From positions 30,001 to 62,000 of the forward strand of contig NC_015067.1 of the NCBI RefSeq assembly GCF_000196555.1: a stretch of 32,000 nucleotides of DNA. Reading direction: 5' to 3'. Positions within the stretch are counted from its first letter, which is position 1. Each line of letters begins with the position of its first letter. Source of the DNA: Bifidobacterium longum subsp. longum JCM 1217. GTDB lineage: Bacteria; Actinomycetota; Actinomycetes; Actinomycetales; Bifidobacteriaceae. Below are positions 1 through 32,000 of the stretch, piece by piece. The translations under genes were made by a program, and so were the position numbers. The notes beneath the pieces were generated by a model, which was not told the DNA's origin, searched no databases, and saw nothing but the letters and a program-made list of their open reading frames with translations.

Positions 1-30
1 CCGAACGAATAGGTGGTGAATATCACGCGA

Positions 31-1374
31 CTATTTGGCATCGTCGCTTTGTGATTCGGCCGGCAGCGGCGCATGGTCCGGGGCGCCGGCTTTGCGGACT
101 TCGATGGTTTCGATGCGGCGGCCATCCACCTTGGTGACGACCATGTTGTAGCCGTCGTCGGAATGCAGCACGTCGCCTACCGCTCCCATCTTGCCGGTCT
201 TGGACAAGAAGTAGCCGGCGACCGTCTCGTACGGGCCGTCCTCCAATTCGATGCCGGTCAGATCGGCGAAGTCCTCAATGGTCATGCTGGCCTCGATCGT
301 GGCCACGCCATTGACGAACGCGGTGCTGGTGGTGCGTTCGCCGCCCTTCTCGCTGGGCAGATCGTACTCATCGCGAATATCGCCCACAAGCTCCTCGGTC
401 ATATCCTCAAGCGTCACGATGCCGTCCGTGCCGCCGTACTCGTCGATGACCACGGCCAGATGGATGCCGCGCTTACGCAGCAGTTCCAGGCTTGGCAGCA
501 GCTTGGAGGTGCCGGGCAGGGAGATGCCTTCGCGCACCACATCGCGCACGATCTTGGCGTTCGGATCGCGCACGTCCAGCAGATCGCGCACATGCACGAA
601 GCCGATCACGTCGTCGAAATCCTTGCCGGTCACCGGGTAACGGGAGTACGGCTGGTCGCGTACGAACGCGGCGGCCTCGGCCAAGGGCTGGTCGCCCTCG
701 ATGAAGACCACGTCGGCACGTGGGCGCATCACCTCGGCGACGATGGTTTCGGACGCGTCGAACACATCGTCCAGAATCGTGCGTTCGTCCTTGGAGAGGT
801 TGGTGTTGGAGCTGACCAGCACGCGCAGCTCGTCGTCGGACACCTCGGACTCGGTCTGCTGCGGGTCGAAGCCGAGCAGGCGGACGATGCCGTTCGTGTT
901 CTTGCCGATGAGCCAGATGATCGGGCGGCAGACGGCGGCGAAGGCGTCGATGGCGGGCACCACGGCGCGCGCGATCTGCTCGGTGCGCTGCATGGCGATG
1001 CGCTTGGGCACCATCTCGGAGATCACGATGGAACAGTAGGAGATGATGAGGGTCAGGATGATGTTCACCAGGCCGCCGGCGATGCCGGGGTGCACGCCCC
1101 AGCTTTCGACCGCCGGAATCAGGTAGGGGGCGATGGAAGAGGCGCCGAACGAGGCGGACAGGAAGCCGGAGAGCGTCACGCCGATCTGCACGGTGGACAG
1201 GAAGGTGTTCGGGTCACGTGCGATTTTGGCGACTTTGGCGCCGCGAGCGTCCTCCTGCTCCATTTGCTCGATCTGCGAGCCGCGCAGAGAGACCAATGCC
1301 AACTCGGTGCCGGAGAACACGGAACCGATAACGAGAAATACAAAAATCAGGAGGATGTTCAAACCAAGTGACAT
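31..1374 (-). CDS. CBS-domain membrane protein, CorC/TlyC 'hemolysin-like' family (DUF21-CBS-CorC_HlyC architecture)
   Basis: ORF 31..1404. It has a hydrophobic DUF21-like N-terminus (MSLGLNILLIFVFLVIGSVFSGTELALVSL), a central CBS-pair-like region and a CorC_HlyC-like C-terminus. The ORF-track start at 1404 is TTG, so I prefer the ATG at 1374. Confidence 0.85.
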   Translation of the reverse strand: MSLGLNILLIFVFLVIGSVFSGTELALVSLRGSQIEQMEQEDARGAKVAKIARDPNTFLSTVQIGVTLSGFLSASFGASSIAPYLIPAVESWGVHPGIAGGLVNIILTLIISYCSIVISEMVPKRIAMQRTEQIARAVVPAIDAFAAVCRPIIWLIGKNTNGIVRLLGFDPQQTESEVSDDELRVLVSSNTNLSKDERTILDDVFDASETIVAEVMRPRADVVFIEGDQPLAEAAAFVRDQPYSRYPVTGKDFDDVIGFVHVRDLLDVRDPNAKIVRDVVREGISLPGTSKLLPSLELLRKRGIHLAVVIDEYGGTDGIVTLEDMTEELVGDIRDEYDLPSEKGGERTTSTAFVNGVATIEASMTIEDFADLTGIELEDGPYETVAGYFLSKTGKMGAVGDVLHSDDGYNMVVTKVDGRRIETIEVRKAGAPDHAPLPAESQSDDAK

Positions 1375-1633
1375 GGCTTCAACTCTAGGGGAGTGGCACG
1401 TCAAATTGGGGTGTGCTGGCTGGGCAGTAAGAAACTCGGCAAAGGGAAGGGCACTCTTATCATTACTGCGGCCGACGTGTCGACCGGTGTTTCCGATGCG
1501 TTGCTCGCCTTCGACGATGCCGTATGCGCTCCAGCGCTGGACGGCATTACTAGTGCAGAGAGGCTGTTTCTCGCGGCTATGGCCAAGGATTCGCCAAATC
1601 CCACGCAGGTTGGCGATGTTGCGGATCGCACGC

Positions 1634-2317
1634 TCAGAAGCTCAGCACTTCTACTTTGCCGGAATCGAGCTGATAGCGGGCGCCGACGATCATGAGCTTG
1701 TCAGCGGCGAGGGCCTGCTGGATGACAGGAGACTGCTCCACCAAAGTTTCAATAATGTGGGCCACATGCACGCGCTCGATATCTTCATGCGCGTCGAGCT
1801 CGGCTTCGCGCGCCTGCCAGACGGACATGCCGGCCTGGCGCAGAATAATCGATTCGGCGGCGGCGATGTGCTCGTCGAGGTCGTCCATCGCATCCGCGGC
1901 CTCCAGTGAGCCGTCGGCTTCGGAAGTGATGGTGTGCATCAGGTCGTCCAGCTCCTGCTCGGCGGCCTCGATTGCGCCGCAGTGCTCGTGACCGAGCACA
2001 CAGATCAGGCTGACGTGCAGTTTCTTGACCGCGTACTCCAGCGAGGCGATAACCGCGCTATCGATGAGTTGCCCGGCGGTGCGCACGGTGAACAGGTCGC
2101 CCAGGCCCTGATCAAAAATGATTTCCGGAGGTACGCGCGAGTCCGAGCAGGAGAGCACCGCGGCATCCGGGTTCTGGCCATCAAGCAACGTTTGACGGGT
2201 CTCCTGATCCTGCCATGGATGGTCGGGCTTGCCCTCGGCAAAGCGCCGGTTGCCTTGCAGCATGCGACTCCACGTTGCGTTTGCGGTCGATTCCTGTTCA
2301 AAGTCTGACTGAGCCAT
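1634..2317 (-). CDS. beta-class carbonic anhydrase
   Basis: The 227-aa ORF carries the zinc-ligand motifs CSDSRV and HEHCGA and the FTVRTAGQ motif. A GGAGG Shine-Dalgarno lies just upstream of the ATG at 2317. Confidence 0.85.
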   Translation of the reverse strand: MAQSDFEQESTANATWSRMLQGNRRFAEGKPDHPWQDQETRQTLLDGQNPDAAVLSCSDSRVPPEIIFDQGLGDLFTVRTAGQLIDSAVIASLEYAVKKLHVSLICVLGHEHCGAIEAAEQELDDLMHTITSEADGSLEAADAMDDLDEHIAAAESIILRQAGMSVWQAREAELDAHEDIERVHVAHIIETLVEQSPVIQQALAADKLMIVGARYQLDSGKVEVLSF

Positions 2318-2519
2318 GAAACCTCCATTATCAGCGGGCTGCTGATTGCCATATTAGCGAGTATTCGCGCATAGTCGTGATTGGGGCAACGGCCATTTGG
2401 GCACAAGGGTTGCGGGTGGTGTGATAAGGCTCATACGTTACACCCGCGCGAGCCGTGGCTCACCACATTACGATAGGTGGTGGTAAACGCTTGAAGATTA
2501 ACAATTCCCGAAAGGACCG

Positions 2520-3086
2520 ATGATGACTCTTCTGCAGCATGAACTGACCGATTTCAAGGTGAACGCATTCCAGAACAATGAGTTCCACGAAGTGACCAAG
2601 GACGATGTGCTCGGCCACTGGTCCCTGTTCTTCTTCTACCCGGCCGACTTCACCTTCGTGTGCCCCACCGAGCTTGAAGACCTGGCCGAGAACTACGCCA
2701 AGTTCAAGGAAATCGGTTGCGAGATCTACTCCGTCTCCTGCGACACCCACTTCGTGCACAAGGCTTGGCACGACGCCAACGAGAAGATCGCCAAGATCGA
2801 GTACCCGATGCTTGCCGACCCGACCGCCCTGCTGGCCAAGGATCTCGACACCTACAACGAGGCCGATGGCGTGGCTGAGCGTGGCGACTTCATCGTGAGC
2901 CCGGAGGGCAAGGTCGTGGCCTACGAGGTCATCTCCTCCAACGTGGGCCGCAACGCCGAGGAGCTGCTGCGCCGCGTGCAGGCCTCCCAGTTCGTCTACG
3001 AGCACGGCGACCAGGTCTGCCCCGCCAACTGGACCCCTGGCGAGGAAACCATCGAGCCCAGCCTCGACCTCGTCGGCCAGCTGTGA
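2520..3086 (+). CDS. ahpC: alkyl hydroperoxide reductase subunit C (typical 2-Cys peroxiredoxin)
   Basis: The 188-aa ORF has the peroxidatic Cys motif FFFYPADFTFVCPTE and a resolving Cys near the C-terminus (DQVCPANW). Confidence 0.9.
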   Translation: MMTLLQHELTDFKVNAFQNNEFHEVTKDDVLGHWSLFFFYPADFTFVCPTELEDLAENYAKFKEIGCEIYSVSCDTHFVHKAWHDANEKIAKIEYPMLADPTALLAKDLDTYNEADGVAERGDFIVSPEGKVVAYEVISSNVGRNAEELLRRVQASQFVYEHGDQVCPANWTPGEETIEPSLDLVGQL

Positions 3087-3111
3087 TCGACACTGAATAG
3101 GCGGTAATCTT

Positions 3112-3233
3112 GGCCCCCCTTTCTGAGGGGAGCTGTCGCTGAAAGCGACTGGGGGGAGTGCTCGCGAGAGCTAGCCTGATCCGATATGCTCCCCTCAGTC
3201 TCACTACGACAGCTCCCCTCAGAGAGGGGAGCC
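3112..3233. repeat. GC-rich intergenic inverted-repeat element built from GGGGAGC / GCTCCCC units
   Basis: CTGAGGGGAGCTGTCG (3124-3139) is the exact reverse complement of CGACAGCTCCCCTCAG (3207-3222). Extra GCTCCCCTCAG (3188-3198) and GAGGGGAGC (3224-3232) units are present. A related CTCAGGTGGGGGGAGCTC occurs near 24916-24933. Confidence 0.7.
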
Positions 3234-3254
3234 AGTGTATGTAAGGGAGTTTTC

Positions 3255-5171
3255 ATGACTCAGACCAACAATCTCTATGACGTCGTCGTCATTGGTGGCG
3301 GGCCGGCTGGCCTGACGGCCGGCCTGTACTTGGCCCGCGCTCGCTACCGTGTGCTGATTCTTGAAAAAGATGATTTCGGCGGCCAGATCACCATCACCAA
3401 CGAAGTCGTCAACTATCCGGGCGTGGGCCGCACCACGGGCCGCGCGCTCACCCAGACCATGCGTCAGCAGGCTCAGGACTTTGGTGCCGAATTCCTCTCC
3501 GCCGAAGCCACCGGTCTCGACGTGGATGGTGACATCAAAACCGTGCACACCTCACGCGGCGACCTCAAGACCTTCGGCATCCTCATCGCCACCGGCGCCA
3601 GCCCGCGCAAGCTGGGCTTCGAGGGCGAGGCCGAGTACGCCGGCCGCGGCGTGGCCTACTGCGCCACCTGCGACGGCGAGTTCTTCACCGGCAAGGAAGT
3701 ACTGGTGGTCGGCGGCGGATTCGCCGCAGCCGAGGAATCCGTGTTCCTGACCAAATACGCCTCCAAAGTCACCGTGCTCGTGCGCGAACCGGACTTCACC
3801 TGCGATGCCGCAGTGGCCGCCGAAGCCAAGAACAACCCGAAGATCGACGTGCGTTATCAGGTCGAGCTGAAGGGCGTCACCGCCGGCCAAGGAGGCCTGC
3901 GAGAAGCCTCAATCCTGAACCTTGCCACCGGCCAGACCGAAACGTGGAAGCCCGCCGACGCCGGCACCTTCGGCGTCTTCGTGTTCGCCGGCTATGTGCC
4001 CGCCACCGATTTGGTGCGCGGCGTGGTGGAGCTCGACGACCACGGTTACGTGGTCACGCACGACTACCTCAGAACTTCGGTGCCGGGCGTGTACGCGGCC
4101 GGCGATCTGCGCGTCAAGAACCTGCGCCAGGTGGTCACCGCCACCGCCGACGGTGCGATTGCCGCCGTGGAACTGGAGCGTTACGCCAAGCAGATGAGCG
4201 AGAAAACCGGCTTGGTGCCGCCGCGTCCCACTGCTTCCGCTTATGAGGAGTCCGAGGCCAAGGCCGCCTCCGCCGCCTCGGCCGCTGGCACGACGCCCGC
4301 CCCGGCTCCCGCCAAACGCAGCGCCGATGCCGCAGCCGCAGCCAGCGCCGCCAAGAAGCCCGGCGAACTGTTCTCCGCCGCCGTCAAGCAGCAGCTTGGC
4401 GTGGTCTTCGGACGCATGACCCGCCCGGTCACGCTCGCTCTCGAACTGGACGGCACTCCGCTTTCGGCGGAATTGCAGGGTTTCATCGGCGAGATGGTTG
4501 CGCTGTCCGGCGGCAAGCTGAACTCGGTTGCCGTTGATGCCGCAGGGCTGATCACGGCGGTGGATGGTGCTTCTGTGCCTACTTCTTTGGTGGTCGGCGA
4601 ACCGCTGTCCGTCACCTTGCCGGACGGCACCGAACTGCCCACTTATGGTTCGTTGGACGATTCCGGCCGCGCCACATTCGACGTCGCCGGCGTCCTGCCG
4701 CTCGCCCGCCCAACTGTGCGCATCTGCGTGCCGGCTGAGGGCGACGGCAAGGCCGGCAAGGACGGCAATGGTTCACTGGTCTTCACCGGTCTGGCCTTCC
4801 ACGGCGTACCTTCCGGCCACGAGTTCAACTCGTTCGTGCTCGGCCTGTACAACGCGGCCGGTCCCGGCCAGCCGCTGGGCGATGACCTGGTCGAACGCGC
4901 GAAGTCCATCACGGACCCGCTGAACATCATGATCCTCGTCTCGCTCACCTGCACGATGTGCCCGGAAACCGTGCTTGCTTCCCAGCGCATTGCCTCCCTG
5001 AGCCCGGCCGTGCGCGCCGAAGCCTACGACGTCTCGCACTTCCCCGAACTTAAGGACCAGTACGGCGCGATGAGCGTGCCCTGCATCGTCATCACCCACG
5101 CCGACGGCACCCAGCAAGTCGAATTCGGCAAAAAGAGCATCCCCCAAATGCTCGAACTGGTCGGCGCGTAA
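3255..5171 (+). CDS. thioredoxin-reductase-like flavoprotein fused to a C-terminal AhpF-N-terminal-like thioredoxin-fold domain (probable AhpC reductase)
   Basis: Start set at the ATG at 3255 (MTQTNNLYDVVVIGGGPAGL), preceded by AAGGGAG. It has a FAD motif GGGPAG, the redox centre CATCDG, a second dinucleotide motif VVGGGFAAAEE, an Ala/Pro-rich linker, and a C-terminal domain with CTMCP. It lies directly downstream of ahpC. Confidence 0.85.
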   Translation: MTQTNNLYDVVVIGGGPAGLTAGLYLARARYRVLILEKDDFGGQITITNEVVNYPGVGRTTGRALTQTMRQQAQDFGAEFLSAEATGLDVDGDIKTVHTSRGDLKTFGILIATGASPRKLGFEGEAEYAGRGVAYCATCDGEFFTGKEVLVVGGGFAAAEESVFLTKYASKVTVLVREPDFTCDAAVAAEAKNNPKIDVRYQVELKGVTAGQGGLREASILNLATGQTETWKPADAGTFGVFVFAGYVPATDLVRGVVELDDHGYVVTHDYLRTSVPGVYAAGDLRVKNLRQVVTATADGAIAAVELERYAKQMSEKTGLVPPRPTASAYEESEAKAASAASAAGTTPAPAPAKRSADAAAAASAAKKPGELFSAAVKQQLGVVFGRMTRPVTLALELDGTPLSAELQGFIGEMVALSGGKLNSVAVDAAGLITAVDGASVPTSLVVGEPLSVTLPDGTELPTYGSLDDSGRATFDVAGVLPLARPTVRICVPAEGDGKAGKDGNGSLVFTGLAFHGVPSGHEFNSFVLGLYNAAGPGQPLGDDLVERAKSITDPLNIMILVSLTCTMCPETVLASQRIASLSPAVRAEAYDVSHFPELKDQYGAMSVPCIVITHADGTQQVEFGKKSIPQMLELVGA

Positions 5172-5201
5172 GCCGCACGACCTCAGGTACTCAACAGCAA
5201 C

Positions 5202-5277
5202 AACAACGATTCTGCCAAAATCGTGACGTACATCGATTGATGCGATCGATGCGCCCGACTCCGGCAGAATCGTTGTT
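5202..5277. terminator. bidirectional stem-loop between convergent genes
   Basis: AACAACGATTCTGCC (5202-5216) pairs with GGCAGAATCGTTGTT (5263-5277). There is an inner CATCGAT/ATCGATG stem, and TTTTG follows on the + strand. Confidence 0.5.
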
Positions 5278-5287
5278 TTGCGGCAGC

Positions 5288-6574
5288 TCAGCCTCGGTCT
5301 TCGACGGCCTTCGTGACGTTTCTGTCGCCGAGGTACTTGACCAAGCTGATGCTGATCAGGGCCACGACGAACAGGCCGGTGAGCACCGGAATCAGCGCGG
5401 CGTAGCGGTGGGCCTGATCAGGCGCGTGGGCAACTACGAACGAGGCCAACTGGTTGCCGGACAGACCGGCGAACGCCCAGGCGCTCAGCGTCAGACCGTG
5501 CGTGGTGGAGACGGTTTTGGTGCCGAAGTGCTGATCAAGCAGCACGGGCAGCGTCGAGAAACCGCCACCATAGCCCGCGTTGACGAGGAACAGCATGGCC
5601 AGCACGGCCCACAGCAGAGCGTTGCCGATGCTGTTGGTGAAGATCTGCAGCAAGCACACGGCAATCGACATGATGAAGATTACCTGATAGACGGTCTCGC
5701 GGCGCTTCAGGTGGTCGGAGAGTGTGGAGAAGCCCACGCGGCCAGCCGTGTTGAACACGGAGTCCACGGCGAGCACCAGTCCGATGATGCCGGAGATGGC
5801 GGCGGCAAACTTGGCGGGGCTCAGGTTGGCATACTGCGGGAAGGCCCTGAGCACATCGTGCAGGATGTCCTTCTCTTGGCTGATGAGGGCCAGGCCGCAG
5901 GTGATGTTGATATAGAAGGCTATCCAGATGCCCCAGAACACGGGCTTCTTGAGGATTGTCTTGCGGCTGACGTGTGAGGTCGCGGGATCGTACACCCAGC
6001 CGGCCGGACGCTTGATGAGCAGGAAGCCGACGAACATCATCACCGCGTAGACCGCGGCGAGGATGAAGAACATGCTGACCAGGCCAACCGTGCCGATGAG
6101 ATATTCCATCAGTGGGCTGGCAATGGCCTTGGCCAGGCCGAAGCCGGCGACGGCGATGCCGGTGGCGAGGCCCTTGTTGTCGGCGAACCAAAGCATCAGG
6201 TTCTTGACCGGAGTCAGATAACCGACGCCCAGGCCGATGCCCATGATCGCGCCATAACAGATGAACACGCCCGGCAGGAAGTTCAGGGCGATGCTCACGC
6301 CCGTGCCGGCGAAGCCGACCACGAAGCAGACCATGGAGACGAGTGCGGATTTCTTGATGTTTTTCTCCACCATTGGCCCGGCAAACGCGGCGGACATGCC
6401 GAGGAAGAAGATGGCGAGTGAGAAGCCCCATTCCACGGAGGCGGGGCTGGCGTGGAGACGGTCAGCGATAAGCTGCTTGAACACGCTCCAGCAATAGACG
6501 GTACCGATTGGGATATGAATCAGCAGTGCAGGGATAATCGCGCTGGTCCAACGATTCTCGGTAAACCTTGCCAT
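5288..6574 (-). CDS. MFS transporter, oxalate/formate antiporter (OFA)-like
   Basis: ORF 5288..6658 encodes about 12 hydrophobic segments. The N-terminus MARFTENRWTSAIIPALLIHIPIGTVYCWSVF is typical of OFA-family MFS proteins. Start set at the ATG at 6574. Confidence 0.8.
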   Translation of the reverse strand: MARFTENRWTSAIIPALLIHIPIGTVYCWSVFKQLIADRLHASPASVEWGFSLAIFFLGMSAAFAGPMVEKNIKKSALVSMVCFVVGFAGTGVSIALNFLPGVFICYGAIMGIGLGVGYLTPVKNLMLWFADNKGLATGIAVAGFGLAKAIASPLMEYLIGTVGLVSMFFILAAVYAVMMFVGFLLIKRPAGWVYDPATSHVSRKTILKKPVFWGIWIAFYINITCGLALISQEKDILHDVLRAFPQYANLSPAKFAAAISGIIGLVLAVDSVFNTAGRVGFSTLSDHLKRRETVYQVIFIMSIAVCLLQIFTNSIGNALLWAVLAMLFLVNAGYGGGFSTLPVLLDQHFGTKTVSTTHGLTLSAWAFAGLSGNQLASFVVAHAPDQAHRYAALIPVLTGLFVVALISISLVKYLGDRNVTKAVEDRG

Positions 6575-7119
6575 ATATGGGCGGATCCTTTCGTAACTGG
6601 TGTACGATGGCCTGCCGGCCCGAACGAGAGTCGTATCGCCCATATCCACGCACATCACGACGGCATGCCCCTGTGAACCATCCGGGCTGCACGAATCGAA
6701 TCAAATCGAATCGTGCGAACTGCGAACAATTCGCTAAACATCCTTGGTGTGCATTTCATCGGCGCTGCTGGCTCTTGTCGACGCCGACAAACAGAACTAT
6801 AACGCTGTTATGGGGTTGCTGTGGCTGATTTCTGTGGTCGGAAGCTATGAGCTTTCTCACATCGAAAACAGTTATATGACGGTATCGGCGTGATTGATAC
6901 GTGACGTCTGCCCGTGGACGCGGCATATCCCTCTCGGAAAACAATGACTCCGTCATGTCCATTTCTTGGTTTGACATGTTTTCGTTTGCAGCGTCGGTGC
7001 TCACCACGGTGACCGCGGCGTTCGAGTCGCCGGGCAGGGCCTCGACCGAGGGTCTCATCCTCGGCTGAGATGTGGGCGGTACTATGGATTCTTATCGATA
7101 AGGTTCGTGATATGCGGAG

Positions 7120-8127
7120 ATGGTAACGATGGTGACCTTAAAGGATGTCGGCGAACTGGCCGGAGTGACCGCCACCACCGCCTCCGCGGCCCTGCGAGGC
7201 AAGGATTACGTCAAGCCCGAAACCACGCAACGCGTGCGTGACGCCGCCCGCAAACTCGGCTATAAAATCAACCTGTCTGGCCGGTCCCTGCGTTCTGGGC
7301 GGTCCGATACCATCACCTTCCTTACCTCGGGCCTCGAGGGCGACTATTTCTCCCATCTGGCCATGTGTGTGGCTGAGGAAGTGCACAAGCGCGACTCGCA
7401 CATGCTCATCGAACTGTCCCGGTATCTTACCGACGACAACGATCTGTCGTACACGTTTTCGGACGGCATCATCGCCATCAATGCGCCACGTGCGGTCGAT
7501 ATCCTGAAGCGGCACCCGGCCGTCATGCTGGAAAACTACGACACCAGCCTGCCCGTCGACACCGTGAACGCGCCGAGCGACGCCGGCTCACGGGCGGCAA
7601 TCGAACACCTTATCGCGCGTGGCTGTGCGCGCATCGGCATCGTCGGCGACAATCACGATCCCAACAATCCCAACATCATTCCCGGCTCGCGTGATATTCG
7701 TATGCGGGCCGCCAAGGAGACGATTCTCGCGGCCGGACTGCCGTTTGACGAGCGCCGTGATTTCATCAAATCCTCGTGGTCGATTGACGGCGGTATCGAG
7801 GCCGGGCGCGGCTTGGCCAAGAAAGGCAAGTGCAAGTACGACGGTCTGTACTGCCTGAACGACGGTATTGCGCTCGGTATTCTGCGTGGTCTGGCGGACG
7901 ATGGCGTAAGTGTGCCGGGCGATGTGCGCGTTATCGGCTTCGACGGCCTGAGCCAGAGCATGTACAGCGTGCCGACTTTGACCACCGTGGCCACCGATTT
8001 CAAGGGCATGGCGGATACCGCGCTGACCTTGCTTATGCGGCGTATCGAGAACCTGGACGACGAGTTCTTCCCGCAGACCGTGAATGTGGGCTATAAGCTC
8101 ATCGAGCGCGAATCCACTGCGGCGTAG
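7120..8127 (+). CDS. LacI-family transcriptional regulator
   Basis: N-terminal HTH (VTLKDVGELAGVTATTASAALRG...TTQRVRDAARKLGY) followed by a periplasmic-binding-protein-like sugar-binding core. The start could be 7120 or 7129. Confidence 0.9.
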   Translation: MVTMVTLKDVGELAGVTATTASAALRGKDYVKPETTQRVRDAARKLGYKINLSGRSLRSGRSDTITFLTSGLEGDYFSHLAMCVAEEVHKRDSHMLIELSRYLTDDNDLSYTFSDGIIAINAPRAVDILKRHPAVMLENYDTSLPVDTVNAPSDAGSRAAIEHLIARGCARIGIVGDNHDPNNPNIIPGSRDIRMRAAKETILAAGLPFDERRDFIKSSWSIDGGIEAGRGLAKKGKCKYDGLYCLNDGIALGILRGLADDGVSVPGDVRVIGFDGLSQSMYSVPTLTTVATDFKGMADTALTLLMRRIENLDDEFFPQTVNVGYKLIERESTAA

Positions 8128-8252
8128 AGTCTTTGGCCGTGTTGAGCTTCAATTGGGTGATTGGACTGGCACCAGCGGCTGATATCAGATATGCCGAAAG
8201 CAGCGATGATCGGATTTAAGTTGCTGGAGATGACAGGATGGATTGCTCTTTA

Positions 8253-8335
8253 CCCCTTTCACCATCTTGCAATAATTCTTACATGTAAGAACTCTCTGTT
8301 AACATGTAAGAATTATTGCAAGATGGTGAAAGGGG
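8253..8335. repeat. perfect 34-bp-arm palindrome (15-nt spacer) abutting the start codon of the next gene
   Basis: CCCCTTTCACCATCTTGCAATAATTCTTACATGT (8253-8286) is the exact reverse complement of 8302-8335. The spacer is AAGAACTCTCTGTTA. The right arm ends in GAAAGGGG immediately before the ATG at 8336. Confidence 0.9.
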
Positions 8336-9991
8336 ATGCTCATGTTGCCGGCCAAAGAAAGTTTGACGGTTGAGTTCAAGAGTGAGCAGAAGCGCCCTCA
8401 ATCGCATGATGAAATTGTTGACAACGTAGTGGCTCTAGCCAATACCGAAGGCGGCACACTGTATCTCGGTATTGAAGACGATGGCACTGTGACCGGCGTA
8501 TGTGACGAGCATCGCAATATCAATGGACTTGCGGTACTAATTTTCAATAAGACTGTTCCGCAGCTTCCCGCTCGCGTGGCGCTCTTGTATGAGAACGAGG
8601 TGCCGATAGTCAGTATTGAGGTGGATAACAGTCAGCAAATCGTATCTACCAGTCAGGGGAAGACATTGCAGCGCCGGCTGAAAGCAGACGGCTCGCCTGA
8701 GGTCGTTCCGCTGTTTGTTTCCCAATTCATTAGCCGTTTATCTCAGCAACGGTTCTACGATTTCAGTGCGCAACCTGCCCCAGAGGCTCGGTTGGACGAT
8801 TTGAATCCAGACTCACGGAACAAGTTGAGAAGCCATATTCGCAGTGCCAATGCGCAAAACTCGTTGTTGTCTTTTACTGATGAGGATTTCGATCGGGCAC
8901 TTGAGCTGGTTGTTGATGGCCCGTATGGATTGCAGCCATCTGTTGCTGGTCTGCTCACCATTGGTTCGGTTGATGCTATTCATCGATCGGTTCCAGCCGC
9001 ATCGGCTGTTTTTCAAGTGATGAAAGGCATGTCTCCAAAGGTCAATATGGATCCGTTCGTGTTGCCCTTGGTGGATATGTTTGATCGTGTAGGCGAGCTG
9101 ATGGAGCCGTGGAATCCCAGCCACGAAGTCATGAGCGGCTTGATTCGGGTCGATCTGCCAGACTTCGATCGAGGGGCATTCCGTGAGGCAATGATTAACG
9201 CTTTCTGCCATCGCGATTATGCACGAATGGGTTCGGTGAGGTTCCTGGTTGATGATGATGGGTTGACCATAGCCAACCCCGGAGGATTCATAGAGGGTGT
9301 TTCCGAAGATAACCTGCTTACTGCACAACCGCGTTCCCGCAATCCGCAGCTTGCCCTGATTCTGAAAGCTGCCGGATATGTTGAACGCACCGGACGAGGC
9401 GTGGATACCATCTATGCCGGGTCGATTGCGGCAGGCGGTTCTTTCCCGGATTATTCACAGTCCAGTGCTGAGGAAGTTATCTTGTTCTTGCGCCGCGTGG
9501 TACCTGACGAGGCATTCGTAACCATGATTGGCGACGAGGAACGTCGACGTGGGGCTCCATTGCCGGTCTGGTCACTGATTGTGCTCTCGCTGCTGCGTGA
9601 GCATCGTAGGCTTACCGTGGTCCAATTGTGCGATTTTTCTCATTTGGAGCATCGACGCATCGTGTCCGCTGTTGAGAATCTGGTGGAAGCTGGTTTGGTA
9701 GAGGGGGTCGGTAGCGGGAGCTCTCGTTCGTATATGCTGAGTGCCCGAGTGTACAAACGTTCAGAGGGGCTGGCGTCTTACGTGCGCCAGCGTGACATCG
9801 ATGCCACCCGGCGCAGTGGCCTTGTTCTGGAGTTCGCCGAAAAAAATGATGGTGTCGTCACTACGGCGGATGTCATGGATTTGTTTGGCCTGAGCTATAT
9901 CAGTGCATACCGGGTGTTGAAGAAGCTAGAGGATGCGGGCAAGTTGCGCCGCGAGGGGAATGGACCGTCATCCCGATACGTGTTGGAATGA
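8336..9991 (+). CDS. Schlafen/AlbA_2-domain protein with HATPase_c_4-like and C-terminal winged-helix regions (putative DNA-binding/ATP-binding protein)
   Basis: N-terminus ESLTVEFKSEQKRPQSHDEIVDNVVALANTEGGTLYLGIEDDGTVTGV matches the AlbA_2 (Schlafen-like) signature. The central region (NAFCHRDY...ANPGGF...RSRNP...ERTGRGVDTI) matches HATPase_c_4-like proteins annotated as RecG-like C-terminal transcriptional regulators. G+C is lower than in the flanks, by eye. Confidence 0.7.
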   Translation: MLMLPAKESLTVEFKSEQKRPQSHDEIVDNVVALANTEGGTLYLGIEDDGTVTGVCDEHRNINGLAVLIFNKTVPQLPARVALLYENEVPIVSIEVDNSQQIVSTSQGKTLQRRLKADGSPEVVPLFVSQFISRLSQQRFYDFSAQPAPEARLDDLNPDSRNKLRSHIRSANAQNSLLSFTDEDFDRALELVVDGPYGLQPSVAGLLTIGSVDAIHRSVPAASAVFQVMKGMSPKVNMDPFVLPLVDMFDRVGELMEPWNPSHEVMSGLIRVDLPDFDRGAFREAMINAFCHRDYARMGSVRFLVDDDGLTIANPGGFIEGVSEDNLLTAQPRSRNPQLALILKAAGYVERTGRGVDTIYAGSIAAGGSFPDYSQSSAEEVILFLRRVVPDEAFVTMIGDEERRRGAPLPVWSLIVLSLLREHRRLTVVQLCDFSHLEHRRIVSAVENLVEAGLVEGVGSGSSRSYMLSARVYKRSEGLASYVRQRDIDATRRSGLVLEFAEKNDGVVTTADVMDLFGLSYISAYRVLKKLEDAGKLRREGNGPSSRYVLE

Positions 9992-10013
9992 TTGGTACGC
10001 GTGAAAGTAAGTT

Positions 10014-10086
10014 CTTTCATCACCTTTCAATAATTCTTTCATGTAAGAACTCTCTGTTTACATGTAAGAATTATTGCAAGATGATG
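10014..10086. repeat. second, degenerate copy of the 8256-8328 palindromic element
   Basis: It aligns without gaps to 8256-8328 with about 6 mismatches in 73 bp. The right arm ACATGTAAGAATTATTGCAAGATG is identical, and the left arm carries 4 substitutions. Confidence 0.85.
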
Positions 10087-10095
10087 CAAGATGCA

Positions 10096-10138
10096 CACAA
10101 AACGGGGAAGCTCTGCTTGATGTGAGCGGGGCTTCCCC
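10096..10138 (-). terminator. rho-independent-like terminator downstream of the displaced ppc 3' fragment
   Basis: Stem GGGGAAGC (10104-10111) pairs with GCTTCCCC (10131-10138). On the minus strand the hairpin is followed by GTTTTGTGTG. Confidence 0.5.
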
Positions 10139-10157
10139 ATATGCGCTGGTGTGTAGA

Positions 10158-10386
10158 TCAGCCTGTGTTCTGCAGGCCGGCAGCGACGCCGGAGACGGTG
10201 CACAGGATGAGGTAGATGAATCCTGCCTGTTGGCTTTGCGAGAGCTCTTCCTTGTCCACCTTCTTGCGCAGCGACCTGAGGGCGAGCACCTGGGTGACGG
10301 ACAGCGCGTCCACGTACGGGGAGCGGATGCGGATGGCCTGGCCGAGCACGTGGCGGTGCTGCAGCGGCCACTTGTCGCCCACGATG
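10158..10386 (-). pseudogene. ppc: detached 3' fragment of ppc (last ~75 codons plus stop)
   Basis: ORF 10158..10382 translates to GDKWPLQHRHVLGQAIRIRSPYVDALSVTQVLALRSLRKKVDKEELSQSQQAGFIYLILCTVSGVAAGLQNTG. This equals the C-terminus of the full ppc at 19979.. with one K/R difference. I counted about 10 nucleotide mismatches, mostly synonymous. Homology ends near 10386. Confidence 0.9.
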
Positions 10387-10482
10387 CGCTCAAGTTAGTC
10401 CGGTCAATGGCTTTGGAAAATCATGGGGAGTGCGGCTGCGCGGGTTCGCTCCTCGACAAGGTGACTTGATTTGGGACCGCCG

Positions 10483-11760
10483 TTAACTTTCGTCAGACAC
10501 ATCGTAAATCCCGTCCAAGTATCCGTATCGTCCGTTGTGCTTGTCCTTCGAGAATTCGACGATATTGATGTTATCGTCAAGAGGAATGCCAGCCATGTGA
10601 TTCGTGTTTTCGATAATGATGATTTGTTGTGAAACCGCTTGTTTCGCTAGATAGGAAAACAGGCCCACTTTCATGGATGAGTCTTCCAGGGGTCGTATTC
10701 CTTCGTCAAACCCATGCAGAGGCGTATCAATAAGCAGCCAACCCGGAGTATGCTTTGACTGTTCATTGAGATAATCATGAAATGCGAGCATAACAACGCT
10801 GTTAAGAAATGCGCAGTATCCCTTGCCTTGTTCATCAGCCTTGGAATACCCTGCTATTTCGACATCAAAAGAAGATCTGCTGAAATCTGCAGTATCAGCA
10901 CCTTGAAAATGACATTGTTGCAGAATGCTGCGTATGGTGTTATTCATGGAATACCAGAAATCACTCTGGAAACATTCGCGTGGCTTGTATTTTTCATCAT
11001 TCTGTGTTGCTTGACCAGCGTCATCGAGTGCCTTGTTGAAACGAGCATGCAGCGCTATGAGTTCCGCATATTCCGCATGCAATTGTTCTGCATGGGCAAT
11101 TTGCTCAATATCTTGTTGCATGTGCTGCGCTGTTGGTTGAATGTCGGATTTGAGCGAATGCATATTTTGCCGATGCTGCTGTTTCTCCAGATGCAGCTCC
11201 TGTTGCACCTCATCGGCTTTGTCGACGAGGATGGCTAGATCGGTTTCAACGTCTGCTTGGATTCTGTGGATATGCTCAATTTCTGTTGAGACGATTAGAA
11301 TGTCCTGTTCAGTCGGCACAGACATGTGGATGGGGCTGTGGCAAAACTGACATGTGGCGGGATAGGCATGTGTGCGGGCATGTTTCATTGCCTGTAGTTG
11401 CAAATCAAGACGTGCAGCGTCTGATTCGTATTGACTGATAAGTACCTTACGTTGGCGAATAAGTACCTCAAGGTGCTCATATTGTTGATTAAGCTGAGAG
11501 ATATGTGAGATGGTATGGGCATCTCGATTGAGGAGAGTTTGTCTTTGCTGTTCTACGTGTAATGCTTTTTTGTGAAGGTCTTCCAAATAGGTGTGAATGG
11601 TCTTCCCCTCATTTGTTGCGATATGGCGCATCTCCTCAAGGTGTCTGATGCGAGGCTCTATATCATCCAACTGCTGATGGATGAACTGTTCCACGGCTTT
11701 TCTGCGGGCGTGACGTTCGCTGGCACTCTCTGTCTGTATGGAGTTGTCGATTTTTTTCAT
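10483..11760 (-). CDS. ABC ATPase, C-terminal portion (coiled-coil insert plus Walker B / D-loop / H-loop half) of an SMC/Rad50-like ABC-3C-type ATPase
   Basis: 425 aa. Residues ~20-260 are heptad-rich and helical with C137-Q-F-C140 at the midpoint. The C-terminal part has ...GKGYCAFLNSVVMLAFHDY...GWLLIDTPLHGFDEG...IIIIENTNH. It overlaps the upstream ORF by 98 nt in a different frame. Confidence 0.75.
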   Translation of the reverse strand: MKKIDNSIQTESASERHARRKAVEQFIHQQLDDIEPRIRHLEEMRHIATNEGKTIHTYLEDLHKKALHVEQQRQTLLNRDAHTISHISQLNQQYEHLEVLIRQRKVLISQYESDAARLDLQLQAMKHARTHAYPATCQFCHSPIHMSVPTEQDILIVSTEIEHIHRIQADVETDLAILVDKADEVQQELHLEKQQHRQNMHSLKSDIQPTAQHMQQDIEQIAHAEQLHAEYAELIALHARFNKALDDAGQATQNDEKYKPRECFQSDFWYSMNNTIRSILQQCHFQGADTADFSRSSFDVEIAGYSKADEQGKGYCAFLNSVVMLAFHDYLNEQSKHTPGWLLIDTPLHGFDEGIRPLEDSSMKVGLFSYLAKQAVSQQIIIIENTNHMAGIPLDDNINIVEFSKDKHNGRYGYLDGIYDVSDES

Positions 11761-12316
11761 CTTGAACTAGCACGAGCAACGAGGACAGACTTTGTGTGAG
11801 AGTTGCTAGAGAGGTACTTTTGGGGAAAAGAATGGAGGGGCGTGCACGTCCTATTTGGTCCTCGGGGACAATCATGAGATGTCTGATGGCATTCCATGTG
11901 AAAGCAACTGTATGGTAGGTTTCGTTTGTCGCTATTCTACGGGTTGATTCAACGCCTAGTAAGGCAAGAAGAACCGTATTGATTGATTTACCGGCACGTG
12001 ATGAAACGGAGTAGGAACCGGGGACGATCATTGGGTTGCTGGATTTTACATGGATAGTGTTCTGAACGTGAATCGAACGACTAAGCGAAACCTCACCGCC
12101 GTTGGTCACGAACGTGACCTGTGCAATTTCATAGGCAGTTTTATCGGTAAAGGGGAGCTCTTTCCCTCCGCAGGCAAATTCCACGGTTTTTGCGATTCTG
12201 GTTTTCCCGGTGTTCGAAGCGCCGATAATGCAGTTCAGCCCGCATGTGAGATTAATGGCGGATTCCACTCCGTCCTTTCTGATTGCCGAAATTCGACGTA
12301 TCCATGTGTTTCTCAT
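11663..12316 (-). CDS. ABC ATPase, N-terminal portion (Walker A half), out of frame with 10483..11760
   Basis: Walker A LNCIIGASNTGKTRI. The last ~35 residues (…DEKNRQLHTDRECQRTSRPQKSRGTVHPSAVG) look like out-of-frame read-through after the A7 tract at 11751-11757. The start overlaps the upstream stop by 4 nt (ATGA). Confidence 0.75.
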   Translation of the reverse strand: MRNTWIRRISAIRKDGVESAINLTCGLNCIIGASNTGKTRIAKTVEFACGGKELPFTDKTAYEIAQVTFVTNGGEVSLSRSIHVQNTIHVKSSNPMIVPGSYSVSSRAGKSINTVLLALLGVESTRRIATNETYHTVAFTWNAIRHLMIVPEDQIGRARPSILFPKSTSLATLTQSLSSLLVLVQDEKNRQLHTDRECQRTSRPQKSRGTVHPSAVG

Positions 12317-12732
12317 AACTGGTTGTTCTCTTTCGTTATTCGGTTCATGATGGTTTCATAATCGTTTTTTATCAAGAGCTGAACAGCCTGTCGATAGGAG
12401 GCAGCGTAATCGCCGTGCAATGCTTCCGAATATTGGAAACATTCCGGAGTGGCGCGGTACAACAGGCAAGTGGAATCCACGGTTGCTGCTCCAACGATTA
12501 CGAGTTGGGCTAATCCTGCTTGTATTCGTTTGCGACGAGCATCATATTCGGCTAAAGCATGTGGACCATCGCCGTGAAGATTGCGCTGTCCGAATCCGAA
12601 TGTTTTCATATAGGTGGCGATAAGGTCAATGGCTGTGATTTCGTCAATTGTGGAAGGTCTAGAAAGAAGGGGAAGGCATAATGTCAATCGTGTTGCTGTT
12701 TCCTGTGTTGTGTTAAATAATGAATTATTCAT
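12313..12732 (-). CDS. small alpha-helical protein, candidate ABC-3C 'middle component'
   Basis: 139 aa, sandwiched between the CTD-bearing gene and the ABC ATPase with 8-nt and 4-nt overlaps. Size and position fit the middle-component families. The assignment rests on architecture, not on a computed hit. Confidence 0.6.
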   Translation of the reverse strand: MNNSLFNTTQETATRLTLCLPLLSRPSTIDEITAIDLIATYMKTFGFGQRNLHGDGPHALAEYDARRKRIQAGLAQLVIVGAATVDSTCLLYRATPECFQYSEALHGDYAASYRQAVQLLIKNDYETIMNRITKENNQL

Positions 12733-13795
12733 TTTCGTGTACCCACTCCAGCATATGGTCGTTGACCAGCATATGACACAGCCCTTTCTTTTCCGCTGCC
12801 TTAATCATTGATGGGAATTGGGCTATAACTGAACCGGATAGGGGGAAACCGGCTGCCTGAGATAGCGTTGCTCGCATGCGTAACAGTCCATCGGCGTAAT
12901 CAGATGCGCAGGTATCGCATATTCCGTCATAAAGATCAACCTTCAGTGCATCAAATTCTTGCTCTCCGTTTTCTATAACATCCCGTAGATTCCTGCGCAT
13001 TCCTTCCGCATCGTAAAAATATTCACGTTGCTTGGCGTATTCAGGACGACATGTCTGAGGAAGATCGTCGGAACAGTTGATTGGCTTGTGCAAGTGATCG
13101 GCATAGGCGGCTTGCATCTGCGTGAGGTATGTCTTTTCAAGATGATCATCTGGTTTATCCGGTGGAATTGGATAAGCCTTCCAGGGGACCGAAGAGCGCC
13201 CAAGGTGCAATTTGCCGTTGTTGATGCGACCAGACGCCAGAGGTAAGTTTTCGAAAATATCGAATTTCGGCTGAAAGCTTATGCCGTCGATGAGAATGTC
13301 ACGTCCACCGGCATTCGCCTGGAGTATTGACAGAAGCCATTTTCCTGTGGCAGAAGGAAGCTCACTGATATCCGTAACTCTAATATTTGCCTTGATAAGC
13401 TCCTTTTGAAAATCGGCAAGGGCATCAATGCTGATATCGCAGCAAAGACGTTCTACTTTCGAGATATCTAGGCGCTGATAAAACTCGGCGGCTTTCCAGG
13501 CAGGAATCTTCTTGCGACCGTTATAAAAACGAGTCAGATCAGTATCGTTGATTCCAGACCAGACCCCGGTGGTAATAGTGGTCTTTCCGGGTTTGCGGTT
13601 TCGATGATGTTGGGGAAGTGGATTTCTTAGACCGTCATCCTCTAACACAGCATCGAAGAAATCCTTCATAAATCCCTTTTTGTGGTGGTCTACGCCAGAT
13701 ATATAAGGGTTTACGAGCTGACAGAAGACTCCCAGAGCATAGGTAGCAGTAGTTTCGGCCAAGTGAGTCTCCTTCTCGTCTCCATTTGTCTTCAT
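12725..13795 (-). CDS. ABC-3C-type effector-component candidate: unknown N-terminal domain plus ABC-3C C-terminal-domain-like tail
   Basis: ORF 12725..13951. I prefer the ATG at 13795 (MKTNGDEK...), which is preceded by GGAAGG. The C-terminal ~110 aa (YFYDAEGMRRNLRDVIENGEQEFDALKVDLYDGI...KKGLCHMLVNDHMLEWV) resemble the CTD that couples effectors to ABC-3C ATPases. The N-terminal ~250 aa have no motif I recognise. Confidence 0.6.
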   Translation of the reverse strand: MKTNGDEKETHLAETTATYALGVFCQLVNPYISGVDHHKKGFMKDFFDAVLEDDGLRNPLPQHHRNRKPGKTTITTGVWSGINDTDLTRFYNGRKKIPAWKAAEFYQRLDISKVERLCCDISIDALADFQKELIKANIRVTDISELPSATGKWLLSILQANAGGRDILIDGISFQPKFDIFENLPLASGRINNGKLHLGRSSVPWKAYPIPPDKPDDHLEKTYLTQMQAAYADHLHKPINCSDDLPQTCRPEYAKQREYFYDAEGMRRNLRDVIENGEQEFDALKVDLYDGICDTCASDYADGLLRMRATLSQAAGFPLSGSVIAQFPSMIKAAEKKGLCHMLVNDHMLEWVHENE

Positions 13796-14212
13796 CCGTC
13801 GCCTTCCCATGAGGTCACTGTTCCTACGATGGAAGCCAGATTCAGACGAATAAGCCGGTAAAACACTGGAATATCGCCAGTATACGCCGCTTACAGCTGG
13901 ATCAGAGAAGCGCAACTTTCGTCTATTGAAAGGATTTGAGACCAGACACATCGTAATTTCTTCTTCAACTCGATGTCATGCGATAACCGGTTATAGAAGT
14001 AGGGCATTGGGCTGTTCATCCGTTGTGCCGCAGTGAAGCTGACTGGGGCTTTTAACTAATCACATGCATGAGATCTGCCTGCTTATTCATGGTGACGCGT
14101 CGGTTTTCTCCTGAACTGACGCGTCATGCTTATCCAGCAGGTTGGATGCTCATGTGGTGGCCTATGCAAGCAGGTCTCGAAGACCCAATAACTGGGTGGG
14201 ATCGAGACTGGA

Positions 14213-14809
14213 ATGAGAATTTCATTGAAACATGAGGCAATGCGCGCCGGTAATGTGTCCGTAACTGATATATACAACTGTTCGGAAGTGGAATTACGGA
14301 CGATGGTTGAACGCGATAGATGTTTGCGCGCAATCCGTATGGGTTGTTCGCCACGTGATATTGCACTACGTACCCCTCAAACGATACTTCAGGAATTGTG
14401 GAATGCGGAGGAACGTTCCGCTCACGCTTATTATCGATCGGACCGTGTCAGCGGAGTTATTTGCTCCTATGAGGATTTGGTTGGTGCAGGGCGGGAACCC
14501 CAGGGGTGTTCTGCTTCTTCTGAGGATATTCTCTTATGCGCGGAGGATGCGAGAGAAAGAGCTAACTGTTTGCAAGCTATCTTTGCGGAGATCGAAAAAC
14601 TGCCAGCAGGTCAGCGCAATATCGTCAGGGGTGTACTGGTAAAGGGGGCATCTCAATCAGATATGGCACGAGAGCTGGGCGTGTCCCGAGCTGCGGTGTC
14701 CAAACAGCTTTCAACGGCTGTGCGCAAAATTCGTGCCGCTATTCGCGACGAAAGCAAAGAAACGAAGAACACGACAACATCAGCAGTTTGTGAAAGAAAG
14801 GAGCATTAA
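14213..14809 (+). CDS. sigma-70 region-4-type HTH protein (divergent ECF/TcdR-like sigma factor or late-gene activator)
   Basis: C-terminus IEKLPAGQRNIVRGVLVKGASQSDMARELGVSRAAVSKQLSTAVRKIRAAI is a clear sigma70_r4_2 pattern. The N-terminal part lacks an obvious region 2. The start codon is uncertain (alternatives at 14240 and others). Confidence 0.65.
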   Translation: MRISLKHEAMRAGNVSVTDIYNCSEVELRTMVERDRCLRAIRMGCSPRDIALRTPQTILQELWNAEERSAHAYYRSDRVSGVICSYEDLVGAGREPQGCSASSEDILLCAEDARERANCLQAIFAEIEKLPAGQRNIVRGVLVKGASQSDMARELGVSRAAVSKQLSTAVRKIRAAIRDESKETKNTTTSAVCERKEH

Positions 14810-15039
14810 TGGTTCATTTCAGTGTTATCAGAGTGAAAGGAAGCCCGTCATATGACTTCGATGCATGCGGAGACATTTTGGCTATGGCCAAAGCTGTAGG
14901 TGTCATGACGGAAAACATGCGCACTGATCGCTGCGACAATACACAGTGTGATGGAAGTCGTTGTAAGGGAAACACTATGTTTCGGTTGGAGTTAGACACC
15001 GAAAATCGCAGAGTTCATCGCAGACGCCATGCCAGATGA
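14809..15039 (+). CDS. small Cys-rich ORF translationally coupled to the sigma-like gene (hypothetical; possible anti-sigma/partner)
   Basis: TAATG stop/start overlap at 14807-14811. The 76-aa product contains CGD...CDNTQCDGSRC. No family was recognised. Confidence 0.35.
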   Translation: MVHFSVIRVKGSPSYDFDACGDILAMAKAVGVMTENMRTDRCDNTQCDGSRCKGNTMFRLELDTENRRVHRRRHAR

Positions 15040-15133
15040 AACGCCCGAGGTTAACACCTCGTGGCGAAACGGCAGTGCAGGTGAGGGCAGATATTGGGTC
15101 TGCCTTCAGCAACAGGTCCCGAAGGAGGACATC

Positions 15134-17530
15134 ATGACTGATCAGATGGTGCTGCAGACGCAGCAGTGGCTGAACAAGACATACGGGAATGATCCCCGAT
15201 TCAAGAAAATCAACCCGGACGGCAGAACTGGTTGGCCGACAATCTATGCGCTTACTCGCGCATTGCAGATTGAATTGGGCATCCAGTCCACTGCCGATAA
15301 CTTCGGTCCTTCCACCCAGCGGTTATTCAAGCAGCGGTATCCGAATGGGGTGCGGCAGCAGGCAGTTGCGGACAAGAGCACTTCCAACGTGTATTCCATC
15401 ATTCAGGGGGCGCTGTGGTGCAAGGGCTACTCCACTGGTGGCAACATCTCACAGCATTTCTACGACGGAACAGGTTCCGCGATCAGGAAGCTTAAGGCTG
15501 ATATGGGCATAGAGGGAGATTCCAGCGTAGACGTTGAGATCATGGGGGCGTTGCTCTCGATGAAGCAGTTCGTGCTGCTGGCCTCTTATGGCGGTATCGA
15601 CTCCGTCCGTAGGGCACAGCAGTTCATCAACAAAGCATATCGTCCATACACGGGCATCATTCCGACTGATGGACTGTACGGCAGGGAGATGAACACGGCT
15701 CTTATCCAGGTGCTTCAGTCGCTTGAAGGTTTTTCACCCAGTGAGGCAACGGGGAATTTCGGCAACGGAACTAGATCTCGTTTGAAAACGATAACAGCAA
15801 ATAACGCATCCTCTAATGAGTCGTGGGTCTGGCTCGCCAGCACGGCTTTGGCGTGTAATGGGATCGGGGGCGGGCCGACCTTCGTATGGACGAGCACGTT
15901 CGCCAATATCGTGAAAGCGTTCCAGGAGCGTTATGCCATTGCTGTGACGGGCTCTATTGATTCGACCACGTGGATGAGCCTGTTGACATCTAAAGGTGAT
16001 CCTGACCGTCCGTGTGTGGCCTGTGACACTAGGTTCGAAATTACCGACGCCAGGTTGGCGACGTTGAAGGCAGACGGGTATGAAATCGTGGGACGTTATC
16101 TGACGGAGCCTGGCCAGTCGTCGTTGGCGCCCAAGGATTACTTTAAGGCCATCCGTCCGGGTGAGCTCGAGCGCATCACTCGGGGCGGCATGCGGTTCTT
16201 CCCGATCTTCCAGGAGTACTCCACGAAGCTGGAGCATTTCACCCCGGCAAACGGCGCTGCTCATGCCAAGACCGCTCGTGAGGCGGCGCAGCGTCTTGGC
16301 ATCCCTCCCACCCATATCTACTTCGCTGTAGACTTCGATGCGACCGATGACCAGGTGACCAGCAATATCCTGCCATACTTCCGTGCGGTTTGTTCGTCTC
16401 TTGGTGGTGGATACGGAGTAGGGATTTACGCGTCCCGCAATATTTGTTCCCGCGTCATCGGTGCGGGATGCGCGAGTAACGCGTTTGTGTCCGACATGTC
16501 GACGGGATTCTCGGGCAATCTCGGCTTCCCCATCCCGGACGGTTGGGTCTATGACCAGTTCACCGAGATTGACGATTACAAGGGCCAGGGCTGGGATCTG
16601 GACCGTGTTGCCTATTCCGGGAAGGTATCAGCATGCGCTTCACTGTTGCCTGCCGTGCCAGTGCCTGCGCCTGATCCCGATCCCGTCTCGCCAGAAACGG
16701 ATCCGCTGCTAAGATGGGTCGCCGTCACGGAGCAGGAGTGTCGCAAAGCCCTTGCCGCTCTGGGTACCCAGGTAGCGGTTTACGAGGACAGCATCGGTCA
16801 ATTCATCCTGGAATGGCTCCGCAAACCTGAATACTGGTCGGAAGGCGGTAGCGGGACACAAGCAATGTGGCACGCATATACTCCTGAAGTTTCGACTCCG
16901 CCCGACTTGGACGCGGCGCGTGTGGTATGTGCCAATGTATGCGAAGCACAGCCTTCAATTAAAGAGAAACTGCCATCGACTCGAGATGTTGCACACATGG
17001 CTGCAACTGCTCTCGGATACCTGACATGGGGTATCGAAAACAATCCAGCCAAATATGGTCTAGGCGATTTAGGTGGCTGGCCTCTCGACTTGTTGCAGAT
17101 CTGGGGTGCCTATCGCCGTGACGGCAAGCATGCCGACTTGGCAGCATGGCTCTATAAGCACCTTGGGAAAGATGAAGGATTCGGGTACGATGACGTTCTT
17201 GCGGATGCAGATGCATGGCTAATTGCTTCTAGTATGAGGAAACGATCCGGTTCGACGGTTCTTTCTGCTGCTATGCGTGAAACGTTTAAGCAGAGTGAGA
17301 CCCATCGTATCGTTCGATTCTACGACGAACGTTTTGCATCAAGCGCAGATAATGTGGTGAGTGCATATTCAACAATGGCGGACGGTCTTGATGCACTTGG
17401 TTTGACAAATATTGGAATGAGCGAAAGCATCCTAAAAAAGGCTGCCGGTACAGACAAGCTTCCTGATAAGCAGGAAGCTGAAGTGAGTGCTCGGGCGTTC
17501 GCTGCATTCATTGATCAGCCAAGACGGTAG
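15134..17530 (+). CDS. 798-aa multidomain protein: N-terminal peptidoglycan-binding-like repeats, DUF1906 (Rv2525c-like glycoside-hydrolase-like) domain, Pro-rich linker, unknown ~270-aa C-terminal domain
   Basis: Start at the ATG at 15134 behind GAAGGAGGA. There are four PG_binding_1-like helical repeats (VLQTQQWLNKTYG...GWPTIYALTRALQIELGI etc.). The DUF1906-like core spans ~16020-16640 (LKADGYEIVGRYL...FFPIFQE...HIYFAVDFDA...GVGIYASRNICSRV...GWVYDQF). The linker is PAVPVPAPDPDPVSPETDP. No N-terminal signal peptide or TM segment is present. Confidence 0.8.
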   Translation: MTDQMVLQTQQWLNKTYGNDPRFKKINPDGRTGWPTIYALTRALQIELGIQSTADNFGPSTQRLFKQRYPNGVRQQAVADKSTSNVYSIIQGALWCKGYSTGGNISQHFYDGTGSAIRKLKADMGIEGDSSVDVEIMGALLSMKQFVLLASYGGIDSVRRAQQFINKAYRPYTGIIPTDGLYGREMNTALIQVLQSLEGFSPSEATGNFGNGTRSRLKTITANNASSNESWVWLASTALACNGIGGGPTFVWTSTFANIVKAFQERYAIAVTGSIDSTTWMSLLTSKGDPDRPCVACDTRFEITDARLATLKADGYEIVGRYLTEPGQSSLAPKDYFKAIRPGELERITRGGMRFFPIFQEYSTKLEHFTPANGAAHAKTAREAAQRLGIPPTHIYFAVDFDATDDQVTSNILPYFRAVCSSLGGGYGVGIYASRNICSRVIGAGCASNAFVSDMSTGFSGNLGFPIPDGWVYDQFTEIDDYKGQGWDLDRVAYSGKVSACASLLPAVPVPAPDPDPVSPETDPLLRWVAVTEQECRKALAALGTQVAVYEDSIGQFILEWLRKPEYWSEGGSGTQAMWHAYTPEVSTPPDLDAARVVCANVCEAQPSIKEKLPSTRDVAHMAATALGYLTWGIENNPAKYGLGDLGGWPLDLLQIWGAYRRDGKHADLAAWLYKHLGKDEGFGYDDVLADADAWLIASSMRKRSGSTVLSAAMRETFKQSETHRIVRFYDERFASSADNVVSAYSTMADGLDALGLTNIGMSESILKKAAGTDKLPDKQEAEVSARAFAAFIDQPRR

Positions 17531-17545
17531 CTCGCATAATGCATT

Positions 17546-17578
17546 ATGTGTGGGCAGATGTGTCGTCTGCCCACACAT
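17546..17578. terminator. bidirectional hairpin between convergent genes
   Basis: ATGTGTGGGCAGA (17546-17558) pairs perfectly with TCTGCCCACACAT (17566-17578), with a 7-nt loop. Confidence 0.65.
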
Positions 17579-17629
17579 TCGCTGTTGTGCTTTCGATTTG
17601 GAATTCCTCTGCCAGATACGGGGAAACTT

Positions 17630-18145
17630 CTAAAAGGCCGCTATGCCGAGGAAGAGTCCTGTAATACCGGTGGCCATCAATACGATGATGGTGATGATTC
17701 CGGCGAAGATGCGTACAGGAAGGGTTTCTTTTCCATGGTTTGATGGGCTGTCCGCAACTAATCTCATTACTCCAGCTGTAACCCAGCAAACTGCGCCCAG
17801 GACTAGTGCCAGGAATTCTCGACACCATTCCGTTTCAAGTGCGGGAATGCCGACGATTGATGACGGGTCGCTTGCCAGTCTTGGCGGAATAGCGCATAGG
17901 ATACGCTCCAATATCAGGTAAGGGGTATCAAAATGGATCAGAGTCAAAGCGAATGGGAGCTGTAGCGCCAGTCCTATCCACCACAGCGTGCGTCGGATGG
18001 TCGCGAGTCTGTCGCCCGGCCTAGTGTCCGGCTTGCCGCCTTCGCCCTCCGTCCCGGCACCGTCCGCGGGCGTGTGGTCCCCCTCGTGCGCGTCCGTCGT
18101 CCCGTCCGTGTCCCTTTCCGCGTCCATATGTCCCCCTCCGATCAT
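17630..18145 (-). CDS. 3-TM membrane protein with charged N-terminal tail (candidate immunity/holin-like partner), copy 1
   Basis: ORF 17630..18319 trimmed to M59 (MIGGGHMDAERD...), because its paralog starts at the same MIGG motif and the upstream 58 codons lie in the ppc-downstream repeat. Hydrophobic segments: TLWWIGLALQLPFALTLIHF, FLALVLGAVCWVTAGVMRLV, IFAGIITIIVLMATGITGLFLGIAAF. Confidence 0.65.
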   Translation of the reverse strand: MIGGGHMDAERDTDGTTDAHEGDHTPADGAGTEGEGGKPDTRPGDRLATIRRTLWWIGLALQLPFALTLIHFDTPYLILERILCAIPPRLASDPSSIVGIPALETEWCREFLALVLGAVCWVTAGVMRLVADSPSNHGKETLPVRIFAGIITIIVLMATGITGLFLGIAAF

Positions 18146-18320
18146 CCGAGTCTGTCGCTCGGCCCGCGCGCCCGTTCCGTGCGCGCCGTCGCCGGCCAGT
18201 CTAGGGCCGTGCGACGCGAACGGGGAGGCCCGCGCCGTCAATCGGCACGGAACCTCCCCGTTCATCAAGCGGTCGGACAGCCGCGGATCAGCCCGTGTTC
18301 CGCAGGCCGGCGGCGACACC
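18123..18320. repeat. internal copy of the ppc stop-proximal ~30 nt plus ~140-bp ppc-downstream spacer
   Basis: It aligns with 19815-20011: CCGATCATCCGAGTCTGTC.CTCGGCC...GCCAGTCTAGGGCCGTGCGACGCGAACGGGGAGGCCCGCGCCGT...TCAGCCCGTGTTC.GCAGGCC.GCGGCGAC. It includes the hairpin CGGGGAGG...CCTCCCCG. Confidence 0.85.
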
Positions 18321-19128
18321 CGAGCAGGAGTGTCACAAAGCCCCTGCCGCTCTGGGTACCCAGGTGGCGGTTTATGAGGACAGCATCGGTCAACTCATCC
18401 TGCAATGGCTCCGCAAACCTACGTACTGGTCGGAAGGTAGTTCCGGCACGCAGGCACTATGGCATGCATACACACCGGAGCCGGTTACTCCCAGCGAATT
18501 GGCCTTGTCGCGTCAGGCATGCGGTGTCGCATGTGATGCACAGCCTGTCATCAAAGGCACGCTGCCCAATCGGGACATCGCCCATATGGCTGCCACATCC
18601 TTGGGATACTTGACATGGGGCGTTACGAACGATCCAATGGACTATGGTCTCGGTGATCTGGGCGGATGGGCTCTGGATTTGCTGCAGATTTGGGGAAGCT
18701 ACCTGGCGAATACCCCGAAAGAGGACCTGGCGTCATGGCTGCACGCTCATCTCGGCGAGCAAGACGCTCGTATGGGATTCAGTTACAGCGATGTTCTCGC
18801 GGACTGTGATGCATGGTTGCTGGCGCGGTCCATGCAGAGCAATTCTTCCGAAAGGTCTTTGTCCACCGCTATGCGGGACATGTTCGCGCAAAGCGAGACG
18901 AATCGAATTAAACGGTTCTATCAGTCCCGGTTCAAGGGAAGTGCGGACAACCTGGTCATCGCATTTCGAAAGCTTGTTGATGGAATCGATCTTGGAATAT
19001 TCGATAACGTATCCGGAAGTAAAAAAGCACTGCTCATTGCGTCACATGCAGACCGACTCCCGAGTCAAGCGGAGGCTGGTATATTGGCATTATCCTATGC
19101 TGAATCTCTTGAAAATCCGAACCGTTAA
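18295..19128 (+). CDS. stand-alone paralog of the C-terminal domain of the 15134..17530 protein (5'-truncated 'orphan' module)
   Basis: From ECHKAPAALGTQVAVYEDSIGQLILQWLRKP onward it aligns with residues after the Pro-rich linker of the large protein. Shared blocks are HMAATxLGYLTWG, YGLGDLGGWxLDLLQIWG and SDVLADxDAWL. The only in-frame start is a GTG at 18295 inside ppc-derived sequence, with no SD and no upstream ATG. Confidence 0.6.
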   Translation: MFRRPAATPEQECHKAPAALGTQVAVYEDSIGQLILQWLRKPTYWSEGSSGTQALWHAYTPEPVTPSELALSRQACGVACDAQPVIKGTLPNRDIAHMAATSLGYLTWGVTNDPMDYGLGDLGGWALDLLQIWGSYLANTPKEDLASWLHAHLGEQDARMGFSYSDVLADCDAWLLARSMQSNSSERSLSTAMRDMFAQSETNRIKRFYQSRFKGSADNLVIAFRKLVDGIDLGIFDNVSGSKKALLIASHADRLPSQAEAGILALSYAESLENPNR

Positions 19129-19146
19129 TCAATCATGATTGTGATC

Positions 19147-19183
19147 GCATTGCGTGGAATGATTCAGCCATTCCACGCAATGC
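19147..19183. terminator. bidirectional hairpin between convergent genes
   Basis: GCATTGCGTGGAATG (19147-19161) pairs perfectly with CATTCCACGCAATGC (19169-19183), with a 7-nt loop. Confidence 0.65.
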
Positions 19184-19198
19184 GCCTCTGGTAAAACG

Positions 19199-19834
19199 TC
19201 ATAGAGTCATTAGAGCGGAAAGTAGCGTTATCACAAGAACGGGAAAGACCATGACCAGCACGAGAAACGATATGATTCCCACAAGGACATGCGAGGCGGA
19301 AGAGGAATGATCACGAAGTTCCGGATATACAGATCGCATATATGAACGCACGCCAAAGATGACAAGCGCCGCAATCCAGCAGACTACCCCCATAATCAAT
19401 ACTAAGGTAAGTCTACGTACATACTCAGTTGCCGTAGTTAAATTCATGCACGAAGAGGAAGAGAACGTTAAGACTCTGCAGATTATAGTATCATCATCGC
19501 CATTGGCGCCCCATTCCGCCCACAAAATAAGTGCTGGTGAAAGCAGCAGTAATCCCAGCCACCATAGCACGCGTCTGGCCTTGCCCAAAGCCACATAGCA
19601 TCTACTCGCCTTAAGGAATTTGGTAGCTGCTTTCGGTGCCAAAGCATATTTCTTGCCGGAAAAATTTTCTGACGTATCTTCCAGGCCATGTTTTTTCCCA
19701 ATGTCATCGATCATAGCCGGATTCGCTTTGCAAATGTGGCGTTCGTTTCCGGCATCGCCCTCCGCCTTGATGCCGTCCGTTGGCCCGGTGCTCCCGCGCT
19801 CATTCGATGGCTTGTCCATGTCCCCTCCGATCAT
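19199..19834 (-). CDS. 3-TM membrane protein with charged N-terminal tail, copy 2 (paralog of 17630..18145)
   Basis: 211 aa, starting MIGGDMDK. Hydrophobic segments: VLWWLGLLLLSPALILWA, LTLVLIMGVVCWIAALVIFGV, VLVGIISFLVLVMVFPVLVITLLSALMTL. It shares the RxLWWxGL and VCWxxA motifs with copy 1. Confidence 0.7.
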   Translation of the reverse strand: MIGGDMDKPSNERGSTGPTDGIKAEGDAGNERHICKANPAMIDDIGKKHGLEDTSENFSGKKYALAPKAATKFLKASRCYVALGKARRVLWWLGLLLLSPALILWAEWGANGDDDTIICRVLTFSSSSCMNLTTATEYVRRLTLVLIMGVVCWIAALVIFGVRSYMRSVYPELRDHSSSASHVLVGIISFLVLVMVFPVLVITLLSALMTL

Positions 19835-19978
19835 CCGAGTCTGTCACTCGGCCAGCGCGCCCGTTCTATGCGCGCCGTCGCCGGCCAGTCTAGGGCCGTG
19901 CGACGCGAACGGGGAGGCCCGCGCCGTTTATCGGCACGGAACCTCCCCGCTCGCTTTTCCCGATCGGTCGGCCGGGAA

Positions 19979-22732
19979 TCAGCCCGTGTTCTGCAGGCCC
20001 GCGGCGACGCCGGAGACGGTGCACAGGATGAGGTAGATGAATCCGGCCTGTTGGCTTTGCGAGAGCTCTTCCTTGTCCACCTTCTTGCGCAGCGACTTGA
20101 GCGCCAGCACCTGAGTGACGGACAGCGCGTCCACGTATGGGGAGCGGATGCGGATGGCCTGGCCGAGCACGTGACGGTGCTGCAGCGGCCACTTGTCGCC
20201 CACGATGGCCAGAACCCACTTGCGGGTGAGCTCCATCTCGTTGAGTACCTTCTCATTGAGGTCCTCGCGGTCGCCGAGGGCAAGGTACATCCTGGCGATG
20301 CGCTCATCCGTCTTGGCGATGGACATCTCGATGTTGTCGATGAAGGTGGAGAACAGCGGCCATTCCTCGTAAGCCTGACGCATGGTCTCCAGATCGCCGA
20401 ACTTCTCGCATGCGGTGCCGAGACCGTACCAGGCGGCCAGGTTGATGCGGGCCTGAGCCCAGGAGAAGATCCACGGAATCGTGCGCAGGTCGTCGAGCGA
20501 CTTGGCGCCGAGGCCACGCTTGGCCGGGCGGGAGCCGATCGGCAGCAGGCCGATTTCGGTCAGCGGCGTAACGATCGAGAACCACGGGGCAAAGCCGTCG
20601 GTGTTCAACAGGTCGAGGAAGCGGTTGTGCGCGGCCTCGTCGAGCTGAGCGGCCATGTCGGCATACTTCTCGGTCATCTCGGTGTTGCGCTTCTCCACGC
20701 TCGGCGCGGACTGCAGCAAGGTCGCCGCAGCCACGGACTCGACGTGGCGGATGGCCAGCACCGGGTTGCCGTAACGGGCGAAGATGACCTCGCCCTGCTC
20801 GGTGAGCTTGAAGCGGCACTTGACGGAACCGACCGGCTGGGCGAGCACCGCGCGGTTGGCGGGGCCGCCGCCACGACCGACGGCACCGCCGCGGCCATGG
20901 AACAGGGTCAGGTCGATGTCGTGCGACTCAGCCCATTTGGCGATGCGCTCCTGAGCGGAGTGCAGGGCCAGCGTGGCGGAGGTCGGGCCGGCGTCCTTCG
21001 AGGAGTCGGAGTAGCCGAGCATGACCTCGAGCTTGTTGCCGGTGGCCTTCAGACGAGCCTGAACCTCGGGGATCTTGATCATTTCCTCGAGCACGTCCAC
21101 CGAGTTCTGCAGATCCTCAAGCTGCTCGAACAGCGGGATCACGTCGATGGTGGGCACGTCCTCCGGGTGGGAGAAGGCCAAGCGGTTGAGCTCGTAGACA
21201 TCCTTGATGTTCTGGGCGCTCTTGGTGAAGGAGATGATGTAGCGGCGGGCGGCCTTGAGGCCGTTGCGCTTCTGGATGGCACCGAGGGCGCGGAAGGTGT
21301 CGAGCACCTCGTGCGTCATCGGCTGCAGTTCGCCGCGCTCGCCGTGCAGGCCGTGCTCGCGGATATCCGCAAGGGCGCGGGCGTGCACCACGGAGTGCTG
21401 ACGGAACTCCATCTCCACCATGTGGAAGCCGAAGGTCTCGGTCTGCCAGATCAGATCCTGCAGCGGGCCGTAAGCGGAACGCTTGGCACCGGCGGCGGCC
21501 AGCGAACGCTGGACCACCTTGAGGTCGGCGAGGAAGTCGTCGCAGGAGTGGTACATGAGGTCGGCGTCGCGCTCGATGGTGTAGTGCAGACGATCGGCCA
21601 TCACCAGCATGACCGCGCGGTGCATCTCCTTGGTGGAGATCAGGGCGGCCTTGTCGGTCAGGCGCTCGCTCATTTCCTTCTGGTGGCTCCAGAGGCTCTT
21701 GAGCTCGGCGCTCGGCGGCGTGGTCTCGGCTTCCATCGTGAGGTTGCGGCCCACGGTGCGGGTGGCTTGCTCAAGGGCGGCGATCACGTGATCGGAGAAC
21801 TTGCGGGCCACGGCGCGGCTCACCTTGGCGGTGACGTTCGGGTTACCGTCGCGGTCGGAGCCGATCCAGCTGCCCGGGTGGAAGAACGCGGGGCAAGCGG
21901 GCTCGACGAGACCGGCCTTATCGCCCAGGACCCAGTCGTCGAAGCGACGGTAGACCTTGGGGATGGTGTTGAACAGCGTGTTGTCGAAGATGTCGAGAAT
22001 CGTGTCCGCTTCCTCAACCGGGGTCGGCTTCTTCAGCGCGATCGGAGAGGTGCGGAACAGGGCGTCGATCTCGTTGTAGAGACGGCGCAGGCATTCCTTC
22101 TTATCCGAGCCGCCGAGGCGCTTGTACTCCTCAAGCAATTCGGAAACGCGGCGAATCTTGCCTTCCACGGCCTTGCGACGGGCCTCAGTGGGGTGCGCCG
22201 TGAAGACGGGGTGGAATTCGAGCTGGTTGAGCAGTTCCTTGGCCTTGGCCGGGCCAGTCTCATTGATGAGCTGGTGGTAGGCGACGGTGAGCTCGTTGAT
22301 CGGGTCGACCGCCTGGTCAACGGGCACGTTGTTCTCGCGCTCGTGGAGCACGGAAACGCGGTAGTTCTCCTCGGACAGGTTTGCCAGATGGAAATACGTG
22401 GCGAACGCGCGGGCCAGCAGCTGGGCGTCGTGCAACGTCATGTTGTCGATGACGTTCACGGCCTCCTTCAGGCCATCCTGGTCGGGGTTCGGATCCTTCA
22501 GCTCGGCGAAATGCTCGGCGCTGGCCTCCACCGCGTAATGACGCACGGTGTCGAACGTAGACAGCAGTTCGGGGTTGTATTCGCCCAGTACGTTACGCAG
22601 GATCTCAAGACACAGATCCATGTCGTACTTCAGGCTTTCGGGAAGATCATGCTCCTCCGGGCCCTTTCGGCCGGTCCCGGTAGTGACGATGGCGGCGTCA
22701 GCGGGAGTGATCTGTTCTTCAGGTGTTGCCAT
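19979..22732 (-). CDS. ppc: phosphoenolpyruvate carboxylase
   Basis: ORF 19979..22822 trimmed to the ATG at 22732 (MATPEEQ...), preceded by AAGGAGG, giving 917 aa. Conserved Ppc blocks: VFTAHPTE, GSWIGSDRDGNP, MLGYSDSSKD, FHGRGGAVGRGGGP, and the C-terminal LQNTG. Confidence 0.95.
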   Translation of the reverse strand: MATPEEQITPADAAIVTTGTGRKGPEEHDLPESLKYDMDLCLEILRNVLGEYNPELLSTFDTVRHYAVEASAEHFAELKDPNPDQDGLKEAVNVIDNMTLHDAQLLARAFATYFHLANLSEENYRVSVLHERENNVPVDQAVDPINELTVAYHQLINETGPAKAKELLNQLEFHPVFTAHPTEARRKAVEGKIRRVSELLEEYKRLGGSDKKECLRRLYNEIDALFRTSPIALKKPTPVEEADTILDIFDNTLFNTIPKVYRRFDDWVLGDKAGLVEPACPAFFHPGSWIGSDRDGNPNVTAKVSRAVARKFSDHVIAALEQATRTVGRNLTMEAETTPPSAELKSLWSHQKEMSERLTDKAALISTKEMHRAVMLVMADRLHYTIERDADLMYHSCDDFLADLKVVQRSLAAAGAKRSAYGPLQDLIWQTETFGFHMVEMEFRQHSVVHARALADIREHGLHGERGELQPMTHEVLDTFRALGAIQKRNGLKAARRYIISFTKSAQNIKDVYELNRLAFSHPEDVPTIDVIPLFEQLEDLQNSVDVLEEMIKIPEVQARLKATGNKLEVMLGYSDSSKDAGPTSATLALHSAQERIAKWAESHDIDLTLFHGRGGAVGRGGGPANRAVLAQPVGSVKCRFKLTEQGEVIFARYGNPVLAIRHVESVAAATLLQSAPSVEKRNTEMTEKYADMAAQLDEAAHNRFLDLLNTDGFAPWFSIVTPLTEIGLLPIGSRPAKRGLGAKSLDDLRTIPWIFSWAQARINLAAWYGLGTACEKFGDLETMRQAYEEWPLFSTFIDNIEMSIAKTDERIARMYLALGDREDLNEKVLNEMELTRKWVLAIVGDKWPLQHRHVLGQAIRIRSPYVDALSVTQVLALKSLRKKVDKEELSQSQQAGFIYLILCTVSGVAAGLQNTG

Positions 22733-23017
22733 ATAACCTCCTTTGCCGAATAACAGGTTGCTCGGTCTACTGGTCGTCTGCGGCTCCTCCGCAGTTGTTG
22801 AGACCAGTCGTTGCGAGCCCACAGCCCATATTCAACGTGGTTGTTGTGTGGGCAATAGTGTATCCCCGCGAAATCGCTTTTTACGTTACGAAGTCCATAT
22901 AGTGCGCCAAGTTGTCCACCTATAGAGACCGAATATCGGACAGCATATGAGACACTGTCCGATTCGCGGAAGATTTGAGCGCCTTACGATTGCTGGCGGG
23001 GAAGGCAGGGAGTAGTA

Positions 23018-24898
23018 ATGAAGGATGTGAGCGAACAGAAGAAAAAAAGTGCGCCCGAAGCGAAAGGCGCAACGGCTGTACGTAAATTCCACACCCACTC
23101 CATTCCGCTGGACATGGAAGATATTGCACGCGATTGGGAAAAACCGGTGGTGGACGCCGGTATCGCCGCCAAAGCCAGCGTGATTGTACGAGTCGGCATG
23201 TTGGACCTGGGAGCCGGCACCGGCTCCTTCCGCGTGCGTGAAATGATGCACCGCATCGCCTACCCGCTGGGCGTGCACGTACGCGCCGACGTGAACCTGA
23301 CGGATATCGAGGCCACCTGCACGGATGGTCGTAACCGCATCACCGAAGTCGTGGATTTGCCGAGTACCGGCGTGAACACCGAACGTATCTGGCTGCTGGA
23401 ACATTTCGCCGACTGGTTCTCCGTGAATCTCGGCAAGGGGTCGATGTATCACGTCGATTCGCAACTGTCCGATGGCGTGGTCAAGCATTTGGACGAACGT
23501 GACGCTTCGCAGTATTCGGCCGATCTGGCCAAGCGCCTGCGCGAACGTGCCAAGGTCGAGGCTGAGGCGGCCAACGGCAGCGTGGACGAGGCGCTGGATC
23601 TTGCGTCGAAAACCAAGGTACTCGTGACCTCCGTGGCCAAGTCCTTGGACGATGACAATGAAGAAGCCCACCGACTTTTGGCGGACAGCGCGGAAGTCAC
23701 TCCGGTCGAAGACAAAGCGGCCGAAGAGAAGGCCTACGACGATGCCGAAGTGTTTACCGGTGACTCCAATGAGTCGGTTGAATCGGCGAACGCGGCGAAC
23801 GGCGCAACCGCCGAAAGCCCTGCTGCAAGCAGTACGAAGCGTAAGAATCGCGTGCCCAAGGAATACGCCGAACACTTCAACGAGCGCTCCGACGAAGAGA
23901 AGGCCAAGGGCGGTATCACCGTGCGGCAGGCGCACGAGCGACTCGATCTGATTGAGCGCCGCAAGCCGCTGTACAAGCCGTGGTTCTCCGGTCTGGCCTC
24001 CGCCCTAGCCTGCGCGGCCTTCGTGTTCCTGCTCGGCGGCGGCCCATACGACATGATCGGTGCGTTCGTGGGCGCGGGCCTTGGCCAGTGGATGCGTCGC
24101 CGGCTGTTTGCATACCATCTGAACCAGTTCTTCGTCACCTTTGTGTGTGTGGCCGCGGCGGCGCTCGCCTGCACCGGCACCCTGCGACTCATCGGCATTT
24201 TCGACCCAGTCGCGCTCTCGCACGATACGGCCTACATCGGCGCCATGCTGTTCGTGATCCCCGGTTTCCCGCTCATCACAGGCGGACTCGACATGGCGAA
24301 AATCGACTTCCCCTCGGGCATCCAGCGCGTGGCGTACGTGCTGTGCATCATCCTGATGGCCACGCTGGCAGGCTGGGCCGTGGCCGTGATGGTGCACCTG
24401 CACCCGGAAGGCTTTGAGCCACTGGGGCTTGACCCGTGGGTCAACGGATTGCTGCGATTCGTGGCGGCGTTCGTCGGCGTGTGGGGCTTCTCCGTGCTGT
24501 TCAATTCGCCGCAGCGCATGTGCCTGACCGCCGCCCTGATCGGTGCGATCACGGACACGCTGCGCTTGGAATTGCAAGACTTCAACGTGGCACCCGAGAT
24601 GGCTACCTTCATCGGCGCGTTTCTGGCGGGCATTCTGGCATCGGTGTGGCGTTCATCCGTGCGACGTGGCTGGCTACCGCCGCACCTCGGCTACCCGCGC
24701 ATCTGCCTGACCGTGCCGTCGATCGTGATCATGGTGCCCGGTCTGTATATGTATCGTGCCATGTGGTACCTCGGCAGCTTCCAGACCATGAATGCGCTGG
24801 ACTGGGCGTTCCGTGCGTTCATGGTGATTATCTGTCTGCCGATCGGCTTGGCGATGGCCCGCGTGGTGACCGACAAGTCCTGGCGCTACGACATCTGA
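23018..24898 (+). CDS. threonine/serine exporter (ThrE) family membrane protein (DUF1212 + DUF3815)
   Basis: N-terminal DUF1212-like region (ASVIVRVGMLDLGAGTGSFRVREMMHRIAYPLGV) and about 10 C-terminal hydrophobic segments. A long acidic/Ala-rich insert lies between them. Confidence 0.75.
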   Translation: MKDVSEQKKKSAPEAKGATAVRKFHTHSIPLDMEDIARDWEKPVVDAGIAAKASVIVRVGMLDLGAGTGSFRVREMMHRIAYPLGVHVRADVNLTDIEATCTDGRNRITEVVDLPSTGVNTERIWLLEHFADWFSVNLGKGSMYHVDSQLSDGVVKHLDERDASQYSADLAKRLRERAKVEAEAANGSVDEALDLASKTKVLVTSVAKSLDDDNEEAHRLLADSAEVTPVEDKAAEEKAYDDAEVFTGDSNESVESANAANGATAESPAASSTKRKNRVPKEYAEHFNERSDEEKAKGGITVRQAHERLDLIERRKPLYKPWFSGLASALACAAFVFLLGGGPYDMIGAFVGAGLGQWMRRRLFAYHLNQFFVTFVCVAAAALACTGTLRLIGIFDPVALSHDTAYIGAMLFVIPGFPLITGGLDMAKIDFPSGIQRVAYVLCIILMATLAGWAVAVMVHLHPEGFEPLGLDPWVNGLLRFVAAFVGVWGFSVLFNSPQRMCLTAALIGAITDTLRLELQDFNVAPEMATFIGAFLAGILASVWRSSVRRGWLPPHLGYPRICLTVPSIVIMVPGLYMYRAMWYLGSFQTMNALDWAFRAFMVIICLPIGLAMARVVTDKSWRYDI

Positions 24899-25130
24899 CC
24901 GTCATCTTGGCTCTCCTCAGGTGGGGGGAGCTCGGATAAAACAGCGTCTCAGTATGGAAACGGTGGAAGGTGCTTGAGCCCTTGTATCCACTACCATCAG
25001 GCGAAGTGCGTTGCGGCCGTATTCACGGCTGTGACGGTCTGTATGACGCCGCTCCGGCGTCAATCGCATATCAGCACATAGTTCTGCCATGGCGGTAGCC
25101 GCTTGGCGTCATGATTGAGGAGGGGCGCAG

Positions 25131-26771
25131 TTGGCCAACGATTTCTGGATTCTGCTGGCCATGGTCATCTATTTTGCGGCCATGCTGTCCATCGGATTCA
25201 TCTACTCCAAACGCTCCAACTCCTCCTCCAAGGAATACTTTGCGGGCGGGCGCGGCGTGGGGCCGTGGCTCACGGCCCTGAGCGCCGAAGCCTCCGACAT
25301 GAGCGGCTGGCTGCTGATGGGCCTGCCGGGCCTGGCCTACTTCACTGGTGCGGCCGACCCGATGTGGACCGCCGTCGGACTGGCGCTCGGCACCTATCTC
25401 AACTGGAAGCTTGTGGCCCGGCGACTGCGCCGCTACTCGGTAGTGACCGACGATGCCATCACCATTCCTGACTTCTTCGCCAAGCGTTTCCATGACAAGA
25501 AGGGCGTGATCTCCACCATCGCGGCCGTGATCATCCTGGTGTTCTTCAGCGTGTACGTGGGCAGCTGCTTCGTGACCGTGGGCAAGCTGTTCGCCACGTT
25601 GTTCGGTTTCGACTACCACGTCATGATGATCATCGGCGCGGTGGTCGTGTTCGTCTACACCGTGGTGGGCGGCTACTTGTCGGTGGTGATGACCGACTTC
25701 ATTCAAGGCATGCTCATGTTCTTCGCGCTCGCGGTGGTGTTCATCGGCACCGTGGCCAGCGCGGGCGGTGTCGACAACACCGTGGAATTCCTGCGTGCCA
25801 TCCCCGGCTACCTGTCCGGCACGCAGGTGGCCGCGCCCAAGCTGGACCCGGCCACCGGCCAGCAGCTCGTCGAGGCGGGCAAGGCCGTGTTCGGCGCGCC
25901 CTCCGACTACGGCATCATCACCATCATCTCCATGCTGGCGTGGGGCCTGGGTTACTTCGGTATGCCGCAGGTGCTGGTGCGCTTCCTGTCCATCCGCAGC
26001 GTGGAAGAAGTGCGCAAGTCCCGAATCATCGCCACCTCCTGGTGCGTGATTTCGCTGGGTTGCGCAGTGTGCATCGGCTTGGTGGGGCGTGCGATGATGC
26101 CCACCGAACTGCTGACCTCCACCGATGCGGAAACCATCTTCATCGTGCTGGCGCAGACCCTGCTGCCGAGCTTCATGTGCGGCGTGGTGGTCTCCGGCAT
26201 TTTCGCGGCCTCGATGAGCTCCAGCTCCTCGTATCTGATCATCGGCGCTTCGGCCATGGGCGAGAACATCTTCCGCGGGCTGCTGCACCGCAAGGCCACC
26301 GACAAGCAGGTCATGATTGTGGCCAGGGTCACGCTGGTGGTCATGTTCCTGTTCGGCATTCTGGTGGCATACGACCAGAACTCGTCGATCTTCCAGGTGG
26401 TGTCTTACGCGTGGGCCGGGCTTGGTGCCTCATTCGGCCCGTTGATGCTGTGCTCGCTATACTGGCGTCGCGCCAACAAGGCCGGCGCCGTGGCCGGCAT
26501 GCTGTCCGGCACGGCGGCCGTGCTGATCTGGCACAACCTCGTCAAGCCCTTGGGCGGCGTATTCGCCATCTATGAGCTGCTGCCGGCGTTCATCATTTCG
26601 CTGCTGTTCATCGTGGTGGTTTCGTTGCTGACCGCCAAGCCGAACAAGCGCATGCTCTACGAATTCGACCACTACATGGACGATCCGCTGCCCGGCACCC
26701 TGCCGTCCGGCACCGTGCTCGTCGACGAGCCCATGGAAGCCATGGAGTCCGAGGTCCGCAGCGGCAAATGA
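25131..26771 (+). CDS. putP: sodium:proline symporter (SSS family)
   Basis: 546 aa with a TTG start in the ORF track. N-terminus KEYFAGGRGVGPWLTALSAEASDMSGWLLMGLPGLAY and the overall ~13-TM pattern are typical of PutP. Confidence 0.85.
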   Translation: MANDFWILLAMVIYFAAMLSIGFIYSKRSNSSSKEYFAGGRGVGPWLTALSAEASDMSGWLLMGLPGLAYFTGAADPMWTAVGLALGTYLNWKLVARRLRRYSVVTDDAITIPDFFAKRFHDKKGVISTIAAVIILVFFSVYVGSCFVTVGKLFATLFGFDYHVMMIIGAVVVFVYTVVGGYLSVVMTDFIQGMLMFFALAVVFIGTVASAGGVDNTVEFLRAIPGYLSGTQVAAPKLDPATGQQLVEAGKAVFGAPSDYGIITIISMLAWGLGYFGMPQVLVRFLSIRSVEEVRKSRIIATSWCVISLGCAVCIGLVGRAMMPTELLTSTDAETIFIVLAQTLLPSFMCGVVVSGIFAASMSSSSSYLIIGASAMGENIFRGLLHRKATDKQVMIVARVTLVVMFLFGILVAYDQNSSIFQVVSYAWAGLGASFGPLMLCSLYWRRANKAGAVAGMLSGTAAVLIWHNLVKPLGGVFAIYELLPAFIISLLFIVVVSLLTAKPNKRMLYEFDHYMDDPLPGTLPSGTVLVDEPMEAMESEVRSGK

Positions 26772-26840
26772 CACGTGCCTGCTGTGCGGTCGGCTCGTAT
26801 GGCAGAGGAGTGGCTTTTTTGTGGTTCGGCAGGAACCATT

Positions 26841-27046
26841 GAGGCCAAAACGGACTTCGAGGGGCTGATTTGACGTTCTGGAGAGATCTACTTCCGTTTC
26901 AAGGGGCTGATGCCTGAGTAGACGCGGCTCCAAAACGGCGGAATGGCGTTGACGTAAGGGCATTGATACACGTGGTCTACCGGATGATCAGCCCCTTGAA
27001 ACGGAAGTAGACCTCCGGCGGAGGCCAAATCAGCCCCTTGAAATGG
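26841..27046. repeat. nested inverted-repeat (MITE-like/REP-like) intergenic element with four copies of a TTCRAGGGGCTGAT core
   Basis: Inner pair: TCTACTTCCGTTTCAAGGGGCTGAT (26887-26911) and its exact reverse complement (26987-27011). Outer pair: TTCGAGGGGCTGATTTG (26856-26872) and CAAATCAGCCCCTTGAA (27026-27042). GAGGCCAAA flanks both outer copies. Confidence 0.8.
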
Positions 27047-27100
27047 GTTTTGAATACCGTAGCGCGGTGCGGACGGTGCGGACTGACTCTACCGGGCTTA

Positions 27101-28087
27101 TTATTCCTGCGTCGTCGGAATAATTGGCAGCAGAGGCTCGAATTTCAGCCGTTTGTACAGTGGAATACGGCGTAGCTTTCGGACATCGCTAATTTGCTGG
27201 GTAGTTTGCCGCATCGTGAGCTGGACTGTTTTGCCCGTAACCTCCTGTATCCTTTCGGCAACTCTTCGGGCAAGGGCCTCTTCTCCCGCTTCGTCGCCAA
27301 TATCTAATTTGGTGACTTGAATGTACTTCCAGCCAGCATCTTCGATCATCTGGCGGCGTCTCGCGTCATTCAGCCATTGCCCGGCATGATGAGAGCCTTC
27401 GTATTCGATACATATCTTGAATTCAGGGTATGCAAGATCGAGATATATGGGTCTGGTGTTGTTTCCTACGAATATTGGATAATTCACCTGCGGGCAATTC
27501 AGACCGTATTTCAAGAGAACCAAACGAGTTCGTGTTTCCATGGAGGAATCTGTGCCCGCGCGCGCCAAAAGTAGGGCGCGACGGCATTTGTTATACCCGC
27601 GGAACAAATACGAATTGGTGCCATTCTCTTTGTCGGCTCGCACCTGGGCCTCGGCCTCATCGAGATACAGAGAAAGGGCGTCGATGGTTGTTCTGCAGAG
27701 CCTTCGATCTCGTCGCATCATGGAATCAGCGAGAACGATGAGTTCTTCAAGTTCGAGATACGTGGAGAACATGGCCCATGTGCAAGCTGGTGAAGTGCAT
27801 GTGAATTGTCCCTCGATTATGACCGTGTCTAGTGGAAAAGGCCATACAACCACTTTGACCCCCACAATGTGCCGTTTGTCATTGGCGTGTGGAACCGCAA
27901 CAATGGTTGTAGTTGCAAGGCCTCTGTGTTTGCTTGATATGCGGGGTACTTCAATTGACAAAAGCTCCAACGCTGTTGTCAGGGCATAGGGTGGGCGCCA
28001 TGCGCTTCGTCGTTGAACATCTGCGCACGTCTGCATTCGTTGGTACTTCTGCATTGTCAGCTCGGTCAATGCCGTTGAGCTACCCAT
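27101..28087 (-). CDS. DUF559 / Vsr-like restriction-endonuclease-fold protein with uncharacterised N-terminal region
   Basis: C-terminus IYLDLAYPEFKICIEYEGSHHAGQWLNDARRRQMIEDAGWKYIQVT fits the DUF559 pattern (D..xxE.DG..H...D..R...L...GW). The ATG at 28087 lies behind GAAGGGG, while the ORF-track start at 28096 is GTG. G+C is lower, by eye. Confidence 0.7.
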   Translation of the reverse strand: MGSSTALTELTMQKYQRMQTCADVQRRSAWRPPYALTTALELLSIEVPRISSKHRGLATTTIVAVPHANDKRHIVGVKVVVWPFPLDTVIIEGQFTCTSPACTWAMFSTYLELEELIVLADSMMRRDRRLCRTTIDALSLYLDEAEAQVRADKENGTNSYLFRGYNKCRRALLLARAGTDSSMETRTRLVLLKYGLNCPQVNYPIFVGNNTRPIYLDLAYPEFKICIEYEGSHHAGQWLNDARRRQMIEDAGWKYIQVTKLDIGDEAGEEALARRVAERIQEVTGKTVQLTMRQTTQQISDVRKLRRIPLYKRLKFEPLLPIIPTTQE

Positions 28088-28169
28088 GATGATCACCCCT
28101 TCGTGATGTTCGCTTTGTCCTCGCAGTGTAGAGTCCGGCTACCGGCCCTGTCTACCGCCCCAATTTTTC

Positions 28170-28200
28170 GGTGGATAAATGTGGATAAGTCGGTGGATAA
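28170..28200. promoter_or_regulatory. cluster of three DnaA-box-like 9-mers
   Basis: GGTGGATAA (28170-28178), TGTGGATAA (28180-28188, the exact complement of TTATCCACA) and GGTGGATAA (28192-28200). All share one orientation, with starts spaced 10-12 bp apart, in a divergent intergenic region. Confidence 0.45.
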
Positions 28201-28337
28201 ACTATGGGTGTTCATCGCAGTTGCAGGCCATCCCGCAATTACATGGAACGTAGGGGTTTGCAGGCAGCCAGCGGGAATCGCCGTCGACGGCGCGATTCAA
28301 CTTGGACGAATCTCCATGGCGTTCATGCAAAGGTGGC

Positions 28338-29960
28338 ATGATGGCCGGTATGAGTAGCTTGGTGCGTATTGTCAATGCCGGTGTTCCGGGGTCTCAGGAC
28401 CGCGTGGATGTGGTGCTTCGCGATGGGGTTGTTGCGTCTGTCGGCCCTGCTGGAACGGTCTCGGCTTCGGACAGCACGATGCAGACTAAGGCGCATACGA
28501 CATCGTTGGAATACGCGACGAATGCCATTGCTTCTGGCAGCGTCTCAATCCCAACGTCGGCCGCCGCACCCGCCGACGAAACCACCATCGACGCCGACGG
28601 CCTGTGGGTTATTCCCGGCCTGTGGGACTGCCACACGCACTTCACGCAATGGGCTAAGACGCTGGGCCGACTGGACCTCATCAATGCCCGTTCCGCCGCC
28701 GAAGCGATGGACATGTTGCGCCGTCATCTGGATGAGCGCCGCGCCGCCGACACGCTTGACCCAGATGCCTTCGTGGTGGGCATGCGATTCCGTCACTCGC
28801 TGTGGGCCGACGACGAGCAGCCCACACTGGCCGCAATTGACGCCGTGACCGGCGAACAGCCGGTGGCCCTCTCCAGCGCGGACATGCACTGCGGATGGGT
28901 GAATTCCGCCGCGGCCCGCAGGCTTGGCGTACATGTGGACGAATCCGGTCTGGTCGGTGAACTCGAATGGTTCAACGCCTACACCGCCTTCGACAAGGCG
29001 CCGGGCGCTGCTGAAGAGACTGACCGTCTGCTGCGCGAGGCCGAACAGGACGCCGCAAGCAAGGGCGTGGTGGGCATCCGCGATTATGAAATGGCCGAAA
29101 ACATCGATACATGGATCAATCGTTTCGCGGCCGGCATTAACGGTTTGCGCGTGGACGCCGGTGTATACCCCGAGCGGTTGCGAGCCGCCATTGACGCGGG
29201 TTGGCATACCGGCAAGGAATTGCCGGGCAGCGCCGGGCTTGGCCATGTGGGCGCCATGAAGCTCATCTCGGACGGATCGCTCAACACCCGCTCCGCCTAC
29301 TGCTCCACGCCGTATTCGGGCATCGAGCCGCTGACGTATGGCACGCTGAGCTACACGCCGCAGCAAATCGAAGACTATATGCGCCTAGCCACCGAGCATG
29401 GCTTCGACATTGCCTGCCACGCCATTGGCGACGAAGCGAACACCATTGCGCTCAACGCAGTCGCCGCCACGCACGTACATGGATCGATCGAGCATGCGCA
29501 GATGCTCAAACCCGTCGATATCCCGCGTTTCGCCGAGCTGGGGCTCACGGCCAGCATCCAGCCGCAGCACGCCATGGATGACCGCGACGTCATCACCCGT
29601 TTCTGGGCCAACCCGGCCGGCATCCCTTATCCGTTCAGGGCCCTCCACGACGCCGGTACCACGCTGCGCATGGGCTCGGATGCGCCCGTGGCCCCGCTGG
29701 ACCCGTGGCTGGCCATTTCCGCCGCCGTGCTCGGCACCGAAAGCTCTGACCGCGAGCCGTTCCAGCCCGAGCAGTGCCTCGATGTGCATACCTCGCTGGC
29801 AGCCTCGACCGCCACTGGCCGTGACCGCCTTGCATCCGGCGACCCGGCCGATGTGGTGTTGCTGGACGCCGACCCATACGCCGCCGATACTCCGGAAGCC
29901 ATGCGCGCTATGCCGCAACACGTCGTAATGACATTGCTGTGCGGGGAGCGTACGTATTGA
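28338..29960 (+). CDS. amidohydrolase-family (Amidohydro_3 / YtcJ-like) metal-dependent hydrolase
   Basis: Motifs IDADGLWVIPGLWDCHTHF, ...IACHAIGDEAN...GSIEHAQM... and MGSDAPVAP fit the TIM-barrel amidohydrolase metal ligands. The start is ambiguous among ATGs at 28338, 28341 and 28350. Confidence 0.8.
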   Translation: MMAGMSSLVRIVNAGVPGSQDRVDVVLRDGVVASVGPAGTVSASDSTMQTKAHTTSLEYATNAIASGSVSIPTSAAAPADETTIDADGLWVIPGLWDCHTHFTQWAKTLGRLDLINARSAAEAMDMLRRHLDERRAADTLDPDAFVVGMRFRHSLWADDEQPTLAAIDAVTGEQPVALSSADMHCGWVNSAAARRLGVHVDESGLVGELEWFNAYTAFDKAPGAAEETDRLLREAEQDAASKGVVGIRDYEMAENIDTWINRFAAGINGLRVDAGVYPERLRAAIDAGWHTGKELPGSAGLGHVGAMKLISDGSLNTRSAYCSTPYSGIEPLTYGTLSYTPQQIEDYMRLATEHGFDIACHAIGDEANTIALNAVAATHVHGSIEHAQMLKPVDIPRFAELGLTASIQPQHAMDDRDVITRFWANPAGIPYPFRALHDAGTTLRMGSDAPVAPLDPWLAISAAVLGTESSDREPFQPEQCLDVHTSLAASTATGRDRLASGDPADVVLLDADPYAADTPEAMRAMPQHVVMTLLCGERTY

Positions 29961-30078
29961 TGCAAGCCATCGGCATGAAGTGAACAGAGGTCCGTCTTGA
30001 TAGCCGCGTTGCACGGAAAAACAAGAAATCCGCCCCTCGAAGTGAAGATAGGACACAGCAGACGCCGCAATACAAAAA

Positions 30079-30114
30079 CGCCGTGTCAGTTGCCCAGTTG
30101 GGGCTGACACGGCG
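30079..30114 (-). terminator. rho-independent terminator of trpS
   Basis: CGCCGTGTCAG (30079-30089) pairs with CTGACACGGCG (30104-30114). On the minus strand it is followed by TTTTTGTATTG. Confidence 0.7.
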
Positions 30115-30137
30115 TCTTGCTACGAGCGGCGGGAAAA

Positions 30138-31229
30138 TCAGTACTTCATGCCCATGGCCTCGCGCACCTGGTCGAGGGTCTCCTCGGCGATGGCGTTGGC
30201 GCGCTTGTTGCCGTCGTGCAGGATGTCACGAATGGAATCCATGTCCTTGGCCAGCTCGGCGCGGCGCTCGCGGTGCGGGGCCAGGAACTCGTTGACTGAT
30301 TCGATGACGTATGCCTTGAGCGCGCCGGCGCCGGAATCACCGATCTCCTCGGCGATGTCCTTCGGGTCGCGGCCGGTCACCAGGCCGGCGGTGGTCAGCA
30401 GGGCGGAGACCTGCGGGCGGGCAACCGGGTCGAAGGTGATGCGGCGCTCGGAATCGGTCGGGCTCTTCTTGATGAGCTTGGCGGTTTCCTCGGCGGTGGC
30501 GCCCAGCATGATGGAGTTGCCGTACGACTTGCTCATCTTGCGGCCGTCGAGACCCGGAATCTCCGGTGCCTCAGACAGAATGGCGGCCGGCTCCGGGAAC
30601 ACCGGGTTCTTCTTGGCGTAACGCTCGTTGAAACGGCGGGCGATGGTGCGCGTGATTTCCACGTGCGGCAGGTTGTCCTTGCCGATCGGCACGACATTGG
30701 CCTTGCAGAAGAGGATGTCGCACGCCTGATGCACCGGGTAGGTGAGCAGCAGACCGGTCAGCGCGTGGCCGGACGCCTCCATCTCGGACTTCACGGTCGG
30801 GTTGCGGTGCAGCTCGGCCTCGGTGACCAAGGACAGGAACGGCAGCAGTAGCTGGTTCTCGGCCGGCACGGCGGAGTGGGTGAACATCATGGTCTTGTTC
30901 GGATCGATGCCGGCGGCCATGTAGTCGAGCACCAGGTTCAGCACGTTGTCTTGGATGTGCTCGGTGGTGTCGCGGTCGGTGATCACCTGGTAGTCGGCGA
31001 TGATGATGTTCGTGTTGACGCCGCGCTCCTGCATGGCGACACGCTCACGGATCGAGCCGAAGTAGTGGCCGAGGTGCAGCCGGCCGGTCGGGCGGTCGCC
31101 GGTCAACATGGTGAAGGACGACGGCTTGGCCTCCAGCTTGGCGAGCGTTTCGTCCGAACGCTTTTTGGCCGCGAGGAAGCTCGCGCTCATCTCATTGCCT
31201 GCCGCTGTCAGTTGCTGCTCGTCGGTCAT
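30138..31229 (-). CDS. trpS: tryptophan--tRNA ligase
   Basis: Class-I signatures GDRPTGRLHLGHY (HIGH-like) and KMSKS. Start moved to the ATG at 31229 (MTDEQQL...), giving 363 aa. Confidence 0.9.
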   Translation of the reverse strand: MTDEQQLTAAGNEMSASFLAAKKRSDETLAKLEAKPSSFTMLTGDRPTGRLHLGHYFGSIRERVAMQERGVNTNIIIADYQVITDRDTTEHIQDNVLNLVLDYMAAGIDPNKTMMFTHSAVPAENQLLLPFLSLVTEAELHRNPTVKSEMEASGHALTGLLLTYPVHQACDILFCKANVVPIGKDNLPHVEITRTIARRFNERYAKKNPVFPEPAAILSEAPEIPGLDGRKMSKSYGNSIMLGATAEETAKLIKKSPTDSERRITFDPVARPQVSALLTTAGLVTGRDPKDIAEEIGDSGAGALKAYVIESVNEFLAPHRERRAELAKDMDSIRDILHDGNKRANAIAEETLDQVREAMGMKY

Positions 31230-31362
31230 GCGAAAATCCTTTGAATATGCCCTAAATAAACGCTTTTTATGGTAAAAGTGTGAGCCGACAACGAACAAGC
31301 CACTATTAGTGGTACTCTCTATTGTTGATGAATCGAACAGCACAGTAATCGCAGGGGGTCAG

Positions 31363-31752
31363 ATGGGCCGCGGACGTCAAAAAGCAAAACAGCAGAAAAT
31401 TGCCCGAAAGCTCAAGTACCTGACCACCGATACCGACTACGATGAGCTGGCAAAAGAGCTGAGCGAGCAGGAGCCGGGAATGGGCTCTCCTGACCCGTTC
31501 GCCGACATCGATGACCAGTATGCGGACAAGGATGTGGATTCCGCTGCTGATGACCACGCTTCCGGTGCCGCCGAGGCAGCTCCCGCTACGCAGGAGGATG
31601 ACCTCGACGAGTACGCCAAGTGGGCTGCCGAAGCCGCCGCAAAGGCGACCAGCGGCGAGTTCCCGGCCTCCGCGCCTGCCGCACCGAAGCCGGCCCCGCG
31701 CAAGCCGATTCCGATGCCCATGCCTTCCGCGCTCAAGCCCAAGAAGAGCTGA
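31363..31752 (+). CDS. DUF3073-family small conserved actinobacterial protein
   Basis: MGRGRQKAKQQKIARKLKYLTTDTDYDELAKEL is the characteristic DUF3073 N-terminus, with an acidic/Ala-Pro-rich tail. Start at the ATG at 31363. Confidence 0.75.
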   Translation: MGRGRQKAKQQKIARKLKYLTTDTDYDELAKELSEQEPGMGSPDPFADIDDQYADKDVDSAADDHASGAAEAAPATQEDDLDEYAKWAAEAAAKATSGEFPASAPAAPKPAPRKPIPMPMPSALKPKKS

Positions 31753-31771
31753 ACGCCGGTCTTCTCGTAAT

Positions 31772-31805
31772 AATCCCCTTGTGCTTGGTTGAGCACAAGG
31801 GGATT
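31772..31805 (+). terminator. rho-independent terminator
   Basis: AATCCCCTTGTGCT (31772-31785) pairs with AGCACAAGGGGATT (31792-31805), with a 6-nt loop, followed by TGTGGTT. Confidence 0.75.
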
Positions 31806-31857
31806 TGTGGTTATGGCTGATGGTGCCGCCGCTGGTGGCTTACTTACGCTTCGCGCC

Positions 31858-32000
31858 TCACAGCGGCAGCAGGTCGCTCAGGTCGTCGCGCTCGCCGACC
31901 GCGCTGATGTGGCCGGCGTCCTTTTCCTCTGCCCATGTGGTGATGCCGCAGGCCAGCCGCAGCCAGACTTCCGGGTCCAGCTCGATGACGTCCGGCGGGG
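31858..32000 (-). CDS. 3' end of an unidentified gene running off the window
   Basis: My manual translation of the minus strand gives ...PPDVIELDPEVWLRLACGITTWAEEKDAGHISAVGERDDLSDLLPL*, with the stop at 31858-31860. It is open to the window edge with high GC3. No family was recognised. Confidence 0.35.
   Translation of the reverse strand, partial: PPDVIELDPEVWLRLACGITTWAEEKDAGHISAVGERDDLSDLLPL

Follow-up and report, generated by a model that had tools for sequence, protein, structure and literature searches.

A low-GC island of 9.8 kb carrying a Lamassu system of phage defence adjoins ppc in Bifidobacterium longum and is edged by fragments of the ppc end, which are probably scars of illegitimate joining and ordinary homologous recombination, with no dedicated integrase. 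This mode of island building is already known, and the ppc locus is a clear example of it. The analysed window is the whole 32,000-nt stretch of B. longum subsp. longum JCM 1217; its features are listed in Table 1. Accretion at the ppc terminus, proposed in a first-pass annotation of the window, was borne out, and of the options raised there the evidence in essence favours assembly of the island via homologous recombination at ppc.

Table 1. Features of the ppc locus (window positions; a dot marks features without a strand).
Feature	Position	Strand	Basis or remarks
LacI-family regulator	7120..8127	+	Pfam LacI + Peripla_BP_3; conserved left neighbour
Separate small insertion	8253..10091	+	Repeats, Pfam, fold; holds the Schlafen gene
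Schlafen/AlbA_2 + HATPase_c_4 + wHTH gene	8336-9991	+	Pfam
Hairpin + U-run of copy A, terminator-like	10093..10146	-	Fold -28.5 kcal/mol, z -4.7
Copy A, ppc pseudogene remnant	10157..10386	-	Last 75 codons + stop; matches copy C
Junction J_A	10382..10392	.	Island end (…CTAACTTGAGCG) meets ppc remnant (CATCGTGGGC…); alignment
Lamassu operon	10483..13951	-	PADLOC LmuA, LmuB, LmuC; Pfam CTD6, MC2
LmuB, split in two	11663-12316 and 10483-11760	-	+1 frameshift, T7/A7 run ~11751-11757
LmuC	12313-12732	-	PADLOC
LmuA	12725-13951	-	PADLOC
Small HTH protein, sigma-70 region 4/KorA-like	14213..14809	+	Pfam; upstream of lysin-like gene
GH1, phage-type lysin-like	15029..17530	+	Pfam PG_binding_1, Rv2525c glycoside-hydrolase-like domain
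X1, putative small membrane protein	17630..18127	-	ORF, translation; convergent with GH1, co-oriented with ppc
Copy B	18128..18324	-	Spacer B 18128-18285 + ppc-coding tail, ~11 codons + stop, 18288-18324
Junction J_B	18318..18326	.	ppc tail (-39) joined to GH-allele codon ~559; three-way comparison of B, C and GH1
Orphan CTD'	18322..19128	+	Displaced 3' part of second GH allele
X2, membrane-protein partner of orphan CTD'	19199..19819	-	100% aa match in L136
Spacer C	19820..19978	-	Conserved strong hairpin 19894-19973 + X2 ribosome-binding site
Copy C	19978-20207	-	Last 230 nt of intact ppc
ppc, intact	19979..22732	-	917 aa in public records; ORF reaches 22822

The three copies of the ppc 3' end named in the first-pass annotation were recovered far beyond chance. 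Copies A and C, lying 9821 nt apart, can be aligned without gaps over 230 nt (95.7% identity), and the earlier count of about ten mostly synonymous mismatches with one K/R change was exactly right: nine of the 10 fall at codon position 3 and one (K/R) at position 2. The hairpin and T-run described behind copy A were also found, the hairpin being followed on the strand of copy A by UUUUGUGUG. The segment 10014-10386 is 94% identical to the sequence downstream of ppc in B. saguini, and the hairpin with its U-run represents the native ppc downstream sequence of the saguini type. Copy B matches positions 19818-20015 over 199 nt (88% identity, rising to 95% in the spacer portion 18133-18263); its ppc portion including the boundary (18286-18324) is 39 nt long, and spacer B contains a strong hairpin at 18205-18282. 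The hairpins following copies B and C (-57 and -59 kcal/mol, respectively; z -5.5 for C) are conserved, have no U-run and are far stronger than that of copy A. Every incoming cassette brings along this strongly structured spacer, which is 95% conserved from B to C and is found again in several species, a point that counts against the mechanism preferred below; spacer C is kept in L006, L009, L010 and L087. Copy B sits inside a larger, diverged tandem repeat (unit 1, 16730-18324; unit 2, 18322-20015), each unit of which carries, in order, the C-terminal domain (CTD) of the lysin-like gene, membrane gene X, the spacer and a ppc tail.

Comparison with related loci revealed how the two junctions are constructed. 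In L134-L136 the island has a one-module form that retains 328 nt of ppc as a remnant. There the island end (…TTTGAGCG) meets ppc at -328 through a microhomology of 6 nt (TGAGCG), the ppc sequence around this point being …GATGAGCG|CATCGCC. The window has an identical island end, but 98 nt between CATCG repeats are missing, and the 230-nt copy A is the 328-nt remnant minus this segment. By these alignments J_A is an illegitimate joint. Copy A is the displaced original ppc 3' end, cut down from the longer remnant, and a substrate for homologous recombination. Its tail is of the resident type, since L129 has an A-type tail within an intact ppc.

At J_B the ppc tail meets a truncated lysin-like GH gene. 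The string GACACCCGAGCAGGAG, previously called a microhomology, is as a whole the junction sequence, and the part of the claim that stands concerns the approximately 5 nt common to both parents (CGGAG/CCGAG). In L136, ppc is followed by spacer C, X2 (100% aa identity) and a full-length GH of 799 aa, whose last 270 aa are 93% identical to orphan CTD' and which shares 96-100% identity with GH1 over the first ~400 aa. Judged by this comparison, the L136 gene is the intact parental allele of the gene cut at J_B, and J_B, too, is an illegitimate joint. The variable domain of GH1 (CTD1) starts at about residue 559; orphan CTD' shares 58% aa identity with GH1 residues 559-833, and X1 and X2 share 29%. 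A recombinant CTD was also observed (P0027). A pure 'Q' allele (ppc-spacer B-X1-GH1 without the orphan) was not found.

In another species (L009), 1.2 kb of low-GC cargo is flanked by an independent 66-nt duplication of ppc. That several independent joints cluster in the terminal ~330 nt of a single gene looks non-random and counts against the mechanism preferred below; selection or ascertainment might account for this clustering.

The low G+C content ascribed to the island was evident at third codon positions (GC3 of 0.41-0.62 vs 0.75-0.89 in the flanks). The comparison across relatives suggested by the first-pass annotation yielded both empty sites and alternative cargo: clean empty sites, unbroken across -230, occur in L107 and L129-L132, and the cargo differs among strains, with many variants. 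In B. saguini (L001), as in L107 of B. longum, the LacI-family gene directly adjoins ppc, without the island. Genomes that lack the island but have SLFN, terminator A and an intact ppc also occur; they may be ancestral rather than products of an A×C deletion. The exact 917-aa ppc product was present in 500 blocks of the assembly collection, and its homologues are found genus-wide.

The ppc remnants serve as ordinary substrates of homologous recombination. Repeat-mediated loss, anticipated in the first-pass annotation, does occur at the locus: in L105, recombination between B and C has deleted the orphan CTD and X2. In L081 and L082 copy C resembles A (3-4 mismatches to A vs 6-7 to C), which indicates A/C conversion. 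L087_A is a hybrid of A-type and L009-type sequence, and in L085 and L110 the same island, with an identical J_A, gives way downstream to L107-like sequence; the breakpoint in L087, L085 and L110 falls within copy A or at its end. One island thus occurs in three downstream contexts, and the crossover points in copy A are scattered over more than 100 nt.

We consider the ppc 3' copies likely to be pseudogene remnants of homology-facilitated illegitimate recombination (HFIR) proceeding by 'sequential displacement'. The data show the anatomy of the locus, its microhomology joints, the parental alleles, the empty sites and the crossover points. As we infer the order and direction of the events and the mode of DNA transfer, chromosomal DNA would come in from another Bifidobacterium lineage and pair via a conserved gene (ppc, or the lysin-like GH gene through its conserved N-terminal region), and its non-homologous end would join the recipient ppc 3' end at a microhomology of 5-6 nt. 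In successive events of this kind, with one end homologous and the second joint illegitimate, the old ppc end would be pushed outward as a remnant, and the essential ppc would survive because the incoming DNA brings an intact ppc end. In step 1, a spacer-X-GH-HTH-Lamassu cassette would have been set behind ppc, with the 328-nt remnant staying in place and, in the lineage of the window, being reduced to copy A by the 98-nt microhomology deletion. Step 2 may have stacked two GH-X module alleles, which would have fused copy B, with its spacer and 39 nt of ppc, to the orphan GH C-terminal fragment. Afterwards the remnants would mediate deletions and gene conversion, and copy A together with the ppc body would form a pair of homology arms by which the whole island may enter genomes with unrelated sequence downstream of ppc. 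No dedicated recombinase would take part in these events. Each event could have run in either direction, anchored in ppc or in GH/Lamassu. A linear double crossover and a Campbell-type insertion of a circular intermediate would give an identical product. We know of no demonstration of HFIR in Bifidobacterium.

The first-pass annotation had regarded the repeats as a classic scar of site-specific integration, and here the data point elsewhere. A decayed element, either integrative or phage-like, is an unlikely source of the island; its attP would have resembled the final ~330 nt of ppc, and later loss of its integrase and other genes would have left the repeats as eroded attL/attR. Such an element would fit the low-GC cargo between direct repeats of a gene 3' end and the phage-family character of GH1, which matches phrog_15213 over its full length and has prophage homologues in IMG/VR (50-52% identity). 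The remnant in L134, only 85% identical to the ppc tail of the same genome, is likewise as expected if an element had brought a new end. However, the joints and deletion end-points lie at microhomologies of 5-6 nt, the remnant boundaries vary by cassette (-328, -230, -66, -39), and J_B truncates a gene whose intact allele is present in L136. The GH of prophages is a low-GC moron of the replication region, with no att site adjoining, and neither the island (phage and plasmid collections) nor the ppc tail (IMG/VR) gave a match. In agreement with the first-pass annotation, Pfam and PADLOC assigned none of the ten main ORFs at 7120-19834 a domain of an integrase, transposase or relaxase. Nor did an integrase turn up in the related loci with gene calls, about 33 that bear the island or are B. 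longum-like, where only IS21, ISL3, IS3 and IS256 elements lie at scattered places. No recombinase was seen among the 25 commonest Pfam families of the 115 ORFs within 7 kb downstream of ppc in ~33 species, a genus-wide check that a singleton integrase could escape because it covered these families and this distance only.

Integrative islands at the 3' end of protein genes are exemplified by ICESt1/ICESt3 and the CIMEs at fda of Streptococcus thermophilus. The ppc locus shares with them tandem accretion behind a housekeeping 3' end, direct repeats and integrase-less units. In those elements the att core is fixed and a neighbouring element supplies the cognate integrase; at ppc the boundaries vary, falling at microhomologies, and the search for an integrase was negative. 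We regard as quite improbable a CIME-like, cis-mobilisable element, in which the ppc tail, possibly together with the spacer hairpin, would serve as an att site for a recombinase acting in trans from another part of the genome, with cassettes accreting there in tandem. Tandem accretion with repeated ppc tails and without a cis-encoded integrase would suit such a site, as would the near invariance of the final ~50 nt of ppc and the recurrence, in several species, of the neighbouring hairpin spacer beside different cargo, but conservation of the PEPC C-terminus accounts for that of the tail, and in L006, L009 and L010 this spacer is what natively follows ppc. The scatter of crossovers in copy A is that of homologous recombination, with no single core, and the joints share microhomology with unrelated sequence (GH codon 559 and the island end). 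Unequal crossing-over within one genome, followed by divergence of the B and C units, is largely refuted. The units are head-to-tail and collinear throughout (spacings of 1589-1713 nt), yet their divergence is extremely uneven (95% nt identity in the spacer, 58% aa in the CTD, 29% aa in X); the B-type tail, spacer B and the start of X1 are 93% identical (nt) to B. erythrocebi L006, whose ppc is only 83% identical, and the C-type module occurs alone with an intact GH in L134-L136. Mis-joined contigs can practically be dismissed: scaffold gaps of 100 N interrupt the drafts L086, L094 and L095 precisely where the ppc repeats lie, but the same arrangement recurs at 99.5-100% identity in many independent assemblies, including the complete FP929034 and CP118598.

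Sequential displacement by HFIR, the reading we prefer, has parallels in other systems. Jackson and co-workers (2009, as cited in PMC5361080) reportedly described 'C-terminal displacement' in Rhs/CDI systems, with orphan toxin-immunity modules. In the features of those systems considered here, the resemblance lies in the conserved N-terminal part of GH (96-100% aa), the hypervariable CTD and adjacent small gene, and the orphan CTD with its partner downstream. In contrast to Rhs/CDI, partner X is convergent rather than co-directional, and GH is a phage-family protein with an endolysin-like domain. HFIR has been proposed for T6SS effector-immunity arrays and Rhs orphans (PMC5361080), and sequential displacement by this route is described for the T6SS modules of Vibrio cholerae (Kirchberger et al. 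2017, PMC5361080). There, as at ppc, a conserved gene is the homologous anchor and the other end is illegitimate; older modules are displaced outward and kept as orphans with no integrase, and the arrays then spread blockwise by ordinary homologous recombination. The ppc island differs in that a housekeeping metabolic gene is one of the anchors and has its 3' end copied as a pseudogene remnant, a Lamassu defence operon is among the cargo and the host is a Gram-positive gut commensal. Defence-island hotspots of E. coli are reportedly flanked by core genes and exchanged by homologous recombination (PMC10121019). With these the ppc island shares variable defence cargo between conserved genes (ppc and LacI/Pro_CA), presence/absence polymorphism and allele swapping; unlike them, it carries one homology arm internally, as a fragment of the flanking gene. 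Its insertion is independent of the variable downstream neighbour because this arm lies inside the island.

Some further features of the locus are worth mentioning. Two copies of an 83-nt palindrome (8253-8335 and 10013-10091; fold z -13.5) lie on either side of the Schlafen gene, and B. saguini has one palindrome and no such gene at this site. The HTH gene always accompanies GH in related loci. LmuB is intact (610 aa) in other strains, from which the window differs by a single 1-nt insertion.

Alignment of the three copies of the ppc 3' end (remnants A and B, and copy C, the end of the intact gene) bore out the description given in the first-pass annotation. Copies A and C align without gaps over 230 nt (95.7% identity), and the ~10 mostly synonymous mismatches with one K/R change that had been counted by eye were recovered as 10 mismatches, nine of them in third codon positions and one responsible for the K/R change. 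Copies B and C share 88% identity over 199 nt (95% within the spacer downstream of ppc), and just ~11 ppc codons are retained in B. Overlooked in the earlier reading, copy B terminates a tandemly repeated, diverged unit composed of the C-terminal domain (CTD) of a lysin-like gene (GH), a small membrane-protein gene (X), the spacer and the ppc tail. This unit occurs twice in the window (16730-18324 and 18322-20015), and its two versions are very unevenly similar (spacer 95% nt, CTD 58% aa, X 29% aa). The layout of the locus is presented in the table. The publicly called ppc product (917 aa) was matched in an exact look-up, which returned no match for the 947-aa ORF; B. longum contigs for the same-species comparison were reached via the 917-aa protein, only other species being present among the ppc scan matches listed. 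We found no earlier description of this ppc locus in the searchable literature.

Features of the LacI-ppc region in the window
Feature	Positions	Strand
LacI	7120-8127	
Palindrome, left copy, 83 nt	8253-8335	
Schlafen/AlbA_2-HATPase_c_4-wHTH gene	8336-9991	
Palindrome, second copy	10013-10091	
Terminator-like hairpin	10093-10146	
ppc remnant A	10157-10386	
Lamassu LmuB/LmuC/LmuA, LmuB frameshifted	10483-13951	
HTH protein	14213-14809	
GH1, phage-type lysin-like gene	15029-17530	
X1, membrane gene convergent with GH1	17630-18127	
Spacer B and ppc tail B	18128-18324	
Orphan GH C-terminal fragment	18322-19128	
X2	19199-19819	
Spacer C	19820-19978	
ppc	19979-22732 (ORF to 22822)	minus

As predicted, the cargo has a lower GC content: GC3 is 0.41-0.62 in the island genes versus 0.75-0.89 in the flanking genes (overall GC, 0.51 in the island versus 0.61). 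Comparison of the LacI-ppc interval across related genomes revealed both empty sites and differing cargo. LacI directly adjoins ppc both in B. saguini (locus L001) and in L107, a B. longum contig whose ppc protein is identical to that of the window. Four B. longum-like metagenome contigs (L129-L132) carry, according to a pattern scan, LacI, the palindrome, the Schlafen (SLFN) gene, the second palindrome, terminator A and intact ppc, the sequence being unbroken across position -230 (counted in nt from the ppc end). One of them, L130, matches the window at 99.5% identity on one side and at 99.1% on the other; the SNPs in its tail run A-like, C-like and again A-like, a pattern that would be equally compatible with a deletion product of copies A and C and with a native allele. 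A metagenome contig (L101) matches the window at 100% identity, and strains F8 (FP929034), ATCC 55813 and others do so at 99.6-99.99%. Among the variants we observed internal deletions of 10241-13710 plus 13963-17401 (L096, L106, L109), of 10241-17285 (L108) and of 6968-14817 (L088), insertions of IS21, ISL3, IS3 and IS256 elements at differing places, and a ~10% diverged allele of the Lamassu-HTH-GH part (L104). The first-pass annotation had held that an invariant arrangement in all relatives and a composition indistinguishable from the flanks would speak against an island; given the island-free sites, the cargo variation and the deviant composition, neither is the case. Atypical composition and presence/absence polymorphism with clean empty sites (L107, L129-L132) are the features of a genomic island.

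The same annotation had noted the absence of integrase, transposase and relaxase genes from the island, and had nevertheless regarded the direct repeats as the classic scar of site-specific integration. The former observation holds, as no recombinase domain was identified in the main ORFs by Pfam analysis. The ~33 related loci for which genes had been called likewise lacked tyrosine and serine integrases and showed only scattered IS transposases, and no recombinase was present among the 25 commonest families listed downstream of ppc in ~33 species; the commonest of these are housekeeping families (carbonic anhydrase, CNNM, AhpC). The island had no match in phage and plasmid collections (megablast), and the ppc tail had 0 matches in IMG/VR (degenerate 46-nt pattern). 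A test for a fixed core or crossover position common to independent insertions was negative, the remnant boundaries lying at -328, -230, -66 and -39. With neither an integrase in the loci and families compared nor a fixed core, the site-specific scar is not supported; the island and its accretion at the ppc terminus stand. On these two counts the locus does not qualify as a site-specific integrative island (GI, ICE, prophage or CIME).

The joints themselves were traced with the aid of one-module relatives (L134-L136), found by a search with the LmuB C-terminal ORF. In these loci (L134 belongs to the species of L009; ppc identity 97%) ppc is followed by spacer C, X2, a full-length GH gene, the HTH gene, LmuA/C/B and a 328-nt ppc remnant. 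The island end …CTAATTTGAGCG abuts ppc reading …GGATGAGCG/CATCGCC, and the microhomology at this joint (J_A) amounts to 6 nt (TGAGCG) in L134 and L136. The island end in the window is identical, but the remnant there starts 98 nt later, and the missing 98-nt stretch is bounded by CATCG repeats; the -230 boundary of copy A is thus a secondary deletion end-point. The remnant of L134 is only 85% identical to L134's own ppc tail, and the tail type of copy A is present in the intact ppc of L129. At the other joint (J_B), ppc at -39 is fused to GH codon ~559 through a microhomology of ~5 nt (CGGAG). The intact parent of the fused fragment is the 799-aa GH of L136, whose first ~400 residues are 96-100% identical to GH1 and whose last 270 residues share 93% identity with the orphan fragment, and the gene adjoining it is 100% identical to X2. 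A direct search for the parent of the orphan CTD matched only short orphan-type calls, and the parent was reached via LmuB homologues; a pure X1/GH1 parent was not found. L009 contains its own 66-nt ppc-tail direct repeat (12714-14022, 97% identical), which encloses 1.2 kb of low-GC DNA, and L087 has four ppc tails, so the boundaries differ between cases. The joints are clustered in the final ~330 nt of ppc. The island boundaries are illegitimate joints rather than att sites. The L009 insert encodes two small ORFs (133 and 180 aa), and a C-type spacer hairpin lies behind the intact ppc of this locus.

The best reading of the locus is sequential displacement by homology-facilitated illegitimate recombination (HFIR), after which the remnants would have undergone ordinary homologous recombination with one another. 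Conserved anchors are available in ppc (83-93% conserved across species, the last ~50 nt being nearly invariant) and in the GH N-terminus (96-100% aa identity), and J_A and J_B both provide the 3-10 nt microhomology to non-homologous DNA expected of the second end. The displaced fragments have been kept, with intact parents elsewhere (L136 for the orphan CTD and X2, L129 for the A-type tail). Sequential displacement was put forward as the model for the T6SS effector-immunity arrays of Vibrio and for Rhs orphans (PMC5361080), and the ppc locus would work like these systems.

Homologous recombination on the remnants is seen in several variants. The same island, with an identical J_A, was found in three downstream contexts. 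In the window it is followed by terminator A and the SLFN gene; in L085 and L110, by an L107-like terminator and other genes; and in L087, by a C-type spacer, a third X gene and one more tail. According to SNP maps, the contexts change within copy A or where it ends, so that copy A and the ppc body act as paired homology arms. The 5' part of copy A in L087 is A-type and its 3' part L009-type, and the crossovers in copy A are spread across >100 nt. In L105, ppc and spacer C are directly followed by X1, the orphan CTD and X2 having been lost; this locus is a recombinant between copies B and C. The intact ppc end of F8 and ATCC 55813 is A-like (3-4 mismatches to A versus 6-7 to C), a sign of A/C conversion. 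An inversion was considered as the cause of the different left flank of L085 and was rejected, since the gene order does not fit.

We find it doubtful that the ppc remnants, with a truncated copy of the flanking gene at the far end of the island and perhaps together with the conserved, stable spacer hairpin, are more than passive scars and constitute a built-in, host-independent targeting device ("portable homology arms"). If they did, RecA alone would suffice to insert an integrase-free defence island after ppc in every Bifidobacterium species, with any downstream sequence, and selection for transferability would explain the predominance of remnant-bearing islands.

The hairpin reported behind copy A is real, and folding revealed hairpins behind every copy; a simple terminator scan had not registered them, their loops being >8 nt. 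The hairpins of copies B and C (18205-18282 and 19894-19973, minus strand) lie right after the ppc stop; they consist of about 20 GC-rich pairs, have no U-run and fold at -57 and -59 kcal/mol. The structure is 95% conserved between the two copies and recurs in L006, L009, L010 and L087; it might act as a terminator, stabilise RNA or be prone to recombination. L006, L009 and L010 have the C-type spacer hairpin as their native sequence downstream of ppc, and its presence in several species fits incoming DNA that was chromosomal DNA of other bifidobacteria. An Rfam scan of 7.9-20.4 kb gave only sub-threshold matches of miRNA models on the palindromes and no match in the spacers. The left palindrome has perfectly complementary 34-nt arms (-59.5 kcal/mol, z -13.5), and the SLFN gene is bracketed by two 83-nt palindrome copies. 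B. saguini has a single palindrome without the gene at this site, so the SLFN gene seems to have come in at, or together with, a duplicated palindrome.

The cargo encodes LmuA, LmuB (SMC-like ATPase) and LmuC of a Lamassu system (PADLOC: LmuA 3e-60, LmuC 2e-24, LmuB 2e-91 and 5e-42; Pfam CTD6, MC2). LmuB is intact (610 aa) in other strains, and in the window it is split into ORFs 11663-12316 and 10483-11760 (minus strand) because of one extra base (+1 nt) in a T7/A7 homopolymer at ~11751-11757. The same frameshift is present in several independent assemblies; it may genuinely inactivate the gene, reflect phase variation or be a sequencing error that recurs.

The GH-X pair (window 15029-19819; L113 10013-12942) has the layout of a polymorphic module, with a constant N-terminal part, a variable CTD, a linked variable small gene and orphans, as in polymorphic toxin-immunity loci. 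Between alleles, the GH N-terminus shows 96-100% and the CTD 54-68% aa identity, and X is a convergent, hypervariable 3-TM partner (29% aa). A recombinant CTD exists in the database (P0027). GH fits the phage lysin-like family phrog_15213, and no obvious signal peptide was seen by eye. Homologues with 50-52% aa identity occur in prophages, where they belong to a low-GC moron of two genes located in the replication region. GH-X may act as a lysin/holin, toxin/immunity or exclusion system.

The locus represents a natural case of island building without mobile-element machinery, for which parental alleles, empty sites, joints and recombinants are all documented; defence islands of an important gut commensal would be built and moved by homologous and illegitimate recombination only. 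A direct repeat of a gene's 3' end is not in itself sufficient reason for annotating an att site. The LacI-ppc interval would also offer a ready-made neutral insertion or exchange site for B. longum engineering.

It is worth adding that 100-N gaps lie exactly at the ppc-tail repeats in public draft or scaffolded genomes (L086, 5442-5541 and 7438-7537; L094 and L095, 12013-12112), i.e. the repeats break short-read assemblies here. Parts of the window (2504-8332 and 10014-10386) are 94-96% identical to B. saguini L001 (LacI, 99.4% aa), versus only 66-90% for the remainder (ppc, 89.7%), which suggests that this left-flank tract passed between the B. longum and B. saguini lineages fairly recently. 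Beyond ppc (26846-27052 and 27101-28096), two 66-nt inverted repeats with 82% identity adjoin a low-GC gene (GC 0.51, GC3 0.53), which together may be another small variable insertion.

Follow-up and report, generated by a model that had tools for sequence, protein, structure and literature searches.

Origin and identity of the operon

A low-GC island that lies at the 3' end of the Bifidobacterium longum ppc gene raises three questions, namely which system it encodes, what the first protein of that system does, and whether the system can still work with a split ATPase gene. We analysed a stretch of 32,000 nucleotides (the window), which carries the type-strain allele. Our results show that the operon is a Lamassu (ABC-3C) anti-phage/anti-plasmid system, of a known and already annotated kind, and place it in the CTD6/MC2 subfamily of the short Lamassu with the order lmuA-lmuC-lmuB. 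Taken as a whole, it is very probable that this short CTD6/MC2 Lamassu acts by a release mechanism with a non-catalytic helical output, and that the A7 frameshift in its ATPase gene switches the system off. The genes are as follows.

12725..13762, minus strand: lmuA, ABC-3C effector component, 345 aa (ORF; PADLOC LmuA PDLC03852, 3e-60, and PDLC03857, 4e-57)
12313..12732, minus strand: lmuC, ABC-3C middle component 2, 139 aa (Pfam PF20288 MC2, 1.1e-20; PADLOC PDLC03875, 1.6e-24)
10483..12316, minus strand: lmuB, short SMC/Rad50-like ABC ATPase, 610 aa when repaired (PADLOC LmuB PDLC03867)
14213..14809, plus strand: divergent HTH gene, sigma-70 region 4 / KorA-like (Pfam Sigma70_r4 and KORA)

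The minus-strand frames of the ORF list, 12725..13951 (up to 408 aa), 12313..12732 (139 aa), 11663..12316 (217 aa) and 10483..11760 (425 aa), agree with the tight packing proposed in the preliminary description, namely an 8-nt overlap between lmuA and lmuC (12725-12732) and a 4-nt ATGA overlap between lmuC and lmuB (12313-12316). The lower GC content of the island was also recovered, with about 47% over roughly 10.0-14.5 kb versus 60-67% in the flanks.

The same description had recognised an ABC-3C architecture, and this reading is borne out by the Pfam matches to MC2 (PF20288) and CTD6 (PF20282, E=2.2e-35), together with PADLOC matches for LmuA, LmuC and LmuB. RefSeq and NCBI name the operon proteins as ABC-3C components, the exact LmuC sequence being called 'ABC-three component system middle component 2' by NCBI. 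In contrast, the view that this class is essentially uncharacterised is out of date, because ABC-3C and Lamassu/DdmABC are one family (PMC10586767) that has been characterised experimentally (10.1101/2022.05.11.491447; PMC12663957; 10.1101/2025.03.14.643221), with phage and plasmid assays and, from 2025, cryo-EM structures.

Wherever the contig permits, essentially all related loci carry the three genes together and in this arrangement, and A-C-B is the order at almost all of the 66 related genome loci. The system is further present in 38 IMG/VR viral contigs, one Streptococcus prophage and many plasmids. Homologues of the divergent HTH gene occupy the same position beside lmuA in Collinsella, B. 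angulatum, B. ruminantium and Arcanobacterium, and none was found at the Corynebacterium and Propionimicrobium loci or at L001, a locus nearly identical to the window. It could encode a regulator that moves together with the operon, and is an uncertain member of the system.

The ATPase LmuB

PDLC03867 covers the two lmuB fragments of the window in model positions 1-197 (5e-42) and 189-605 (1.8e-91), and the PADLOC LmuB match spans the full length of the intact allele (8e-141). No RecN, RecF or SbcC model was retrieved for the ATPase in the NCBIfam search, and the first matches of a profile of LmuB relatives against the PDB were the Lamassu LmuB structures 9hqu/9hqx, 9uxl and 9ny5. The protein therefore groups with the conflict-system LmuB rather than with RecN/SbcC/RecF. 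Its motifs are located at the following positions.

12200..12223, minus strand: Walker A GASNTGKT, residues 32-39 (G32, S34 and K38 invariant in 19 relatives)
11341..11352, minus strand: zinc-hook CxxC (CQFC, residues 322-325) at the coiled-coil apex (C322 and C325 invariant in 19 relatives)
10597..10740, minus strand: C-terminal head motifs, with Walker B WLLIDTP at 10720-10740, HGFDEG at 10699-10716 and IIIENTNH at 10597-10620

Further invariant residues of the LmuB head are D530, P532, Q564, E569 and N570. All the motifs quoted previously for the operon were found, including YFYDAEGMRRNL, KKGLCHMLVNDHMLEWV and TDLTRFYNGRKKIPAWKAAEFYQRL in addition to the four head motifs listed above. The CQFC zinc hook was absent from that description. 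The assignment to the short type is based on the 610 aa of LmuB, short Lamassu LmuBs being of about 600 aa, together with the CxxC hook.

LmuA and its N-terminal helical module

The likeliest start of lmuA is TTG 13762, with an AAGGAG Shine-Dalgarno sequence 6 nt upstream. The resulting length of 345 aa equals that of the RefSeq model and of the RefSeq cluster members, and the N-termini of homologues (MA[DE]xxxxTYALG) align at this start. The other in-frame starts, ATG 13795 (356 aa), 13810 (361 aa) and 13951 (408 aa), correspond to the 356-408 aa given earlier for this gene, which on this evidence is too long. LmuA is composed of three parts.

13301..13744, minus strand: all-helical N-terminal module of about 150 residues (~18-165 in the 356-aa numbering), in the effector position (AF2)
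13181..13240, minus strand: three-stranded beta-meander with a GKLHLG motif, between the module and CTD6 (AF2 strands E189-204)
12743..13138, minus strand: CTD6 coupling domain (Pfam PF20282, full model 1-130)

The CTD6 match confirms that the tail of the first protein is an ABC-3C C-terminal domain, as previously suspected. The conserved residues of the beta-meander are G194, K195 and L196. In short LmuA relatives of 232-239 aa, which are devoid of this helical module, the alignment to PDLC03857 begins at model position 143, ahead of the CTD6-only part of the model (~172-193 onwards). In Foldseek searches of the PDB with the full-length LmuA model, the top matches were weak and corresponded to the Lamassu LmuA chains 9hr5 and 9nxx; the sole compact match was the 154-residue chain 9hr5_D (TMt 0.53).

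The AF2 models of the module have a pLDDT of 79 overall and of 84-94 in the helices. As the preliminary description had stated, the N-terminal domain cannot be assigned: it has no match in Pfam (nothing of any kind at E<=1), NCBIfam or PHROG, and neither a sequence nor a fold match in the PDB. A weak similarity to an insect-allergen helical repeat was observed. A profile search with the module retrieved 328 cluster representatives. Its partner domains in these are diverse, namely CTD6 and CTD11 (in LmuAs), NB-ARC+TPR and NACHT (in STAND NTPases), Sel1, TPR and TIR+vWA, and stand-alone copies also occur. In the CTD11 Lamassu LmuAs and the NB-ARC/NACHT STAND NTPases, the module also occupies the N-terminal effector position. 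Its near-invariant residues are exclusively Pro, Gly and Ala, conserved polar residues are absent, and it is mostly acidic, with a pI of 4.5-6 and a net charge of -3 to -10 in most relatives. The module is thus a mobile unit common to several defence systems that is no recognisable enzyme, and it probably represents a non-catalytic output or adaptor activated by oligomerisation. A cryptic enzymatic or lipid-binding activity may nevertheless exist.

By analogy with the solved Lamassu complexes, an LmuB dimer and LmuC would keep LmuA inactive by sequestering CTD6. LmuA would be released when the LmuB heads bind DNA ends that are aberrant or foreign, and the free LmuA would then oligomerise via its C-terminal domain, clustering the N-terminal output domains. 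The clustered module could act by protein-protein contacts, either as an adaptor that recruits or sequesters another protein or by being itself toxic once assembled. This sequestration/oligomerisation model was established in Cap4-CTD7-MC3 systems, not in CTD6-MC2 ones.

A more specific version would make the module an adaptor resembling the effector-associated domains (EADs) of NTP-dependent conflict systems that, once released, homotypically recruits a separately encoded effector bearing the same module. The hallmarks of EADs given by Kaur et al. 2020 (PMC7159879; small, all-helical and without enzymatic features) are present, and the module sits at the termini of unrelated conflict-system cores (CTD6 and CTD11 LmuAs, NB-ARC and NACHT), with extra copies alone or joined to a signalling/effector domain (TIR-vWA). 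However, a second copy was found neither in the 32-kb window nor in 126 other loci, where multiple module matches per locus corresponded only to lmuA genes split by frameshifts or stops, and the module also occurs in single-gene STAND proteins that have no evident partner close by. The module did not match any Pfam model at E<=1, hence no EAD model if these are in the library. In addition, typical EADs are smaller than its ~150 residues. We therefore regard homotypic recruitment as a tentative and rather doubtful explanation.

The possible HTH suggested earlier in the first protein would instead imply an XRE/lambda-cI-type fold and an effector acting via DNA binding, which we consider improbable. 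Indeed, hhalign places exactly GINDTDLTRFYNGRKKIPAWKAAEFYQRLD on helices 3-4 of XRE repressors, but with a probability of 0.6% and an E-value of 0.1 for one single comparison. Similarly, the several Foldseek matches to lambda cI, BldD and HTH_XRE proteins are very weak (E-values of 5-9, probability <=0.07), and Pfam HTH_3 is touched by only 2 of the 56 family members (E=0.022). The acidity of the module in most relatives, the nearly neutral charge of the HTH-like segment and the lack of conserved basic residues also argue against DNA binding, and a non-catalytic helical output remains our preferred reading.

The frameshift in lmuB

11751..11757, minus strand: A7 homopolymer, frameshift site (GATGAAAAAAATCG); intact alleles have A6

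This 1-nt insertion splits lmuB into an N-terminal ORF (11663..12316) and a C-terminal frame (10483..11760), and deleting one A restores a 610-aa LmuB without internal stop. L001, which is 99.83% identical over the 3469-nt operon, carries A6 and encodes LmuB as an intact 610-aa protein, and the homopolymer is the only indel between both sequences. The A7 tract is also present in five further contigs. The exact sequences of the lmuB fragments occur on hundreds of contigs (364 contigs and 606 index blocks for the 217-aa N-terminal fragment), while the intact 610-aa LmuB is found on at least 1000. Carriers of A7 include the JCM 1217 record (BAJ65705.1, BAJ65707.1), LR134369.1, GCA_008917165.1, GCA_002108135.1 and metagenomes. 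Since A7 recurs across hundreds of assemblies, on a single haplotype, it is a genuine mutation rather than a sequencing error.

The break falls past the N-terminal half of the ATPase head. The insertion is probably inactivating, and in all likelihood the Lamassu system of the window is off. The A7 allele may be rescued at a low level, by slippage during transcription, by +1 slippage of the ribosome on AAA-AAA-A or by separate expression of the two halves.

It could be argued that the A6/A7 tract serves as a contingency (phase-variation) switch for a costly abortive-infection system, given that the frameshift is located in a coding homopolymer, that both the ON (A6) and OFF (A7) states are common, and that over-expressed Lamassu is toxic according to the literature. 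Nevertheless, the five A7 contigs examined belong to a single haplotype (0-1 SNP relative to the window, versus 5 SNPs for the A6 locus L001), which fits one ancestral mutation followed by clonal spread. Seven bases are also short for efficient slippage, and the tract pattern searched for, a pattern match only, is unmatched in more divergent relatives. Moreover, one A7 assembly (L072) has further indels in lmuA and lmuB, as expected of decay or sequencing error. Phase variation is consequently an unlikely explanation. An artefact of sequencing or assembly, with an intact gene in the organism, is highly improbable: some sequencing chemistries often misread homopolymer length, but the identical A7 occurs in the JCM 1217 record and in the independent assemblies listed above, linked to a distinct SNP haplotype. 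A real, probably inactivating mutation is the reading that we retain.

Comparison with known systems

Overall the system is an ordinary one, in which the output module of LmuA is a point of modest interest. The CTD6-MC2 systems of E. coli plasmids share its layout of three overlapping genes (annotated 'ABC-three component system protein / middle component 2 / AAA family ATPase'), with an LmuB of about 608-610 aa. Their LmuC and LmuB match the same PADLOC model sets as those of B. longum, and both systems are on mobile elements or islands. In contrast, the N-domain of the E. coli LmuA is a PD-(D/E)xK-like restriction endonuclease (GIDI...QCK) instead of the helical module, the alignment of both LmuAs being confined to CTD6, and the lmuB frameshift distinguishes the B. 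longum window from the plasmid systems.

In the Clade O short Lamassu, LmuB and LmuC are intact and LmuA has no recognisable effector domain. The relatives with truncated LmuAs of 232-239 aa among the loci found resemble this case, whereas the B. longum LmuA is full-sized, with a conserved module common to other systems. Like the EADs described in PMC7159879, the module is a small helical non-enzymatic unit at the termini of unrelated conflict-system core components, with extra copies joined to effector/signalling domains. Unlike them, it lacks an adjacent second copy (window and 126 loci) and a Pfam match. The resemblance is functional only.

Finally, the solved complexes of Salmonella LmuACB (9hqx, 9hr5) and V. 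cholerae DdmABC/LmuACB (9uxl, 9nxx, 9ny5) share with B. longum an SMC/Rad50-like LmuB and the same operon logic. They combine a Cap4 nuclease, CTD7 and MC3 with an LmuB without zinc hook, in contrast to the CTD6, MC2, CxxC hook and non-nuclease helical N-domain of B. longum, and single-sequence searches did not find a link between them. Despite these differences, the control principle of sequestration, release and oligomerisation is, by analogy, likely common to the solved complexes and the B. longum system.

Identity of the operon

The minus-strand operon consists of an effector component (lmuA), a middle component (lmuC) and an SMC/Rad50-like ABC ATPase (lmuB), and the ORF map resolves it into four reading frames:

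12725..13951, minus strand, lmuA, maximal ORF, 408 aa at most
12313..12732, minus strand, lmuC, 139 aa
11663..12316, minus strand, N-terminal half of lmuB, 217 aa
10483..11760, minus strand, C-terminal half of lmuB, 425 aa

The overlaps of 8 nt and 4 nt (ATGA) between these ORFs are present as in the preliminary description, all of the sequence motifs that it quoted were recovered in the translation of the window, and the lower-GC island that it recognized is apparent from an operon GC of ~47% vs. 60-67% in the flanking regions. Its length of 356-408 aa for the first gene is probably over-extended; the TTG at 13762, giving a product of 345 aa, is the best start because of an AAGGAG located 6 nt upstream, the length of the RefSeq cluster (345 aa) and the alignment of the homologue N-termini.

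ABC-3C, Lamassu and DdmABC are names of one superfamily (PMC10586767), and the three-component architecture proposed earlier was recovered with both Pfam and PADLOC profiles. LmuA matched CTD6 (PF20282) over the full model (E = 2.2e-35, 122 bits vs. a cut-off of 26.4), as anticipated from its C-terminal tail, while LmuC matched MC2 (PF20288; E = 1.1e-20, 74.5 bits vs. a cut-off of 26.9). The PADLOC models retrieved LmuA (3e-60 and 4e-57), LmuC (1.6e-24) and, on the two split ORFs, LmuB (PDLC03867; 5e-42 for model positions 1-197 and 1.8e-91 for 189-605); the intact lmuB allele matched the same model at 8e-141 over positions 1-605. A profile built from 19 LmuB relatives and compared with the PDB first retrieved the solved Lamassu LmuB structures (9hqu/9hqx, 9uxl, 9ny5), followed by SMC and Rad50. 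Invariant in these 19 relatives are the Walker A residues G32, S34 and K38, the Walker B residues D530 and P532, the IIEN motif and the two cysteines of the CxxC zinc hook (C322, C325). Searches of the PDB with the individual LmuA, LmuB and LmuC sequences yielded no usable match. A housekeeping RecN, SbcC or RecF identity of the ATPase was rejected, with no NCBIfam match at E<=0.1 and a low-GC setting flanked on both sides by a copy of the ppc 3' end.

Judged by these profiles, the operon belongs to the CTD6/MC2 subtype of Lamassu, a system already known and annotated, and the initial interpretation was right in substance: of the three checks made on it (MC and CTD profiles, gene co-occurrence and grouping of the ATPase), none spoke against the ABC-3C reading. 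With its 610 aa, LmuB belongs to a "short" Lamassu (PMC12663957).

By exact-sequence look-up, the 408-aa LmuA corresponds to BAJ65707.1 and the 425-aa LmuB fragment to BAJ65705.1, both from B. longum subsp. longum JCM 1217, and the NCBI names are "ABC-three component system protein" for LmuA and "ABC-three component system middle component 2" for LmuC. Lamassu is present in roughly 10-15% of prokaryotic genomes, and the operon per se is ordinary, belonging to a common family at a locus that RefSeq already labels ABC-3C. The Lamassu family has also been counted among the Bifidobacterium defence systems in a survey preprint. Given these records, names and survey, the B. longum instance is already catalogued.

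The frameshift in lmuB

The sensor gene lmuB is broken in the window. The frame changes at GATGAAAAAAATCG, an A7 tract at 11751-11757, and deletion of one A yields a 610-aa LmuB without stops. This intact form exists in nature: a metagenome contig (L001), which is 99.83% identical over the 3469-nt operon and differs by five SNPs and one indel (A6 vs. A7), encodes the complete 610-aa LmuB, together with an lmuC that is also intact, though missed by the gene caller. Both alleles are widespread. The exact 217-aa fragment was found on 364 contigs (606 index blocks) and the C-terminal fragment on 45 contigs as a 425-aa form and on 373 as a 403-aa form, and at least 1000 contigs encode intact LmuB. 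Five contigs with A7, LR134369.1 and two more NCBI assemblies among them, are 0-1 SNP away from the window. The recurrence on many contigs, together with the haplotype shared by these five, indicates therefore that A7 is real.

That both alleles are common could also be expected if the tract were a phase-variable contingency locus, but the five A7 contigs examined share one haplotype, and from this small sample, with one close A6 locus compared, phase variation seems rather unlikely. From these comparisons, A7 looks like one circulating haplotype. One of the five A7 assemblies, GCA_002108135.1 (L072), carries four more single-base indels, at the window-equivalent positions 13138 and 11572-11584, which split lmuA and shorten the C-terminal fragment of lmuB; these represent either more decay or homopolymer sequencing errors.

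The break, at residue ~188, separates the N-terminal half of the head from the coiled coil, which makes loss of function the default expectation, and the A7 allele of this Lamassu is probably disabled. Restoration of the frame needs +1; re-pairing of tRNA-Lys on AAA-AAA-A, or transcriptional slippage losing one A, could conceivably allow some read-through of lmuB. The difference between the type strain, with its broken allele, and the many other strains with an intact lmuB matters for presence-based prediction of phage susceptibility in this gut and probiotic species.

Distribution of the subtype

A pattern scan with one genome per species gave 66 related loci, whose ORFs were then searched by phmmer with the three proteins. 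In nearly all of these, where the contig permits, lmuA, lmuC and lmuB are adjacent in that order, an arrangement shared by the prophage Javan630 and E. coli plasmids. Close relatives (54-90% identity) occur in Collinsella, B. angulatum, B. ruminantium, Corynebacterium silvaticum, Propionimicrobium and Arcanobacterium, and relatives of 24-31% identity, in which the N-terminal domain is still matched, are widespread in Clostridia, Negativicutes and Bacilli. Carriers of the subtype also include 38 IMG/VR viral contigs, the Streptococcus prophage Javan630 and many plasmids.

Seven loci (L035, L036, L038, L046, L048, L049 and L052) have a LmuA of only 232-239 aa that lacks the N-terminal helical part; in the one scanned (L036), the alignment to PADLOC PDLC03857 begins at model position 143. 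All seven have a complete LmuC, and a full-length LmuB ORF was found in six, L049 having only a partial ORF of 367 aa. These loci may correspond to the "effector-less" Clade O (PMC12663957).

The CTD6-MC2 Lamassu of E. coli (L076) was found in 66 of 5426 complete E. coli genomes. Copies on many IncF plasmids and some chromosomes, including that of E2348/69, share at least 99% identity, and in several records the system is interrupted by IS elements. The CTD6 system, sought as the tested Lamassu-Mrr of E. coli SE15, was absent from positions 1-50,000 and 112,000-122,345 of pECSF1 (122,345 bp in total), and none of the 60 E. coli records listed, out of 68 matches, was from SE15.

The surrounding island

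The operon has several accessory neighbours, as the preliminary description had stated, and these were identified as follows:

8336-9991, plus strand, 551-aa protein with Schlafen/AlbA_2, HATPase_c_4 and two winged-helix domains (MarR_2; AbiEi_4/DIP2311-like)
14213-14809, plus strand, sigma-70 region 4/KorA-like HTH gene, divergent from lmuA
15029-17530, plus strand, 833-aa endolysin-like protein with PG_binding_1 and an Rv2525c-like glycoside-hydrolase domain
18205-19125, plus strand, partial paralogous copy of the C-terminal part of the 833-aa protein
19979..22822, minus strand, intact ppc (PEP carboxylase)

Two direct repeats of 230 nt (96% identical; 10157-10386 and 19978-20207), each representing the 3' end of ppc, bracket the low-GC island, which contains a third partial copy of this 3' end near 18270-18324 as well as a 131-nt repeat (18133-18324 and 19822-19952 region). 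The ppc repeats look like successive insertions at one attachment site; no integrase is left. L001, otherwise 99.9% identical, lacks 13962-17402, a 3.4-kb stretch comprising the sigma-like gene and the greater part of the hydrolase gene, and the island is therefore polymorphic. Homologues of the sigma-like gene occupy the same divergent position by lmuA in Collinsella, B. angulatum, B. ruminantium and Arcanobacterium. The 551-aa Schlafen/AlbA_2 protein has weak PADLOC matches to Argonaute-associated PNTD models and may be the product of a further defence-island gene. Its gene is flanked by a 77-nt direct repeat, 91% identical (8256-8332 and 10014-10090) and internally palindromic (TTACATGTAAGAA).

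The N-terminal module of LmuA

The N-terminal ~150 residues of LmuA, hereafter the module (residues in 356-aa numbering), lie within the ~250 that had been described as showing no recognizable effector motif, and this held in all databases searched: no match to an enzymatic effector domain was obtained in Pfam, NCBIfam or PHROGs, nor in sequence and fold comparisons with the PDB. Neither of two Pfam scans, of 26 and of 56 family members, revealed a family for this domain, the PHROGs search retrieved only families of unknown function, and Foldseek found nothing significant in the PDB for the isolated module. With full-length LmuA, Foldseek matched solved LmuA chains weakly, the compact match being a 154-residue chain. 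AF2 runs on a 17-sequence and then a 56-sequence LmuA alignment both gave a confident all-helical domain (helices 20-31, 39-50, 84-92, 99-108, 111-118, 123-135 and 143-162), followed by a three-stranded beta-meander (189-204) and the helical CTD6.

Two more specific identities were considered. The apparent full-length match to PADLOC PDLC03852 could suggest a hidden restriction endonuclease, but BLASTP against the E. coli REase-CTD6 LmuA recovered homology in CTD6 only. The HTH tentatively proposed earlier was not sustained: hhalign paired the flagged segment with helices 3-4 of XRE/lambda-cI at a probability of 0.6% (using an XRE alignment built from textbook sequences), Foldseek matched HTH_3-type domains at E 5-9, Pfam HTH_3 was touched in 2 of 56 members at E = 0.022, and the module is acidic in most relatives.

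As the alignments were widened step by step, G93, A102, L196, D124, I157 and a Pro were the only positions found invariant or nearly so, and among 70 module proteins with different partner domains conservation was left only at P, G and A, with no conserved polar residues. As far as these alignments can tell, this pattern is that of a structural, not a catalytic, type of domain, and the output domain of this CTD6 LmuA subtype looks non-enzymatic.

A search with the module-only profile over 1.84 billion representatives retrieved 328 proteins at E<=1e-3, of which 120 at E<=1e-10. Among the longer matches, Pfam assigned CTD6 to 28 of 70 and CTD11 to 16 of 70; one CTD11 locus encodes a CTD11-LmuA, an MC7 and a DUF2326 ATPase, i.e., a different Lamassu subfamily. 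The module is also fused to NB-ARC and TPR in a single-gene STAND whose element also encodes a recombinase and a relaxase, and further partners are NACHT, Sel1 repeats, MalT-like TPR and TIR with vWA. The module is thus found where at least three kinds of immune sensors (CTD6, CTD11 and STAND) carry their N-terminal "effector". In one locus (L119), the STAND gene with the module has an unrelated Sigma70_r4 gene upstream, in divergent orientation.

Complete stand-alone modules of ~140 aa (P0345; L122-L124) adjoin an XRE repressor on short metagenomic contigs, and in BFVD three uncharacterized Siphoviridae proteins (A0A8S5MGA8, A0A8S5TJH2 and A0A8S5Q7J1) have the module fold with a probability of 0.99-1.0, one of them being a 141-aa protein with a TM of 0.70. 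These stand-alone copies and Siphoviridae matches may be decoys blocking the module, or anti-defence proteins. The module profile also matched all eight insect-allergen repeats (PF06757) of P0261, a protein of 1713 aa, with a summed E = 6.5e-20; a single repeat reached 16.6% probability by hhalign and a shared fold was not supported by Foldseek.

Proposed function and comparison with known systems

Protection against phages and plasmids that needs LmuB ATP binding, LmuC and LmuA has been demonstrated in other Lamassu subtypes only. In the solved Cap4-CTD7-MC3 systems, LmuB2-LmuC sequesters the C-terminal domain of LmuA until DNA-end binding frees it, and oligomerization then activates it (PMC12663957; 10.1101/2025.03.14.643221). 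By analogy, the most economical expectation is that the same control by sequestration, release and oligomerization would operate in the B. longum operon. Its output step would probably be non-catalytic and driven by clustering, as conservation and distribution suggest, with the module acting as an adaptor or being directly toxic. We tentatively propose, as a possibility to which we give less than even credence, that the module represents an undescribed family of non-catalytic, oligomerization-driven output or adaptor domains, interchangeable among Lamassu CTD6, Lamassu CTD11 and the NB-ARC/NACHT STAND proteins. In that case, both Lamassu and STAND would kill or arrest the cell through a common output, with no enzyme of their own. 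A module common to STAND NTPases and a second Lamassu subfamily offers a compact and widespread test case for immunity without an enzymatic effector.

Within its own subtype, the B. longum LmuA differs from that of the E. coli CTD6-MC2 Lamassu, whose N-terminal domain is restriction-endonuclease-like, unlike the helical module. Beyond Lamassu, the module can be compared with the EADs (PMC7159879). The adjacent second copy that defines EADs was not found near lmuA by hmmsearch in the six frames of the window and 126 loci. In logic the two are alike, both being small, largely helical domains without enzymatic features that are joined to the core proteins of more than one kind of system.

Follow-up and report, generated by a model that had tools for sequence, protein, structure and literature searches.

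The locus around a 798-aa protein in Bifidobacterium longum subsp. longum JCM 1217, studied here in a stretch of 32,000 nt (the window), is probably, at roughly 60%, a toxin/immunity module for interbacterial competition; the mobile island that carries it in Bifidobacterium sits at the 3' end of ppc. The original prediction had offered such a reading, a class-III-bacteriocin-like wall protein with membrane immunity and polymorphic C-termini. We favour it because the N-terminal module of the large protein is homologous to BacA, a transmembrane (TM) protein gene lies directly downstream, the toxin tail and TM partner form joint mosaics, and the TM gene can be kept alone. The prediction had also held that no described system combines these parts; however, Burroughs et al. 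(eLife 2025) had already reported PGBD, Rv2525c TIM barrel and prok-TelC in one architecture, linked to a 3-TM protein, and predicted it to be a conflict system. The architecture is thus already known from computational prediction, and the locus is a further example of it. Our literature search turned up no experimental work on proteins of the PGBD-Rv2525c-TelC type.

Domains of the 798-aa protein

The domain layout expected from the letters of the DNA was recovered in full:

15134-17530, forward strand: 798-aa protein with PG-binding repeats, Rv2525c-like TIM barrel, Pro-rich linker and 272-aa C-terminal domain (CTD)
15134-16003, forward strand: four PG-binding-like repeats, toxin aa 1-290 (PG_binding_1 E 1e-12, whole protein)
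16061-16564, forward strand: Rv2525c-like (DUF1906) glycoside-hydrolase-like TIM barrel, toxin aa 310-477 (PF08924 E 5e-47)
16712-17530, forward strand: prok-TelC (Lipocone) domain, toxin aa 527-798 (precomputed Pfam PF27189:YkzU)

The repeats are ~70 aa each; segments 2-4 match PG_binding_1 individually (E 8e-3, 5e-5 and 2e-4), and segment 1 has 33% identity to segment 3. As had been claimed, the protein has neither a signal peptide nor a TM segment, since its maximum 19-residue Kyte-Doolittle hydropathy is 1.42. Residues 3-497 share 39% identity with BacA of the enterococcal bacteriolysin Bac41 locus, whose effectors BacL1 and BacA are secreted and in which immunity is conferred by BacI. Wall-degrading activity of BacA itself has never been detected, and its CTD, unlike that of the 798-aa protein, is not TelC-like.

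The CTD had been described as having no recognisable motif, and here the description changes, as profile comparison places the domain in the prok-TelC (Lipocone) family, PF27189 "YkzU". One published Prok-TelC sequence, WP_196801257.1, is identical to the CTD core of the related locus L025, whose CTD is a member of the family studied here. With hhalign, the CTD family matched the other published prok-TelC sequences at 99.2% (E 1e-19), and those matched the TelC/5UKH set at 95.2%, whereas direct comparison of the CTD family with the TelC/5UKH set gave only 77% (E 2e-5) with the GWxxD motif misaligned; the CTD profile did not reach 5UKH directly. The structural half of this homology check was negative, in that Foldseek with a confident CTD model (pLDDT 85, pTM 0.88) returned neither TelC (5UKH) nor any other match. 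Conserved CTD residues are H621, D645, D652, D687, D691, D693, R725 and R733, and the motifs H, GWxxD and DxxxDxD correspond to DFTHQSIT, AGWEGD and DDYKADLD of TelC. The three blocks singled out earlier, including DVLADADAWL, show little or no variation among 25 homologues, and the last ~100 aa form a variable tail. TelC, a phosphatase of lipid II that depends on Ca2+, has an Asp-rich active site and is toxic only when exported, acting outside the cell and being harmless in the cytoplasm (PMC5555719).

The mobile island and its site at ppc

The module lies on a low-GC island of ~10 kb at the 3' end of ppc, flanked on both sides by copies of that end:

19979-22732, reverse strand: ppc (PEP carboxylase; PEPcase E 2e-219), the chromosomal anchor, whose 3' end is the repeated site
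10157-10386: left island boundary, formed by 230 nt copied from the 3' end of ppc (96% identity to 19978-20207)
10483-13951, reverse strand: Lamassu/ABC-3C defence genes (Pfam and PADLOC matches)
12725-13951, reverse strand: LmuA/CTD6 (Pfam CTD6 E 2e-35; PADLOC LmuA E 3e-60)
12313-12732, reverse strand: LmuC/MC2 (Pfam MC2 E 1e-20; PADLOC LmuC E 2e-24)
11663-12316 and 10483-11760, reverse strand: LmuB, split in two (PADLOC LmuB E 5e-42 and E 2e-91)

The ppc product is identical to BAJ65712.1 (B. longum JCM 1217), and at the left boundary gene callers annotate a PEPcase fragment of 74-103 aa in related genomes. Nucleotide identity of the island is 99.9-100% between genomes whose ppc genes are only 85% identical, and the island has been transferred recently between species. 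The locus is accessory: related genomes have it, lack it or show a rearranged version at this site, and in other phyla relatives are found on plasmids and prophages.

These observations bear on a housekeeping role, in which the protein would be an autolysin that remodels the producer's own wall under the control of its membrane partner, as Rv2525c in mycobacteria. The PG-binding repeats and the Rv2525c-like domain fit such a role, as do the presence of YbfG-type proteins in Bacillus pellicle and culture-fluid proteomes and the description of Rv2525c, in the title of a cited reference, as a Tat-secreted cell-envelope protein. In view of the island's accessory nature and recent transfer, we disfavour self-directed remodelling and regard it as the least probable of the readings considered; the plasmid and prophage carriage, the lack of a signal peptide and the diversifying alleles of the CTD and TM genes also speak against it.

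The shared island raises a role in anti-phage defence, through abortive infection or through superinfection exclusion, alongside the adjacent Lamassu genes (L043 and L048-L050 have an unbroken LmuB of 594-610 aa) or to the advantage of a prophage. Toxin and Lamassu/ABC-3C genes have moved together, the Gardnerella relative occupies an accessory-gene position in its prophage, and Burroughs et al. file this architecture under biological conflict with no immunity protein assigned. However, PADLOC gave no match for the toxin or TM proteins, upstream genes differ widely among the 39 loci surveyed, with Lamassu genes absent from the vicinity in most, and a TelC-type protein, being harmless in the cytoplasm, would make a poor suicide effector. 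The lone retention of a TM gene, described below, fits immunity to an external toxin, and we consider a defence role very unlikely.

Membrane partners and joint exchange of alleles

Downstream of the toxin gene lie two TM protein genes and a second, truncated CTD:

17546-17578: perfect 13-bp hairpin separating the toxin gene from TM1, which converges on it
17630-18145, reverse strand: TM1, 171 aa, three hydrophobic segments (3-TM), acidic N-terminal tail, two Cys in the first loop
18133-18324: internal junction, a D3 copy of the ppc-downstream region plus a ppc 3'-end fragment
18322-19128, forward strand: 5'-truncated second CTD (allele CTD'), what remains of a full-length toxin, 58% identity to the main CTD
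19146-19184: perfect 16-bp hairpin between CTD' and TM2
19199-19834, reverse strand: TM2, 211 aa, three hydrophobic segments (3-TM), acidic N-terminal tail, partner of the CTD' allele
19822-19952: second D3 copy, between TM2 and ppc, the upstream region common to both TM genes

The predicted convergence of a 3-TM protein on the toxin gene across a perfect hairpin is as described; the 13-bp hairpin, which a simple terminator scan did not list, is likely a bidirectional terminator. TM1 is an exact match to EEQ54671.1, in a cluster of 1054 members, and TM2 is BAF38804.1 / A0ZZC1_BIFAA. The two share ~30% identity; TM1 has no Pfam match, and neither protein matches a known immunity family. Judged by genomic context alone, the TM proteins probably guard the producer, with TM1 a candidate cognate immunity protein of the 798-aa toxin and TM2 a candidate orphan.

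In the survey of 39 genome loci, a multi-TM gene (130-215 aa) almost always lies directly 3' of the toxin gene (about 30 loci), which agrees with the co-occurrence expected at the outset. Mean pairwise identity along the module is 0.49 in the PGBD, 0.52 in the TIM barrel, 0.46 in the CTD core, 0.39 in the CTD tail and 0.19 in the TM protein, and divergence of TM and CTD correlates across genera, although phylogeny confounds this correlation. The toxins of the window and L048 are 96-100% identical per 50-aa window over aa 1-400, whereas their CTDs share 30-68% and the L048 partner is a different TM protein. Compared with L004, identity is 94-100% per window to ~aa 700 and falls to 43-46% in the last 100 aa, with a TM partner of 29% identity. 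As aligned, these alleles are mosaics in which CTD tail and TM partner switch together, the covariation that had been anticipated.

The likeness of the two CTD/TM pairs noticed earlier is real and the CTD repeat is not due to chance, but it does not resemble a purpose-built orphan array. CTD' starts exactly at the junction with the 55-nt ppc 3'-end fragment (18270-18324, 84% identity to 19961-20015), D3 (18133-18263) has 95% identity to 19822-19952, and from its aa ~50 on CTD' is 96-100% identical per 50-aa window to the CTD of an unbroken 799-aa protein of L048-L050. On these alignments, the most likely explanation of the second pair is that it is the deletion leftover of a second tandem island. 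An identical TM2 adjoins ppc in three configurations, namely the composite island, a single intact CTD'-type toxin, and no toxin, where TM2 stands alone with only 109 nt of CTD' remaining. B. animalis has a 51-aa CTD-tail remnant and a second TM gene.

Regulator, phage relatives and proposed mode of action

Upstream of the toxin gene are the following features:

14213-14809, forward strand: sigma-70 region-4 regulator, 198 aa (Pfam Sigma70_r4 E 2e-7 and Sigma70_r4_2, aa 121-175)
14809-15039, forward strand: 76-aa ORF with 4 Cys, its ATG overlapping the regulator's TAA stop as TAATG
15045-15091, forward strand: conserved block of 47 nt ahead of the toxin's start codon (1 mismatch between window and L004)

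Profile matches make sigma region 4, which had been predicted, the one firm assignment in the regulator. The TIGR02937 match is confined to its C-terminal half, and Foldseek with an AF2 model (mean pLDDT 76) superposed the sigma-4 region on experimental structures of sigma-4 domains with an rmsd of 1.4-2.0 A; the full-length regulator matched SigB and ECF sigmas to E 2e-4, but with rmsd >11 A. Only close homologues (at least 53% identity) were found, and the regulator has no similarity to BacL2. The TAATG overlap and four Cys of the 76-aa ORF are as noted earlier, but it is probably not a gene: it had no family match in profile searches, gene callers left it uncalled in 8 related genomes, 29 of its 76 aa differ from L004, and the substitutions are evenly spread over codon positions (16/17/23). 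It probably represents a non-coding leader. The 47-nt block, whose surrounding spacer is 75-86% identical between window and L004, is a candidate promoter or operator.

Sigma-r4/DUF1492 or ECF sigma genes also lie directly upstream of the toxin in Gardnerella, L021 and L024, in keeping with the favoured explanation. An alternative is a domesticated phage lysis cassette, with an endolysin, 3-TM holins and a sigma-like late activator lysing the producer itself. Matches of the Rv2525c-like domain include phage endolysin families (phrog_13480 'endolysin', E 9e-15, and the endolysin of Alicyclobacillus phage MMB025), phrog_15213 is matched end to end by the whole protein, a holin-dependent endolysin is expected to have no signal peptide, and one gene of the Bac41 locus carries the annotation of a phage holin family protein. 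The Gardnerella gene pair sits within a prophage directly after a DUF1492/sigma-r4 activator, which gives the earlier endolysin/holin reading partial support, but it is followed by HNH/terminase genes in the stretch examined, which ends before the prophage's lysis-gene end. Phage lysis modules usually come after the tail genes. In addition, the TM gene runs convergently with an upstream region of its own, and it is retained in some strains without the large gene, where a holin without endolysin makes little sense. The joint change of CTD tail and TM alleles fits recognition rather than hole formation, a TelC-type domain works on lipid II from outside the cell, and family searches and PADLOC revealed no genes for phage structural proteins on the Bifidobacterium island. 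A lysis cassette is therefore unlikely.

The domains, synteny, mosaic alleles and island transfer are observed, whereas enzymatic activity, immunity, regulation and the route of release are proposed. Under the favoured toxin/immunity explanation, we infer that the 798-aa protein is released and acts outside the cell; family searches, hydropathy and PADLOC found no holin and no LXG/T7SS on the island as an export route. The four PG-binding repeats would anchor the toxin to a neighbour's cell wall, and the Rv2525c-like barrel, a fold also found in phage endolysins, may open or grip the glycan mesh, giving the TelC-like CTD access to the outer face of the membrane. There the CTD would break the phosphoester bond of lipid II (and of undecaprenyl-PP), so that wall synthesis halts and the target lyses. 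The upstream sigma-region-4 protein, probably derived from a phage late-gene activator, would switch on the toxin gene, and the convergent 3-TM protein would block the cognate CTD at the producer's own membrane surface. Specificity would reside in the last ~100 toxin residues and the TM protein, and recombination between the conserved sequences that flank them, namely the body of the toxin gene and the region downstream of ppc, would exchange the two jointly. The second CTD/TM pair would be the residue of an older tandem copy, its intact TM gene still protecting against that allele.

The 798-residue protein and its C-terminal domain

The locus is part of a low-GC island at the 3' end of ppc, and its principal elements are as follows.

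14213-14809 (+), regulator, a sigma-like protein of 198 aa
15134-17530 (+), predicted toxin of 798 aa, with the C-terminal domain (CTD) at residues 527-798
17630-18145 (-), TM1, a 3-TM protein, partner of the main CTD
18322-19128 (+), CTD', a 5'-truncated second copy of the domain
19199-19834 (-), TM2, a 3-TM protein, partner of CTD'

The wall-directed modules predicted for the 798-aa protein were borne out by profile searches, with PG_binding_1 matched by the whole protein (E 1e-12) and by three of the four segments individually (segment 1 is 33% identical to segment 3), and with the Rv2525c-like barrel matched by PF08924 (E 5e-47, profile positions 2-159 of 198). The protein also has no hydrophobic segment, in agreement with its description as signal-less, and it matches phrog_15213 from end to end. 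A search of the entire protein against PDB chain sequences returned one marginal match, in the TIM barrel.

The CTD had originally been described as having no recognised motif. This proved incorrect, as homologs of the domain carry PF27189 (YkzU) in precomputed Pfam annotation and a profile places it with the prokaryotic TelC (prok-TelC) domains; a Pfam release predating PF27189 gave no family for the CTD query. Fusions of TelC domains to peptidoglycan-binding domains (PGBD) and an Rv2525c-like barrel are reported in the sections of Burroughs et al. (eLife 2025, PMC12419801) considered here. A sequence of the Prok-TelC source file of that study (WP_196801257.1) is identical to the CTD core of the homologous locus L025, which is itself 43-45% identical to the window CTD, and another sequence of the file matches TelC (PDB 5UKH) with an E-value of 7e-24. 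In hhalign comparisons, 25 CTDs aligned with ten other prok-TelC sequences (99.2%, E 1e-19), those ten aligned with sixteen LXG-TelC sequences including 5UKH (95.2%, E 2.5e-8), and the 25 CTDs aligned directly with the TelC/5UKH set (77%, E 2e-5). Residues H621, G648-W649...D652 and D687/D691/D693 are invariant or nearly so in the 25 homologs. H621 and the three aspartates of the last group align by hhalign with DFTHQSIT and DDYKADLD of TelC, and GWxxD aligns with TelC only via the intermediate sequence set. The profile of 25 CTDs did not recover 5UKH from PDB chain sequences, and a Foldseek search of the PDB and BFVD with the CTD model (pLDDT 85) gave no match, 5UKH included. Both sequence and literature support placing the CTD in the prok-TelC family; since 5UKH was missed by both the CTD profile and Foldseek, this placement is treated as unconfirmed by structure. 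The CTD profile matched 537 representative clusters among 1.8 billion proteins; in the best 150 of the 537, many proteins were full length and the rest short pieces. TelC acts on lipid II as a Ca2+-dependent phosphatase, has an Asp-rich site and is toxic only upon export (PMC5555719).

Membrane partners and toxin alleles

Two 3-TM genes converge with the two CTD copies across perfect hairpins of 13 and 16 bp, and the pair is repeated, as originally noted, with the CTD copies being 58% and the TM proteins ~30% identical. A scan of one genome per species identified 39 homologous loci, including examples in Bifidobacterium, Gardnerella, Actinomyces, Arcanobacterium, Rothia, Kribbella, Arthrobacter and Lachnobacterium. 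Most of them encode a full-length protein of 760-830 aa, and nearly all have a gene for a multi-TM protein of 130-215 aa directly downstream. In Bifidobacteriaceae and Clostridia the TM gene faces the toxin gene, and in Kribbella and Arthrobacter both run in the same direction. On Lactiplantibacillus plasmids of 5-10 kb, the toxin homolog is followed by an unannotated multi-TM ORF of 196 aa (L001 3966-4556), and on E. faecium plasmids a 229-aa secreted protein precedes the toxin homolog and a 131-aa single-TM protein follows it (L003 7429-7824). The homologs on the E. faecium and L. plantarum plasmids have TelC-like CTDs, and a total of 568 tblastn matches to the N-terminal module were found on plasmids, chiefly of Enterococcus and Lactiplantibacillus.

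The TM partners can barely be aligned between clades. Mean pairwise identity is 0.49-0.52 in the PGBD/TIM region, 0.46 in the CTD core, 0.39 in the CTD tail and 0.19 in the TM proteins. Divergence of TM and CTD is correlated across genera, but we rejected this as proof of co-evolution as every region correlates with phylogeny; therefore, only mosaics within Bifidobacterium are counted as evidence. TM1, TM2, the partner at locus L004 and both B. animalis copies each have two cysteines in a loop, and some Actinomyces-type partners have none. Neither TM1 nor TM2 matched YcxB, and PADLOC matched neither the toxin nor the TM proteins.

The exact TM2 protein adjoins ppc in three arrangements.

Arrangements of the gene for the exact TM2 protein beside ppc in homologous Bifidobacterium loci
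Arrangement A (L043, L044, L047): like the window
Arrangement B (L048-L050): TM2, then one intact toxin of 799 aa, the regulator and Lamassu
Arrangement C (L045, L046): TM2 alone

The toxin of arrangement B is 96-100% identical to the window protein per 50-aa segment over residues 1-400 and 30-82% thereafter, and its CTD is 96-100% identical per segment to CTD' from residue ~50 onwards. This resemblance to CTD' identifies the "second pair" as the tail of a once-complete allele. In arrangement C, the last 109 nt of CTD' are retained together with TM2. Polymorphism of the CTD is also evident in a third allele, the L004 protein, which is 94-100% identical to that of the window per segment up to residue ~700 and 43-46% afterwards, with a TM partner that is 29% identical to the window's.

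The second pair is real, as had been noted; what was read as a diverged repeat is a remnant of a complete allele. We also considered a dedicated array of orphan modules and rejected it, since the junction of CTD' with a ppc fragment favours tandem insertion followed by deletion. The simplest history, as judged from the sequence, would have two islands inserted in tandem at ppc and then a deletion of everything between the inner ppc fragment and the beginning of CTD', the ends of which would have been joined at a few shared bases. The first ~115 nt of CTD' are closer to the window main gene than to the arrangement B allele, and a metagenomic protein (P0004) has the same chimera joined to a full linker.

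B. animalis independently has a further remnant (L022 10858-12202), in which 51 aa of a CTD tail, sharing 49% identity with the main tail, precede a second 3-TM gene. The two 3-TM proteins of B. animalis are 37% identical and share a C-W...G-Y-x-C motif in a loop.

These allele states bear on the earlier suggestion of a holin-endolysin cassette, in which the TM proteins would be holins. In the window the toxin and TM genes face each other across a hairpin, rather than being co-oriented, and no phage genes were found on the island. In addition, that TM genes are kept without toxins, and that the CTD tail and TM gene are replaced jointly, argues against holins and for immunity. A toxin/TM pair does lie within a prophage in Gardnerella, where it is an accessory insert that follows a DUF1492/sigma-r4 activator and precedes the HNH, terminase and portal genes. 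The order in this prophage (Gardnerella swidsinskii, L015 1-20792) is Ant, VapE primase, SNF2 helicase, the DUF1492/sigma-r4 activator, toxin, TM, HNH, small terminase, methyltransferases, large terminase and portal.

The island at ppc and its regulator

A low-GC stretch extends from ~8.1 to 20 kb inside the otherwise high-GC window, and copies of the 3' end of ppc, whose product is identical to BAJ65712.1 of Bifidobacterium longum JCM 1217, flank the region 10157-19978.

10157-10386, copy of the ppc 3' end, 96% identical to 19978-20207
18270-18324, third, internal copy of the ppc 3' end, 55 nt
18133-18263 and 19822-19952, two copies of the 131 nt downstream of ppc

A common 131-nt upstream region and the first codons (MIGG) are shared by the TM1 and TM2 genes, whose coding parts are only ~30% identical. 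Cassettes could be exchanged with the ppc-downstream region serving as the right-hand homology arm. A tRNA scan of the window found none, and hence no tRNA-type attachment site, and no integrase was found among the scanned ORFs of the island.

The island (10155-19978) is 99.9-100% identical in nucleotide sequence to that of L047, whereas outside it ppc and thrE of the two genomes are 85 and 79% identical, respectively. This contrast indicates, at the level of nucleotide identity, that the island moved recently between Bifidobacterium species, together with its Lamassu genes. Deposited sequences of the identical 798-aa protein come from both B. adolescentis ATCC 15703 and B. longum; the exact protein is recorded on at least 1000 contigs and occurs in type strains of the two species.

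Several other features of the region were noted. The Lamassu/ABC-3C genes (LmuA/CTD6, LmuC/MC2 and LmuB) occupy 10483-13951 (-). LmuB in the window consists of two overlapping ORFs (11663-12316 and 10483-11760) and is intact, with 594-610 aa, in related genomes; this strain therefore probably carries it as a frameshifted pseudogene. Between two near-palindromic repeats of 77 nt (8253-8335 and 10013-10091), with arms of 34 nt that are 88-100% complementary, lies a gene (8336-9991) encoding a protein of the Schlafen AlbA_2 / HATPase_c_4 / MarR type, and 8253-10091 may be a separate small insertion or regulated unit. The ORF of 1021 aa at 19688-22753 (+), antisense to ppc, is not a gene but one of the long spurious ORFs typical of high-GC DNA, and the 131-aa ORF at 10074-10469, over a ppc fragment, is spurious as well. 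An Rfam search of 13900-20100 gave no match.

The predicted sigma-70 region 4 is firmly present in the 198-aa regulator, and no Pfam or NCBIfam match was obtained for region 2. The regulator model (pTM 0.40, with the N-terminal part uncertain and the sigma-4 part firm) aligned by Foldseek with SigB and ECF sigmas over 150-170 columns (E 2e-4 to 1e-3), but with an rmsd of 11-18 A. Apart from close relatives, the regulator has weak matches to phage sigma families, and BLASTP detected no similarity to BacL2 or to the E. faecium upstream protein. Among the 39 loci, phmmer searches with the regulator and the 76-aa ORF matched solely the near-identical L004, and a sigma-r4 or ECF sigma gene precedes the toxin at two further loci (L021 and L024).

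The start of the Cys-rich 76-aa ORF does overlap the regulator stop, as originally noted. We rejected its reading as a coupled small protein, since it has no family match, is uncalled in eight genomes and has substitutions that are even across codon positions, and its status as a gene is doubtful. Upstream of the toxin start, a stretch of 47 nt (15045-15091) has one mismatch to L004, compared with 75-86% identity in the surrounding spacer; this conservation makes it a candidate promoter or operator on which the sigma-like protein would act. A consensus promoter and terminator scan performed at chance level and missed both perfect hairpins.

Relation to described systems and biological meaning

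The claim that no described system combines these parts is contradicted by a 2025 prediction of PGBD-Rv2525c-prok-TelC proteins (PMC12419801), which in Actinomycetota are linked to a fast-evolving 3-TM partner and were read together with it as a conflict system. The window protein has the same domain order and C-terminal domain family, and the window locus thus belongs to an architecture already known from sequence prediction. Relatives of two of its parts have been studied by experiment: BacA for the N-terminal module and TelC for the toxin fold. Like the 3TM-CCDN proteins of that study, the adjacent 3-TM gene is fast-evolving and the Bifidobacterium partners have two first-loop cysteines, but conservation of the Asp and Asn of the CCDN signature is not apparent in this clade. 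There is also a 3TM-CCDN version with a linked secreted VanY peptidase, which is absent among the scanned island ORFs, and the double-Ig gene of those systems is not found on the island. The sections considered make no mention of a sigma-r4 regulator, a remnant pair, the ppc site or a link to Bac41. What our analysis adds is the series of alleles in Bifidobacterium, with immunity-only loci and remnants at ppc; a recent transfer between species that included Lamassu; the recurrence of a sigma-r4 gene upstream; and the connection of the BacA family to TelC-tailed proteins.

The last of these concerns the Bac41 bacteriolysin of E. faecalis. Its locus on pNY13321 (L002) encodes an amidohydrolase (BacL1), an annotated bacL2, a holin-family gene, BacA and a YcxB-family membrane protein; the phage holin family gene lies between bacL2 and bacA. 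Residues 3-497 of the window protein are 39% identical to BacA (L002 5998-8199), with no identity beyond. Both loci have a BacA-type component with the same signal-less start, and the positive regulator and membrane immunity gene of Bac41 would have counterparts in role in the window regulator and the TM genes. In Bac41, BacL1 and BacA are secreted effectors and BacI confers immunity, with the biochemical role of BacA being undefined, and subtypes are reported to differ in a region tied to specific immunity factors (review citing Kurushima 2016). The differences are considerable: Bac41 is plasmid-borne and requires the BacL1 endopeptidase for lysis, whereas neither an amidase nor an endopeptidase is encoded by the scanned ORFs of the island; the window regulator shows no relation to BacL2; the candidate BacI, just downstream of bacA, is of the YcxB family, unlike TM1 and TM2; and the BacA CTD is not TelC-like, having a weak Ybfg_C match and a Gly/Ala-rich hydrophobic tail.

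With TelC, an LXG toxin of Streptococcus intermedius, the window protein shares a homologous toxin domain with the His, GWxxD and Asp-rich motifs. TelC is exported by a type VII secretion system (T7SS), whereas the window protein has PGBDs at its N-terminus, and no LXG domain, WXG100 partner or T7SS genes were seen for the window locus. By analogy, the expected target would be the same, lipid II on the outer face of the membrane, with immunity needed at the cell surface; delivery would use wall-binding and wall-cleaving domains rather than cell contact, and TipC is another kind of immunity protein than the 3-TM partners. Colicin M (Cmi) of Escherichia coli is likewise described as a diffusible toxin degrading undecaprenyl-phosphate-linked peptidoglycan precursors outside the cytoplasm. 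It has a membrane-anchored immunity protein, an unrelated fold and a Gram-negative uptake route, and the resemblance is one of analogy and not membership.

Orphan or displaced CT/immunity modules are a feature of CDI/Rhs polymorphic toxins, which the window resembles in having a truncated toxin 3' end, the first ~115 nt of which resemble the main gene, and an intact candidate immunity gene downstream of the main gene. The window remnant differs in being set off by a ppc fragment, and the alleles are variants of one fold rather than different toxins. The small sigma-like gene directly upstream of a signal-less toxin gene recalls TcdR/UviA, but only region 4 is firmly detected in the window regulator, whose closest functional relatives are of the phage sigma/DUF1492 type.

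The best reading of the module is a bacteriocin-like toxin with its cognate membrane immunity protein, for which we infer the enzymatic activity of the CTD, the immunity role of the TM proteins, the target of the regulator and the release route. The N-terminal modules would dock on the wall and open it locally, the TelC-like tail would cleave lipid II, and the 3-TM protein would neutralise the toxin at the producer's surface. No signal peptide, T7SS or holin that could provide a release route was found on the island; prophage relatives and the holin-family gene of Bac41 point by analogy to lysis-dependent release, which is a reasonable guess.

A wider view, which we put forward tentatively and hold to be rather doubtful, is that the BacA family is a secretion-system-free, wall-crossing vehicle of Gram-positives with swappable killing domains. 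Its cargo would be a TelC-like lipid II phosphatase in most members and a hydrophobic tail in the BacA of Bac41. Release would be through lysis of part of the population, via a prophage or a sigma-driven programme, specificity for strains would be fixed by the last ~100 residues and the 3-TM immunity protein, and swaps of cassettes and immunity-only genes at the ppc site would shape which gut bifidobacteria coexist.

B. longum and B. adolescentis are major commensals of the human gut, and we know of no large protein toxins for either species. The module would illustrate delivery of a lipid II phosphatase across the thick Gram-positive wall with no secretion system involved. It also provides a lead on the role of BacA in Bac41, long undefined, since BacA may be the carrier that takes a C-terminus directed at the membrane across the wall. 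A natural experiment is at hand, with three alleles with partners as well as remnant-only strains in existence. Should the module kill, strain replacement and coexistence in the gut would plausibly depend on it, and the immunity-only strains would be natural "cheaters".
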